From Ruditapes philippinarum (lineage: Eukaryota): a DNA stretch of 64,000 nucleotides. Position 1 is the first letter of the stretch. Each line of letters starts with the position of its first letter. The stretch is from the NCBI RefSeq assembly GCF_026571515.1, contig NW_026856433.1:1-64000 (forward strand), given 5' to 3'. Below the pieces are notes generated by a model that saw only the letters and a list, made by a program, of their open reading frames with translations, was not told the DNA's origin and ran no database searches. A program made the translations under genes and the position numbers. This document shows, piece after piece, positions 1-64,000 of the stretch.

Positions 1-1703
1 TATGCCACCGCAGCATCTGCGATACGGTGGCATATAGCGATTCACCTGTGTGTTTGTGTGTGTGTGTGTTATATAGATTATATAGTGAACTTAAAAAATC
101 TTCTTGTGAAAAACCACTAGTCCAATTTCAACCAAACTTGGCAGGATTGTTCCTTGGGTGAAGGGCTTCCAAAGTTGTTCAAAGAATTTCATTCCATGCA
201 GAAATCTGGTTGCCATGGCAACCAAAAGGAATTATAAGAATAAATTTAAAAAATCTTCTTGTAAAGACCCAAAAGGCCTAGAGCTTAGATATTTTGCATA
301 AAGCATTGTCTGGTAGACCTCTAACAAGATTGTTCAAATTATAGCCCTGAGGTCGAAATTGGCCCCGCCCCGGGGGTCATTGATTTTCACTATGTACATA
401 TAGTAAAAACTTAAAATACCTTCTTGTAAAAACCCAAAAGGCCTAGAGCTTAGATATTTTGCATAAGGCATCATCTGGTAGACCCTTACCAAGATTGTTC
501 AAATTATAGCCCTTGGGTTAAAATCGGCCCCACCCCGGGGTCATTGATTTTCGCTATATGTACATATAGTAAAAACTTAAAACACCTTCTTGTAAAGACC
601 CAAAAGGCCTAGACCTTAGATATTTTGCATAAGGCATTGTCTGGTAGACCTCTACCCAGATTGTTCAAATTATAGCCCTGGGGTCAAAATCGGCCCCGCC
701 CCAGGGGTCATTGGTTTTCCTTATATGTATATAGTAAAAACTTTAAAAAAAATCTTTTAGCAATTGACAAATGCTAGACGTTAGATATTTTGCATGAAAC
801 ATTGTGTTTTAAACCTCTAGCAAGATTGTTCAAATTATAGCCCTTGGGTCAAAATCGCCCCCACCCTGGGGGTCATTGATTTCAATATATACATATAGTA
901 AAAAATCAAAAAAAATCTTATTGTCTGAAGGTACAAGGCTAAGAGCTTTCATATTTGTTAAATAATATCATCTAAAGGTACCCTACCAAAGTTGTTCAAA
1001 TTTTGCCTCTTGTGTCAAAATTAGCCCCGCCCCTGGGAGCCATAGGTTTATCTTCTATGTATATAGTTAAAACTTAAAAAATCATCTTCTCTAAATTTAC
1101 AAAGGATAGAGTTAAGATATTTTGCATGAAACATTGTGTAGTGAACCTCTAGCAAGATTGTTCAAATTATAGCCCTGGGGTCAACATTGGTTCCGCCCCG
1201 GGGGTCATTGATTTTCATTATGTACATATAGTGAGAAAAAAAAATTTTGTCTGAAGGTTCAAGGCATAGAGCTTTGATGTTTGATATATAACATCATCTA
1301 TAGGTCCTCTACCAAAGTTGTTCAAATGTCAAAAATTGGCCCTGCCCGGGGGCAGTGATTCTCATTATGTACACGTAGTAAAAACAGAAAATAAAACAAA
1401 TGTTTACTTAATGGGAGAAAGCTATAGCTTAGATATTTGACTTAAAATGTTGCTTGGTGGACCTGTATCAAGATTGTTATTAAACCCTTGGGTCAAAATT
1501 ATGTCTTGCCCAAGGGGACAGTGACCTACTTTCTTGTCCTTTGATGTACAGCAATGACATTTTGACCATGTGCACAGTTTTAGTTGTAAATTGAATTTTG
1601 ACCTAGATTTTGATGATGTGACCTACTTTCTTGTCCTTTGATGTACAGCTATGAAATTTGAACCATGCGGTGGCATAGCATTTTTCTCAAATGCAATCTT
1701 GTT
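1..1703 (+). mobile_element. Non-autonomous Helentron/HINE (pearl/DINE-1-like) element carrying a ~165-bp satellite array (BIV160-like)
   Basis: Starts with the hairpin TATGCCACCG...CGGTGGCATA followed by a (GT)n microsatellite. About 8 tandem units follow (TGTTCAAA anchor at 331, 496, 662, 827, 993, 1159, 1319; spacing 160-166 bp). It ends with a copy of the subterminal repeat GCGGTGGCATA, a short stem-loop GCATTT..AAATGC and TT. Family name from recollection only. Confidence 0.75.
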
Positions 1704-3361
1704 TTATCTTGTTAAGAAATCTCAAACTTTTTGGGTTTGTTTACCTGTTTTGAGGGGATACTCGTATGCTATATATTTGCAATAATAAATAAATATTAAC
1801 CAACTAAAATTTTTCTTTGTTTCTTTTATATCTTTTTGCTATAGTTTACAAGCACAAAGTCCACATATTAGTGACAGGCGTGAAATCTGTACAGGTTAAA
1901 AAGTTTTTCTTGATAATAAGTTATATACACATGTAGTTAAAATTAAGCTTATTTATGAGTTGCTGTCCCTTTGCCTTTATTTTGCTTTTAGATTTTATGT
2001 ACACTCCATATATTGGTATATTAATTGGAAAGAAACAAAAATGAATAGGTCTCTATCTCAGTTTATACCTTAGACTGCTGACTGCTACAAAATATGTACA
2101 TGTGGCCATTGTGAACCAAGATCTGTTGGCACGTCCGTAAAGTCTAACCATGGTCCGCACTGTTCGCTTTACATTCAGTACATATTTTGAAATTCTCCCT
2201 AAAAAGATGAAGTGTTGTCCAAGTTGAAGATGGGCAGGTCCATTTAAAATATTTGGCGTGACCCATTGTGAATCTACTATTAAATAGGGTCAATTCTGCA
2301 GATTCCAGACGACTATCATGGTAAATACCTGATGTTTAGATTGAATATTACTATTATGCCGATGGTAGAACACACGAGAGACGTCGATTTTTCCATTATC
2401 TTCCATGGGCATTTTCAATAATTGTCTAGCTTTACACGTTTTATTTTTGTTGTCATTGCCCATTCCAGGTTTTATGCTCCCCATATTCGTGCCACTTTTT
2501 CGACTCCGTAAAAACGGTTATGCACGGGATTGTATATATTTAGATGTGACGTCATTTGCGTTATATAAACATAGCGTAAAGACGCGTCAGAAGCTCGCAT
2601 AATATAATTATAATATTTACCTCGCTCAATAACTAGACTAATTCAATATCATCTAATAAATAAAGTGGTGAACATTGTTCAGGTATTTTGGACTGACAAG
2701 AAACTTTGCATCTTGTATACTGTATAAGTGTACACATTATAATGTGAAATGTATAAATTGTTACCATATTAACCTATAATTTAAATCAAGCCTGCAAAGA
2801 TTCCATTTCAAGAAGTAGACACATACTGATTCATTTATAAATCTGACTCGCAATAAAATTTAATTGAGCGACCTGCGGATAATTTTTTGCTAATATTGCG
2901 TTAGGACTCTACCTAAAATTCGTCAATATTATAGTTGATTCAGCGCAGGGTAACCCGATCCTAAATCATTTAAGAGAAGGATTTTTTTTATATATATTTA
3001 AGAACAAGCCTCTGCTTCATTAGTTTTCTAATATTTATTGTTATGAAACAGAACAAAGGTTTTCATTATAACCGCCCGTTATTTGATACAATACTTGGGG
3101 TGTGAGCGATGCGAGACCAAATGGTTAAGTTATAAATCAATGTAAATCTGATTTTTAAAAACAATATTATATTATATTAAGTTGTTCCTGTTCACAGCTA
3201 AAATCTTGGCGAACAACATTTATATAAGGAGTCGGTATTAGGCATTTTTTAGTTTATTTGAAACAATAACTTCTAAATAATGTACTGAAAGAACCCGCTA
3301 TTTCTCTTACTTTTGTGACTTTGAAACAAATATAGTTAACGGTTAGTTTGAGCTTATTAAA

Positions 3362-5083
3362 ATGTGGAGAAATAAACGGAAATTTATCATAAATCATATC
3401 AAGAAAGAACGGAAAGATATTTCCAAATGGTTCCTTATCCCAGGAAGCGTCCTGTGCGGAATTTCTATATTAATGTCTGTCCTGGCCGTCTCTTTACCGT
3501 ACTGGGTTAGCGTAAACGATGTGATGGAGACCACCGTCGCCGGACTGACGGATGACACGGATGTGACGTATTTTTACGGGTTGCTAAGATACTGCTTGAA
3601 GATGAAAGCTACTCATCTTGATACAGATGAATGTAAGGCCAAGGACTACTCGTCGTTAACTGGTAAGTTAAAATTCTGATTCTAGTTCATCGTCATTTTG
3701 CCAGCACATTATGTACGAGTACATGTAGATCTAGTTAATTCCAGTCAGCGTTTGTTCTTTGAAATATAGGCAATGCCGTCATTTTGCCATTTAAGCCGTA
3801 AAACATACTGTTTCAAGTATGTTCAGGTATTTCGGACTGACAATAAACTTTGTCATTGAACGCCGCCTTTCCTTGTTGATCTTGTTTATAATAGTCTTTA
3901 AGACACCTATAGCGCATATCTCCAGAACCACTTTATTATTTTAACCAATGGTCCCAAAATGGGACTCTTGTACCTTGCCCGATTTCAATTTCGTTACATT
4001 CTGCAAAACCGCAGACGCTGACTTTTTTCATTTTTCTTAATTAACATAATAATTTGAATAATTCAGATATCATTATATCTTTTTTCATCAGGTTGGGAAC
4101 AGACGACATTAATTACATTCATTGTTTCTATTGTGCTTAATGCTGTCGCCATCGTGAATGTGATTTTAAATCGCCGATGTTGGAACATGTTATTTCTACT
4201 TATTGGGGCAACACTATTGGCATTGGCCTCAGGTATGAAAGTTTAGTACACAATGTAAATTAGAAACTTCTAAATCTTAAAGCTGCAACATGATAACCCG
4301 TATATATTCTTCTTTTATGTTTCTAACCCATTTCACACAATTATTTATACGACAAAAAATTATTCTAAATTTTACCAAATGAACGGCCAGCTGTGAATGC
4401 GCGAAATCTGTTAAATTGGAATGAATCTTTTGTGTTCAGTTTTCTTAGGAAACTTATTATTTTAGTGTGTTTTGATAGTTTAAAACTCATATCAAGCATA
4501 TGAATACAGCGTGATTTTTAATTTGAAAAAAAATGAAGGACATTTCGCCGATTACAGCTTTTAATTTTTTATGTAAATATTCTGGACAGGTGCTTGTCAA
4601 GCAGTCGGGGTGTCACTGTACCAGATCAAAGCTTCCGTCCTTGTCCTAGACATTGGTGGATTAACTACGGCAAATTTCAAACCAGAATTTTTCGGTGCAG
4701 CATTCTGGTTCGCGTTCCTCAGTGCTGTAGGCTCTATGACGGCTGGTCTGCTCCTGATGTTAGGAACATTTACATGGAAGAGGCCAAAAATAATGCGCAA
4801 GGTACATTATAAATCTGTCATTTTTTGACTTTGGGTAGCGTTTGCAAATTGACTTCAGACGTATACATATCTCCAATTTATTGGCAAAATTGAACATATA
4901 GAGCTAGCGGTATACAATATGTTGATACAATTTTAGGTTGACTGTTCTGAAAAAGAGTTAAACTTTAAACTAAAATCATGCTATATATTTCTATTACAGA
5001 ACATGTACAAGACAACAGTTCGAGCTCCAGTCTGTCCGTACAAAGGCCGCCGTCCAGCTCTAATATCTATAACCAACATGTGA
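3362..5083 (+). CDS. Claudin/PMP22/EMP/MP20-superfamily tetraspan membrane protein (~245 aa), paralog 1
   Basis: Exons 3362-3662, 4092-4232, 4590-4801, 5000-5083 join in frame at GT-AG sites (phases 1,1,0). Four hydrophobic segments, and the extracellular-loop-1 signature LPYW...YFYGLLRYC...C (W-GLW-C-C type). If the last intron is retained the frame stops at 4828 (226 aa). Confidence 0.85.
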
Positions 5084-5594
5084 ACTTATAACCAAATGTT
5101 AAGGATAAAACTTTCATTTATAACAACAAATTTGTCGAGTAATACTACATTTGTACATCCACAGTTGAAGAGAAATTATTTTAAAAAAACAACACTTTTT
5201 ATAGAATACAAGCGTGTACAAAGTTACCAAAAGCGCAATAAACCCACAGAAGGAGGCTATAGTAATAATTACGCCTGTGAATTCTGGGGTTGCAGGGTCA
5301 CAAACTACATTTAACTTCAGAGAAACAAATACAATACATTCACTTTTAGAGTTGTGTGTGTGCGTGCGTGCGTGTGTGCGTGCGTGTGTAGAAATTCATT
5401 GGGATGTTATCAAACAATCGTTTGCATCTATTTTGAAACGGAATTCAATGCAGTAACTTTCAATGTGGGTGGCTAAAATGGTTACCTTTATATTTTGGAA
5501 GTTTAAATTATTTATTATGTATCTATTAATATATCAACAAGCATGCATAACTTCTACTAAAGTAAAATATATAATTTCATTAATTTGTACTTAA

Positions 5595-5900
5595 AGCAGC
5601 ATGTCAATTTTCACATACATTTCTAAAATGTATTAAAAAGTTAAATATTGTCAAGTGAACAAAGAAAGTAATTTACACATTGCAAACGGAACTAAATATC
5701 TACGAAAATTAACAAAAAAGCTGGTCCGAACAGCAAAAATAGCACATACTGCGATAGTCGCGCAGTAGAAATATGGTGATAAATACTGCAAAATAAGTAT
5801 TGAATTTATCATATTGTGAATATTTTTTATCTTTGTACACTTTTCTCAAGATTGATTTTCTTGATATATTTTGGTTCATCAGATCTGGAGGCATGCAACT
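5595..5900. mobile_element. Kolobok-like MITE (TTAA target duplication)
   Basis: TTAA|AGCAGCATG ... CATGCAACT|TTAA. A related end (TTAAAGCTGCATGCCTCCAGAT) occurs at ~48420. Confidence 0.45.
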
Positions 5901-6684
5901 TTAATATAACACAAGTTTCAATAATGGAAATTTGATTGAAACAGTTTTATTAGTTTCGTAAAACTATTTTATGAAAAAATACATTTGCGGTATCTTTTCA
6001 TTTTGAAACAAATGTTATTGGTACATGTAATTATTATTTACTGCTCACTTTCTTTGTCTGATTAAGATATGCAGATGTCTTGATAAATAAAAACTTTCCA
6101 ACAATTTTCAGTCAAGTCTTTTTTCTCTCTAAATTCATAAATACATAACCTATCGAACTTTGTATATTTTACAAAATTAGCTAATAAGTGAATGACGTTT
6201 TATTTTTCCAATCGAATGCACAATTTTAGTTGATACATATAGACTGTATTGCGTGTGGATTTCTTATTAATAATAATAATTGTTCAGTTTGGTAAAGCTT
6301 TGTATAGTTTGTTGCACAATTCATAGTGAAATATCTTAACAAACATCGGCGGGATAAAGCACGTGGGATTTAATTGGTAGGAGTGGTTCTGAATATGCGC
6401 TTTTCCCGCCCAATTAATATTTATTTTTCCGCTATAACTGTTTTAATATAACACTCGAAAGAAAATTATCAATAAAATTTCAACAAACCGAGCCTTTAAA
6501 CTTTAAGTTTTCACATAATTATTTATAATTACACAAACGTAAATCGAGCGTTATTATATTTATTGGGAATGTCTCTAGTTGGGTGTATACACTTCTCATT
6601 GTTCAAATACTTTCTTGACAGAATCAATCAAGAAGCAAACAAGTTCGATTGTCCACAGTATATCAGATTTCATGTTAGTGAAAT

Positions 6685-6891
6685 GAGCCGCGTCACGGCA
6701 AAACCAACATAGTGCGTTTGCGACCAGCATGGATCCAGACCAGCCTGCGCATCCGCGCAGTCTGATCAGGATCCATGTTGTTCGCTAACCAATCCTATTA
6801 CAAGTAGAGAAACTGATAGCGAACAGCATGGATCCTGATCAGACTGCGCGGATGCGCAGGCTGGTCTGGATCCATGCTGGTCGCAAACGCA

Positions 6892-6930
<39 letters not shown>

Positions 6931-6958
6931 TTGTTTTGTTTTAGTCGTGACGCGGCTC
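6685..6958. mobile_element. Palindromic MITE, Sola-type (GAG...CTC termini, 4-bp AWWT TSD)
   Basis: Long inverted arms GAGCCGCGTCACG...CGTGACGCGGCTC with TSD AAAT on both sides. The right arm contains a 35-nt poly(A) (6894-6928). Confidence 0.85.
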
Positions 6959-7268
6959 AAATCATCCAATAAAATATCGTGTTATTATGATGGAAGATGT
7001 ATACTTGTAGCATAGGAACGCGGTATTCAAAATATTTTATTTTTTGTATTTTCTTTCTTTATTTGTTAGTGTAAAAAATGAAATTATCTCTGAATTGATT
7101 TGAACTTGAAAAGATAAGATTTTACATACGTGAAAAAAGACTTAATTTTGATTTTTATAGAAAATAACCGAAAGCTCGACATAAATAAGGTTATTTTTAA
7201 TACGATATTGGATATCAAAGGCTGCTTGAAATAAGAGAGTGAATGTCTGTTTAACACGTAGTTTCATT

Positions 7269-8165
7269 ATGCCCCTTGTGGACAAGTCAAATACGTATAC
7301 TGGGGTCGGAGTCGGGGCCTCTGGTGTAGGTAGTTTGGTTTCGATCCTGGCGTTTGCGCTTCCATATTGGATTTATTACGATGAGGACCTAACTCTCACT
7401 GACGGAACCGGAAGTCATCAAGTTCAGTGGACGTACTATTATGGTTTCTGGAAATTCTGTAATAAAGTGTCGTCTGATGTGTCGAACTCAGATAGATGTG
7501 GAAGTGTCGAGTCACATTCAGGTATCAACGTGTTTATTAACATGTTTATAAATACGTCTACATTTTCTAATATGTCTAACTAGAATAAAGGTGATTAAAA
7601 GCATAATGAAATGCAAAACTGCATATAGTAGAAATTTTAGTGATGGGGAAAATTTTCAAAATAAGTAAACGTCTATGGTTACCAAGTACTGTAATAGTAA
7701 ACGTAATGCAATGAAGTCAAATAGCATTAGAGCCCTTCCTATAGTTTGTTTTTGAGCCTACCGTTGTAGCTCGGTGCCATACTGTTTATTTCAATGCTTA
7801 GTAGCTTATTTCGTTTTTTTTGTTGTTGATTCTTTGGGGGGATGGGGGTGTGGGGGGTCTCCAGTCAATATAATTGTATCCCTTAACTGAATATTACTCA
7901 TCGTCTCTTAGTATAATAAATACCGATTTTTTTTTCTTTTTCAAGTATCGCGCTTGACAAAGAACAAAATTCTGAAAAAGAACAAAATTAGATCTTCTTG
8001 AAAATTGCTTAATTATTTCAGATGTTGAGCAGACAACAGCATGTCTTCTGCTACTTGCCATTCTATTATTTGTAAGCGGTGTTGCTAATGGTTGCCTGTA
8101 CCTGACCATATTTAAGAAAGAAAAGCTATGTCTCTACATAACTTGGATATCTGTGGTAGCAGCGG
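7269..8165 (+). CDS. Claudin/PMP22-superfamily membrane protein, paralog 2 (exons 1-2 only; 3' exons not resolvable)
   Basis: Exons 7269-7521 and 8022-8165 have the same phase-1 intron positions as paralog 1. Motif LPYW...YYYGFWKFC...C; exon 2 starts DVEQTT versus GWEQTT in paralog 1. Confidence 0.8.
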
Positions 8166-9246
8166 GTAAGATCATTGCCTTTACCCTTTTCACCATTTTC
8201 GTTTAAAATAAATAGATTCAAGACGATAATGTCACAAGTGACATATATGAAAGTTTAAGATAGGGTCGCACTGATCAATATAAAAAAAAATCAGAAAGTC
8301 ATTTACAATGACAAAGTGATCCTTCATTCATAGTCAGAAAGCATGCCGACTTATAATCTAGGCAAACAGCTACTTGATTCAATGCCTTTTTTAAGAGTCA
8401 TGTTGAAATGAAACACGTTGAAGATACTTTTTAGTCAATATGCCCGAGTCCTGGCCCATGCATGTCTACCTGTCAACAAATAATTCACGAGTTCGAGCCA
8501 AATACAGGTCAATACCTCGCCTAGCTTATGTGATACTAGTTTTGGTTAGTTTAGGAAGCGGATTCGAAAAGGTTACAGTTATGTCATTCGGGCTATATAA
8601 ATACAACTTTGAAATTTAACCAACTCTTTAAATTAATTAACGCTTAATCTATGTACAAACCCTTAATCTATATACATGTACGGACAAGATTTTAACTAGA
8701 ATGAAAGGATACATTGTATATGTATGTATGCATTCCAGATGAAATTATATTTTAATTTGGAGATTTTTTTATATTATTTTCATTGAATGGTAATTATTAA
8801 AAAGTATTAATTTTATGAGGTGAACGCCCAGTGAAATGTTGAAAGTTTATAAAATCCGAAATTATTCATTTGTGATAAACATCGTCTTTATTGGTTTCGT
8901 CCGTGATTGTTAGATTTGAAATAAAGTTATTGGCTTTTAAGTACCATTCAGATAGTGTACCAATAAACTGGAGTGACTTACATAATAAAACCGACCTTTT
9001 GATCATTAAATTAATATTCAACTCAAGAGAACATATTAAAATATTAAAGAAGGCAAAGGTATAAAGTTTTAACACCTAAAATATACAAGATAATCTGAAA
9101 ATTGCTAAAACTGAAATTACAAAACAATACTTTGCACCCCACCCCACCACATAGCCTCCTCCCAAAGTATAGAGCTGGACCAGTGCAGAGTATCTGTGGA
9201 GTCTAACTAGACTTATACACTGTACTTTGATAAACATCTTAAAAAT

Positions 9247-9321
9247 GGGTACGGTGGCTTAGTGGTTAAGGTATCTTGTTTTCAACTCAGAAACCGTGGG
9301 TTCGAGCCCTGCAGGGGTCAT
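9247..9321 (+). mobile_element. tRNA-derived SINE head (truncated)
   Basis: A box TGGCTTAGTGG and B box GGTTCGAGCCC; no complete cloverleaf; breaks off at low-quality sequence. Confidence 0.55.
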
Positions 9322-9744
9322 ACCTTTTTTCTTCATATTATTTTTTCCTATAAAATGTATCTTTTTGATAACTTTAAAATGTTATTATTTTATATATATT
9401 TTCATTTTTTTTAAATTTTTTCAAATCAATCTTTTTAAAATTGGGAATAAACAAAGTCCTTTTTCATTTGGGGCCCTCTGTTACATTGTAAATACTTTTC
9501 TGAAAAAAAAACTTGATTATTTTTTTCCCAGGGAAATCCTCCCCAGTGACAAGAAAATACTTTTTTTGGGAAACAGAAGGAAACCATTCGTGAATTTTTA
9601 TGGTTTTATATTACACTAAAAATTTTACTTCCCCCAAAAATTGCATCCCTTCCCTTTCTGGCTGTTGTTGGTTTCCTGTCTATTTTTTTGGGCCAAGAAA
9701 AACACTATTTTTTCCAACGGGCTTTTTAATAAGTTTTTTCACAG

Positions 9745-10878
9745 AACAGAAAGGGCGACCAGATACAGAAAAAGCCCTATGATTTCTTATGGATCAGTGC
9801 ATAAAAACCAACCGAATAATCTTCGAGACGATCAAGATATTCCAGAAGATTACAGTTATATCAACTCGAAAGTTCCCAAAACTTTCCCAATAAAACAAAA
9901 CTCCCCTTTTAATCAAACATAAATCAGAATCAATCGTGTTTTTACAAAGGTTCTTTTGATTCCGATGATAGTGATATTGTTTCCAAAAGTTTGCAAAGGG
10001 GTTTTTTAAGGTGAAAGCCCACCCCAAAAAAAACCCAGTTTGGGGAAACCAAAATAAAATGACGAAAATTTTTAAAAAACACAAAGGGGGTAAATCGGGA
10101 AAAACCACTAACCCCATTTTTAAAGATTCGAGGGAGGGCCGTTACCAAAAAGCAGAAAGGATAAAACACCCCACAAAAGTGAATTTGGCCTCTACTTTAA
10201 ACCTTAAAACGAAAAAAGGAATCAGGGGGGATATTGAGGGCGTTTGCCGGGAAATCCCCCTATACCCCAAAACGGACTTGGGCCATTTTTGAAAAAAGGC
10301 AAAGCCCCAAAAAATCGCAAACCTAAAGGGTTCCCCGCCCCGGGGGCTTATGATAGGGGGGATGCGTTCATACTTCGACGAGTTAAAACCCAGGGGTTTT
10401 GCCGTTCACGCAGAGGAATGAAGGGGCTTGCTATTAGCCGGAACCGGAGAAAAAAATAAAGATGAAAATAACAACTTCAAGTTAGAGCAAAAAAATAAAA
10501 ACTGAAATACATCGAGGCATTCTTCGCAAACATAGGCACAAATCTTTCCCCAAAGAAACCGGGGCAAAGTCAAAGCGGAAACGAAGACAACCTTCAGAAC
10601 TACAGCTCAGACGGGTCCGCGAAATGACAGATGTTTATAGCGCTTCACCATCGGTTCAAGCAATATATCCCCCACACCAGTCACACAAGTCTGCCCCCTG
10701 GAACAGCGCTCGTTCAAGGCCGAAAACATCAACCTTGCTGAAGTGGTCATTGCATGCGTATGGGGTTGAGTCTATCCCAAAACTTCCAAAACATTTAAAG
10801 TCACCAATGAGGAGTGGAACGGAATCCGTCACACTTGAGGATCGTGAAATAAATGGAAAGAACTGTTCCAATGCGTAA
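9745..10878 (+). other. Probable long terminal coding exon corrupted by homopolymer-type sequence errors (possibly the cytoplasmic tail of claudin paralog 2)
   Basis: Acceptor TTTTTTCACAG at 9744. Protein-like fragments appear in shifting frames (SPMISYGSVHKNQPNNLRDDQDIPEDYSYINS; DSDDSDIVS; DENNNFKLEQ), and the frame is open 10486-10878 where the sequence is clean. Confidence 0.4.
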
Positions 10879-11479
10879 AAATACTTAACTTTATACGTGA
10901 AACAAATTTGATATACTAGTATATTAGACGATATTTAAATTGGTGCTTGCCGTTCTGTTTACGTAGGAAAAATTATATTTACTAACCACAATGTACACAC
11001 TTTTCGCATGCATAATAATTATATCATTTTAATTTTTTTTTAATAATAAAGTTTTCGTGACAATAAACGCTATTTCTATTACATAAGATGTAAAAAAAAC
11101 ATGTAAAAATGCTGCTACTGCTGTTTTGATTTTATTTTGGGTTAAGTTCTAGTTTACAAAGCACCTGTGCTTCATTCACATCAATGATAGTCACCTAGTT
11201 TATATAAATGTAGGAGTGCTTTCTTTTTCAAAAGGACTATGTGTTAACTTATATAAAACTTTGTACAAAACTATGTACAATCAAAGCACAGAAGGCGCTG
11301 AATTTGTTTGGGTCTCAGAATGTAAGAAAGGTGAAGGTTGTGAGATTATAAACCAATTTGTTTGGTAAGTGTCACCAAATTCTGTTTCCAGTGTTATAAC
11401 TATAGTAAATTGGCTATAAGACTAATTGCAACACTGACATTCAATTCAATGTTAAAACAAAAATAAAAACAAAAAAAAA

Positions 11480-11700
11480 CATGAGTTGCCTAAACTGGGA
11501 TTTTGAACTCCGGACCTCTTGCTTCTAAAGCGAGCGTGTAAATCACTCAACTAGGGCGAGTTATGAGATAATAGCCTAAAGAATACCATATTATTCTTAA
11601 TTAGAGTTTGTAACCCTTATTAATTTCGATATATTTTTTGTTTCACGGTGAAACCATTGTTTAAACTGAAGTAAAATAAACATTTGGAGGCTGAATATAT
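11480..11700 (-). repeat. Dispersed repeat with tRNA-like segment; diverged second copy at ~18930-19130
   Basis: Shared blocks CTGGGATTT(T)GAACTCC, GTAA.CC.TA.TAATTT.GA and TTGTTTAAA..TGAAGTAAA. Confidence 0.5.
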
Positions 11701-12937
11701 TGCATGTATATCTATAAAGAATAATACAATATTAGAAATCTTCGACCAATCGGGAACTATTTTTTCGTTACGAAAATTAATGAGCCTGTCATTTGACAAT
11801 CTTCGCGCAATGATCTCCCCCTAATTTTTCGGCGTTAATGTACATATGAAGCGAAATAACCGTTTCGAGGAGTTTGGACTACTTTCGGCATTTGCAAATA
11901 AGAACATCTTGGTCTGACGACCCAAACAAATAAAAACTAGCCCGTTTCCTCTACTTTGCTCAATACGGAGAGCATACAAGGGTTGCTGGTCCAAGCCTCG
12001 GGCGGGAAGTAATTTCTCTGTGACAACTGATCTCGGAAACTTGTTTAAAATGTTGTAGACTGTGTTGATATGGACGGTCATGGACAATGCATGCTGTTGT
12101 CCATGTTTTATTTGTCCTTAATAAAGTACAGCTAACATTACGTAATGTGATGATAAGATAATATCGGTCTCAGCAGTCTTTTTCGAATATTTAACACCGG
12201 TTTGGAGTTTTGGTGTTTTGGTGCGTAAGAAGAATTGACCACGAAGGCCGATATCATTTCGAACGAAGATCACTTAAGCATTTTCTGCCGATTTTCTTAT
12301 AACGCTGTTCAAATTTCGCACTCTACTGTCGCTAAGATATAGAAATTATTAAACAAAAGAAATAATAAAAATTTAACAATTTTTTAACAATTTAAAATTA
12401 CGTGGTAGACTGGATTATTATTCTGCCAGCCCATCTGTACTTTGATTTGCTATACCTCGTACCTGGCGCAATGTAGAAACAGTGTCCCAGTAGTTGTTAG
12501 ATGACATCGCACTAGCACTTGAAAAGCCTGGCACAATCAATGTTTCCTTTATACGAAATACAGGTAACGAAATACGGAATTACCAACTAAGACTTCTACT
12601 TAAAGGCAAGAATAGCGCTAATGAACCATTTCCCGTGCATTAAAACCTGCGGGCTCGGGCTTTAAATGCGTCCTCGTGTTTCTATACTCTTTATAAGAGA
12701 TTTTCAGCTTGTACGGATAACGATAGCCGGAGACGAACAACGGATAAAATATTCGGGGGTTATCTCAAAATATTTACTATTCTAATGAATAACCATACAG
12801 TAAGTTCTATAACCTTAGATAAGTTCAAATACATGCAATGCTTGGACGAACATTACTTTTATGAATATATCCACACACTAGAAATTGTTATGTAACGTTT
12901 AATCTCTGCTATACCGTGTTATTCGTTTAGGACCCTA

Positions 12938-13145
12938 TTTACGGCGTATTTGATCTGACGTGTATGGGGTCTTTATATGGTCATACGTGGGATAAATTTT
13001 TCGACAAGTTCAACGCATTCTTCTGGAAATGCAAAATCAGTGCTGATCTCATAAAACATGTGATACTGCTGGGCATCGTTTTGGTGACCAAGAAACCTAC
13101 TTCGTATATATCTTATAGTATCATGACGATGTCTCCAATATAACA
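12938..13145 (-). pseudogene. Degenerate PIF/Harbinger (DDE_Tnp_4-type) transposase fragment
   Basis: The minus strand reads HRHDTIRYIRSRFLGHQNDAQQYHMFYEISTDFAFPEECVELV, then after a frameshift KIYPTYDHIKTPYTSDQIRRK*. This matches the Harbinger GxxND...(G)DxxYP...TPY motif order. Confidence 0.6.
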
Positions 13146-14109
13146 GCATTCATAGGCCTATTGATTTCATGAGAAAATCCGGAAACGCAACCTTATTTCC
13201 ATAGCATAATCACAATCGGCACTGATATGTTGAACAATGACGACAACATCATAAACTTCTGGTATGTTCGAAACCACATAAGCACAAGAAGAACTCTGTT
13301 TCTTGCAGACAGTTTATGAAGTACGAAGAGTTTCTAACAGATTTAGAAATGTCTTTCCCTGGTCACTTGGAAGAACTGGTACATTGTACCGATGTGAAGA
13401 GATAAAAGAAAACACATTTCTACCACTATAAATGTCTTTAACGATTCAAAAAAAGTCTATAACTTATATTTAGTGTCGGGTTAGGCGTTGGTCGAATGAA
13501 TTATAAATCATGTAAATAAGTTCAAACTTCAACTTCAAAGTAATTGGTGATGTCGGGGGATCCTTTAATAAGTCGGTAAAATTTAACTTATTGTTCTGAT
13601 TGATTCATTGTTCATTGTTACCTAAAACAATTATTTTTTCAACATTTATTTTGATTCGAAATAAAAAATGTGTTGAAATATGTTAATCCATACTTCATAA
13701 AGTACTATTATCTTTTTGCACGGGGTTCACGTGAGCAATGTAACATAAGTTTTTGTCGATAATTTATATCAAAAGTAAGGGGGAGAAAAAACATCAACAG
13801 ACATAACAAAACATTTTATCTCTAATTATCACACTATAATTCATTTTCTGCTTCTCTGATCGGTTTACACTTTAATTTTTGTTATCTATTTATGCTATGG
13901 CGCAATCTTCAGAATGCCGGGGTCGACACGAAAAAAACACGAGGCCAGTCAAGTATAGCATGTCAGTCACACCAGAATACCCAGCAAACAAAAGACGTTG
14001 TACCAACGTTGTACTGACGTTAGACCCTGACGTTGGGTAAACGTTGGCAGAAGGTTGGATTTGAAAGTTTTTTAGACGTCAGAAACCGACGTCTATACAA
14101 CGTCATAAA

Positions 14110-14290
14110 ATGACCATTATCCAACCTTTTCTGACCATAATCCAACCTTATCTGACCATAATCCAACATTTTCTGACTATTATTTGGACATAATCCAACC
14201 TTTTTCTGACCATAATCCAACCTTTTCTGACCATTATCTGACCATATGCCAACCTTATCTGACCAAATTTTCTGACCATGATTTAACCTC
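14110..14290. repeat. ~21-bp minisatellite (CTGACCATAATCCAACCTTTT) in the EnSpm-like subterminal region
   Basis: Visible tandem units; explains the repetitive ORF 14020-14292. Confidence 0.85.
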
Positions 14291-15584
14291 ATTCCAAACT
14301 TTTAGAATATGATTTTTTTTCATTTTGAAGCTCTTTAATAGGGTTAATAAATAAGCATTCTTATAATTTTAGCAATTTATTTTATACTCGGAATCACAAG
14401 TACATAACAAGAAATGTGGTACTATAACAAATGCAAGATTTACATAATATTTTTTGAAACTATTAAGCTTGACGGTATGTACTTTAATAACGCTTCATGT
14501 ATTAATTAAGCATGTTTTAGAAATAAGATAAACAAAATCCTTCTTGAATATTAACACTGACATTTTATATAGCAAACATCCATGCATGTGTTTTTTCTTA
14601 TATCACCACTGAACTGATCACTCTGAGTTTGGGATTTTTCAATCATCTATCCAACTCACTGATTGTATATTTGTCTTTGTATTTTATAACTGAATCTAGA
14701 TCTGAATGTTAAATGGAACAATATTCTGAATATTTTGTTTTAACTATAAATAGCAATGTTCATGTATCTTCATTAGTATTCTAGCTTCTTTCGTCCTCCT
14801 ACACTTTGTCGATCTGGGGCATACTTTAAGCGTATCATTACCGTCTCCAACCTGAGATCTCATCACACTTTCTGAAATTAAAAAAAAATAAAATAATCAG
14901 TTACAAGTGCAAGAAATAAATCACTTATACATATTATAATTAAACGAAATTCTAACAAACTACTTAAAAAGATACTTATTACTTTTAATTTAGTTTAAAC
15001 CATGTAGTTTCGTGTACCTACTGTATATATCTATTAATTTTGATAAAAATGGCTTCGTGAATTTCATTATAAAATCAAGGGTAATTAGATCACTGTATTT
15101 TCTATAATATTTTGAAATATACCTGTCTCAAAATCTTGGTAGGTTTTCATTTTTCTTTTCCTCTAAATATTTTCATCTTCCTCCTGAACATTTGACACAA
15201 GTTGAATTATCATAATCTTCACAATCTGAAAGACGAAATATAATCGTTTTAGAATTAACCATGTGGTGGAAGGATGTTTGTCTAATACAATAGGCAAAAT
15301 CCAATTACTATTAATCTTAGTTAACTCATAAGCGCATGAAAAACTGATATATAACAAATACCAAAATGAAATTAATTCTACTCCCGCAAAAATTTATATT
15401 GTTATTTTTTATATTCAATGTACTTTGTACAAATGCTCATACAACATCAAAGAAATTCACATGTTACTGTCATTTTTATAGATATCATCTCTGCCCAGCA
15501 TGATCTGGTCTGCTAAGTGTATATAGGACAGATTGGCTTAGTGTAAAAACGTTTTATGATACGAGCATACAACTTGTTGATAAG

Positions 15585-16816
15585 GGTGTTTGGACTTTAC
15601 ACCTCCTGGATGTTTCACCCCTGGACGTTTCACCCTCAAAACCCTGGTCTTTTCACCTCCACTTTTTAAATTTGATAAATATATGAAGTAAATACCATTA
15701 TGGGTTATAATTGATTAGTCTGAAATGTTTTATATTATTATAGATTTTCAATATTTTGTATTATATACACACAGTATTATATAAAAGAAAATTCAATGTT
15801 AGTACATTTTATTTTATTTACTTACATGATTTTTAATATTTTAACTTTTTTTTACAAGAGAGTATTTTTCTATTAAAGTATTTTATTTGAAATAATTGGT
15901 AATAAATTCATTCTAGCTTGATTTTTTTAAAGCATTTTCAGCAAGTTTTTGTAATAGATTTATCTTAATGAATAAAAAAGACAAAAAATGAAAATGACAA
16001 AATGATAGTTGAATATTTAGAATAAAATATTTAGAATAAAATATGATACCATTTTTATTTTATACTTATTATTTTTTTATAAAATAGGAAATAAAATTAT
16101 ATGATGAAAATAACAGTGTTTATTTTAATGTTATGTTATTGTAAAGTGCATACATTGTAGATATTGTAGTTGACTCTGAATAAAATTTAGTAAATCTGAT
16201 AATTTTGTTTTATCTGTTTTTCATACATTGATACATATATTAGGTAAATTTTATTTGAACAAGAATGTCATTTTTTAAATAAAATTTCTTAATTATAAAT
16301 TTCAAAAAACAAATATTCTCTCAATGTCTATCATGCAAATTTATATGATATTGAGTTATCTCAATTATCACTCAATATAATCCAATTAAGGGTAACAACT
16401 AAGGTATGTCAAACAAGTTTACTGATATTTATCCATACAGTATACAATAATATTTATAAAAAAAGTAGCCAAGTCAAGTCAAGTCAAATTTCCTTTATTA
16501 CACAAATTTCATGTTAACATGAATAAATGTGGTTAGTAATAAATGCAATGTTAGTAGAGGCTCTTTAAACATATGTACAATGTATATATAATTTCAGTGG
16601 TAAAATAATTCGTAAAAAGAGTATTTGTTCATATCATTTGCTGAACTGCAGTACGTTCAATTAACAATTATGTATCAAAACCACAAATTGTTAAATTTCT
16701 TAGTAAATATGTTACCACAAAAAAAATGTCTAGGAGGTGTAAAGACCAAAGATGAAACGTCCAGGAGGTGTAAAGACCAAAGGTGAAAAGTCCAGGAGGT
16801 GTAAAGTCCTGAAATC
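15585..16816. mobile_element. 1.2-kb non-autonomous DNA transposon with 8-bp TSD (MULE/Merlin/hAT class uncertain), nested in the EnSpm-like element
   Basis: TSD TTGATAAG at 15577-15584 and 16817-16824. Inverted subterminal repeats GGACTTTACACCTCCTGGA / TCCAGGAGGTGTAAAGTCC. Confidence 0.8.
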
Positions 16817-19513
16817 TTGATAAGCAGGCTAATTAACAAACTATTACTTTTATTGATTTATAACTATGATAATGTGTTTTCTGATTGATAAAATGTTGTT
16901 TGATTACATTAGTAAAAAGATAGCTAGTCAAATACAATGTGCTTTCAGATATATCTTACCAAAGTCGTATCATTTACATGTATCAAATGCCATGAATCAT
17001 TATCATAATATAAGAAACACATGGTATGCTAACAGTATGGGTAAAGTACTTCAATTAACAACGAGTAGTTTAACAACTACACAGATATCAAAATCAAACT
17101 GCATCTGATACATGTGTAAATGATTGGCCCCTCATATAAGGGAAATTCACGTTGATAAGTAATGAGGAAATTTTATTTACCAGCATTTGAATAATGAGAG
17201 TCTTACGTACTGGTTTTAACGTTTTATTGAGTTCAATTGCTAGGATATTTCCTACCATTGATTGTGCATTTATTTGGGATGGCGATATAGTGTGGGAAAA
17301 ATGATCCGATAATACAGACTGTTCTATAGCAAATGATGAAGTGTTCTTACGTGGAAACAAAAATATTTATCTCGCGAAATCACGTTACATTAAGTTTTAC
17401 CAGTCAAACATTTCAATGATCAAATAACCATCGAATCCATGCAAACATGCGGTAAATTAGCATTGAAAAACAATATATAATGTTTGCCTACCTTTTTCTT
17501 TTGTTTGGAATATACAACTTTGTCTGTCAACCCGTCGTTTTTTTGTCCGCCAATACAATTGAATTTCAAATCCGATAAGTCGCAAATTCGAATTTACTAA
17601 ATTATTTACCACTATAAAATGAAGCCCTCAAAAATGATAACAGCTTCATTGTAAATTATATAAACATTTCTTAAACTAATTCGAGGAGATAAGATATTAT
17701 TTAAACGAAAATAGAGCAAATATATTTCATACTGATCTGCGACTATCCGTTTACAGAGCGCCACCTATCGAATATCGTACGTTAGCCACCCACGTGATAC
17801 TGTTGTTTTGATGGAGAAAATAAATATATAATGTTCCCTTTCTAAACTTAAACTTAAAATTCTCGCTGTTTATGCTTTAATTTATATATATATTGGTTTC
17901 ATAAATTAAATTCACCTTTTGTCAGATTACCGACCAAAACCCGACGTCGAGTCGACGTCAAAATGAAACGTCTGCTAGACGTCGGGGATTCAACGTCGAT
18001 TTGACGTTGTATGAAGGTCACCGACGTCGCGACCAAAATTCAACGTTGATCCAACGTTGGGTCAACGTCGGGTGTTTGCTGGGTACATGATAATCAAACA
18101 GGAACATCAGCTGATTTTAGGGGAAACATTGCTAATGGACTTTCAACGTCGCAAGAAGAACCCCCCACACAATGAGTCGGAGAAGAAGAAAGAGGCCGTT
18201 TGCTGACATGATTAGGGAAAGTCAATTATTATACAACGATTTTATTAAAAACAAAGTTCCAAGATTGCTCCGCCAGCTTGGTGTCGAGAAATCTTCTGAT
18301 GAATCAAATTAAATATTCAGAAAATACTTATGAAGGGCTTTTTGTAGTAGAAATAACTGCAGTCATTCAATTTGGCTTGGCCTTTTGTTATCTTTTTTTC
18401 TTTAAAAAGAAATCATTTTGAAACGCTCCCTTAAAAAAATACCTCACGTAAACTTTTAATACACCAAATTTGCGTCAATGGGTTTTTTATTTTCCCCACC
18501 ATTATCCCTAAAAATTCCAACCTGGTAATTTTTCCCCTAGGGGGGTAATATTATAGGCCCCCGGGGAAAATTTAAAAAAAGGTTCCTAGTTTTCTTTTTA
18601 CAATAAAAAATGTTTAAAAACATATTACTGTTGATTCGGGGGGACTGGCAAGCTTTTTTGGGGGTTTTTTCTGAAACCCTTGCAATCCTAAAAAAACCGG
18701 GACTGGGAAAACTGTATGGGGTAAAATTTTCCTGTTAAGGTTTTTTTAAAGTTTTAATTCATCTTGCAAAACACCAAAAAGTTTTTTTCTACGGGGGTTT
18801 TTTCCATAACTACAGTAGAGTTGCAAACAAAAAAAAATTTATTTCATTTTTTTTTGCAGCCAAAACTTTATCCTTGATATATGGGTACTTCCTTAACAGA
18901 GACACTTAAAAAAGAATTTAAAAAAAATTGCATCGACTGGGATTTGAACTCCAGATCTCTCACACACCAGACGAGCGCATTACCCCTGCACCACGGAGAA
19001 GTTATATAAACAATGCCTGAATAAAATCTAGTGATTCTAAATTTAGAACTTCCATTGTAATCCTTACTAATTTTGAGGTATTTTGTTCAGGATAAACCTG
19101 TTGTTTAAAATTGAAGTAAATAATTTAGCGAAAATTTTCTCGCCGAAACAGTCATCTACATGTATATATTCCACTACTCGGCAGTCAGATTTATTTGTGT
19201 AGTATTCGGTAATCGACATCGCTAAAAATTTCATTGATTAAAATCAAATTCATCCGCGTAATTTGTGATTGTGCATTTATTGACAATTCTATAAGACAAC
19301 GCTACTTTTAAACTTTGAATGCGTTGTAATTTGTTGGATACTTGTAACAAAATAAAAATATTTCTTTCTTTTAAATCGCTAGTTTTAAGCTGTTTTGAGA
19401 ACTACTTGTTGTTAGGTTTGTCGTGAAATTCTGTGTCAGAGATTGAATGTCAGTTTGTATTTACTGACCTTCGGTCAGAAAATACAAAAAACAACACAAT
19501 GTTTCCCTTGAAC

Positions 19514-19552
19514 CAATCGCAACTACTCGGCCCTTTCCGCCAGTCTTCGGAT
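19514..19552. mobile_element. Left arm of the MITE family also found at 27560-27661
   Basis: CAATCGCAACTACTCGGCCCTTTCCG matches that element's TIR. Confidence 0.6.
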
Positions 19553-20933
19553 AAGGACCTCGAACACAATAGTATGAATACACAGAACGGATACGGTATT
19601 CCGGTGTAACCTACGCTTAGAAACTAAACATGTAAACAAATAGTAATTTAATGCTGGGAGTTGTTGACAAGTTTATTTCCAATATATGTAGTTAAAGTCC
19701 ACATAAAATAAGTGAATTTATAGGTACAAAAGCAAACAATACATTATTTATATATTTACTAATATGGCTGTAGAAACCGAAAGTACAAAAAAACAACCTG
19801 TTGACATTTAGTAGGATTTGTTTCAAATTGAACATCAGTGGGCATATTTAAATTACAAATTGTTGTCAGACATATTTTCAAGCAGAAGAGTACCGGAACA
19901 AACATTAGATGTCAAATATATACATTCGTTTTACATTATCTCTGTTTCTGTTTACATCTGTAAACCACGTGGTAGAACTACTTTCAATCCGTATTGTTCC
20001 GAGGTTATTATAGTAATAGCCGAGGCAGTTCCAAATGCCCTTGAACTGAACTAACACCCGAGACGGTTCTTTCAGTTCTCCGGTTGCTAATACATTTGTA
20101 TACATTATTACCATGTTTTACATGTATTTTCATAATTGTGAATATTTGGTTGGCGGCGCTAGGCAGTAATGGCAAAGGATAGGGGGTAGATGAGGGGGAG
20201 AGAGAGAACAGGGTGCTACACGAAGAATGGGGAATGGGGAAGGCTTATAAGACTTTCACGCAATTCTCCTGGTAAATGGGACTTCTTAATTATTCTATTA
20301 TAAAAGTGTAAAAGAAATCACAAAGTCACACATGTGAAGATGATTGCACTAAAAACTTTATAAATAAGACCGGGGTTATTTAAACATAATTCTTTTTAAA
20401 AACTCTGATTAAGCGTATGTAATAAACGAAATGTTTTGTGTCTAGTATTTCAAGAAAGTTTAAAAAAAAAACATATACATGACGAGGCTTATTTCACACT
20501 GTGCACTTTTCATCATTAATATCATTCGATCAGCTGAATTTGTAAGACAATATAACTGGTTTCTGTTTTTATTTTCTCCGTAGTTACAAATTGCATTCAT
20601 TTGATATCAGGTTTTAATTCATTTGATACCACAAAATACTCACAAAACAGTAATATCAGATTGCACTATTTGAAGGTTAAATAGCAAATTATGACATACG
20701 TGGCCATCTTATAAAAGTGCAGAAATTAAACTTCAAAAATATTTACACGAAATAATTTGATTATTGAACCACATCTGAATATTGTATTTCGGAATCGATA
20801 TATTGGTATTTATAAACGAGATTTACATGTACAAATTTATTGATTTTATTTTGTTGATATTCAATACAAATCGGCACTACATAAGCTTATCGTATATGGA
20901 CTATTTTCCGGATCTTTTTTTACGAATTCAGTC

Positions 20934-23799
20934 ATGTCGAAACAAGACGACGAGAACGCGACGGTGAAACTGGAAGAACAAAAGCGGAAATATATCAGTG
21001 TTTTAAATGGTTGCTTTGGATATGTTGTATATCGGTTGGTTTACTTGCGTGTTGGGTAGGAAAAGTACAGTACTATGCTGTCGGAAATACTAACGATGGT
21101 AGTGACAATATTCATAGAGACAGTAGATATAGGAGTTTTAAAGCATTTGACCAAGATCGTGATGGTTTTATTTCGGAGCCGGAGTTTGAACAAATCCATC
21201 GTCGCTTGATTAACACTCAACCAGAGGAGAGGTCTCAAATTGTAAGAAAAAGTTTCGTTATGAAGTTATTAATCAAGTTATGTTAAATAAGTAGGTAAAA
21301 AAATTACTACCTATTCTATTTATTTTATTTGGGAATATCTTGACTCATTTTGTTATTGAGAAATATTAGTATCAGAGAGGAATAAGTATAATATGATTAA
21401 CAAGTAAAGGGAAGTAACAGAATCGCCAGTTTGAAATATTACTGAAAGAGTTATCTTTTCTTGATACCAGCGATGAAAGGGCTCTGGCAAAAAAAAAGAA
21501 AAAAAGGAAGAAATCTTTTCGTTTATTTTCCACAAAAAAGACCCTTTAAAGATGGATTTAGGAAAAAAAATCTAAAATAGTAGGAACATTTTATCATTCA
21601 ATTTCAATGCATCCAGATTTGGCTACCTATCTGTTTAGATAATTAGTTGATTTAAAAATACATTTAAAAAAGTAGCTATATTTATAATCATTCTTTTATG
21701 ATTTCTAAGGCATCAAGAGTTGAAATGTTTTGTCTTTTGTAAAATAACAACAAAATAAATTTTCCATATATATGCATGTCTTTTAAAGGTGTTAGATGAA
21801 TTAAAACGTATTGAAGAGGAACAAGGAAAACTCCACGACCTTATAAATGATCTACAGTTAAAACTTACAGGTTTGTTAGATCTTAGAAAAAATTTAGTTA
21901 TAGTTAATAAAAAGTTTTATTATATTATATAATATTTATACCTCTTACTTGCGCAGCAATTCTTTTCATAACTAGTGCAAAATGATTTAATAATACATGC
22001 CGTCTTTTCCAGTCGCTTAAAATGCAGTTTGCTATATAAATAGTGATGACATTATGAAAGAACGACTCCAGTTCGACATTGACCGCAACATTTTGTCGTC
22101 GTGTTATTGGGGTGCCATGGCACAACAAACACCACAGCGGCAATACGGTGGCACCATGGCGAAGCATCAAGCGGCGCCAGAACGCCTAACTGTGTCGTTA
22201 TGGTGCCCTATTTTTGGCTACAAACAAATATATGATTTCAGACTCCGAGTTGGCTCAATGGGGACCCTGGAGCACGTGGAGCGACTGTTACATGAGTTGC
22301 ACTGGTAAACATGGTGGTCGTTTACAGAATCGTTCAAGGGAGACAAAATCAAAGTCGGTCGTACAGGGTCATCAAAAAGAGACTGAGGAACGCCCATGCA
22401 ATGCTGTACAATTCGCAGGTTGGTTATTATATTACACATGTAATTGTTTATGGAATATTATTACTAACAGTATAAACACTTCCCATTCATTTAATCATTT
22501 TTTAAATATATTTTTTCCATTAGTATTAAATATATATTCAGAATCTGAATATACGGACACTGCTAACAAAATGAAGCCGTCGCAGAAGTTACATTCCTAG
22601 TAGAAACTATTTTAGCAAGTTCTTGTAGTATATACATAACTCGCTTTTAAACACAAGTGAGTTAATGACCAAAATACGGGATTAAAGTGCAAATTTTAAA
22701 ACTTAATTTAATCACTTTAAAGACTTATGTCTAGATATATGTGATGGTGACATATTAAAAACTAGGTCGTGATCTCAACATGGCTCGAACTCACGATCCC
22801 TTGGTTGAAAGGATAATACTTTAGACGTGTGCCACCTCTCCCCTCTCTTTTAACAGCCGCTTAAATTTAGAAAAATTTAAAAATATTTTTTAATCTTATA
22901 GGTTGCATTAAAAGTTATGGAACAGATGATAATTTTGGTGTAAACTACGACTTCGCCGATCAAATGGCAGTTGCCACGTGCACCGCCCTTGCAGTAGACG
23001 GCTATATCCACGCTGTTAGACGGAGGTGCTCTTCGCTGTCGGTCTCGTGCGCGGAGACGTGTAAGCAAATAGGGTAAACACTGAAACTACTGAATTATAT
23101 GTTAAAGGAAATCTACATCATAATATATAACTCAATAATGTATAAAAACATGGGTCACAGGGACAATGTCATGATTCCCTAAATGTAAATAACGATTGGT
23201 CAATACTTTCTAAATTATGACCCAAACACAATTGTTAAAATCATTTTGATTTGAAAGCTGCTTACTAGTATTTATGAAATTTTGTTGGCGATAAAATGAG
23301 GTTTATATTATACATTTTTACTGCAATACTGATTTCTATTTGACTTGTACGCAGCTGTTAAATCTGTAGCGCCTCGTCCAATATAGGTTTTGCAGCTTCA
23401 ATGAAAACGAGGTTAGATGGAGTACAATAAGTATATGATACAGATCGGACATGAAAACGTAGAAGTAATTCTAAAGCAGTAACCATATTATTACCACACT
23501 GATTCATTTCTTTGGATTTACAGGCACCAATTAGTTCTAGTATATTTATTTTTATATATTTTCACCTTTAACATGCAGTTAACATTTTTATGCAGCATTA
23601 CTGTGATATTTGTTTTTTATGCATGCATACTTGTATTTGTTTCAGTGGAACATGTTTCAATTCTCTACACATTTATAGAGGGTCACAAGTTTTGCTGAGA
23701 GACGTTCACGGTTCTAAGGGATTATATGCTTACAAGTACAACGCTTGTGGTGGTGGATGTGGTCCAAACTTTTGTTGTTGTCGGTCTTTAAAACCTTAA
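20934..23799 (+). pseudogene. Gene A copy 1: TM-EF-hand-coiled coil-TSP1-Cys-rich head protein, frameshifted in exon 1
   Basis: Exons 20934-21241, 21789-21870, 22242-22418, 22902-23073, 23646-23799 have intact GT-AG sites. A 13-bp deletion (TTAATACTGAAAA) relative to copy 2 after codon 15 gives a stop after ~41 codons. Exons 2-5 remain open. Confidence 0.75.
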
Positions 23800-23963
23800 T
23801 TGTTCATTGTCGTGTCACAAACATTTCTTTGTAACAGAAAATGGATTCGAATTACTGGAGTCTATGCATCTCTTACCTGTAGAAGTTGAGTTGGTTTTGA
23901 CACCTGGTGTTGCTTTAAAGTTGTAACACCTGAGGGTAGCAAAAATCATCTTTCCTGTTTCGG

Positions 23964-24135
23964 NNNNNNNNNNNNNNNNNNNNNNNNNNNNNNNNNNNNN
24001 NNNNNNNNNNNNNNNNNNNNNNNNNNNNNNNNNNNNNNNNNNNNNNNNNNNNNNNNNNNNNNNNNNNNNNNNNNNNNNNNNNNNNNNNNNNNNNNNNNNN
24101 NNNNNNNNNNNNNNNNNNNNNNNNNNNNNNNNNNN
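23964..24135. other. Assembly gap (172 N)
   Basis: Run of N. Confidence 1.
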
Positions 24136-24627
24136 GAAAAAGTAATCGCTGTTGAAAATTGAAACACGTGTCTGTTAATCAAAATAATTGTAAATTGTAC
24201 TACGATAATAACAAAGAGACATACCTTTTATCGTAAAAGTGGCACAGGCCAACCAAACCTTAACGTAAAGAAAGGCAAGATTTACAAATAAAAAGTAACA
24301 TGTGACAATACTGAGGAACGATAATTAATGGCGTTTTTTTATTATCAATACATGATCAAGCGTGGGTATTTATGTCTTAAGGCCTTAACTGACGGTAGGA
24401 TTTAGAGGTAAAACACCAATTAAAACTTGTATAATTCCAAAAGACAATAATGTTCAGCGTATTCATGTCTGATAAAAATATCAACTTCCCTTGAACACTT
24501 TAACACTTCTGATTAAAGTGATGAGCATAATGTTACCAGAACATAGTCAGACCAACCTGCAAAATGGAAGCTAATTAAGTGAATTAAAGAAATTCTGCAG
24601 GTTAAGGGTTTACCAATAAAGCAACAC

Positions 24628-26212
24628 CTTTTATTGTTTTCTCTGATTCATCTAGGCGCTTTTGTGTGACAGCTCTTTCAGCTTCAGTATGTTCTTGCAA
24701 CTCTTGGGCTTCCACAAGCATGTCTTCCAGCTGAATTATGCGCATGCTCAGTGACTCCACTGTCTGATTCATGTCCGTCTGTAACACCGTTGTGTAATAA
24801 AAATATGAAAGATCATACTAGTGCATTAATGTTTTCATTGATGACAAAATGATATAAAATGATGTAAAAATGATACACTGTAATCGGAATAGTAAACCAT
24901 AGTGTGACATTTTTTTGTGAGAATAAAAACCAAACTTGAATGATGATTTAACATATTTAACCCACAGGTGCTTGTAACAAACTTTACCTGTGATTTAACC
25001 TGTATCACGCCCGAGAACTTTGCAATTTTGAATTTGGAACAAACGGTAGTACTATAATGTACTATAAAATAAACATTTTACATGAATGAGCAAAGATCGC
25101 CTACTAGTTGTGATTATGTGAAGGACGCTGACCTTTTTAAACTACATGTAACGATATAAACTAATAATCATTATAATATGGATGTAATATCAAGTAGGAA
25201 ATCATATACAAATGCTGTTTAAATATGGGCCGATTGACCTTTACCATGATACACAGGACACTAGATAGATAGATACGTATTTCACAAACACACCTGTGGG
25301 GGGGGGGGGCGTCCGTGGCCGAGTGGTTAAGATCGTTGACTTCAAACCACTTGCCCCTCACCGCTGTGGCTTCGAATCCCGACAGGGACTTTGGATTCTT
25401 TCATGTGATGAAGCTATCCAGCTAGCTTACGGAACGTCGGTGGTTCTACTCAGGTGCCCGTTCGTGCCTGAAATAATGCATGGAAGGGCACCTGAGGCCT
25501 TCCTCCACCAGTAAAGCTGGAACGTCGCGATATGACCTATACTGTGTCGATGTGACGTAGTGACGTACCCCCCCCCCCCCCCCCCCCCCCAAAAAAAAGC
25601 AAAAACACAAACACACCATATCTTGTTTTAGATGTGATTTATATTCCTCCAGTTCTCCCATTCGTAACTCTACACTCATTTGTCGTCTGCTGAGCCGCCA
25701 TTTTTCCCGCTTCAACGTGTCTGTGAGGTCTCGTGCAGTTTCGAGGTTCTCTTTCAGTTTTTCGTATAAACTTCCTTCTCCTTTTGACGCTTCTCCATTC
25801 TGCAGTAAACTTCATATTTAGATACAATGATAAAATTCTTATTCAATTCATTCTTGACATCATACTCTGGTTTAGCTACGTCAACGCTGTACATAGCACA
25901 TTTTTCTTTAGAGCGTTTTGTTTATTATATGTATGTACATGTATAACCTATCCAATCTCATTAAAATGTAGCTTTTTAATATAAAATAATTGTAAGCTAT
26001 CAGGCGCTTACACTTTAAAAACTAACAGCAGCAGCACTATTACGCCAAGTCATAGTGAAAAGCACGAAAAATACGTGCACAAATGTTATAAATTTTGACA
26101 AAAAAAGAAAAAGCGTGTCTTTCATCTATATGTTTAAGACAAACGGACAAATTATCTAAGCTGTCAACAAGTTCCTCGGCGGTGTCGACCAAAGCTATCG
26201 ACTTCTTGTGAC
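24628..26212 (-). pseudogene. Gene B copy 1: coiled-coil protein, 5'-truncated
   Basis: Exon 2 (25799-25617) and exon 3 (24778-24628) are near-identical to copy 2. The exon 1 remnant (~26212-26117) has lost its start to a MITE and its donor site to a deletion. Exon 4 is absent or lies in the gap. Confidence 0.75.
25295..25605 (+). mobile_element. Full-length tRNA-derived SINE (Meta-domain-like, bivalve type) with 12-bp TSD
   Basis: A box TGGCCGAGTGG, B-box-like GCTTCGAATCCC, central GAAGCTATCCAGCTAGCTTACGGAACGTCGGTGG domain. TSD CACAAACACACC (25283-25294 and 25606-25617). Absent at the paralogous site near 40045. Confidence 0.85.
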
Positions 26213-26224
26213 TAAGGACTGAAA

Positions 26225-26435
26225 AAACCAACGTAATACGTTTGCGACCAGCATGGATCCAGACCAGCCTGTGCAGTCTGATCAGGATCCATGCTGTTCG
26301 CTTACAAACCCTATAACAAGTAGAGAAACTGATAGCGAACAGCATGGATCCTGATCAGACTGCGCGGAGGCGCAGGCTGGTCTGGATCCATGCTGGTCGC
26401 AAACCCATTATGTTGGTTTTGTCGTGACGCGGCTC
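26225..26435. mobile_element. Sola-type palindromic MITE, left end truncated
   Basis: Same family as 6685-6958; ends CGCGGCTC|ATAT. Confidence 0.85.
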
Positions 26436-27559
26436 ATATTATTATCCTGATACAAGAGTGTTTCATCTGAAATAAGATTGTTGAATTGTTATATCATACA
26501 TGTATATAAAATGATTTGTTTAATAAAAGGCCCTAGTAATATTGTACATGCTAAAGGCAAAACAAAGTGTAATTTGTTTGTTGTTTATTTTTTAATGGTT
26601 ATAAGTGAATTATTTCACCTTGGTTACATGTATATTAGTTTGCGTTATTATTTCTGACTGGTAATCAGATTGTTAATGCCTTTAAAAGGTTGGCCTAACT
26701 GAGATTAGACTTGTGGGGGGATGTTCATATGGTAGTTCATAAACTTCTTCAATAGGAGCATGATGACCAAGACGTGTCATATAATTGTGTTATAATTGGG
26801 AAGTTGGTGAACAATAAGATAATTGAATGATTTTAATTACTTAGGCATGACTTATACAAAATAATGTTAGTATATATGTTTCAAGCTACTCTCCCACACA
26901 AAACGGGTCTAAAACATAATTCATTCTTCAAATTAGACATCATTATAACGTTTATATATTTGGTAAGATATGCGTATAAATATTTTTTCATCGAAAAGTA
27001 TAGTAGTTCAGTATTATCACATTTATACTTAATAAGAATCTATACAAGAGGGATATCTTTATTCTGTGTAACAAACAACATTGAATATCAAATTTGATCA
27101 ACTTTTCAACCATATTTATTATTCTTATTAGGCCAACGCTTTTATTTTATTCAAATTACGGGTTTTTATATAAAGTTACCAGTATTAACATTCTATTTTA
27201 TTTTTCCAACAGCAGTCATTATCTATACTTTTAATCCTAACGAATCAACATTCCTAACCCCCCCCCCCCCACTTTGTCATTATTATAATACACGTTTAAT
27301 ATAAATAATCTAACAATACCCCCTTGTCGTATTCTTATCCCCTATATGTTATAAAACTTAAAGTTTAAAGTTTCAAGGAAGTTTAAAGAAATGCATATAC
27401 ATGGTAAGGGTTATTTTACACGTTTTCATCATTTATACCATTAAATCTGCTGTGTTCGTCAGACAATATACATTAAATTGCGTAGTTACAAATTTCATTC
27501 ATTTGATACCACTTTTCACGCATGTGATAACCAGATTTCATTCATAACATACATTTGAC

Positions 27560-27661
27560 CAATCGTAACTTCTCGGCCTTTTCCGTCAAACTTCGGAATC
27601 AACTATATTGCGCATTCGGAACTGCCTCGGACTGACGGAAAGGGCCGAGTAGTTGCGATTG
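27560..27661. mobile_element. Short palindromic MITE immediately upstream of the gene A2 ATG
   Basis: CAATCGTAACTTCTCGGCCTTTTCCGTCA ... TGACGGAAAGGGCCGAGTAGTTGCGATTG inverted repeats. Confidence 0.75.
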
Positions 27662-27678
27662 CTATATTGCGATCAATC

Positions 27679-30600
27679 ATGTCGAAACAGGAAGACGAGA
27701 ACATGACAGCGAAACTGGAAGAATTAATACTGAAAACAAAAGCGGAAATATATCAGTGTTTTAAATGGTTGCTTTGGATATGTTGTATATCGGTTGGTTT
27801 ACTTGCGTGTTGGGTAGGAAAAGTACAGTACTATGCAGTCGTAAATACTAACGATGGTAGTGACAATATTCATAAGGACAGTAGATATAAGAGTTTTAAA
27901 GCATTTGACCAAGATCGTGATGGTTTTATTTCGGAGCCGGAGTTTGAACAAATCCATAGTCGCTTGATTAACACTCAACCAAAGGTGCTTAAAAACAAAC
28001 TTTTTAAAGTTTTATATGGGCTATATACTATAATAAGATATCTTAATATACATATATAGACGTTTATGTAAAATATTTGATTATGTGACTAGCGCCTGTG
28101 CACTCAACCAGAGGAGAGGTTTCAAATTGTAAGGAAAACAAGTTTTTTTTTGAAGTTATTAATTAAGTTTTGTTAAATTAGCCGGTGAAAAAAAGATACT
28201 ATCTTTTCTAGTTATTCTATTTGTGAATATCTTGACGATGAGAATATTGGTATCCGAGAGGAATACAAGGTTAGCTTTTAAAAAAGCTAGTAGCGACTCG
28301 CTTCGTAATTTCTTTCCAGGGGCGTGTTTAAATGTAAAAATGACAGTTCTGTTAGCTGAAAAGACTTCAGCGAACATCAAAATAAAAGTGACATATAAAG
28401 TTAAGGAAGCCAGTTCTCTCAGTTTAACAAAGAGGAATATGAGTATATATGAAGATGCATGTAAACAGATAGAATGAAGTCCCTATGTCTATGCACATTT
28501 ACTATATGGCCTGTTGACCTTGACCAGAAAAAAATAGATAAGTAGAATTCATAAAAATGTCTCTTTATACGAAGTTAAGTTGTAATATGTTATTTAGTAT
28601 TGGAATAAGTGACAGATACAAGTCAAGTCAAGTAAATTTTATTTACAAGTCGGATACATCAACAATAAACATAAGCTCTGATGAGCTTTTTACACCGACT
28701 TCTATAATAGTTCTAAAGTAAACACAAGTTGTCAATCAATTCAGCCAGAAAAGCCGGGATCCTATTAAAAAAATAGGATCCCGGAAATTGACCAGTTTAA
28801 GAATATAGTTTTCAGAAAAGCCGGGATCATATTAAAAAAATAAAGAGATCCCAGGAATTGGACAGTTCAAGAATATTGTTTTCAGAAAAAGCTGGGATCG
28901 TATTAAAACATATAGGGATCCCGGGATTTGACCAATTCAAGAATATAGTCTTTGATTTTTCCAATTAATTAGGCATATAATTATAAGTATTGTGATTTTG
29001 TTAATAAATAGCTCTAAATATATCTATATCCTAAGTTAAATCAATTTAACTTTCATTACATACAATAAAAAAAAACTTAACGTTTAATGGCCTTTCATTA
29101 CGACTATTATCAACACATATATAGTTTATTAGTATTTTCTTCTATTATCTTATACGATCCCGGATCCCGGGCGTCCCGGATCCCGGCCAGTAAATACATA
29201 CACTATATACCGGAAGGGATGAAATGACCGGAAAAAAAGGAAAAAGAAAAAAATGCACAGAACCAGATGTCGTTCATGTTAATTAACCAAACGAAAACTT
29301 ACTACAAAGTAAACAGGACTGGTGAAATCGCTAAATCAAAAGTCAATGTAAATATGATTTATTGAAAAGAATCCATGAACACAAACATTTTAATCACCAT
29401 TATATCTTTGCGCTCAAAACAATACTTGCTGCTTTTTAAAAATGGCGTGAAAATTGAAGGTTTTTTGACGCTATATAAGATCAAATTTGATTGGCTAAAT
29501 AATTTTGGATCCTAGCCCTGATAGATAAATTTTGTAGAAAGCTGGAAGCAAAGCTTCGATTAAATTTTTGGATGGTTTCGGAGTTTTAGGTTGTTTCTCA
29601 GTAAAATCCTAACGTAATACCGGCTCGCCGTGGCGAGCCGGCACAAGTAAAGGGAAGTAACAGAATCGCCAGTTTGAAATATTACCGAAAGAGTTATCTT
29701 TACTTGATACCAGTGAATGCTCGGTCAATAGGGCTCTGTCAAAAAAAGAAAAAAAAGGAAGAAATCTTTTCGTTTATTTTTCACAAAAAAAACCCTTTAA
29801 AGATGGATTTAGGGAAAAAATCTAAAATAGTAACAGTAGAAACATTTTATCATTCAATTTCAATGCATCCATATTTGGCTACCTATCTGTTTAGATAACT
29901 GGTTGATTTAAATACATTTAAATAAAGTAGCTATATTAAGAATCATTATTTCTAAAGTATTCTTTTTATGATTTCTAAGGCATCAAGAGTTGAAATGTTT
30001 TGTCTTTTGTAAAATAACAACAAAATAAATTTTCCATATACATATGCATGTCTTTTAAAGGTGTCAGATGAATTAAAACGTATTGAAGAGGAACAAGGGA
30101 AACTCCACGCCCTTATAAATGATCTACAGTTAAAACTGACAGGTTTGTGAGATCTTAGAAAACTTAGTTATAGTTAATAAACAGTTTTATTATATTATAT
30201 AATATTTTATACCTTTTCCTTGCGCAGCATTTTTTTTCATAACTAGTGCAAAATGATTTAATAATACATGCCGTCTTTTCCAGTCGCTTAAAATGCAGTT
30301 TGCTATATAAATAGTGATGACATTATGAAAGAACGACTCCAGTTCGACATTGACCGCAACATTTTGTCGTCGTGTTATTGGGGTGCCATGGCACAACAAA
30401 CGCCACAGCGGCAATACGGTGGCACCATGGCGAAGCATCAAGCGGCGCCAGAACGCCTAACTGTGTCGTTATGGTGCCCTATTTTTGGCTACAAACAAAT
30501 ATATGATTTCAGACTCCGAGTTGGCTCAATGGGGACCCTGGAGCACGTGGAGCGACTGTTATATGAATTGCACTGGTAAACACGGTGGTCGTTTACAGAA

Positions 30601-32097
30601 TCGTTCAAGGGAGACAAATTCAAAGTCGGTCGTACAGGGTCATCAAAAAGAGACTGAGGAACGCCCATGCAATGCTGTACAATTCGCAGGTTGGTTATAA
30701 TATTACACATGTAATTGTTTATGGAATATTATCACTAACAGTATAAACACTGCCCATTCATTTAATCATTTTTTAAATATTTTTTTTCCATTAGTATTAA
30801 ATATTTATGACCGGTCAGAATCTGAATAAACGGACACTGCTAACAAAATGAAGCCGTCGCAGAAGTTACATTCCCAGTAAAAACTATTTTAGCAAGTAGT
30901 ACATAATTCGCTTTTCAACACAAGTGAGTTAATGACCAAAATACGGGATTAAAGTGCAAATTTTATAACTTAATTTAATCACTTTTAAAACTGATGTCTA
31001 GATATCTGTGATGGTGACATATTAAAAAGTAGGTCGTGATCTCAACGTGGCTCGAACTCACGATCCTAGCTTGGTTGAAAGATTAATACTTTAAACGTGT
31101 GCCACCCTCCCCTCTCTGTTTACAGCCGCTTCGAATTAGGAGAATTTAAAAGTATTTTGGATTTAGAGTACACCGTTTTTTTTTTAAATCTCATAGGTTG
31201 CATTAAAAGTTATGGAACAGATGATAATTTTGGTGTTAACTACGATTTCGCCGATCAAATGGCAGTTTCCACGTGCACGGCGCTTTCAGATGCCGGCTAT
31301 ATCTACGCTGTTAGACGGAGGTGCTCTTCGCTGTCGGTCTCGTGCGAGGAGACGTGTAAGCAAATAGGGTAAATACTGAAACTACTGAAATATATGTTAA
31401 AGGAAATCTTCACTCAGACATGTATAAAAACATGGATCACAGGGACACAGTCATTGGTCAATACTGTCTCATTTATGGCCCAAGCAAAATTGTTTAACTC
31501 ATTTTGATTCGTCAATTACCCTTGAAAGCTGCTTACTAGTATTTATGAAATTTTGTTGGCGATAAAATGAGGTTTATATTATACATTTTTTACTGCAATA
31601 CTGATTTCTATTTGACGTGTACGCAGCTGTTAAATCTGTAGCGCCTATATAGGTTTTGCAGCTTCACATCGACTTGAAAATGAAAACGAGGTTAGATGGA
31701 GTACAATAAGTATATGATACAGGTCGAACATGAAAACGTAGAAGTAATTCTAAAGCAGTAACCATATTATTACCACACTGATTCATTTCTTCGGATTTAC
31801 AGAAACCAATTAGTTCCAGTATATTCATTTTTATATATTTTCACCTTTAACATGCGGTTAACATTTTTATGCAGCTATGTGATATATATTATATGTGATA
31901 AATATTTGTTTTTTATGCATGCATACATGTATTTTTTCAGTGGAACATGTATCAATTCTCTACACATTTATAGAGGGTCACAAGTTTTGCTGAGAGATGT
32001 TGACGGTTCCAAGGGATTGTATGTCTACAAGTACAACAGTTGTGCCGGTGAATTTTGTGGTCCAAACTTTTGCTGTTGTCGGTCTTCAAAACCTTAA
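27679..32097 (+). CDS. Gene A copy 2: type II membrane protein with EF-hand, coiled coil, thrombospondin type-1 repeat and uncharacterised Cys-rich C-terminal domain (297-309 aa)
   Basis: Exons 27679-27984, [28093-28128], 30061-30142, 30513-30689, 31197-31368, 31941-32097 join in frame. Signal-anchor WLLWICCISVGLLACWVG; EF loop DQDRDGFISEPE; heptads VSDELKRIEEEQGKLHALINDLQLKLT; WGPWSTWSDC...RSR...C; C-terminal ...AVRRRC...C...C...C.NSLHIY...YKYNSC...CGPNFCCC. Exon 1 splicing is inferred. Confidence 0.75.
28266..29642. mobile_element. ~1.4-kb insertion in the first long intron of A2 with a Helitron-like 3' end
   Basis: Absent from the A1 intron. Ends in a perfect 10-bp GC hairpin CCGGCTCGCC-GT-GGCGAGCCGG (29620-29641) followed by CACAAG. 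Possible TC-type 5' end TCTATTATCTTATA at 29141. Confidence 0.6.
28745..28950. repeat. Three ~67-71-bp tandem units, each with an internal GGGATC...GATCCC inverted repeat
   Basis: GC(C/T)GGGATC anchors at 28753, 28820, 28891. Confidence 0.8.
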
Positions 32098-32149
32098 TTG
32101 TTCATTGTCGTATCACAACATTCAAAACATAGCCTTGTAATAGAAAATG

Positions 32150-32415
32150 CAGTATTCCCTTGTGGCTTAGGGCTTATCTTTCAGAGCTGAGGCATCAGAA
32201 TTGCTGTCACCGTTTTCCTCTAAGTGATTATAAGAATCTAAATGGGTTTGAATAACTGGAGTCTATGTATCTCTTACCTCCAGTAGGCAAGGTGGTTTTG
32301 ACCCTTGGTGTTGCTTTAAGTTTGTAACACTGAGGTTAGCCAAAATCAGCTTTCCTTTTTGGGCGCTATATAAATTAAATTGTGTTGGTGCGCCGTAAAG
32401 TCAAACAAAACAAAC
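32150..32415 (+). mobile_element. Decayed SINE downstream of the A2 stop (partly shared with A1)
   Basis: Degenerate A/B boxes and a TTGTGTTGGTGCGCCGTAAA..CAAACAAA tail. Confidence 0.4.
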
Positions 32416-32457
32416 GGAAAATGTACTTTCTTTAGTTAGCCATCATAAGGACAGCGA

Positions 32458-32561
32458 AATGATAAGCATTGATATTTTGTCGATATGATAAGCATTGATA
32501 TTTTGTCGATATGATAAGCATTGATATTTTGTCGATATGATAAGCATTGATATTTTGTCGA
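32458..32561. repeat. 26-bp minisatellite x4 (ATGATAAGCATTGATATTTTGTCGAT)
   Basis: Direct tandem copies. Confidence 0.9.
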
Positions 32562-33196
32562 ATACGCAGCATCATTCTTGAGAGAATAAAAGTGATCATG
32601 GAAGCCAATAGAGCTGTTGAAAATTGATAACAAACCACAATGTTTATTTATATGGATGCTGTTGGAAAGTGTGAGATACATGATCCGATATAAAATATTT
32701 ATATATATCTCAATATATTGTGTTCATTATATTAATGTTCATACTAAATCACCAAAAATGTTATTAGCATTTCCTTTTCAATAAAACCTTTTTAAAGGAA
32801 AATCCAAATGATGCATTTCTATTATTTTATCAACATGTGAAATACTTTGGGAAAACGTGCCAATCCACTTAAACCAAATTTTTGACAATGTGGCCCAGGA
32901 TATTGTCTTGAAACAAGCGAATGTGAGTCCAGTGGTAACCGTAATTTACTGACTTCCCAGCCTTAATTCAATATTCGCTATCTCAAATAAGTTTAAAAAA
33001 ATATTTTAAACTCATGCTTGTAGAAATTTTTCTGTGTTGCAATATTTTGATGAAAATATGTGTCACAATTTCTGCAAGCATACATGTATCTGGAAAAGTA
33101 CAAGAGCTACATTGGAAAAACATATATACCACTGGAGCCTAAAACATGGTGTTTATTATTCAAATATTGAAGGATAAAACGAAAAATGAGCATAGC

Positions 33197-33197
<1 letters not shown>

Positions 33198-33227
<30 letters not shown>

Positions 33228-33248
33228 GCGCGCGCGCGCGCGCGCGCG
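33198..33248. repeat. (GT)10(CG)15 alternating purine-pyrimidine tract
   Basis: Read directly; the CG run spans 33219-33248. Confidence 0.95.
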
Positions 33249-33808
33249 GTATAAAACCATATGGGCGAGCATATGCTTCATTTATGATAGGGAAAAACTG
33301 TACTTGGTAAAATAACTGCATATGTGGCTAGTGAGTGCCATATTTCCTGCCCCAAATCGGCAAATAATTGCCGTAGATGAAGCCGGAAAAAGGCGGGATT
33401 ATAATTATATCCCACACTTAGATTAAAAACTGTATTTAAAAAATTAACTTGAAGGAAGACGCTTATAGACCCTTTCATTTAAGACCGTATTCAAGTTGTC
33501 GCCCTTGGATGACGTCATTGGGGGATACAGTGGACAATGCCGATACGATTAAGTCTGGGATGTACGATGTGTCCCAGATTAAGTACAATAATAGAGGGAT
33601 ATAAAGATCTTAATCCTTTCTTTAATTGCCAAAATTTTGTGTAATTGAATAAGATATTACATAAAAAGGATGGTGAAATGAATAAATAAGAATGTTAACT
33701 ATAATAAGGTTAACGATTTGTTTTAATAGTAGACTATATTGCTGGGCAACTGATCATGATTACCATGTTCGTTCAGGTAGTTTCGAAAAAAGGCTGCGTA
33801 ATAATTAA

Positions 33809-35794
33809 GGTGACAACAGACACTTTCCGTGGTACTCACATAAATGTCATTTAAACCAACTTATTTTAGTAATAATTATTATTTATTTAATCTTTGTGCA
33901 TTAAATGTCGTTGATCATCATAAAAAATAACATATTTGAAAAAAATGCCTTTGTAAATGATTGATTTTTAATAAAAATCATAAAATTTTAAATCGTCATA
34001 TCAAAGTCAATTTTTATTTTTTTGTCATCAAACTTTTGGAAAATAAACATACTTATAATATCTGGGGAACCGTGTCTCAAATTTTTTCTATCTTTTCTCA
34101 AAAAAATATTACGTAACGTCAAACATTTTATACGACTTTTTTCACCATACATATTACGTAATTAAAGATAATTAAGTCGCTGATTGAGCAAACAAAAATC
34201 CCTGACAATGTTCCCTCCGTAAATAAATTCCCTTTCATGTGCTTTAAACCGCATGTTAATTGCTTGATTATTAAAAAAGTTATGCCGATTCAAAGTTAGT
34301 CCGACCCGCATCAAACGAAGTGTCATAAATCGGCTGTTCTCTCTCGGACCCCTACGTTTCACGCTAAATAATTGCATAATACACAAATATCGCACCAGAG
34401 AGGGTCACAAGTTGCGGTAACATACTCTAACAACATTTTATGACCCAGTGTCATCTGACCAATTAAAAATTTGCTGATTAATATCAGTTTATAACAGAAA
34501 TTTCTTCAAATCTTAACGTGATTTACTTTTCGTCTGGTATCGGTCTCACATGTCACGTGACTTTCGGTAAAATTTGAGGCACTCGGTGGGGGGGTATTGG
34601 AACGTATTTGCGCACCGTTAGCGGGGTATTTAATTGTTTCACGTTTGAAGATTATTATTATTATCATCAGCATTATTATTATATTATACCAGTGTCACTC
34701 TGTCTGTGTATTCGTGTATGAATTTCCGTTAAAATATAAATTAAAATAACAAAAAACTTAGCTTCTGACGGTCTTTTAAAGTCCATGGTAGATGTACAAA
34801 TTAGAACGGGATATTATATATTTTTTCCTCCAAATTGATTTAAATGCTTGACATATTTTAATAGAAATAAAAGGTATCACTCGATAATTATGATCTGATC
34901 TTCTTGACATCTATTATCATGAAAATCATTTACGCACGGCATAGAGATCTAGTTTCTACTGGGGTATACAATAATTCCATACTTTGTCCCAGGTTTATTA
35001 GTACTGTGTTCGATTTACTGGCGAACAATTTATTCAAAGCATACACTGATAATATATATCAATATTTTTTTTATTGATTCATAGAGAAATAATCATCCTT
35101 AAACAATCTAAAATGGTTTAGAAATTTGTCAGGGACACCGTACCGCAAGTCATATAGGCGTTCACATAAAAAGTTGTCTGTTTTTGTTGTTGTTTTACTT
35201 GACATTGTTAGAAAACGAGGTTGAATGTTAAGCAAGCCATTGAATCCGTTCAAAAGTCCATAAACTCAATGTAATATCTATCAGATTAACGGGACAGACA
35301 AATTATTTTCACACATTATGGATATTTTAGCAACCATATTTTTAAACAACCCCGTGGTCGTGCGATTTGCCGCTATGCTTAATTGTTTATGTTTTATCGA
35401 TATGTTACGTACATTGGCCGACAATTTCTTATTTTATAAAAAATGCTAAATAAAAGGTAGACGATATTCATAAAAGATGTACGGTATTTGTACGATACAT
35501 GAATTACGAGTAGTATGGACCAGTATGGACCGGTAATTCACGGATATATGGAACTACCGATTTCCCTCATTGATGCCTCAACAGGGGGGGGCGGAGCGTT
35601 ATCGATAATTGACAGGTTACGCGAATAGCAGATAAAAATGGTACAGGTACCGTTTAAAAACGTTTAAAAACACATTTTTTGGACTAACTGCTTCCAAAAT
35701 TAAATCACGAATGTGTTCAGAAATGGTTGATAAATCTACTAAGCAAAAAATCTCATTTTAGGTTTTTTCAGTGATAATTGACTCCGTTGTCACC
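33809..35794. mobile_element. 2.0-kb non-autonomous Kolobok-like DNA transposon
   Basis: TTAA|GGTGACAACAGA ... TCCGTTGTCACC|TTAA (12-bp TIR with 1 mismatch, TTAA TSD, GG termini). Confidence 0.75.
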
Positions 35795-37064
35795 TTAATT
35801 GCAAGATACTGGTTTATTAAAAATCATTTTGATTTAAGCATTACTTAGACGAAGACAAACAACAATATAAATCTATGTAATTTCAAAAAAAATGTAAAGG
35901 CATAAAAAGTAAAAATTCTTTTGAATGTACATGACTGTATACTAGCTATTTGTGTCGGCAAAAAATGCACTCTCAAAAAAAATAAAGTAATATTTTCAAC
36001 TTGAAACATTTTAATTTATACTCTGCTTATCAAATATTTAAAAAAATCACAAAAAAAACAACAAAAAAAAAAACAAGTTGTGAAACACGTTCGCAGAAAT
36101 TCGTTAATTTTATTAACTGAATTATAATTTTACGTATTTTTGACTGTGCCAGTTGGTAGGACTCTTGATCGAGTATCAAATCAGTAAGGCATGACCAATA
36201 AAGTCCCTAGGATGATCCATAACAAAATTTGGATCATAAATAGTTTGACAACTAACAAAAGTGACGTAATCTGATGTAATATTATAACTCTAAAAAATGC
36301 ACCCAGGTGATTTATGATATCACAGCCAAGTGCCGCTTGTATATACAACATATGCACCCTGTTAATTAATATGTTACGGCCCAGTGGCGCTTATACACAC
36401 ACATCTATTTATCTATGAAATAAGTTACTGGGAAAAGGTCTTTATTTTTATAGCCATAAGAATAGATTTTTAATATCTATCGTCTGTTGCGAATCTAAAA
36501 TAATAAAAGTCAATGCCTCATGGTTTTCGTTCTTTCCGGAATAATCATAAAATTAGATCTATATCCTTCACTGGTTCTTTGAAATATTTTTATACGGCAT
36601 AATGAAAAAGAATCAGTAAGTATTGACATAATGCATTCTGTTATTGTTCTATTAAAGCTTGAAAAACAATCATTAAAAGATGGGGCAATCTTATTTTCAT
36701 GTTTGTCACAAACGCCGGAATTTTCTAAATGACAGAAATAACACAGAAAAGTAGAAAATGGCCATTTAAATTTAAAATAGGCAATTTCAGTGTGTATGGG
36801 TGTTTATAAAATATTAAAATTTGATTTAGTTACTAGCTTTTTATCCTGAGAAAATTTAGATCTAATATAAATATATTCACTTTGAAATTTCGCTGTTTCA
36901 CTCCGTTCCCAATCTTTGTTGTTTTTTTTTTTCTATTGTCTTGATATTGAATTTATGTATGCATGCGTTAATTTTTACATGTTATAATCATAATTGAACG
37001 GTCAGTATTTACGCATTTAACTTTTCAATAAGCTAACATTCTATGCGGCCTGCATAGTTTTAGC

Positions 37065-37144
37065 CAAACTCCTCACAGCGGTTACGTCACGCTTTGCTAC
37101 TTTTACTGTACATATCAGGGGAAGTAACCGCTGCGAGGAGTTTG
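37065..37144. mobile_element. 80-bp hairpin/mini-MITE
   Basis: CAAACTCCTCACAGCGGTTAC ... GTAACCGCTGCGAGGAGTTTG (21-bp arms, one mismatch). Confidence 0.6.
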
Positions 37145-37208
37145 AGTTTTACCCCATTTACGTCACATCCGGTAAGGAAAGTAACTCTTCCCTGACTGTT
37201 ATCGCTTA

Positions 37209-37857
37209 GGGGGCAGGGGACCTAAAAATGAAAAAAATTGTATTTCAGTGTGACCAGAAACACAATTCCAAATATTTCAAAATCTGTTTCACATGCAGAT
37301 AACCAGTTGCACAGCATTATTCAATGATATATGACATACATTGAAGAAAATAATAGTTTGCATGCATTGCTCCTTCAAAAAATGACTGACAGCAATTTAT
37401 ATTTACCCCCACCCAGCCAAAATCACACCTAAAATATACCAATATGGGCAATCTTCATGAAGGTGCAGCATACTCAAGAATCCGCCCGATTCCTTTAAAA
37501 ATATCAGTAACACGCAGTGCAAGCTATGGCATTTTCAGAAATGACAAATAAAGTGTCTGTCATACGTTTAGATTTTTCACAAAATTTATCTGAAATTTCT
37601 TACTTGTTTGGCGCCAACTGTCAAAGCTTGATTTTTAACTTTTTCACCTCCATTCGGAGAGTCAGAAATACATACAAAGCTACCAAAATGCTTAGTTTCG
37701 GGTAAAAACCCAAAAATACTCCTCATTTCCTACACACAAACAAGAAAGAATTACAATGACAGAGAAATATCAGAAGTTATCAGTACCTTCAAAACACCAT
37801 GTCTGAGTTATTAAAAAATTTGACCGGGGCCATCATTCGAATATGTCCCCTGCCCCC
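37209..37857. mobile_element. 649-bp MITE with TTA duplication (PIF/Harbinger-like; Kolobok not excluded)
   Basis: TTA|GGGGGCAGGGGAC ... GTCCCCTGCCCCC|TTA, perfect 13-bp TIR. Confidence 0.75.
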
Positions 37858-38490
37858 TTAAATGAAAGGGTCTATACGCGTACGAGCATAGCGGTAACCC
37901 AATGTTACCGTAAATATATGTCACGTGATCAATCACCCTGAGCCAAACTTGTAACACAGAGTGATATGTCATCATTTTGTTGAGGAAAAAAGTGACAACT
38001 ATGCATACACGTTTTACTATTTTATTCAAGTTAAAGGGAGGCTATAGAAGTTTGTTCATATATAATATTAGTTGTTTCCCTTTAACGCCTCTATTGTACT
38101 TGTAATGCTATTTTTTTGTTGCGCGTTTATGATAAATTTATACATGATATATAACCTACACATTCTCTGACCATAAAATATTTAAATCTAGTTCATAATG
38201 GTGAAAATAACTTGCATTTGAAAATATAAGCATGCAAATTTCTTTCTTGATTAAGGGATATTCCGCGGATTTCAACATTTTCGGGATTCCATATTCATTC
38301 CGGAAACGACCAGAGAATCAGAAAATCTTTTTCGAGGGATGAATATCATTTACAGAAATGAGAACACATTTTGAATCTGTTTTCAATATTTCCAAAGTTC
38401 ACAATGACTCAAATGACAAAATAAATAAGACAAAACACTTTCAAGGAAGACGTTTCCAAAGTTGTATGATGTTTCTACAAGTCGTCAATT

Positions 38491-40974
38491 TTATACATAA
38501 GCTATTTCCGTGGTCTCTGTAAACACTGATGAACGCGAGGATTTCGTGCTATTCTGATCCATCGTATTTTCATGACATGCTCTTCCGTTCTCAGTCACTT
38601 CATTTTCTGTTTCAGTTTGTCCGTTCACTTTAGAGTCAGAACTTAAACTTTTAGTAGTTGCCTCTTGTTGTTGTTCATTGTCTTCTTTCTCGCGGATAAG
38701 TTCTTTAAGGCTTTTATTTTCAAGCATGAGAATTTCGATCCTGTCGGTAAGTTCACTATGTTGCCTTTTCAAAACGGAGTCCTTCCTTTCAAGTTTAAGC
38801 AGTCGGATTTCCTCGGTCATCTTCGCCTGTTTGTCTTCCAAATCTGTTCATGAAAAAGGATAATTGAAAACTTATAATCTATCAAATAACTATCTGCTAC
38901 TTAAAAAATAACAAGAAACATGACAATGCCATGAAACCAGGTTTTCAAAAATAGCCACTTCAAGCAGAGACCGCACACTCAGAATGTTTGAGCCAAATCC
39001 ATCAATTAGCACGGAATGTAAAAATGACACGTGCCCAATTCCCCAAATATTTAATATGGTGTAAGAATAAGAAATCATTATAAAAGTCACAGAGAAAATG
39101 ATAATATAATGGTATGAGTAAACTGATAAGCCAAGTCTGTTTCCAAATTATACTTATCAACCACAAACCATTTTACAATTTTACAGTGAATTTAACCAAG
39201 AGCAATCTCAAGCAAGGTCTTCACATAAACCTGCTATATACCAAGTTTGATAACGTCTCTTTCCTATCTTCAGTAATTGACTTTTTTGTATTTTTAATAA
39301 TAGTGACATTAACCTTGACCCTAGGATGTCAAAATACAGTCTCAAAGGAGGTCTCCACGCAAGCTTGCTTTATCCCTAATTTAATAAAAACATGTCATTA
39401 TTGTCTGGGAACCATTTTCAGACAGTTGATGGCGGGGGTCAACCTTGGCCCAATCCCAACTACATATTTAAGAAACATTCAAACTTTTTGACTCGGGGTA
39501 TACTCCAAAATACAACAACACGCATGTCTGGTGTGTAACACTTTCACGATTCTGATTAAAGTGATGGAACCTGCAAAATGGAAGTTTATCAAGTGAATTA
39601 AAGAAATTCTGCAGGTTAAGGGTTAAGCAATAAAGCAACACCTTTTATTGTTTTCTCTGATTCATCTAGGCGCTTTTGTGTGACAGCTCTTTCAGCTTCA
39701 GTATGTTCCTGCAACTCTTGGGCTTCGACAAGCATGTATTCCAGTTGAATTATGCGCATGCTCAGTGACTCCACTGTCTGATTCATGTCCGTCTGTAACA
39801 CCGTTCAAGTAATGATAAAATTATGAAAGAACATATACTACAGAATGACGCTACCAATGGTAAATAGTTTACTTCAAAATTCACTACAATCATTATAACA
39901 TGGATGTTATCTCAAAACAAGTAGGAAATCATTTTTCAATAAGACAATAAGTATATGCCTATTGACCTTTAGACGTACACTTTACAATATATGATGAAAT
40001 ATTTAACAACCAAGAAATTCTCAAGAAAATAAATATGTATTTCAGCAACACACCATATCTTGCTTTAGATGTGACTTATAATCCTCCAGTTCTCCCATTC
40101 GTAACTCTACACTCATTTGTCGTCTGCTGAGCCGCCATTTTTCCCGCTTCAACGTGTCAGTGAGGTCTCGTGCAGTTTCGAGGTTCTCTTTCAGTTTTTC
40201 ATATAAACTTCCTTCTCCTTTTGACGCTTCTCCATTCTGCAGTAAACTTCATATTTAGATACAAAATTCTTATTTAATTCATTCTTGACATAATAATTTG
40301 GTTTAGCAACGTCATTACAAAAAAGTGACGCTGTATTTTCTTTAGAACGTTTTGTTTCTCAACAGGAACGTACATGTATCCATCTGATCTGAATAAGATG
40401 TAGCTTAAATTTAAAAAAACATATCAGACGCTAAAATTTTGATGACAAACGCAGCAGTACCACTAATAGCACCCCAGGGCAAAGTGAAACAATTAAAAAA
40501 AGCACGAAAAATACGTGCGCACACTTATGAACAAAATTAGTTGTATCATAAAAATTTGGACAAAGTGTGATCCCTCGGAAGCATTAATCACAATAAAAAT
40601 TAAATGAATATTGCAGAATCGGTCTAAGTGAGTCTATATACATGAGGGCTTGGAAAGAAAGATACACGAGGGATAATGAAAAAGTGCAACATCCCTCACG
40701 ACCCCAAGCACCGGCTTGAGTGGTACCCAATTTTCAACACTTACATGAAAAAGTGCTGGAATCGATCCCGAAGGACCAGAAAAATATATCAACACTGAAG
40801 TGAAGTACGGGGAAAATTAAAAAATATTTTTACCTGAACATGTCTTTCATCTATATGTTTAAGACAAACGGACAAATTATCTAAGCTGTCCACAAGTTCC
40901 TCGGCCGTGTCGACCAAAGCTATCGACTTCTTGTGGCTGAAAACTGGGTTGATATCCAAGGTCCTTCTTGCCAT
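38491..40974 (-). CDS. Gene B copy 2: uncharacterised coiled-coil protein (275 aa)
   Basis: Exons 40974-40834, 40236-40054, 39792-39642, 38843-38491 join in frame (phases 0,0,1; 828 nt). Start context AAAATGG. E/K/L/R-rich heptads followed by an S/T/E-rich tail. Confidence 0.8.
40560..40740. repeat. Dispersed ~150-180-bp repeat; second copy at ~42690-42840
   Basis: Shared ATAATGAAAAAGTGCAACATCCCTCACG...GAGTGGTAC.CAATTTTCAA. Confidence 0.65.
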
Positions 40975-43692
40975 TTTAACACTTTCACACTATTTCTATA
41001 GATTCTGTAGCGTTTCCCCCCTATTAAAACACGTTCCTTTGTTTAATTATGCTTCACTTCAATACTTTTTAATACTTTTTTTCCCTTTCTTAGATAAATA
41101 TTCACCGTTAAAAAACGTTAACGTAGAGAACTGCGCTTAAATTCCTTCAACACTTTTTTTTAAAAGTCTAAAGTCGTTATCACTCATTAAAACCAACACT
41201 TGTAAATAACATTCAGTATGCTAATTATATATAAAACTGGAATTCAACGCGTAAACTTTTTATTCGAACAATGTACTATATGTATATTAAAGACATAATT
41301 AATCCATCAAATTTGTCATTTGTAAGAGTAATTATAAAATATGTCACGTCCGTCCTGTGCTCGATTGTTGTTTTAACCCACTTCGATGATTTCTTGTTCG
41401 ATTACCTGAGGATACACCTACAAGACGGTGTTACAGGAGTGTCATCAATGCAACCCAATCTGTCAGCTGTCACAAAATAATATATAGCATTGTTAGAATA
41501 ACACAATAAAGATCATTTAATATGCAAATTATATTACCTTTATCACTAAGAATACCTTTAAGAATAAAACATTTCTGACGAACATCATTAACAAAATTAG
41601 TCCGTGTAATTGTACTTGTATCAACGTTCTTTTTGAGCTCCTGTAACTCTAAGTTTCAGGAAATGTATATTTACTTGCTGACTTTTCTGTTCATATATTT
41701 CAGCGCTCATATCTTACTTAACCAATCAATTATGATAAAGTTATGCTCCCATGGGCCTAGTTTTACCTCCAAGATTTCTTCATGTACATATCACGTGGTC
41801 AAGAGATGAGTCTATACCCTCAAATGTCTACAGGAATTTAAACTTGCCACGTGGCTAGTCGATGAGTCTGCACTAAGAAAAAGTTGCAATGAAAAACTCG
41901 TTTCACTAGACAATGTATTTTTATGGTACCTCAAAGATGCTTTATAAATGCATATGTCAATTATTACCTTTTTATGTGAGACACATATCCAAAGGATAGT
42001 CTCTTAAAAATTATAGCATGTTACATCAATTTTATATGAACTTAGTTATATCCATTTAATGGTTTAATAATTAATTTGTATACATACATTATATAGTAAC
42101 AAATATAACGATATCATCGCTCATGTTTAGTTGTTTTTTTTTTTTGCCTCATATAAAAAGAAAAGATCAAACGGAACATTATTACCATATTATGTGCAGT
42201 CAGGTACGGTATATGTTTTATTATAATTAATATTTTATCGTCGTACTATGGTTAACCTTACTATCAAAATGAGTCAGTCAAACTTACAACGTTTATTTAT
42301 GATACTCCACTGTAAGAGAATAAAGAAATCGTGAATGTAACTTTTTATTTCTTGATTTTTATATTTTCATTTTTTTTGTTACTTTTTTTTAATAGAAAAA
42401 AAAAAATCTTTCTTGTTGTTGTTGTTGCTGTTTGCAAAAATATTTGTCATTTATTGATTTTTCAAGTTTAAGGTTTATTTTTTACATTTACACGGGCAAA
42501 GTCATCATCAGGAGATCATGGGATAAAGCATGACAAGGTGTAGAAACTTTAGTCAAAATAAACCAACCCATCTTTCTTCAACCAAAAAATAATTAAATAA
42601 AATTATAGAATACAAATTAGGCAACACAAATTTTCGGTCTGGAATCATTATTTCATTTGCATAAAAATCAATATACTTTATAAATATCTGAAAAAGTGAT
42701 CCCTTGGTAGTATTAAATTCGCATAATTACATGAAAATTGCAGACACGGTTTGATTAAGCCTGTACATAAAGAATAATGAAAAAGTGCAACATCCCTCAC
42801 GCCCCTCTAGCACCTGTTAGAGTGGTACTCAATTTTCAAATCAATGATCCCGAGCTCCAATATAGTAGCAAGTTTTATATTGATTTTGTATTGTAAATGT
42901 TACTTGATGATGTAAGATTAGATTTAAGGTAACAGATGCATGTGAGATTATTCTTCACTTGAGTAGTCTGAACAAGAGGCTTAATAACAGTTTATGGCAT
43001 TGACATTTTTAAAGCTCACCTACCAGAGTGTAAAGATACGGCTGAACAGCATGATATGCCGACATACCTTTTTTCTAGTTTAAACATATTCATTTAGCTC
43101 GGTGGTGAAACAAGTTCGTGTAACTTATATTTATCACTTTCAAGTCCGCTTCCTGGAACTAACCAGTACTGGTGTCATTATGAGAAATCATGGTCGTAAC
43201 CCAAGTAGGGCTCGAACCCATAAGCCACTGCTCCCCTTTTTATTCAACAGTAGACTTACCTTTAATAAAATTCCTGTAAATAAAGATATTTTAACATAGA
43301 CTGTAGTAGCTACTCGTATAAGTACTTAATATAGACATTATTGCTTTACAAGCTAAGAATCTGTCCTGTCTGCACTACTTTGCAGCCATGACCAGGGTCT
43401 TAAATGTTTGCAACTGACAATGTATTATTTAATGGTAAAAACATTTTATTAGTTTACATTAATTATATTGCAGAAATGCATCTTTATGAATATATTGAGA
43501 CATGAGAATGAACCTTAAAATGGCAACAACAGGGGAGGTAATGCAAAACATATTTGGGACTGGGCTAACAATATATCATTTTCCCCATGTTTTGTAAGTT
43601 ACTTTTGAGAAGTTTGTTAATATATATATATATATATAACATACATTAAAATAACTGTCCTTTTAATTAATTTCGAGAATGTTTAATGGGAT

Positions 43693-43723
43693 CACGGACT
43701 TTAATTGACAATTAAAGTCCGTG
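43693..43723. mobile_element. 31-bp perfectly palindromic mini-insertion with 7-bp TSD
   Basis: ATGGGAT|CACGGACTTTAATTG-A-CAATTAAAGTCCGTG|ATGGGAT. Confidence 0.7.
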
Positions 43724-46700
43724 ATGGGATGCAGCTATTTGAAGTTCAACACTTTAAATCATAGATATTTGCTGTATAATGTAGTTCATCTCCAATCATC
43801 TCTGCAATAGCATTAAGGTGGGTGAAAATTAACCAGCAATGATTTCTTGTATATTACAATCATTTGGACCATAAAATTTAGGCTTAAGTTAATTGATACA
43901 TTGAAATATGAAATGTGTTGGAATTTATTGTTTTTTAATGGTGTTGAAGTAGAAACTTATCTGATATTCAGAAATAATAGGTTTTCTTTGAAAAACTTGA
44001 TTTTAATGACTAAGAATACCTTAGAATTCAGTACATGTACATGTGTATATCATTTTCAGAAATAGAACATCCTCAATTATAATAAAATAATAATAACTCT
44101 CGATTTTAGTAATACTCATAATTAAATTGCAATGAATAATCATTAATAACTAAATATTTGATTGTAATAAAATAGTTATAATCCTTTATACTAGTAAATA
44201 CATGTATATCTTAAATTATAATTGATAATCTTTAATTATCTTAAAATATCATAACCTATACATTATTGTACTAGAATCAACAATGCAAGAACACTGATAT
44301 AGATCTATTTGCAACATGCTAACAGAAATATATGTTGATTTTTATTGGGCGGAGAAGCAGTTGTCAACATGACATCATTTGCATTTGTTGACCTCACATC
44401 TGACTTTATAATTATGGCATACATTTTGAAAGTGGTTGGTAAAAGAAATACTGTGGTGAAATACGGTATTGAAATGCTTATTAGAGTTAATATGCTCGAC
44501 TGATCTAATAATCCTCAATTAAAAAATAATGAATAATCCTGAATTATATTGAATAAACCTAAATTATAATGAATAATCCTAACCTATATTGAATAATCCT
44601 CAATTTATTTTATAAACCTAATAATTCTGAATTACAATGTATATTGATTTATTCACGAACAAATATAAATTATGATTAATTTACTTACATATTTCTTATG
44701 ATAGATATCCTCCACAAGCAATCAATAGATGACTTCAAAAAAAGTGATTAATTAACTTAATATATTTGATCATCCTGTAACGGTAGCTTTAAAATTTGTA
44801 AATTTGTATTGGTCACTGTGAATTCACGTATAAAAAGTATTTTTCCTTCATTTATAACTCATAGAATAAATAATATGACCATAACAGTCACTGTCAAATA
44901 CGAAGAAAGAATTACCTTCAAATACAAGTCTGGAAAAAAACTTGAAGAAATCCTCCTTTTTAAATCTAATTATCTGCAGTCACTTAGTGTCAAATATCAT
45001 TAAACTTCTTTCAATGTAGAACTATTTAACTACTTGCTACATTTGGCCATGTATACAACCTAATTATCCTGTTAAACTGTCAATTTTATACTACTACTAG
45101 TCACTGAACTTTATTGTTTGAATAATACATTTGTACAAGTCAGTGTAAAATGATACTTTTTTCTAGTACTAATCTTACCCACATTTACAAGGTCAACTGA
45201 AGTAGGGTCTTCCTAAAAAAAATATTTAAAAAATGTGTGTGTGTGCATGTGTGTGTGTTTTCTTTTTATATAACTGTTTAAAGCAAAACTCTATTTTTCC
45301 CCATTTATTAAAGAAATAGAGATGAAAAAGTTAAAGTGATAATCCATATCAAACTTTAAGTGATATTTTAGATATTGCCTTTTTACTTTACTCAAAGTTG
45401 AAAAATACTGTGTTTCTCTTATGAAATTATAAAAGAAAAATCAGCATTATCAAAAGTCATTAATAGAAAGAGATTCTTGAAAATCAGCAGTCTAGAAAAT
45501 CAACATATTAAATTGAAAATAAGCATTCTTAATTGGCATCATAATCTTTAATTTTTCAAGTATTATAATACCAAGTAAAGATAGAAATCATTTTATGCCT
45601 TGTTTCAGTTTATTATAATTTTCCATGTGATGAACATTTTGACAATTTTTGCTAAAACGCCCAAACAAAGTGCTTTAATTTTGTTTTAACATGTGTTATA
45701 ACTTCTGATGAACAATTGTGAACCATTTTCTACCTTTCAAAACTGCAGTCAATGTTATCTGATTTAAACTGAACATTTTAAACCAAATCTTAATTTCCAT
45801 ATAGAGTTAACACCTTACTGGGTCAATTTCTGTTAAAAATATTTTTGTTACCTTATCTAGAGCTAAATTTTAATTCTTAAAAAAAAATAACTTTCGTTCA
45901 TGGTATAAAGTTCACAGGTGTTTAACACACAGAAATAAAAACAAATGTATTAATCCTGGAGTTCATGAACTAACCAAGTGTTAATAAAGTTTATTTGTTT
46001 AAAGCATTAACCATGCTCATTGCTTAATTCAATAGCTTAAGGTTGTTTTTTTTTGTTTTTTTAGAAAAATTGTATCAAAGTGTATTACATGTAACTACAA
46101 TTTATATATAAATTTATACTATTAAATTGAAGAAACATGAAGAAACATTTTTTCTTCAAATAAACCAATACAATCTTAAAAGATGTTTACTATTTAAAAG
46201 GTTTCTTATACTTACATTAAAATGAATACATCCAAGTTAAGAAAATTAAGTGTATCACTATTTAGTAATAAATTTATATTTGTTCACCACAATATTTGTC
46301 CATCATTCACTGATTCACACATATAATATACAACTCCATATGACCACAAAAACATGAAGAAAATAAATAAAAACAAACCTGCATTGATGTGTATTACTCC
46401 CTCGGGCAGGAACATTTAAATTGTAGAGTTGAACAAGAAAACAATATCCTTATGGTCAAAGGTAAAAGCTGTGCATAAACAGTAAATATCGAATTTCTAC
46501 ATATATGATGGGACATTACTGATAACAAAATGCTGTAAAGTATGTATAAAGATAACGAGGCACTCTTGACCTTGTACATGATGTCATCTATTTCTTTTAC
46601 TTGGAGAAGTATTCCTTTATAAAGCCATGCCTGTGGAGTGATAAATGCTTATTTTGACAGGTTAAATACCACTAAATGAGAACAGATTTAGCCTTGCACT

Positions 46701-47213
46701 TAAAATGTAAGCCTTGTGAGTATATGGTGAATAAAATAAATACAAAATTACCTGTACTGTAGATAATGGCAGCCATTCAATATTTCTTTTATTTCTGTAA
46801 TCCAGCTAAAAATGCTTTTTACTACATAAATTATGTAATAAAGAAACAAACAGTATAGATTTGCTAAATCTTTTTATAGACTTTAAGCTAGACGCCTTAA
46901 AATGATAAAAGCAGAACAGATTTTAAATTTCAAAAGTCAAGCTTTGATTAAATGTTTTAAAAGCTAAAGAAATGTTTAAATTGGATGAAGCTCTTCTTAA
47001 AATTAATGGTGGAATTTACTGTTTTTATCACCATAATTATTGCTAGCTGCAGTTAGTAAGAGGGTGCAACATATTTCAGGTGATTTGAATACCTCATTTG
47101 ACTGAAATACAAAAAAATGTAACTTTTAAGTACACAAAAAGTGCTATTTAAAACACTCTCCAAATTTCATAAAAATTTACTATAACTACTGGAGTTGTTC
47201 TGCTTTTAGATAA

Positions 47214-47443
47214 CCCTTTGCCTGCTTATTTTTTAAAATGGACTTGTCCAGCTTCCATTTTTGGAACTGTCCATTATCAATTTTTGGGATATCAGGATGA
47301 TAAAAACATTATTGTTTAAGTAAGCCACCAGCAGTATAGATTCTGGTCAGACTGCATGGATGTCTTCAGGCTGGCCCAGGCTGACCTGACTCTATAATGG
47401 TGGCAATAAATTCCATCCACTTTCAGTTCCTGCAGGGTAAGAG
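47214..47443. mobile_element. piggyBac-like MITE (TTAA-CCC type), decayed; relatives at 56485-56687 and 63141-63247
   Basis: TAA|CCCTTTGCCTGC ... GCAGGGTAAGAG|TTAA. The 63141-63247 copy reads TTAA|CCCATTACTGC...GCAGTAACGGG|TTAA. Confidence 0.55.
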
Positions 47444-47502
47444 TTAATATTTACCCATTTATGAAATAAAAAGCAAATGACAATGATAGTATATGATAGT
47501 AT

Positions 47503-47711
47503 ATACTAATCTATTTTAGTTCGCTTGTGTAGGAAGCTATATATAAGCTTATTGAAACACTCTCAATACCATTCCTGGAACCAACCAGTACAAAGCAATG
47601 AGTGTAAAGTTTCTTGCTCAAGGGCTTGCCCTGATGGGGTTGGAACCCAATAGGGTCAGCAATCCTTAGAATTACTATTCCAACATGTTAACCACTTGGC
47701 CACCACTGCCA
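47503..47711 (-). mobile_element. tRNA-derived SINE (same family as 53217-53425)
   Basis: Reverse complement shows A/B boxes and the CTTGAGCAAGAAACTTTAC...GTACTGGTTGGTTCCAGGAATGG domain. A partial relative lies at ~43125-43225. Confidence 0.7.
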
Positions 47712-49539
47712 CAAACTGACAAATAATGGCATTTACCTGTGCAGTAAAATCCAAACTTTTCTTTAAAGAAACCAGCAGAATCAAAACTTGTAAAAAACTT
47801 GATAAGATCTGCCAGGTACAGTAGAGTTCATTTTATTTATGATTTCAAATTCTTATATTACATGTAAAAATTGATATTTTAATTTTCAATGCTAGGTTAT
47901 TCATAAACAGTATTTTAATTTAGTGGTTTGAAAAACGGAACGTTGGTAATTAAAATATCAAGAGTTTTGTAACTTTGCCTCAGGTTATAAATTATTAATT
48001 ACAAGTTTTGCATAATAAAATCCTTTGGGGTTTTTTAATTATTTAAACAGTGGGGCCCTTTTAAAGGGAAATTTAAAATTTGATACACAATTTTTTTAAA
48101 AAACAACCAATACAACTTAATGACAGGCTAATTGAGTTTCCCCCTTTTAGAATTTTATTTTGCCACTTAACCATTCAAATTAAATTGAATTAGCCTCTGT
48201 TAGTAACATAAATGTGGGTTCAAGTCAGTCTTGTACAAGAAAAAATTGTAAATTTATACTTGTTTACTTTTTATCATTTCCAAACAATTAAACACATATA
48301 CATGATATCATATATTAGAATATTATGGTTTGAGCCTAAATTTTTATAATACATGCAATTGAATTTCAAGAAAATTGATCCAGAAATAGGTCATGTACTC
48401 ATATATATGCATGTATGTTTTAAAGCTGCATGCCTCCAGATGAGTCAACATGATTCAAGAAAGTCAAACTTGAGAAAAATGTTCTAAGATGTTAAGAATA
48501 GTAAAATGATTCAAGATTCAAGTAATAAATAAAATGTTAGGAGCGATTAATGACTGATTTTGCATTATCTATTAACATAATTCTTTTGCGTGACCAAGAC
48601 AGTAAGGGCTACTTGTGCATATTTTGACCACTTTTGGTAATGTACATGGTAAGTAAGTGTTGTGTGCTATGTGTAAATTACTTTTCTTGAATTATAATAT
48701 CACAATATTTTATTTTTTAAATACTTTTTCAAAATTGTCATTAAAATAAACTGATTATGTCAAATCCTATACTGAAGGAAACAAAATAGATTAAACTGTT
48801 CACCTTCAAGAAATTTGCAGACTATCCATTGATTTTGTGATTGTATATATGTATGTATGAATGAATGTATTAATGTAATTGACTATGTACTTTGTATACG
48901 TCAAAATAAACTTTCTGTTTTGTTCATAAAAATTAGCATGAATATGGAGTGGAGACTTGCTCCTTTAATTATGATACATAGCATTGAAAAGATATTTTGA
49001 AATTATTAATATATTTTCTTTTACCATGACTTTAATAATTATTCATATAAGTATTGGCAAAAAAAATGGATAAACTGTTTTAATTGAGATATTTAGCTTA
49101 TATATTGGCTGCAGTGCCATTTACAAATTCTACAGCATGCCAGTTCTATCTGATCCGGTGGGTGGTAGGGTGAGTAGGGGGGAAGGGTTTTTAAGTGATT
49201 GCTTTTGAAAGAAGAAAAAAAAAATCATTTAATTTGAAAAAGATGAGAAATAACTTTCATACCGTATTTGCTACAATTATTCAGCGACTAGGTAATTTGC
49301 ATTAATTTGTAAAGATATGAATCTTAATATAACCAGTGTTTTGCAATGAGGATATTTGTTTCTTTTGATTAAATAAAGATAATATATAGATCACTGACAT
49401 GTTAGAATGTTCTCACAAGCATACAAAACAAGTAAAATATAAAAAAACAAGGTAAAATATATTTCATATGATATTCATTCACACAAGTCAATGCAGGTTT
49501 GTTTAATATGCTATATATATTTGTGAGTAAATTATACAA

Positions 49540-50190
49540 TGAGTGATATTAGTCATATAACTCACTACTGGAACTCTGTATTTTGTGGGTTAGTTAGATT
49601 GAAATAAATAGTGTTGATCACATACTTCAGTGTAAGATTTTGAACAATGTGTCTCAGTACATATATACAGTGAGTGATATTGGTTATATCCCATTCCATT
49701 TCACTTCTGAAACTCTGTATTTCAGTGTCTGAGAACATTGAATTTAATTCAAGTCTTTACACTTTCATGTAAGATTTTGAATAGTAATGATATTATATAC
49801 AGTGAGTGATATAGGTTATATCTAACTCACTCGTGAAACTTTATATTTCATTCAGTACATTTGAATTAAATCAAGTCTTAACACTTTCATGTAAGATTTT
49901 GAATAGTTATAATATTATATACAGTGAGTGATATAGGTTATATCTAACTCACTCATTGAGTACATTGAAATTAAATGAAGTCCTAACACTTTCATGCAAA
50001 ATTTAAATAATGAGTTATAATATTTGTATATACAGTGAGTGATACAGGCTATATTTCATTCACTTGTGAAACTTTATATTTTATTGAGTACTTTAAAATT
50101 AAATGAAATTCTATCACTTTTATGCAGGATTTTGAATAATGAGTGAGATACAGTGAGTGAGATAAGTTATATCTAACTCACTTGTGAATT
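49540..50190. repeat. Degenerate ~120-bp tandem repeat (5-6 units)
   Basis: Recurring TATACAGTGAGTGATATAGGTTATATCTAACTCACT. Confidence 0.8.
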
Positions 50191-52249
50191 TCATTGATTA
50201 GATTAAAATAAATAGTAATAAAACTTTAGTAAACAATTTTGAGCATTGAGAAATAGCTTCTGACTCTTTGTTGGTGTGAAGTGCTTTAACATAGCAAGTA
50301 TAATGTGCTTATAAGAGTTTAACATTTTAAAACATTTTAATATCAAATAAACTATCACAAATAACAAGACAACCTCGTAATTTTTGGTACTTCAACTAAA
50401 ATCACTTTAGACTATTATATGATAACATATCTAAACTGATAGATTGAATTACTGGGTAACTAGCTCTTAAAAAAGTAAATTGACCATTTTATTAGCTAAA
50501 TGGTTTGATAATTTGATCTTATACTGTGGGCATAATCTGATACATGTATGCTAGGTACATGTACATAATTATAATGAAGGTCATTGAAAACACAACTTAT
50601 ACCGGCAGTTTGGTTTTTGTATTTATTTTCAGGTATCAAATTCAGAAAAAAAGTACATTGTACATCATTGTTACATTATTATTATTTTTATTATTTTTTT
50701 GTAGTTGTTAATCAATCCACCTATAAAAAATATTTAAAAAAAGAGCATGTATTGAAGGTAAAAAATCTTTAGAGCATTTTGCAATGATTGGATTTAATTA
50801 ATATGATTATATGAACACGGGTTTTAAACTCTTGCAGGCAGTTTTATCTTTTACCACTCAATAATGTATTTACTATATCATTTACTTGAAAATTATGATT
50901 ATATTTGTTAATAATCAACTTGACCAAAAGTTTAGTTTTTTAAAGTGGTCTTTAGTTAAATTAACATACATTTAACTTCTGAAATGAACCAGAATCAAAG
51001 ATCTTGGGTTACCTTGCTTATAAATCATGGTTTCTTGTAGTTCAAGAAAATTTCAAAACAATATTGAATACTTTATAACATTTGATTGTATTGTAACAGT
51101 ATTTCTTTTATCCACGCAGTCTCACAAAACTCTAATACTACTGGCTACTTAGTTTTAGTATTTTGATATCAAAGTATCCCTCAGGTTTCATACAGACATC
51201 CAATGCCAAAATTCAAGGACTTTTTAAGCACTATTTAAGCATATATAAACCACTTACTGTTACCTTAAACAAACATTTCATTGATTTTGATACTAAATTG
51301 GATCGTATTTTTTATTTTGTTTCAACTGTTGATTTTTTATCATTTACAAGCATATTTTCAGCAAATTTAAGCACTTTTTAAGCACTTTTCAAGCCAGTAA
51401 TCAAATTCAAGGACTTTTAAGCACTATTTTACATTTTTAAGCACTTTTTAAGACAGAGACTAAAATTTAAGCACTTTTTACCCTATTAGACAATTAGACC
51501 TATGAGTTTAACTGAGGAAAGGGAGATTACTTGTTTAACAGGATAAAAGTGTTAAGTGTCATGACAATGCTCTTAACTGAAGTTTACATTTCAAACTTAC
51601 TGACAATGGTTAATTGGACCGTTTACAGCTATGGAAAAGGGAGATAATTAGGGAACTTGCGCGAATGATAAATATATTCAGATAAACCTTAGAATTATGT
51701 CACAACTTAAGTCTCTCAGAGACTAATCTGAAAATCAAAGACCATTAAATATTACACAAATATAACATTGTCATGTTAAGTTGAAGCCAGTTAGCATATA
51801 TATTTAAACATCTTTCAGTGTACTTAACTTTGAGGGACTCTTGATTACAAAGAAACCATGAAATAGTGAGAAACCAGAAAAAAAATACACTTCATGCATA
51901 AAAATGAAATAAAGTTTCAAATTTCCATGTTTTATAGATCTGTCTTCAACCATTTAATGATCTACACGTGCACTTTGACAAATGTTTTATAACATCATTA
52001 CATCATATAACTCCAAAATGTCAAGTTGACATAGAAATGAGAGGACATAATTATTTGGAGTTCATCGTCAGTAAATTATTGCTTTAAGATTCTCATGATT
52101 AGGCAGGGGTATCATACATTTACACACATATATTTTGCTTTGGTCTCACCGATAATTTTGACAGCTTCGGTATCAACACCAGAGTAAAGCTTCATATCTT
52201 ACAGCTTGAATAAGAAGCCCCAAGGTAGCTGGATGACGTTCTAAGATAG

Positions 52250-52320
52250 ATGGAACATTGGCCACTGAAAACATTTTCATAATCAGATTATGAAAATGTT
52301 TTCAGTGGCCAATGTTCCAT
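52250..52320. repeat. Perfect 71-bp palindrome (35-bp arms, 1-nt centre)
   Basis: ATGGAACATTGGCCACTGAAAACATTTTCATAATC-A-GATTATGAAAATGTTTTCAGTGGCCAATGTTCCAT. Confidence 0.95.
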
Positions 52321-53216
52321 TATCTTATGGTAATGTCATAATTTTCTATTAATGTAGATTTAAGATTAAGATTTATTGTCAACTGATATTGCTAATTCTA
52401 AGTGGTAAAGAATTAAACATGATTTTAGATTGTAAAAAGGTTTTGATGGTGATAACTATCGAGATGACTCGACATTTTTTTCTCATTTTGCTATGAGGGG
52501 CTTTCCTCTTGCACAAGAATAACAATCTGTATGTATCAGCTGCTTAATCAAAATAAAATCTAAATAAACTAATTTAAATTCAAATTTATTTCATCTTAAG
52601 TTTTATATTCCCCCAAGATGTAAAACAGACTTCTTTAGGTTTTAAACAATTATAAAATCACCAAGAAATTTGAATAATAAAACCTCAAATATGTTTTTCA
52701 CATTGGCATAGTGAACATTACTTTATCAATAAACTAATTTACATTTTTAATGTTAATTCAACATCTTAAGCGAAGATAGATTACATTTTTGGCATAGTAA
52801 GTCATATTATAATAATATTTATGGGTCGAGGACAAATACTACAGTACGATCCCTAAGACATGTGTTAAGCTACAGTGGTTTCAGCTTATATCAAAAGTGC
52901 AAAAGAATAACGTTTTTTTTTTTAATTACTAATAAAGCTGTTAGCGACTGTATAAAATCATCCCCGCACCTATTTTAAAGAACAGTAATTGATGACTATT
53001 TTGTAAGAGATTTTTTTCTGTTACCTATGTAATATATGATCCTTAAATAACAAAGACACTTTCAGCTATTAGTTCCTCCAAACAACCGTAAGGATGGATA
53101 TGAAAACACCGTACAGTTAAAAAAAAAAAAAATTTGTCCACTCATGCTTTATATCCTTTGCATTTCTGTTTTGATTAAAAACTCATAGCATTTATGCCTT
53201 GGGAAATATCATAATA

Positions 53217-53425
53217 GTGGCAGTATGGCTGAGTGCACGTCGGACTAGTAATCTAAGGATTGCTAGCTGTGTGGGTTCAAACCCTGTCAGGGGCAAGCCA
53301 TTGTTTTCTTGAGCAAAACACTTTACAGTCATTGCTCAGTACTGGTTTATTCCAGGAATGGATTTGAAACTGTGTCTGTAAGCTTATAGCTTCCTACACA
53401 AACTGAAATAAATTCTGTATAAACC
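53217..53425 (+). mobile_element. tRNA-derived SINE
   Basis: A box TGGCTGAGTG, B box GGTTCAAACCC, conserved central domain shared with 47503-47711. Confidence 0.7.
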
Positions 53426-56400
53426 AAATTTTCATATTACGCAAATGTAATATAATACAAGGAAAAATATTTAAAGCTATTGAAATTGAAACAAAAAAGC
53501 AATATATTTATTTTTTATTACCAAGCTCTCATAGTAAAACAAATTGATACATTGTTAACATAAATAAAACTTGCAAGCTAAAATATCAACATTTTTGTAC
53601 ATGGTTACAGTTATGACAGAAGCAATATAATGTGGAGTTAACAATTTACAGATGGATCACTTTAACCTGAATTTGTATAATGGTTTTAGCCTGGCTTTTA
53701 ATTCGGAACAGTCCATTACATGTTTTAGATATTTTAGGGATATCATTATCAAACTACACAAAGTAAGCCAACAAAAGGCTCTTAGTGATTTTTGTTCATA
53801 TATTTTACAGATGAATAAAGGTTGTTTCCCTTAGTCCAAAATAGGAATATTTTTCATTAAAATGATATCTTTTCCTGAAATGCCTTGTGAAAATTCTTTA
53901 CCAGAACCATGACTTAACAGCAGCTAACTTATATCAGCTACCGGTCGTTGATAAACTTAACTGACTGAAAGACAGAAAGCTGTTTTATAGATAGCCTCTG
54001 CTATGCCACAGGATGTTTTGAAAATTGAACCAAATGTACTGAATGGTAGAGATTCTGGCCAGACTGTACGGATGTGCAAGCTGTGGGTTCGATCATTTCT
54101 AATAGAGCTGTTTATTCATGTCTTTGAAATATTTTTTACATATCTTTACAAAAAATGATGAATAAAAAAGAATGATGTTGTATGCTGTTTTTTTAAGTGT
54201 ATGTATAATCAAATTACTCCTCTTGTAATAAGTTGTGTAGCAGTAAGAAATATACATGTCATGTCAAAAGTTTTATATCAAATACAACAAAAATTACTTC
54301 TCTTTCTACACATCACTAAACAAAATAGGTTGCTATTACCAATTTCATTATTCTGGATATTGCATTATATGTGTAGACCAAATTTCAGCATTTAAACATT
54401 AAAACCCTATACATTGAAAATGGATATTGAAAATTATTTCATCAATCCAGTAGGGTAGAGGTAAAATAACAAAAACAATTAATAAATCAAGAAATTAAGG
54501 TATATAATGAAGTGATATAACTAAAAGAGAAAAAAAAACCAGAAAAAAACCCAGACAACAAGCATGCAATTCTAAATAATTTACAGTAAAAAAATCTGTC
54601 TCAATATTGGTGGCACTGGCAAATTATTTTGTCACCAGAAATCCAATGTAGTAACTATTGGTTGAGTATTAATTACCCTGGAAGACTAGTTTCTTAACTT
54701 ATACAAAATGCACTTTTATATACAGATATTTGGTTATACATGTATAATATAGAAATCTAATATAATTTCCCTTCAGTTTATATTAATATTATATATAATT
54801 AACATTTTAAAATGCTAAATTTGAATTTAACCTTAGCTTTCGACTTTTTAACCTGCTTTACAGCGGCATTAATTACACATACAAATATGTTCAGACAAAA
54901 CAAGGTAAGTGATGTTATGTCATTGAGCGACGCCCGCCAAAAGTTCGAAAGCAGAGTACAGCAAATTCAAATTAGCATTCTTCATTATATACGGCAAATT
55001 AGAGATTTCATCTTTTTTACATTTGATATATATCTATGCATGAATCAGTTGTAACCATGCCCCTCTAACTCCATGGAAAAGCTGGAACTTTTATTTTTAT
55101 TGCAAACCCCTCCTAAAGACTTCTCACTGTGGAGACAGTCATATGCAATCATGGATAAATAAATTTTAACATAAAGCCTGGTACTGCTATATAAGTGGTA
55201 AATCCATTTTGGAGCCAAAACAAAATCACTGCATTGACCAGATTGAGGCAGGGACAGGCAATAGATAAAAACTTGGCACATTTCACCTGCTATGCCCCGA
55301 CCTTATGTGATGGTGGATGGGCCAGGGTTACAACTGACTGGAACACTAGTCCTGTTACATCAACACTTATCTTAGTTAACAAAGATAGTGATTATTAGAT
55401 TTGTTTTTCTGTTGTATTTTAATAACCAAAACAAAAATTAAGACAACGGCTTGCTTTATTTCATAAAAGACTTTTTTAAAATTCTTTAATATTATTGTTT
55501 ATGTCCTCTCTTAAAATGGAATTTATGTAATAAATCTTTATTATTATCATATATCATTTTTCCTAAACAAAATTACTTGAAAATTTCTAAACTTGTCTGG
55601 AAACATGCATTTAAAAGCATATAAAAAATTATCTAAATATACATAAACTTTTCAGAAAAACAAACAACTTTACATGCATTCTAGGGCAAAGTGTACACGC
55701 TTTCTAATACAAAATCATGAAAATGATTTACTTATTTTTACAGAGAAATCGTCATATAAAATGCAGCTCAAATCAAAAACGCTATATCTACAAAATTTGC
55801 ATTGATAATTTGCATTGTTCAGTATGCAGTGCATTGAAATTACAGGAACTGGGGTTTACGGGGGTGACCTTTTAACATTTTAAATGGATTGGTCTACAAT
55901 TTGGGAAATTTTTTCAAAAATATTTTTAAATTTTTGCTTAAAAAAAAATGGAAAAGTATCATTTAGTATTCTTCTAAAAAACATTTCTTTTAAAACAAAA
56001 ATGTTTAAAAAGAGTTTAAAAGCTTTGTAGGATTTTAAAAATAAAAGAGCCGCGTTTCCCACAAAAACCAAAAATAAGGGTTTTCGACCCGCTGGATCCG
56101 ACCAGCCCGCGATCCACGGGAGTTGATCAGGGGTTCCCTGCTGTTCGCCCTCAGTTTCTTACTTGTTAATAGGGTTGGGAAAGGGAAAAGGGATGGTCCT
56201 TGGGCCTTATGTTGGTTTTTTTGGGTGGCTAAATTTTTTTCGAGAAAAGATTATTATCTGCTATATATCATATCGGACCATATATCTCACACCATATATA
56301 TCTATTTTGTGATTTGTTGTCATGTTTTGTACTAAATACTATCAACATTATTATTTATCATATTGCAAACCATCCAATATGGACCAATTCACTTTAAGAG

Positions 56401-57629
56401 AGGGGAAAATGAGAACCATGATACAAAACAATAGTAGGAAGAATGAAATACATAATCTTATATTAAAAGCATAGGATATATTAACCTGTAACCTGCTGAA
56501 TTTTTGTAATGCATTAGCCCAGCTTTTAATTAGGAACATTCCATTTGAAGTTTTAAGTGATTTGAATATCAAAATACAAACATGGAGCTTCTGACAGTAT
56601 AGACCCTAGTCAGACTGCATGGGTAGTCTCACCTAGCTAAATACTGGCAGCAAAGCCTAATCACTCTTGTTACCAGCAGGTTAAGGGTTAGGAAAAGGAA
56701 AATGGGGGTGCGGGGCAAAGTGAGAAAAAAAGGGGCTTGATGAAATGGATAAAAGCTTTGGGATGCAAAAAAGTGATAAACAAACATACAAATACCGGTA
56801 CAAATCTAATAATAGCTTACTTAGCAAACCGTATATACAAAACTGATGAAATTATTGACTGAAATGCAGATAGCAAAGGGAAAGTATTTTCTTTATCACG
56901 TTATCCAACCTTAAATATTGACAAATGAATACAAAACTTACCTTCCCTCGATAAACTTGGAAATATATATGTTTTAACAATATGGCATGGAACCCATATT
57001 ATGTATATATACAATAAACCAGTAAAGAGCTAGGTTCACAAAACATGTATATTGGCCAAGCAAATTGGTAAAATATGAAAACTGTAAGTAAACAAAACTA
57101 ATAATTTTAAAAACAAGTCCAGGGGTGGCAAAATTAATTGTCCGTATTGTCCAGGTTGTCCCACAGCCTCTCCGGACAAGTGGGAAATTTTCAAGAATTT
57201 TCTATATAAATATCATACGGACAAGTTAAGAAATAGTTTAAAACGGACAAATACATGTAAGTCAAAATCAGATTTTGCCAGCCCTCCAAGTATGATACTT
57301 ATTATTTCTATGGTCAAAATTTTATTAAAATTCATTTCTGGATAGGGCAATTCTCAACATTTCATGAACCTAGCCTTTTCCTATCATTTATACTGCTTGC
57401 ATTACATAAGTTAAATATGACCTGACGCAAAATATGTCATTCCGTTTTTACATGCAAGTATAATCTGTTTTAAGATTGTATTTATGTAAGAACTCATTCT
57501 ATTACATCATGATTAACAATTTTGTTAAAATCTAAAAAGTACCCAATAAAAATATACCACAACCTGGGACTTTTTTTTCAGTTTTCATGGACTTTGCTGG
57601 GTACAATCCCATTTGGCATAATATCCATG

Positions 57630-57800
57630 ACATCCGCGCAGTCTGATCAGGATCCATGCTGTTCGCTTACAAACCCTATAACAAGTAGAGAAACTGATAG
57701 CGAACAGCATGGATCCTGATCAGACTGCGCGGATGCGCAGGCTGGTCTGGATCCATGCTGGTCGCAAACCCATTATGTTGGTTTTGTCATGACGCGGCTC
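57630..57800. mobile_element. Sola-type MITE, 5'-truncated; further partial copy at 58463-58631 and corrupted copy at ~56048-56240
   Basis: Sequence matches the 6685-6958 family. Confidence 0.85.
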
Positions 57801-60219
57801 AAATTTATTTAAAGCACATTCATGTCTGATCAACATCTTTATATGTGACGGCTTCAAAACATCACAATTAGTGAGTATTTTATATTTGTACTGTTATATA
57901 CCACATAAAATTTATCAGGTTCGACATATACTCCTATGACAAACATGTTTGTGTATTAATTTACAAGTCAATATATTTGTTGACTTATTTACAAATATTT
58001 TGCTATGACGTATATGAGGTTATATAGTACTTGGCAATAATAAACTATTGTACTTGTTGAACTGTAATAAACTTTTAGGCATGCTATCATGGAAGCCATG
58101 AAAAGCAGCATTTATATACTTAAGTGAATCAATTATTAGTTGGTTCATATTCATATCTGCACAAACAAAGAAATATTAATACATAGTAACAAATTCATAA
58201 AATATATGAAATTAAAAAGACACGAGGGCTTATTGGAAGCTAAGTTAATATATTTTTAATTGGAATTGTAATGTGTTTTTTTGTAAACTCTGTTTCAACT
58301 TTGTATTATTGATTTTATAAAACAATGACCTTTAGGCAATAAGTCATTGACATTTGCAATATTGTACATTTCCGTACTTATTATTAGCTAAGAAATAAAT
58401 CAACAATACAATGTTTTTTGTTTAAACTTATTTTTTCCAACTGAAAATGGAAGAAAAATTATTGAGCCGCATCACAACAAAACCAACATAGTGCATTTGT
58501 GACCAGCATGGATCCAGACTAGCCTGTGCATCCGCGCAGTCTGATCAGGATCAATGCTGTTCACTATCAGTTTCTCTACTTGTAATAGAGTTGGTAAGCA
58601 AACAGCATGGATCCTGATCAGACTGCGCGGCTAAATTAATGTCAACAATGATTTCTCCTAAAGACACTGTTAAACAACTAATATGCTATCCGAAATATTA
58701 GCCCCTGCATATTTGAAAAGAAAACATAGACTATGTATGTCTTTTAACCATTTTGTCTTAATTGTGGTTAAATATGGAACATATTATGCTTTAATACATC
58801 AGAATTAAAGTCATCAAAGTGTTGAAAAGGGAATCATTTTTTGAACAATTGTCATATACAAATTTGAACACAATATTAAGCAGTTTACACTAAGGCATAT
58901 GCAATGTTTACTATTGAACAAATACAAAAATAAAGAAAAAAAAATAACTAGCACCTTTACATCAACAAAAGTAAAAAATATTGGACTAATATTTAAAAGC
59001 ATAAATTAAGCAAAAATCTTGTTTAATATCCTAACCGTAAAATGTAAAAAGTAGTTTTAATTAAACTAAAAAGGTAATGTTCATTCTCAATCATAAGACG
59101 CATTTTTGGCCATCCTGAATTTGCTTCAAAGTAGAGACTGTGTCTTATAAGCGTGACCTAATATGGATACTGAAGAAATGCTGACTATTTCATTTTGAGG
59201 CAGTATATAGACATGCTCAATCATTACTTATCAGCTACTGCCATCATTTAAAGTAATCTTCTTAAGAAAGAATTTGCTCAAAAGAATTTCATTAATAAGT
59301 AATGTCAAAATTTTATTATGATGATATCTAAAATATTGCTTGTTGGTGTTTCTTGGTGTTTCTTTTCAGGCACATCTTGCACCTTAGTATAATCATTAAC
59401 CTGCTAGAAGCTTTAGTAATACCTTAATAGAATTCACAGACACAATATGGGAGTGGTTTTAAGTCAGCCACCCTGACAAGGGCCTGAGCCAAAAATCAAT
59501 TGTTACAATCTATTTCTGGGCAGAAATGAGTTCATCAGTCATTTATGCAATGTATTCAAAGCATTATCAAATACATCACCTCTATAAAACTACTGATACC
59601 TTATGTTGATAAACTAAAATTTAGGTAACATTGAAATAATAGCACAATCATCGATCCTAAAAGCTCACCCTGAGCATGCTCAGGTGAGCTAAAAAATAAA
59701 TAATAATAAAAGCAAAAGCAATGTCATTCAACTGTTTACAATTTCACGTCACCAAGTCTCTTAGCTTACACAAGCATATGAGCATAACTTTATCAAAACA
59801 TACTGAATGATCTTAGCCTATGTATGAAATTACAAATACATACAAAAATATTACTGTTGATCATGGAAAATAAGCATATACACTTATAATGATTTAGTGA
59901 AGAATGTCTTATATTGTAGTAGGGCAATGTACAAATCTGTCAAATTTTGCTGATATTTACATACATAATATATTATATCTTGTTTCAGATGATATTTCTT
60001 GTGCATGTGTATAATATTACACAATATTTAGTGTTTAATCTTGGAATGATGAATATATACTCGGAGATATTTATTTGTTTGTCAATATATGGACTATCTC
60101 ACTAACAAAAGAGATTTGTTTAAAAGAATAGTGAGGAAAAATATTTTTTTTAAAAAATTGTGAGATTTATGCCATATTCACTAAAATGAATCAAATTTGT
60201 AACTTACATCACATTATTT

Positions 60220-60454
60220 GAGCCGCGTCACGGCAAAACCAACATAATGGGTTTGCGACCAGCATGGATCCAGACCAGCCTGCGCATTTGCGCAGTCCGA
60301 TCAGGATCCATGCTGTTTGCTTACAAACCCTATAACAAGTAGAGAAACTGATAGCAAACAGCATGGATCCTGATCAGACTGCGCGGATGCGCAGGCTGGT
60401 CTGGATCTATGCTGGTCGCTAACCCATTATGTTGGTTTTGTCGTGATGCGGCTC
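60220..60454. mobile_element. Sola-type MITE, full length
   Basis: GAGCCGCG...CGGCTC with TSD ATTT on both sides. Confidence 0.9.
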
Positions 60455-61071
60455 ATTTAGTTTTTCCCTTTAGATAGTCAGATGTTGCATATCATATCCA
60501 TGATGTAATGAAAATCTTTGTCTGTAAAACAATCTTCATTATATATATATTTGAATGTATAGAATCAAACTTCAATATATCATCCTCGGGTCCTAACAGT
60601 GAGATATGATTTATATTTCATTGATATTTTCAATATCTCATTACAAATCACAATGTATGGTCAAACTTACTAAATATTATTTTCCATCCAATAAGATGTT
60701 ATTTTAACTCTGACCAACTTTGTCAATGGCATAACAAATACTTACTTATGAAGCTTTTAAATGGCAAGATTTTTGTAGCTTTTGTCACATAGATGCATAC
60801 ATGTATATTAAAGTTCTCAACATATAAGCAAACCACTATAAAAATGTATATATTTGTATGTCTAATTAAAGACATTTATTATGGAAGAACTATTTTATAT
60901 TTATTTCTGACACCATATATGAACATCTACATGACTGTATTTGTGTCTACATAATACAACCAGCACAGCGATAAAAAGAAATGTAAAATTTATAGTATAA
61001 ACCAACCATCATAAAATCTGTAAAATAGGCTACCAAACATGAACCCTGTATTCCACATTTAGAGGATAATT

Positions 61072-61450
61072 GTTATGTTATGAGTGAATGTGGTATATTT
61101 CTTTGTTATGAGTGAATGTGGGATATTTGTTATGAGTGAAATGGGATATTTGTTTGTTATGAGTGAATGCAAGAAATTTGTTTTGTTATGAGTGAATGCA
61201 AGATATTTGTTTGTTATGAGTGAATGTAGGATATTTGTTTGTTATGAGTGAATGCAGGATATTTGTTTGTTATGAATGAATGCAGGATATTTGTTTGTTA
61301 TGAGTGAATGCAGGATATTTGTTGGTTATGAGTGACTTTGGGATATTTGTTTGTTAGTTAATGCCCCATAATCATTTTATCAAAGTGAATAATACTATGA
61401 GTGAATATTGGATATCTGTTTGTTGTAAGTGTATATAAAATATCTGTTTG
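61072..61450. repeat. ~28-bp minisatellite (TTGTTATGAGTGAATGCAGGATATTTGT)
   Basis: About 10 or more tandem units, degenerate at the 3' end. Confidence 0.9.
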
Positions 61451-61576
61451 TAATGAATAAATATGGTATATCTGACATACTACATGGATGTAATATGAAA
61501 ATTATAAAATCATGTTTGTTTTCTTTGCTTTCATGAAAAACAATTGGATAATTTTATATTTCTTAAAAGCTGATAT

Positions 61577-61805
61577 GTGCCGTGTCATGACAAAATCAAC
61601 ATAGTGCGTTTTTTATCCAGACCAACCTGCGAATCTGCGCCGCGAGTCTGATCAGTATCCAGGCTGTTCGCTTACAAACCCTATTTGAAGTACAGAAACT
61701 GATAGCAAACAGCATGGATCCTGATCAGACTGCGTGGATGCGCAGACTGGTCTGGATCCATGCTGGTCGCAAACCCACTATGTTGGTTTTGTCATGACAC
61801 GGCTC
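61577..61805. mobile_element. Sola-type MITE, full length
   Basis: Same family; TSD ATAT on both sides. Confidence 0.85.
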
Positions 61806-63816
61806 ATATCAGTTTTTGAAGTAGAAAGTTAACAGTGAGTAATATATATCATATCTCACTGACACAGTTTTTCATTGATTAGCATGAGATTAACATAATG
61901 AAAGTCTCTTATATACAACATCACCAGTAACATGTTAAAATGCACCTCTAAACATTATCAACAATACAAGAGTTTAATAATCAACAATGACAAAAAGCTT
62001 TGCAGGAATGCCGCATAAAATACTGGCCTTAAAAAAATCGTTCACTTTCAGAAAGCAAAGATATTAAACTTTATGTTTGTTACTAAAACCTATGTACATG
62101 ACAAGACTGGGCGTTATGTTACCTTATAATGTTGCATGTATTAATGCCCAGTAGGCCTAGAAAATGCTAGTATTTTTATTTCTCAAAAGCTTCTTATTTT
62201 TGGAGTCCTCTTACAGTTAAATAAATTCTTACAACTCATAAGCCATAAAGATGACACATCTTTTGTTTCTACTGTCCATAGAAAAAAGTACATTTATAGT
62301 GACATAGTATTTTGAATGGAAATAAAAACACCATTTTTAAAATACTTTCTACAAGAGATCTGCATCTAACTTGTTTGAAAGATAAAATATTAAAAACCTT
62401 AATATAACAAATGCTTGCCCATTCTAAAGAAGAAAAATATTACAATGTGCCTTTAAAGTAACATAATGTTAAAAATATCTTTCATGTTAGAAAAATATTA
62501 GAGATACTATTTTAAATATAGGATTCATTATAAATGTTATGTATTCCTCTTGTCTGACGTTTTTCTCTATATAGTTATTTCAAAAATTACAAAAGATATG
62601 TGAAAAGTGGTAAAAACTAAAATTAAAAACATCTTCCTCATAAATTCTGAACACTTATCATCAAGAAAGAGTAAATATACATGAGGTTGACAACAGCATA
62701 TAGGCTAAGCTTTATGCAAAGCTGTTTCGGCATTAAAATACATATTGTGACTGTACATAAAAGATATCTGGTTATTAGTCCATGTACTTTAATAAAATAA
62801 TTTAAAATTCAACATGTGGAGGTATTGATACATGTTTAATCAATTTCAATTTCATATATACAAGAGGTTACAGATCACTAAATGTAGTATCTAATATAGG
62901 CAAGAGGTTACAGATCACTAAATGTTTTATCTTAAGATAGGCAAGGTCAAAAACTTTCTGCAAATACTGGCAAATAAGGCAATAGGAACTCTGTGTCACA
63001 ATTCAATAAATATTAAATGACCACTACAAGTGGCAAGAAATAGAAACTGACAGAAGGCACACAATCATACGATAACCTATAGTCTCATCACCTCAGTGCA
63101 GTAAAGGGTTACCTCCTATTAAATTCATATAAGGAGTTAACCCATTACTGCACCAATGTGATGATCTGTGATTTTGATGTTGAAGAAAGATTTTATGAAT
63201 TCTTGCAGTAAACACAATAAATTTTGTCACAATAGAGCAGTAACGGGTTAAGTCCTTCTAAATTTTAAAGAAGTTAATCAGTTATTGCACTTAAGTGACA
63301 CAAATCATGAACAATTTTTGACTCGGGGTAAACATGCTCACATTTCTAAATTTTGTGGTAAACATTTACAATGAACATTTGTGGTAAACATATATCATAA
63401 TGTTTATTTATGGTAATCATGTACACATGTACAATGTTTTACTCAAGGGTAAACATAAACACCATTTAACCAAGAGTTAACATGTATTTCATTGTTTATT
63501 TGTGGTAAACATTTACAGTTTTAACTGAAGATCAACATGTAAAATAATCTTATGTGGTAAACAACTATCACTTAGGGTACACACAGCCACGTAGGTACTG
63601 GCGAAGATAGGCTATGCTCATTGGCTGTTTTGAGATGAGATCTTCATATGGAGACCGGTCAGCTCTCATTGGCATATCTCCAAAATCAATCTAGATAAAA
63701 AAGAGAAATAAAATATTATGATAATTTTGTTTGTTGTATCATGAATGTATAAACATATTTAGGGACTGAAGACCTGCTCTTTACGTCAGGCCAGATAATT
63801 GCTTCCTGGGTATCAA

Positions 63817-64000
63817 AACAAGTAATTGCATCAGTTGTAACAAGTAATTGCACCAGTTGTAACAAGTTGAAACAAGTAATTGCACCAGTTGTAACAAGTT
63901 GAAACAAGTAATTGCACCAGTTGTAACAAGTTGAAACAAGTAATTGCACCAGTTGTAACAAGTTGAAACAAGTAATTGCACCAGTTGTAACAAGTTGAAA
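63817..64000. repeat. 32-bp minisatellite (AACAAGTAATTGCACCAGTTGTAACAAGTTGA) running off the window end
   Basis: Perfect tandem units; explains the repetitive ORFs at 63.7-64.0 kb. Confidence 0.95.

Follow-up and report, generated by a model that had tools for sequence, protein, structure and literature searches.

Insertions into exons that disrupt or redirect splicing are familiar, and the case described here, an insert in an exon of Ruditapes philippinarum, the Manila clam, is of small consequence among them. The maize hAT elements Ds and Ds1 occur in exons and, like the clam element, are non-autonomous, are flanked by an 8-bp duplication, and have donor- and acceptor-like sites near their ends; most of the products modelled for exonic Ds1 insertions carry early stops (PMC5432752, in part). 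The P-MITEs of Anopheles gambiae (PMC1562414, in part) and BuT5 of Drosophila (PMC3698922, in part) share with the clam element a short, non-coding sequence, inverted ends, an 8-bp duplication, and many copies, although their inverted repeats are 27 to 31 bp long versus ∼10 bp in the clam element, whose superfamily is read from its ends and duplication alone. In one assembly of the Manila clam, MITEs account for 9.23% of the sequence (excerpts of PMC9803972).

Introners of the Aureococcus type are also similar in being MITE-like, with both splice-like sites near the ends and a remainder that keeps the frame and takes in the 8-bp duplication (PMC9860276, PMC12130899, and PMC11282704, each in part), but they form families whose many exonic copies are spliced as introns, whereas here a single exonic copy is present and splicing was not observed. 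The six rows listed from a 2025 survey table (Mercenaria, two Crassostrea, two Mytilus, and one fungus) have no introner families, and Ruditapes was not found in the 12 of 14 supplement files of that survey that were covered (PMC12130899, in part); a Ruditapes assembly is among the genomes listed in the available portion of a 2022 introner supplement. New introns of Daphnia pulex resemble the clam insert in being recent insertions in coding sequence that have short direct repeats and are probably polymorphic, although their repeats are ascribed to the repair of staggered breaks (sections of PMC4202315) and the clam insert comes from a high-copy family with inverted ends.

The window analyzed here is 64,000 nucleotides of contig NW_026856433.1 (assembly GCF_026571515.1) and contains two gene copies, A1 and A2, with an N gap (23964-24135) between them. 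The insert is in exon 1 of A2, and the features are as follows, with a slash marking a splice boundary.

20934..23799, + strand: gene A1, RefSeq XP_060591681.1 (LOC132746516), with an empty site, donor ATT/GTAAGA at 21242, and a 13-nt deletion early in exon 1
24963..24992, no strand assigned: 30-bp relative of the MITE that lacks the interior of the element and is flanked by a separate perfect 8-bp duplication, ATTTAACC
27679..27984, + strand: exon 1 of gene A2, RefSeq XP_060591676.1 (LOC132746511, Ruditapes philippinarum), coding for a hydrophobic segment and an EF-hand and resembling the selenoprotein N N terminus
27972..27979, + strand: 8-bp target-site duplication CACTCAAC, left copy
27980..28100, no strand assigned: MITE, 121 bp, from depth, loose ends, X9 record 20, inverted repeats, and fold
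27985..27990, + strand: in-frame donor-like AAG/GTGCTT within the left inverted repeat, from which the RefSeq model joins exon 2
28057..28059, + strand: in-frame stop on read-through, giving a 126-aa product
28090..28092, + strand: TAG, proposed as acceptor and lying on the inner margin of the right inverted repeat, with no use observed
28101..28108, + strand: right copy of the 8-bp target-site duplication CACTCAAC
28109..28128, + strand: rest of ancestral exon 1, up to the old donor ATT/GTAAGG (28129)
30061-30142, 30513-30689, 31197-31368, and 31941-32097, + strand: A2 exons 2 to 5, coding for a short linker and the C-terminal domain, TSP1-like and cysteine-rich, of a family of bivalve proteins

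Relative to A1, A2 has 119 nt of extra sequence at 27982-28100, exactly where a preliminary description had placed it, and is 129 nt longer overall near the end of exon 1. The 10-bp direct repeat also described there, CACTCAACCA, is present in A2 at both 27972-27981 and 28101-28110, and as a single copy in A1 (21214-21223), but the true duplication is shorter. Copies of the 8-bp CACTCAAC (27972-27979 and 28101-28108) bracket an element of 121 bp (27980-28100), and the repeat appears to span 10 bp because the element, with its first CA, and the host sequence both continue with CA after the 8-bp duplication. The terminal inverted repeats of this copy match at 8 of 10 positions, or at 9 of 10 when the left end is taken from the other copies, which start CACAGGTGCTTG, and the ends pair as an RNA hairpin that covers both the GT and the AG (z = −2.18; 3 of 200 shuffles were as stable). 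The relative at 24963-24992 has the same ends, and the duplication is of fixed length, 8 bp, at both elements (2/2) with both ends in the window. CANAGG...CCTNTG pairs with a perfect 8-bp duplication number 2 of 61 in the window versus none in any of 200 shuffled windows, a control whose motif was picked after the element had been seen; four further inverted-repeat-like ends in the window (at 4585, 11169, 42818, and 45913) have no convincing partner with a duplication. Short, non-coding, and high in copy number, with inverted ends and a duplication, the insert is likely a non-autonomous DNA transposon (MITE).

Four of 24 read runs were compared over 27400-28600: two of DNA (X5 and X9), one confirmed as RNA (X24), and one guessed to be RNA (X15). 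Depth in the insert bins is 2,583 to 9,886 in X5 and 6,611 to 18,775 in X9, versus 21 and 14, respectively, on exon 1, and the ratio of insert to exon 1 is 125 to 1,351 in the two DNA runs (at at least 90% identity; depth is not a copy count). Loose ends stack behind 28100 in all four runs (299 reads, and 6, 21, and 25 contigs), with a consensus agreement of only 0.40 to 0.54, so the flanks are unlike each other. A 126-letter contig (X9 record 20) has 13 unaligned letters before 27993, equivalent to a start at 27980, and ends at 28100; this contig, the starts of the other copies, and the loose ends at 28100 together define the element as 27980-28100. Across copies, one contig of 126 letters thus fits the full element, and one 30-bp derivative is present. 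An exact 24-nt search of metagenome contigs with the right end of the MITE gave no matches. No description of the 27980-28100 element was found in the literature, although it may be catalogued in Repbase or Dfam.

The P superfamily has the end motif 5'-CANRG (which no paper found in our literature search prints), and CACAG, at the right end of the MITE and at the left end of its other copies, fits it. The hAT end motif is not matched by the left end CACAG of the family, which differs in this from Ds and Ds1, as it does in that use of its splice-like sites was not observed. P elements have target-site duplications of 7 to 8 bp, and the clam element fits the description of a MITE (PMC3698922, in part); the hAT element Ds1 likewise gives an 8-bp duplication, which hence does not discriminate between the two (PMC5432752, in part). 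By its duplication length the element fits superfamily P or hAT, and by its CACAG end it fits P.

Three lines of comparison support the insertion as the derived state, not a loss from A1: the duplication, the repeat family, and an outgroup protein with an empty-site exon end. This protein (P0037, 108 aa) is 52% identical to A1 exon 1 and ends QPLDRSQFVR, versus QPEERSQIVR in A1, which matches an empty site whose reading continues into the old donor; the ortholog comparison proposed earlier for separating gain from loss comes down on the side of gain of the insert. The match to P0037 (54%) shows exon 1 to be old. A locus search based on P0037 gave a single match (L001) containing the EF-hand only, which was set aside. 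An Atlas search with exon 1 gave no usable match, and a protein search with the 126-aa read-through product identified P0037 alone among six candidates, with no allele-level ORFs. DNA upstream of exon 2 was considered as a decayed exon of the family (QELKCF versus QEPRCY) and rejected, as 41 to 485 of 500 shuffles scored as high.

A1 had been used as a clean ancestral comparator, which it is not, being itself frameshifted in the assembly: it is missing 13 nt after codon 15, and a stop follows 41 codons from the A1 ATG. The deletion is at 20976-20977 (versus A2 27722-27734), and the RefSeq model skirts the frameshift with an odd upstream start. It is either a private allele or an assembly error, since in X9 positions 27703, 27704, and 27708 carry A1-type letters at full depth and the 13-nt gap is absent. 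Introns 2 to 4 of A1 and A2 differ by 2 to 6% substitutions, which is near the heterozygosity of 3.7 to 4% given for R. philippinarum (PMC9803972, in part). A1 and A2 may be alleles, because A1 and A2 letters mix among individuals; in X9 one of two downstream contigs has just four differences from A2, and X5 is mostly A2-type at the 5' end. In the assembly the two may be haplotypes that scaffolding placed one after the other, or they may stem from a recent segmental duplication; the insertion itself is probably polymorphic. Depth at 28138-28219 is zero in X5 and X9 versus 45 in X15, although such holes can stem from the filter. Past the N gap there is a partial second copy of the neighboring minus-strand sequence (24554-26221 versus 39568-40946, 81 to 94% identity).

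A2 exon 1 is a 100% match to XP_060591676.1, and the five exons reproduce the 297-aa protein exactly. Its first junction, TQPK/VSDELK, runs from the insert's AAG/GT directly to exon 2, without a mini-exon; the A1 model, XP_060591681.1, uses the old donor (TQPEERSQI/VLDELK). The reading frames in the preliminary description are correct, including the in-frame TAG stop on read-through at 28057-28059 (126 codons), the AAG/GT at 27984/27985 and the TAG at 28090-28092, the 108-nt gap (27985-28092) that leaves an in-frame RLCTQPEERFQI, and the in-frame join 27984>30061. As in introners, both splice sites are in frame by sequence (GT at 27985, AG at 28091-28092), and a 108-nt splice would leave 121 + 8 − 108 = 21 nt. 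An additional in-frame option, 27984>28114 (129 nt), restores the length exactly, with one E-to-K change. Predicted U1 pairing is −5.3 kcal/mol at the new donor and −4.8 at the old, with the gene's other three donors at −6.2 to −8.3; the new and old donors match the consensus at 7/9 and 6/9 positions, respectively. The acceptor at 28092 has a pyrimidine fraction of 0.53, versus 0.41 to 0.76 at the gene's own acceptors (the exon-5 value is one base off). An earlier caveat that the signals are weak is right for both donor and acceptor, but the old donor ATT/GTAAGG scores no better and the acceptor is within the range of the gene; the splice-like sites look weak, yet not impossible.

X24 has no power here because its exon-1 depth is 0.6 to 2.1 and its letters are A1-type (27708, 27842, 27875, and 27876). 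X15 may hold DNA or unspliced precursor, although it is not whole-genome DNA, since its intron repeat bins are just 0.5 to 1.8 times exon depth, versus 300 to 3,960 times in X5 and X9. Exon 1 in X15 (depth 98) divides at 27981. Record 2 (27952-28059, 0 differences, depth 53) extends across the new donor, leaving 33 letters on one side of it and 75 on the other, and the remainder, at a depth of about 39 and departing at 27982, is likely the empty allele. Record 6 (28071-28294, depth 45) spans the old donor unspliced, and the near-identical contigs of records 7 and 8 carry on to 28600, a read-through reading that is limited in that contigs lose rare forms. None of the four joints listed falls at the proposed sites in the four runs (over 27400-28600, with exon 2 outside that stretch and one run informative; 24 of 2,633 read pieces and 24 of 382 loose-end rows are listed). 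The RNA junctions put forward earlier for checking, 27984>28093 and 27984>30061, are thus not among the joints listed for the four runs; the second is that of the RefSeq model.

It is reasonably probable that the MITE insertion disables this gene copy, because transcripts of the allele appear to read through to an early stop rather than splice the insert out, mostly leaving intron 1 unspliced. The caveat raised at the outset that this could be simply an inactivating insertion is the one that best fits the data, with its unspliced X15 contigs and in-frame stop. The element would have arrived by cut and paste through a P- or hAT-type transposase making an 8-nt staggered cut. With its duplication it lies among the final codons of exon 1, 20 nt upstream of the old donor, and introduces an in-frame stop; the hairpin of its paired ends would hide both splice-like sites, and the resulting allele would be polymorphic and non-functional. 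The whole event is probably an ordinary MITE insertion, probably polymorphic and inactivating, or at most a shift of donor. Such a shift, in which the left end of the MITE supplies a new in-frame donor joined straight to exon 2, is possible but doubtful. The element and the last old codons would be absorbed in intron 1, the intron number would be unchanged, and five residues would be lost (TQPEERFQI to TQPK); XP_060591676.1 has precisely this TQPK/VSDELK junction in an open 297-aa frame, the new donor is no worse than the old one, upstream of which it lies, and Ds and Ds1 ends supply donors likewise in maize (PMC5432752, in part). However, a gene predictor could choose the new donor merely for its open frame, and the 24 of 382 loose-end rows listed include none at 27984-27987. 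The shifted product and the genomic form share 27952-27987, so from the way contigs are built a break in X15 record 2 would be expected at 27987, but the contig is unbroken from 27952 to 28059.

The proposal that the insert is itself spliced as a new intron, as in introners, is improbable, whether of 108 nt (27985-28092, adding seven codons) or of 129 nt (27985-28113, restoring the length with E changed to K). Both options are in frame, the GT falls inside the left inverted repeat and the AG at its right-hand counterpart, and Aureococcus introners similarly bring both sites and add 12 nt (PMC9860276, in part), although the four runs (one informative) have no such joint, the X15 contigs, of guessed RNA, read through unspliced, and RefSeq has no mini-exon. 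The 28092 acceptor is also weak, though not impossibly so, the 129-nt option would depend on a GAG acceptor 2 nt past a CAG that is out of frame, and an exon of 36 or 15 nt with a weak donor would remain. The insertion of the preliminary description is derived, as duplication, repeat family, and P0037 indicate, and of transposon origin, one of the two sources it had named, but its splicing as an intron is not supported. Its Daphnia-type alternative of break repair finds no support either, the insert being a high-copy element with inverted ends. The inserts of a 2009 Daphnia study reportedly do not derive from a repeat family, unlike this one. A non-transposon origin, either as filler DNA from double-strand-break repair or with A2 ancestral and 129 bp lost from A1 between short repeats, is very improbable: short direct repeats go with new Daphnia introns (PMC4202315, in part), but the many copies of the element and the ends they have in common, its inverted repeats, the other element flanked by an 8-bp duplication, and the outgroup protein with an empty site all argue against it.

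It is a long shot that the MITE family is a latent Manila clam introner, whose CAG/GT donor and AG acceptor would leave exactly 21 nt at any forward exonic insertion and so preserve the frame, with this allele still segregating and partly spliced. If copies of the family are spliced out cleanly from many exonic positions, the family would be an introner within a group for which the five bivalve rows of the available survey table list none, and a polymorphic allele would be on hand for studying fixation. The MITE insertion also suggests a caution for intron-gain scans, in which reads from the empty allele would align as though across a perfect 129-nt GT-AG "intron", the one mismatch being at 27982.

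The RefSeq models look like a chimeric gene, in which a selenoprotein-N-like membrane anchor and EF-hand are joined to a TSP1 and cysteine-rich module. Exon 1 shares 37% identity over 90 aa with a Mactra selenoprotein N (P0126). The remaining 18 protein matches cover just 30 to 73% of the query, and the eight of these examined have a signal-peptide-like stretch at the start instead of an A2-type exon 1. No paper was found on such a selenoprotein-N-like/TSP1 chimera.

Other repeats are present in the window. A second high-copy inverted-repeat element, at 27562-27661 and 19514-19545, reaches a depth of 16,000 to 23,600 in the DNA runs; its copy at 27562-27661 is just upstream of the A2 start codon, where the A1 sequence is unrelated. 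A2 intron 1 includes ∼1.4 kb of repeat-rich DNA (28265-29643) that is absent from A1. ACAAG borders this DNA on either side, a GC hairpin lies toward its right end, and it contains a 67-bp tandem repeat; it is possibly a rolling-circle element. The stretches 9450-10500 and 18400-18900 are homopolymer-rich, like unpolished long-read sequence, and small indels of the assembly therefore need caution. Another foldback repeat of ∼220 to 250 bp is present in six copies, at 6670-6894, 26220-26450, 57631-57805, 58454-58631, 60213-60465, and 61565-61817.

Follow-up and report, generated by a model that had tools for sequence, protein, structure and literature searches.

A myticusin-domain gene of the clam Ruditapes philippinarum changed at its 5′ end

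The window analyzed here, a stretch of 64,000 nucleotides of Ruditapes philippinarum DNA (GCF_026571515.1, NW_026856433.1:1-64000), contains a genuine gene that belongs to an unnamed secreted family and has been changed at its 5′ end, and the product of the copy under study (copy B) is a myticusin-domain protein, not a myticusin, a scavenger receptor, or SELENON. With a probability of about one half, we favor the view that a clam gene composed of coiled-coil, TSP1-like and myticusin-like exons has recently joined a foreign first exon and encodes a membrane-tethered protein in which the head is predicted to bind microbes and the EF-hand is a passenger.

Gene model and copies

Splicing of five copy B exons, all bordered by GT..AG and joined in phases 0/1/1/2, yields a 297-aa frame without a stop. 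This frame is the same protein as RefSeq XP_060591676.1 (Ruditapes philippinarum, annotated as uncharacterized), recovered in a search with exon 5, and the exons and open frame read in an initial annotation of the same DNA are thereby borne out. The features of the locus are as follows.

27679..27984, + strand: exon 1 of copy B, with the ATG, a predicted type II anchor (aa 30-47) and a single EF-hand
27907-27942, + strand: EF-hand loop in exon 1 of copy B (aa 77-88)
30061..30142, + strand: exon 2 of copy B, coiled-coil stalk, phase 0-1
30513..30689, + strand: exon 3 of copy B, degenerate TSP1-like repeat, phase 1-1
31197..31368, + strand: exon 4 of copy B, first half of the myticusin-like head
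31941..32097, + strand: exon 5 of copy B, second half of the myticusin-like head, ending in CGPNFCCC and followed by a stop
29320..29347, + strand: 3′ end of an alternative upstream exon that one X1 contig joins to exon 2, with a GTAAAT donor at 29348
27982..28100, unstranded: stretch of 119 nt inserted in copy B, flanked by 10-nt direct repeats at 27972-27981 and 28101-28110
27560..27661, unstranded: element of 102 nt carrying terminal inverted repeats of 29 nt and lying 17 nt upstream of the ATG in copy B
20934..23799, + strand: copy A, exons 20934-21241, 21789-21870, 22242-22418, 22902-23073 and 23646-23799; tandem paralogue or uncollapsed allele

The 102-nt element may be MITE-like. Introns 2-4 differ by 2-7% between the copies, which are set apart by an N gap (an assembly gap) and by part of the neighboring gene in duplicate, and the region shows local segmental duplication; given this degree of difference, the gap, and the partial duplicate, copies A and B may be either paralogues or alleles. 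Since they may be alleles, the argument that both copies keep the architecture was rejected as evidence of conservation. Across exons 2-5, comparison of copies A and B yields a pN/pS of 0.38 (p = 0.008). The RefSeq model of copy A, XP_060591681.1, begins from another upstream piece and bypasses exon 1, which is frameshifted in this copy.

Identity of the head

The head was considered unnamed in the initial annotation, but a named relative exists in myticusin-1, with which it shares, in an alignment by eye, the ten core cysteines and several motifs. The connection came from a full-text search with the terminal motif, which returned two reviews, both printing the myticusin-1 sequence. Compared by eye and not scored, myticusin-1 and the clam head are about 30% identical and carry ten cysteines in the same order; the spacings are 17,6,4,22,31,5,5,1,1 in myticusin-1 (by eye) versus 16,7,4,7,31,5,5,1,1 in the clam head, all inside the range of the family, and the clam head is devoid of a 15-residue insert found in myticusin-1 between Cys 4 and 5. 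The motifs AxxxC, AxxRxC, CxxxC, CxNxxHxY, and CGPNFCCC are common to both by eye. By the same reading, eight of the ten near-invariant non-cysteine residues of the family (A211, A226, R229, H254, Y256, G286, P287, and N288) are matched in myticusin-1, G271 finds no match, and Y277 is shifted. A further protein, P0156, which the clam head profile retrieves with an E value of 2.1e-12, bridges the two, being 33% identical to the copy B protein (P0001) over 98 columns and, by eye, about 45% identical to myticusin-1. The earlier claim of an 11-cysteine head kept in both copies holds as a count for exons 4-5, but the family core comprises ten cysteines and is preceded by the remaining one, C190.

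The original study of myticusin-1 from Mytilus coruscus is reportedly that of Liao et al. in 2013. Passages of later papers describe it as a haemolymph peptide of this mussel, active mainly against Gram-positive bacteria, with an MIC under 5 uM on Gram-positive strains (PMC5856950, PMC5484132), and a passage of a 2023 review states that myticusins have no homologs among known antimicrobial peptides (PMC10608444). No wider domain family is described in these passages of the myticusin literature, and literature searches with the gene and protein identifiers of the family, or with CGPN together with bivalves, returned no paper.

Spread and domain partners

A head profile built from ten sequences retrieved, at a threshold of E <= 0.001, 337 clusters of animal, protist, and bacterial proteins, the best 150 of which were listed. 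The myticusin domain is thus a mobile module present in at least 337 clusters, having neither a Pfam model nor a clear solved fold, and this wide spread is the more interesting part of the present findings. Carriers include bivalves, a brachiopod, a copepod, amphioxus, a sponge, one cryptist, and scattered bacteria; named members among 20 looked up belong to Dreissena, Lingula, Neocalanus, Branchiostoma, Oscarella, and Goniomonas. When 185,579 prokaryote genomes were scanned with a single pattern, 12 loci were recovered, including some from Myxococcota, Entotheonella, Parabeggiatoa, Sulfitobacter, and Roseibium. The head has no match in Pfam, NCBIfam, or PDB sequences, PHROGs offered nothing convincing, and no relative was present in viral contigs or phage records. 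No full-length match of the clam protein to a characterized family was found.

Position within the protein is highly regular: the last head lies at most 15 aa from the C-terminus in 148 of 158 head proteins, an N-terminal hydrophobic stretch is present in 101, and 13 carry two or more heads. Elements accompanying the head range from collagen and coiled coils to C1q with H-lectin, DUF3011, trypsin, and a MAT_N-like start, although a Pfam partner of the lectin, collagen, protease, fibrinogen, or TSP1 kind occurs in just 9 of 147 proteins scanned, most being without a Pfam match. Single-domain members of 112-140 aa exist in clams and bacteria. From its likeness to myticusin-1 and its position at the tip, the head likely binds microbial surfaces, and the immune or recognition role proposed initially gains support from the same match and from the C-terminal place of the domain on stalked proteins (148/158), though not in its calcium-tuned form (see below). 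Wide spread, conserved residues, tip position, and single-domain members together render the target of myticusin testable, the residues and the position being suggestive of a binding site.

Stalk and TSP1-like repeat

The proposed heptad stalk is corroborated by hydrophobic residues at 8 of 12 a/d positions and by a helix spanning residues 86-131 in the structure model. Exon 3 is of phase 1-1 and features a WxxWxxW ladder, as expected of the TSP1 repeat assigned to it, but the repeat is degenerate: the exon encodes three cysteines (C145, C149, and C182, with C190 just behind the exon) in place of the six of a TSP1 set, and both Pfam TSP1 scores fall below their cut-offs (21.9/41 and 18.6/21.6 bits). 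The top Foldseek rows for this part are TSR domains, with E values of 0.17-0.42 and probabilities up to 0.84.

The presence of a TSP1-like repeat and a coiled coil could also be read as pointing to a real chimera that acts in adhesion, wound repair, or shell matrix and binds the animal's own glycans via the TSP1 tryptophan ladder and the head. In favor of such a role, passages on myticusin-alpha report a rise of its transcripts after injury without a pathogen (PMC6401078) and in the mantle under acidification combined with shell damage (PMC10639161). However, the only characterized member of the family is reported to be antimicrobial, and the head is likewise found in bacteria, in a flagellate, and in animals without shells. 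We regard this role as very unlikely.

Origin of the first exon

The nearest relatives of the head lie in eight proteins from outside the window (from Ruditapes, Mercenaria, Mactra, and Mya, and two Logan proteins), with head identities of 55-71%. All eight begin with a signal-like peptide and have no anchor and no EF-hand; their order is signal-like peptide, coiled coil, TSP1-like repeat (missing in one), and head. A tree built from 36 selected head rows places the two window heads with seven secreted forms (support 94/88), and because they sit among these, the exon for anchor and EF-hand represents the derived state. The exon shuffling proposed at the outset is supported by the same comparison, a signal peptide occupying in the relatives the place of the copy B exon for anchor and EF-hand.

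Both elements of exon 1 that were initially recognized are confirmed. The copy B protein contains one hydrophobic stretch, N-proximal, whose best 19-residue Kyte-Doolittle window reaches 2.04 (aa 31-49), and hydropathy together with flank charges of +2 and -1 fits a type II topology. The 12-residue EF loop at aa 77-88 is canonical (D1, D3, D5, G6, I8, S9, and E12 are present), and Pfam EF-hand_5 (PF13202) scores 27.7 bits against exon 1 alone, above the cut-off of 25.9. The copy B chain carries one such loop; the structure model is unreliable at aa 49-75, a region covered by two sequences.

Although the anchor and EF loop sequences are themselves intact in both copies, exon 1 is damaged around them. 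Copy A is missing 13 nt after the shared ATG, which shifts the frame, so the full architecture is not kept in both copies. The copy B model splices at a non-consensus donor, GTGCTT, supplied by the 119-nt insertion; the donor common to both copies persists in copy B at 28129, and its use would leave an in-frame stop. Exon 1 differs between the copies by 2 synonymous and 4 non-synonymous changes (p = 0.6), which amounts to no measurable selection.

Relatives of exon 1 are scarce. A word-indexed search of proteins of 180-2000 aa yielded 18 candidates and, from these, P0001 alone; no usable match came from the Atlas, no relative from JGI metagenomes, and generic EF-hands from PDB sequences. The donor gene of the exon was accordingly not found among the proteins of 180-2000 aa, the Atlas, or the JGI metagenomes, and the window contains no recognizable remnant of a signal-peptide exon resembling that of the relatives.

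These data bear directly on the model of the initial annotation, a receptor that oligomerizes, its lone EF-hands pairing in trans, across chains, so that calcium tunes recognition. The canonical loop does directly precede a coiled coil, through which several chains would be brought into contact, and precedents from passages of two papers lend the idea plausibility: the single luminal EF-hand of human SEPN1, a type II protein, controls its oligomer state (PMC7474598), and mytimycin precursors offer a case of an EF-hand gained by an antimicrobial peptide of a bivalve (PMC8004829). SEPN1 and mytimycin thus demonstrate that a calcium model is possible, but not its applicability to the clam protein. 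The EF loop pattern occurs in just 2 of 158 head proteins, both of them models from the window, from which it follows that the family works without it; the loop is out of frame in copy A, no selection is detectable on the exon, and a parallel coiled coil would already hold the chains together. Moreover, the predicted topology would put the lone EF-hand on the luminal or extracellular side, in a calcium-rich setting that would keep the loop mostly occupied, rendering a switch role unlikely. A conserved, working EF-hand that pairs in trans is thus not supported, calcium-tuned recognition finds no support, and the model as a whole appears clearly unlikely to us. Since the family does without it, copy A has it out of frame, and its exon shows no selection signal, the EF-hand is probably a passenger.

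Transcripts

Four public runs (X1, X3, X21, and X23) were compared with positions 29850-32500. None of the records listed as containing this DNA is registered as RNA, a result that is uninformative as to expression. Contigs of X1 and X3, two of the four runs, contain the joins 2-3, 3-4, and 4-5, and exons 2-5 are hence spliced in two studies, at contig depths of 54 and 131; X1 and X3 are RNA by the guess of the tool, but introns are absent from these contigs. All joints in the contigs are GT..AG except the last of X1, where one letter at the joint differs. X1 represents a third variant, 16 of 30 differences being equal to copy A among those listed; one of its contigs joins exon 2 to the exon ending at 29347, and another is unspliced through the intron. 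For X21 and X23, raw RNA reads amounting to 4-6% of each run gave an exon depth of 0-3 and no joint.

The transcripts joining the EF-hand exon to the TSP1 and head exons that the initial annotation predicted are therefore observed directly for exons 2-5, and the join of exons 1 and 2 is supported indirectly, through X3. Record 7 of X3 is copy B-like, with 4 differences in about 840 letters. Its fit begins at 30057, with four letters identical to the end of exon 1 (at 27984), although these overlap the usual exon-end consensus and the compared region began at 29850, downstream of exon 1. Upstream of the fit, the record has 299 more letters, against 302 remaining in the coding part of exon 1, and the word share of X3 is 0.26, versus an expected 0.125 for exons 2-5 alone or 0.185 with exon 1 added. 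A join of the EF-hand exon to exon 2 is thus likely present in some alleles. If it is confirmed, the locus may show a receptor as it emerges, its alleles or copies having reached different stages.

A more sceptical reading would take exon 1 as a stray 5′ fragment of another gene, encoding an anchor and EF-hand, that lies beside a myticusin-domain gene missing its first exon; the join would then be weak or allelic and the locus decaying, with no useful protein made. The frameshift in copy A, the insertion with its weak donor in copy B, the unspliced contig and the other upstream exon seen in X1, the lack of a selection signal on exon 1, the almost complete absence of exon coverage in the raw RNA reads of two runs, and the local segmental duplication with its assembly gap all argue for it. 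In contrast, the copy B frame is open over 297 codons and fitted by the X3 contig, exons 2-5 show a pN/pS of 0.38, neither copy has lost its anchor or EF loop sequence, and contigs reach substantial depth in two studies (54 and 131). We consider decay a somewhat unlikely explanation. The likely state of the locus is that of a young chimeric gene which tethers the head, itself likely microbe-binding, to the membrane.

Structure of the head

The model of P0033, a single-domain clam paralogue, has a mean pLDDT of 89.3 and consists of helix, strand, helix, and three strands; the head model of P0001 displays the same elements. Cysteine pairs are suggested by co-loss: 249 and 280 are lost together in 16 of 17 domains losing either, 231 and 285 in 4 of 4, and 215 and 291, a putative disulfide from helix 1 to the last strand suggested by one co-loss only, in 1 of 2, the rows not being independent of each other. 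In Foldseek, the top four rows for the head are CTL or link folds (E 1.5-3.1, TM 0.23-0.30). Comparison with 48,161 PDB chains gave a best Z of 3.2, the best CTL row having a Z of 2.9 with an rmsd of 3.3 over 45 aligned residues. Thus, no match with E <= 0.001 emerged from the fold searches, nor one with Z >= 5 among the 48,161 chains or in a second look at 127 chains, an absence of significance that does not in itself demonstrate a new fold.

Proposed mechanism

According to the reading that we favor, the ancestor would have possessed a signal-peptide exon ending in phase 0, whose place would have been taken by a 5′ exon, also of phase 0, from an EF-hand protein of type II membrane topology and SELENON-like plan. 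The anchor is predicted to insert N-in/C-out, and the stalk would bundle several heads, probably three. Each head, putatively locked by the disulfides C249-C280 and C231-C285 suggested by co-loss, may bind a microbial surface ligand via the conserved residues R229, H254, Y256, Y277, and N288.

More broadly, and tentatively, the myticusin domain might be a cross-kingdom module for grasping microbes, its fold being either new or that of a far-diverged C-type lectin. It would then serve as a fibre tip in Myxococcota, a triple head in a bacteria-eating flagellate, a free peptide or stalked opsonin in invertebrates, and, by exon capture, a clam membrane receptor with a calcium loop. We deem this extension possible, if on balance doubtful.

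Comparison with known systems

Despite their relatedness, the clam protein and myticusin-1 differ in organization. Myticusin-1 is a free haemolymph peptide of 104 aa, whereas the clam domain, instead of being secreted as a free peptide of about this size, ends a multidomain protein of 297 aa with a predicted anchor, an EF-hand, a coiled coil, and a TSP1-like repeat. The secreted bivalve proteins LOC132744478, LOC128545909, LOC123547182, LOC128211896, LOC127879222, and ACF0H5_011326 share with it the identical order of coiled coil, TSP1-like repeat, and head, but start with a signal-like peptide, mostly followed by an EPxC motif, and harbor neither an internal anchor nor an EF-hand.

Class A scavenger receptors and collectins combine a type II anchor, a coiled-coil stalk, and a C-terminal cysteine-rich head. 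The plan of copy B, with its predicted type II anchor, stalk, and cysteine-rich head, resembles theirs; however, the copy B protein is devoid of a collagen segment, and P0001 has no SRCR, C-type lectin, or C1q Pfam match. Anchored heads without an EF-hand occur in other animals (P0066, P0112, and P0131). The likeness to SELENON, compared as to plan only, consists in a type II anchor followed by one luminal EF-hand, the first Asp of which is residue 80 in human, according to a passage on the protein (PMC7474598), versus 77 in the clam; the thioredoxin-like and selenocysteine parts of SELENON are lacking from the 297-aa frame.

A last parallel applies to bacterial relatives rather than to the clam protein itself. 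Mosaic adhesive trimer (MAT) fibres of Bdellovibrio are described, in a passage on these structures, as bearing adhesive tips at the fibre end (PMC10769870). Five bacterial head carriers (4/16 and 1/6 proteins) have a Bdello_MAT_N-like start with E values of 7e-9 to 1.5e-4, all five scores (21.6-35.7 bits) being below the 60-bit cut-off. These proteins end in the head, which takes the place of the MAT adhesive tips, and some bacterial carriers thus appear to resemble adhesive fibres.

Repeats around copy B and neighbouring genes

The start of copy B, the five-exon gene under study (27679-32097, +), is closely preceded by an element with terminal inverted repeats, one arm of which recurs at 19526-19539, upstream of copy A (20934-23799, +). 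Copy A lacks approximately 1.4 kb of intron 1, corresponding to positions 28266-29642; this segment contains three 70-nt repeats as well as the alternative exon seen in X1, a run with contigs presumed to be RNA. A further repeat lies past the copy B stop codon and takes most of the RNA reads from X21 and X23, two raw RNA runs of which 4-6% was read. Since these reads map to both strands with loose ends, it is a dispersed, transcribed repeat.

Repeats in the window
27560-27661: element with 29-nt terminal inverted repeats
28746-28959: three 70-nt repeats
32238-32430: dispersed, transcribed repeat
6670-6894, 26220-26450, 57631-57805, 58454-58631, 60213-60465, 61549-61831: palindromic, MITE-like element, six copies of ~170-280 nt
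233-1500, 49526-50227: degenerate tandem repeat arrays

Two tandem claudin/PMP22-like genes match PF13903 with E values of 0.034 and 2.3e-5, both below the Pfam cut-off. A partial duplicate of the exons of a coiled-coil gene sits between copies A and B, past an N gap at 23964-24135; the duplicate is relevant to the question of whether copy A is an allele.

Neighbouring genes
3347-4828, 7230-8206 (+): exons of claudin/PMP22-like genes
24554-26221, 39568-40946 (gene on the minus strand): partial duplicate and the coiled-coil gene exons it copies, 81-94% identity

Head domains in other proteins

Among the matches listed from the head profile search (best 150 of 337 clusters), P0013-P0020, P0027, and P0028 carry two or three tandem heads per protein; P0014 comes from the flagellate Goniomonas avonlea. 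The prokaryote genome scan yielded both fused and stand-alone secreted heads, the latter from three Entotheonella genomes, Parabeggiatoa, and one Thiotrichales genome. P0108, a head-carrying protein in the Pfam scan, goes with the Neomegalonema fusions.

Bacterial head proteins
L010:352-1287, L012:3377-4321: head C-terminal of lectin_2/DUF3011-like domains, two Neomegalonema genomes
L005:1527-1934, L007:3887-4294, L008:3863-4270, L001:3911-4333, L006:3896-4291: stand-alone secreted heads, 131-140 aa

The stand-alone bacterial heads are suitable as small test proteins.
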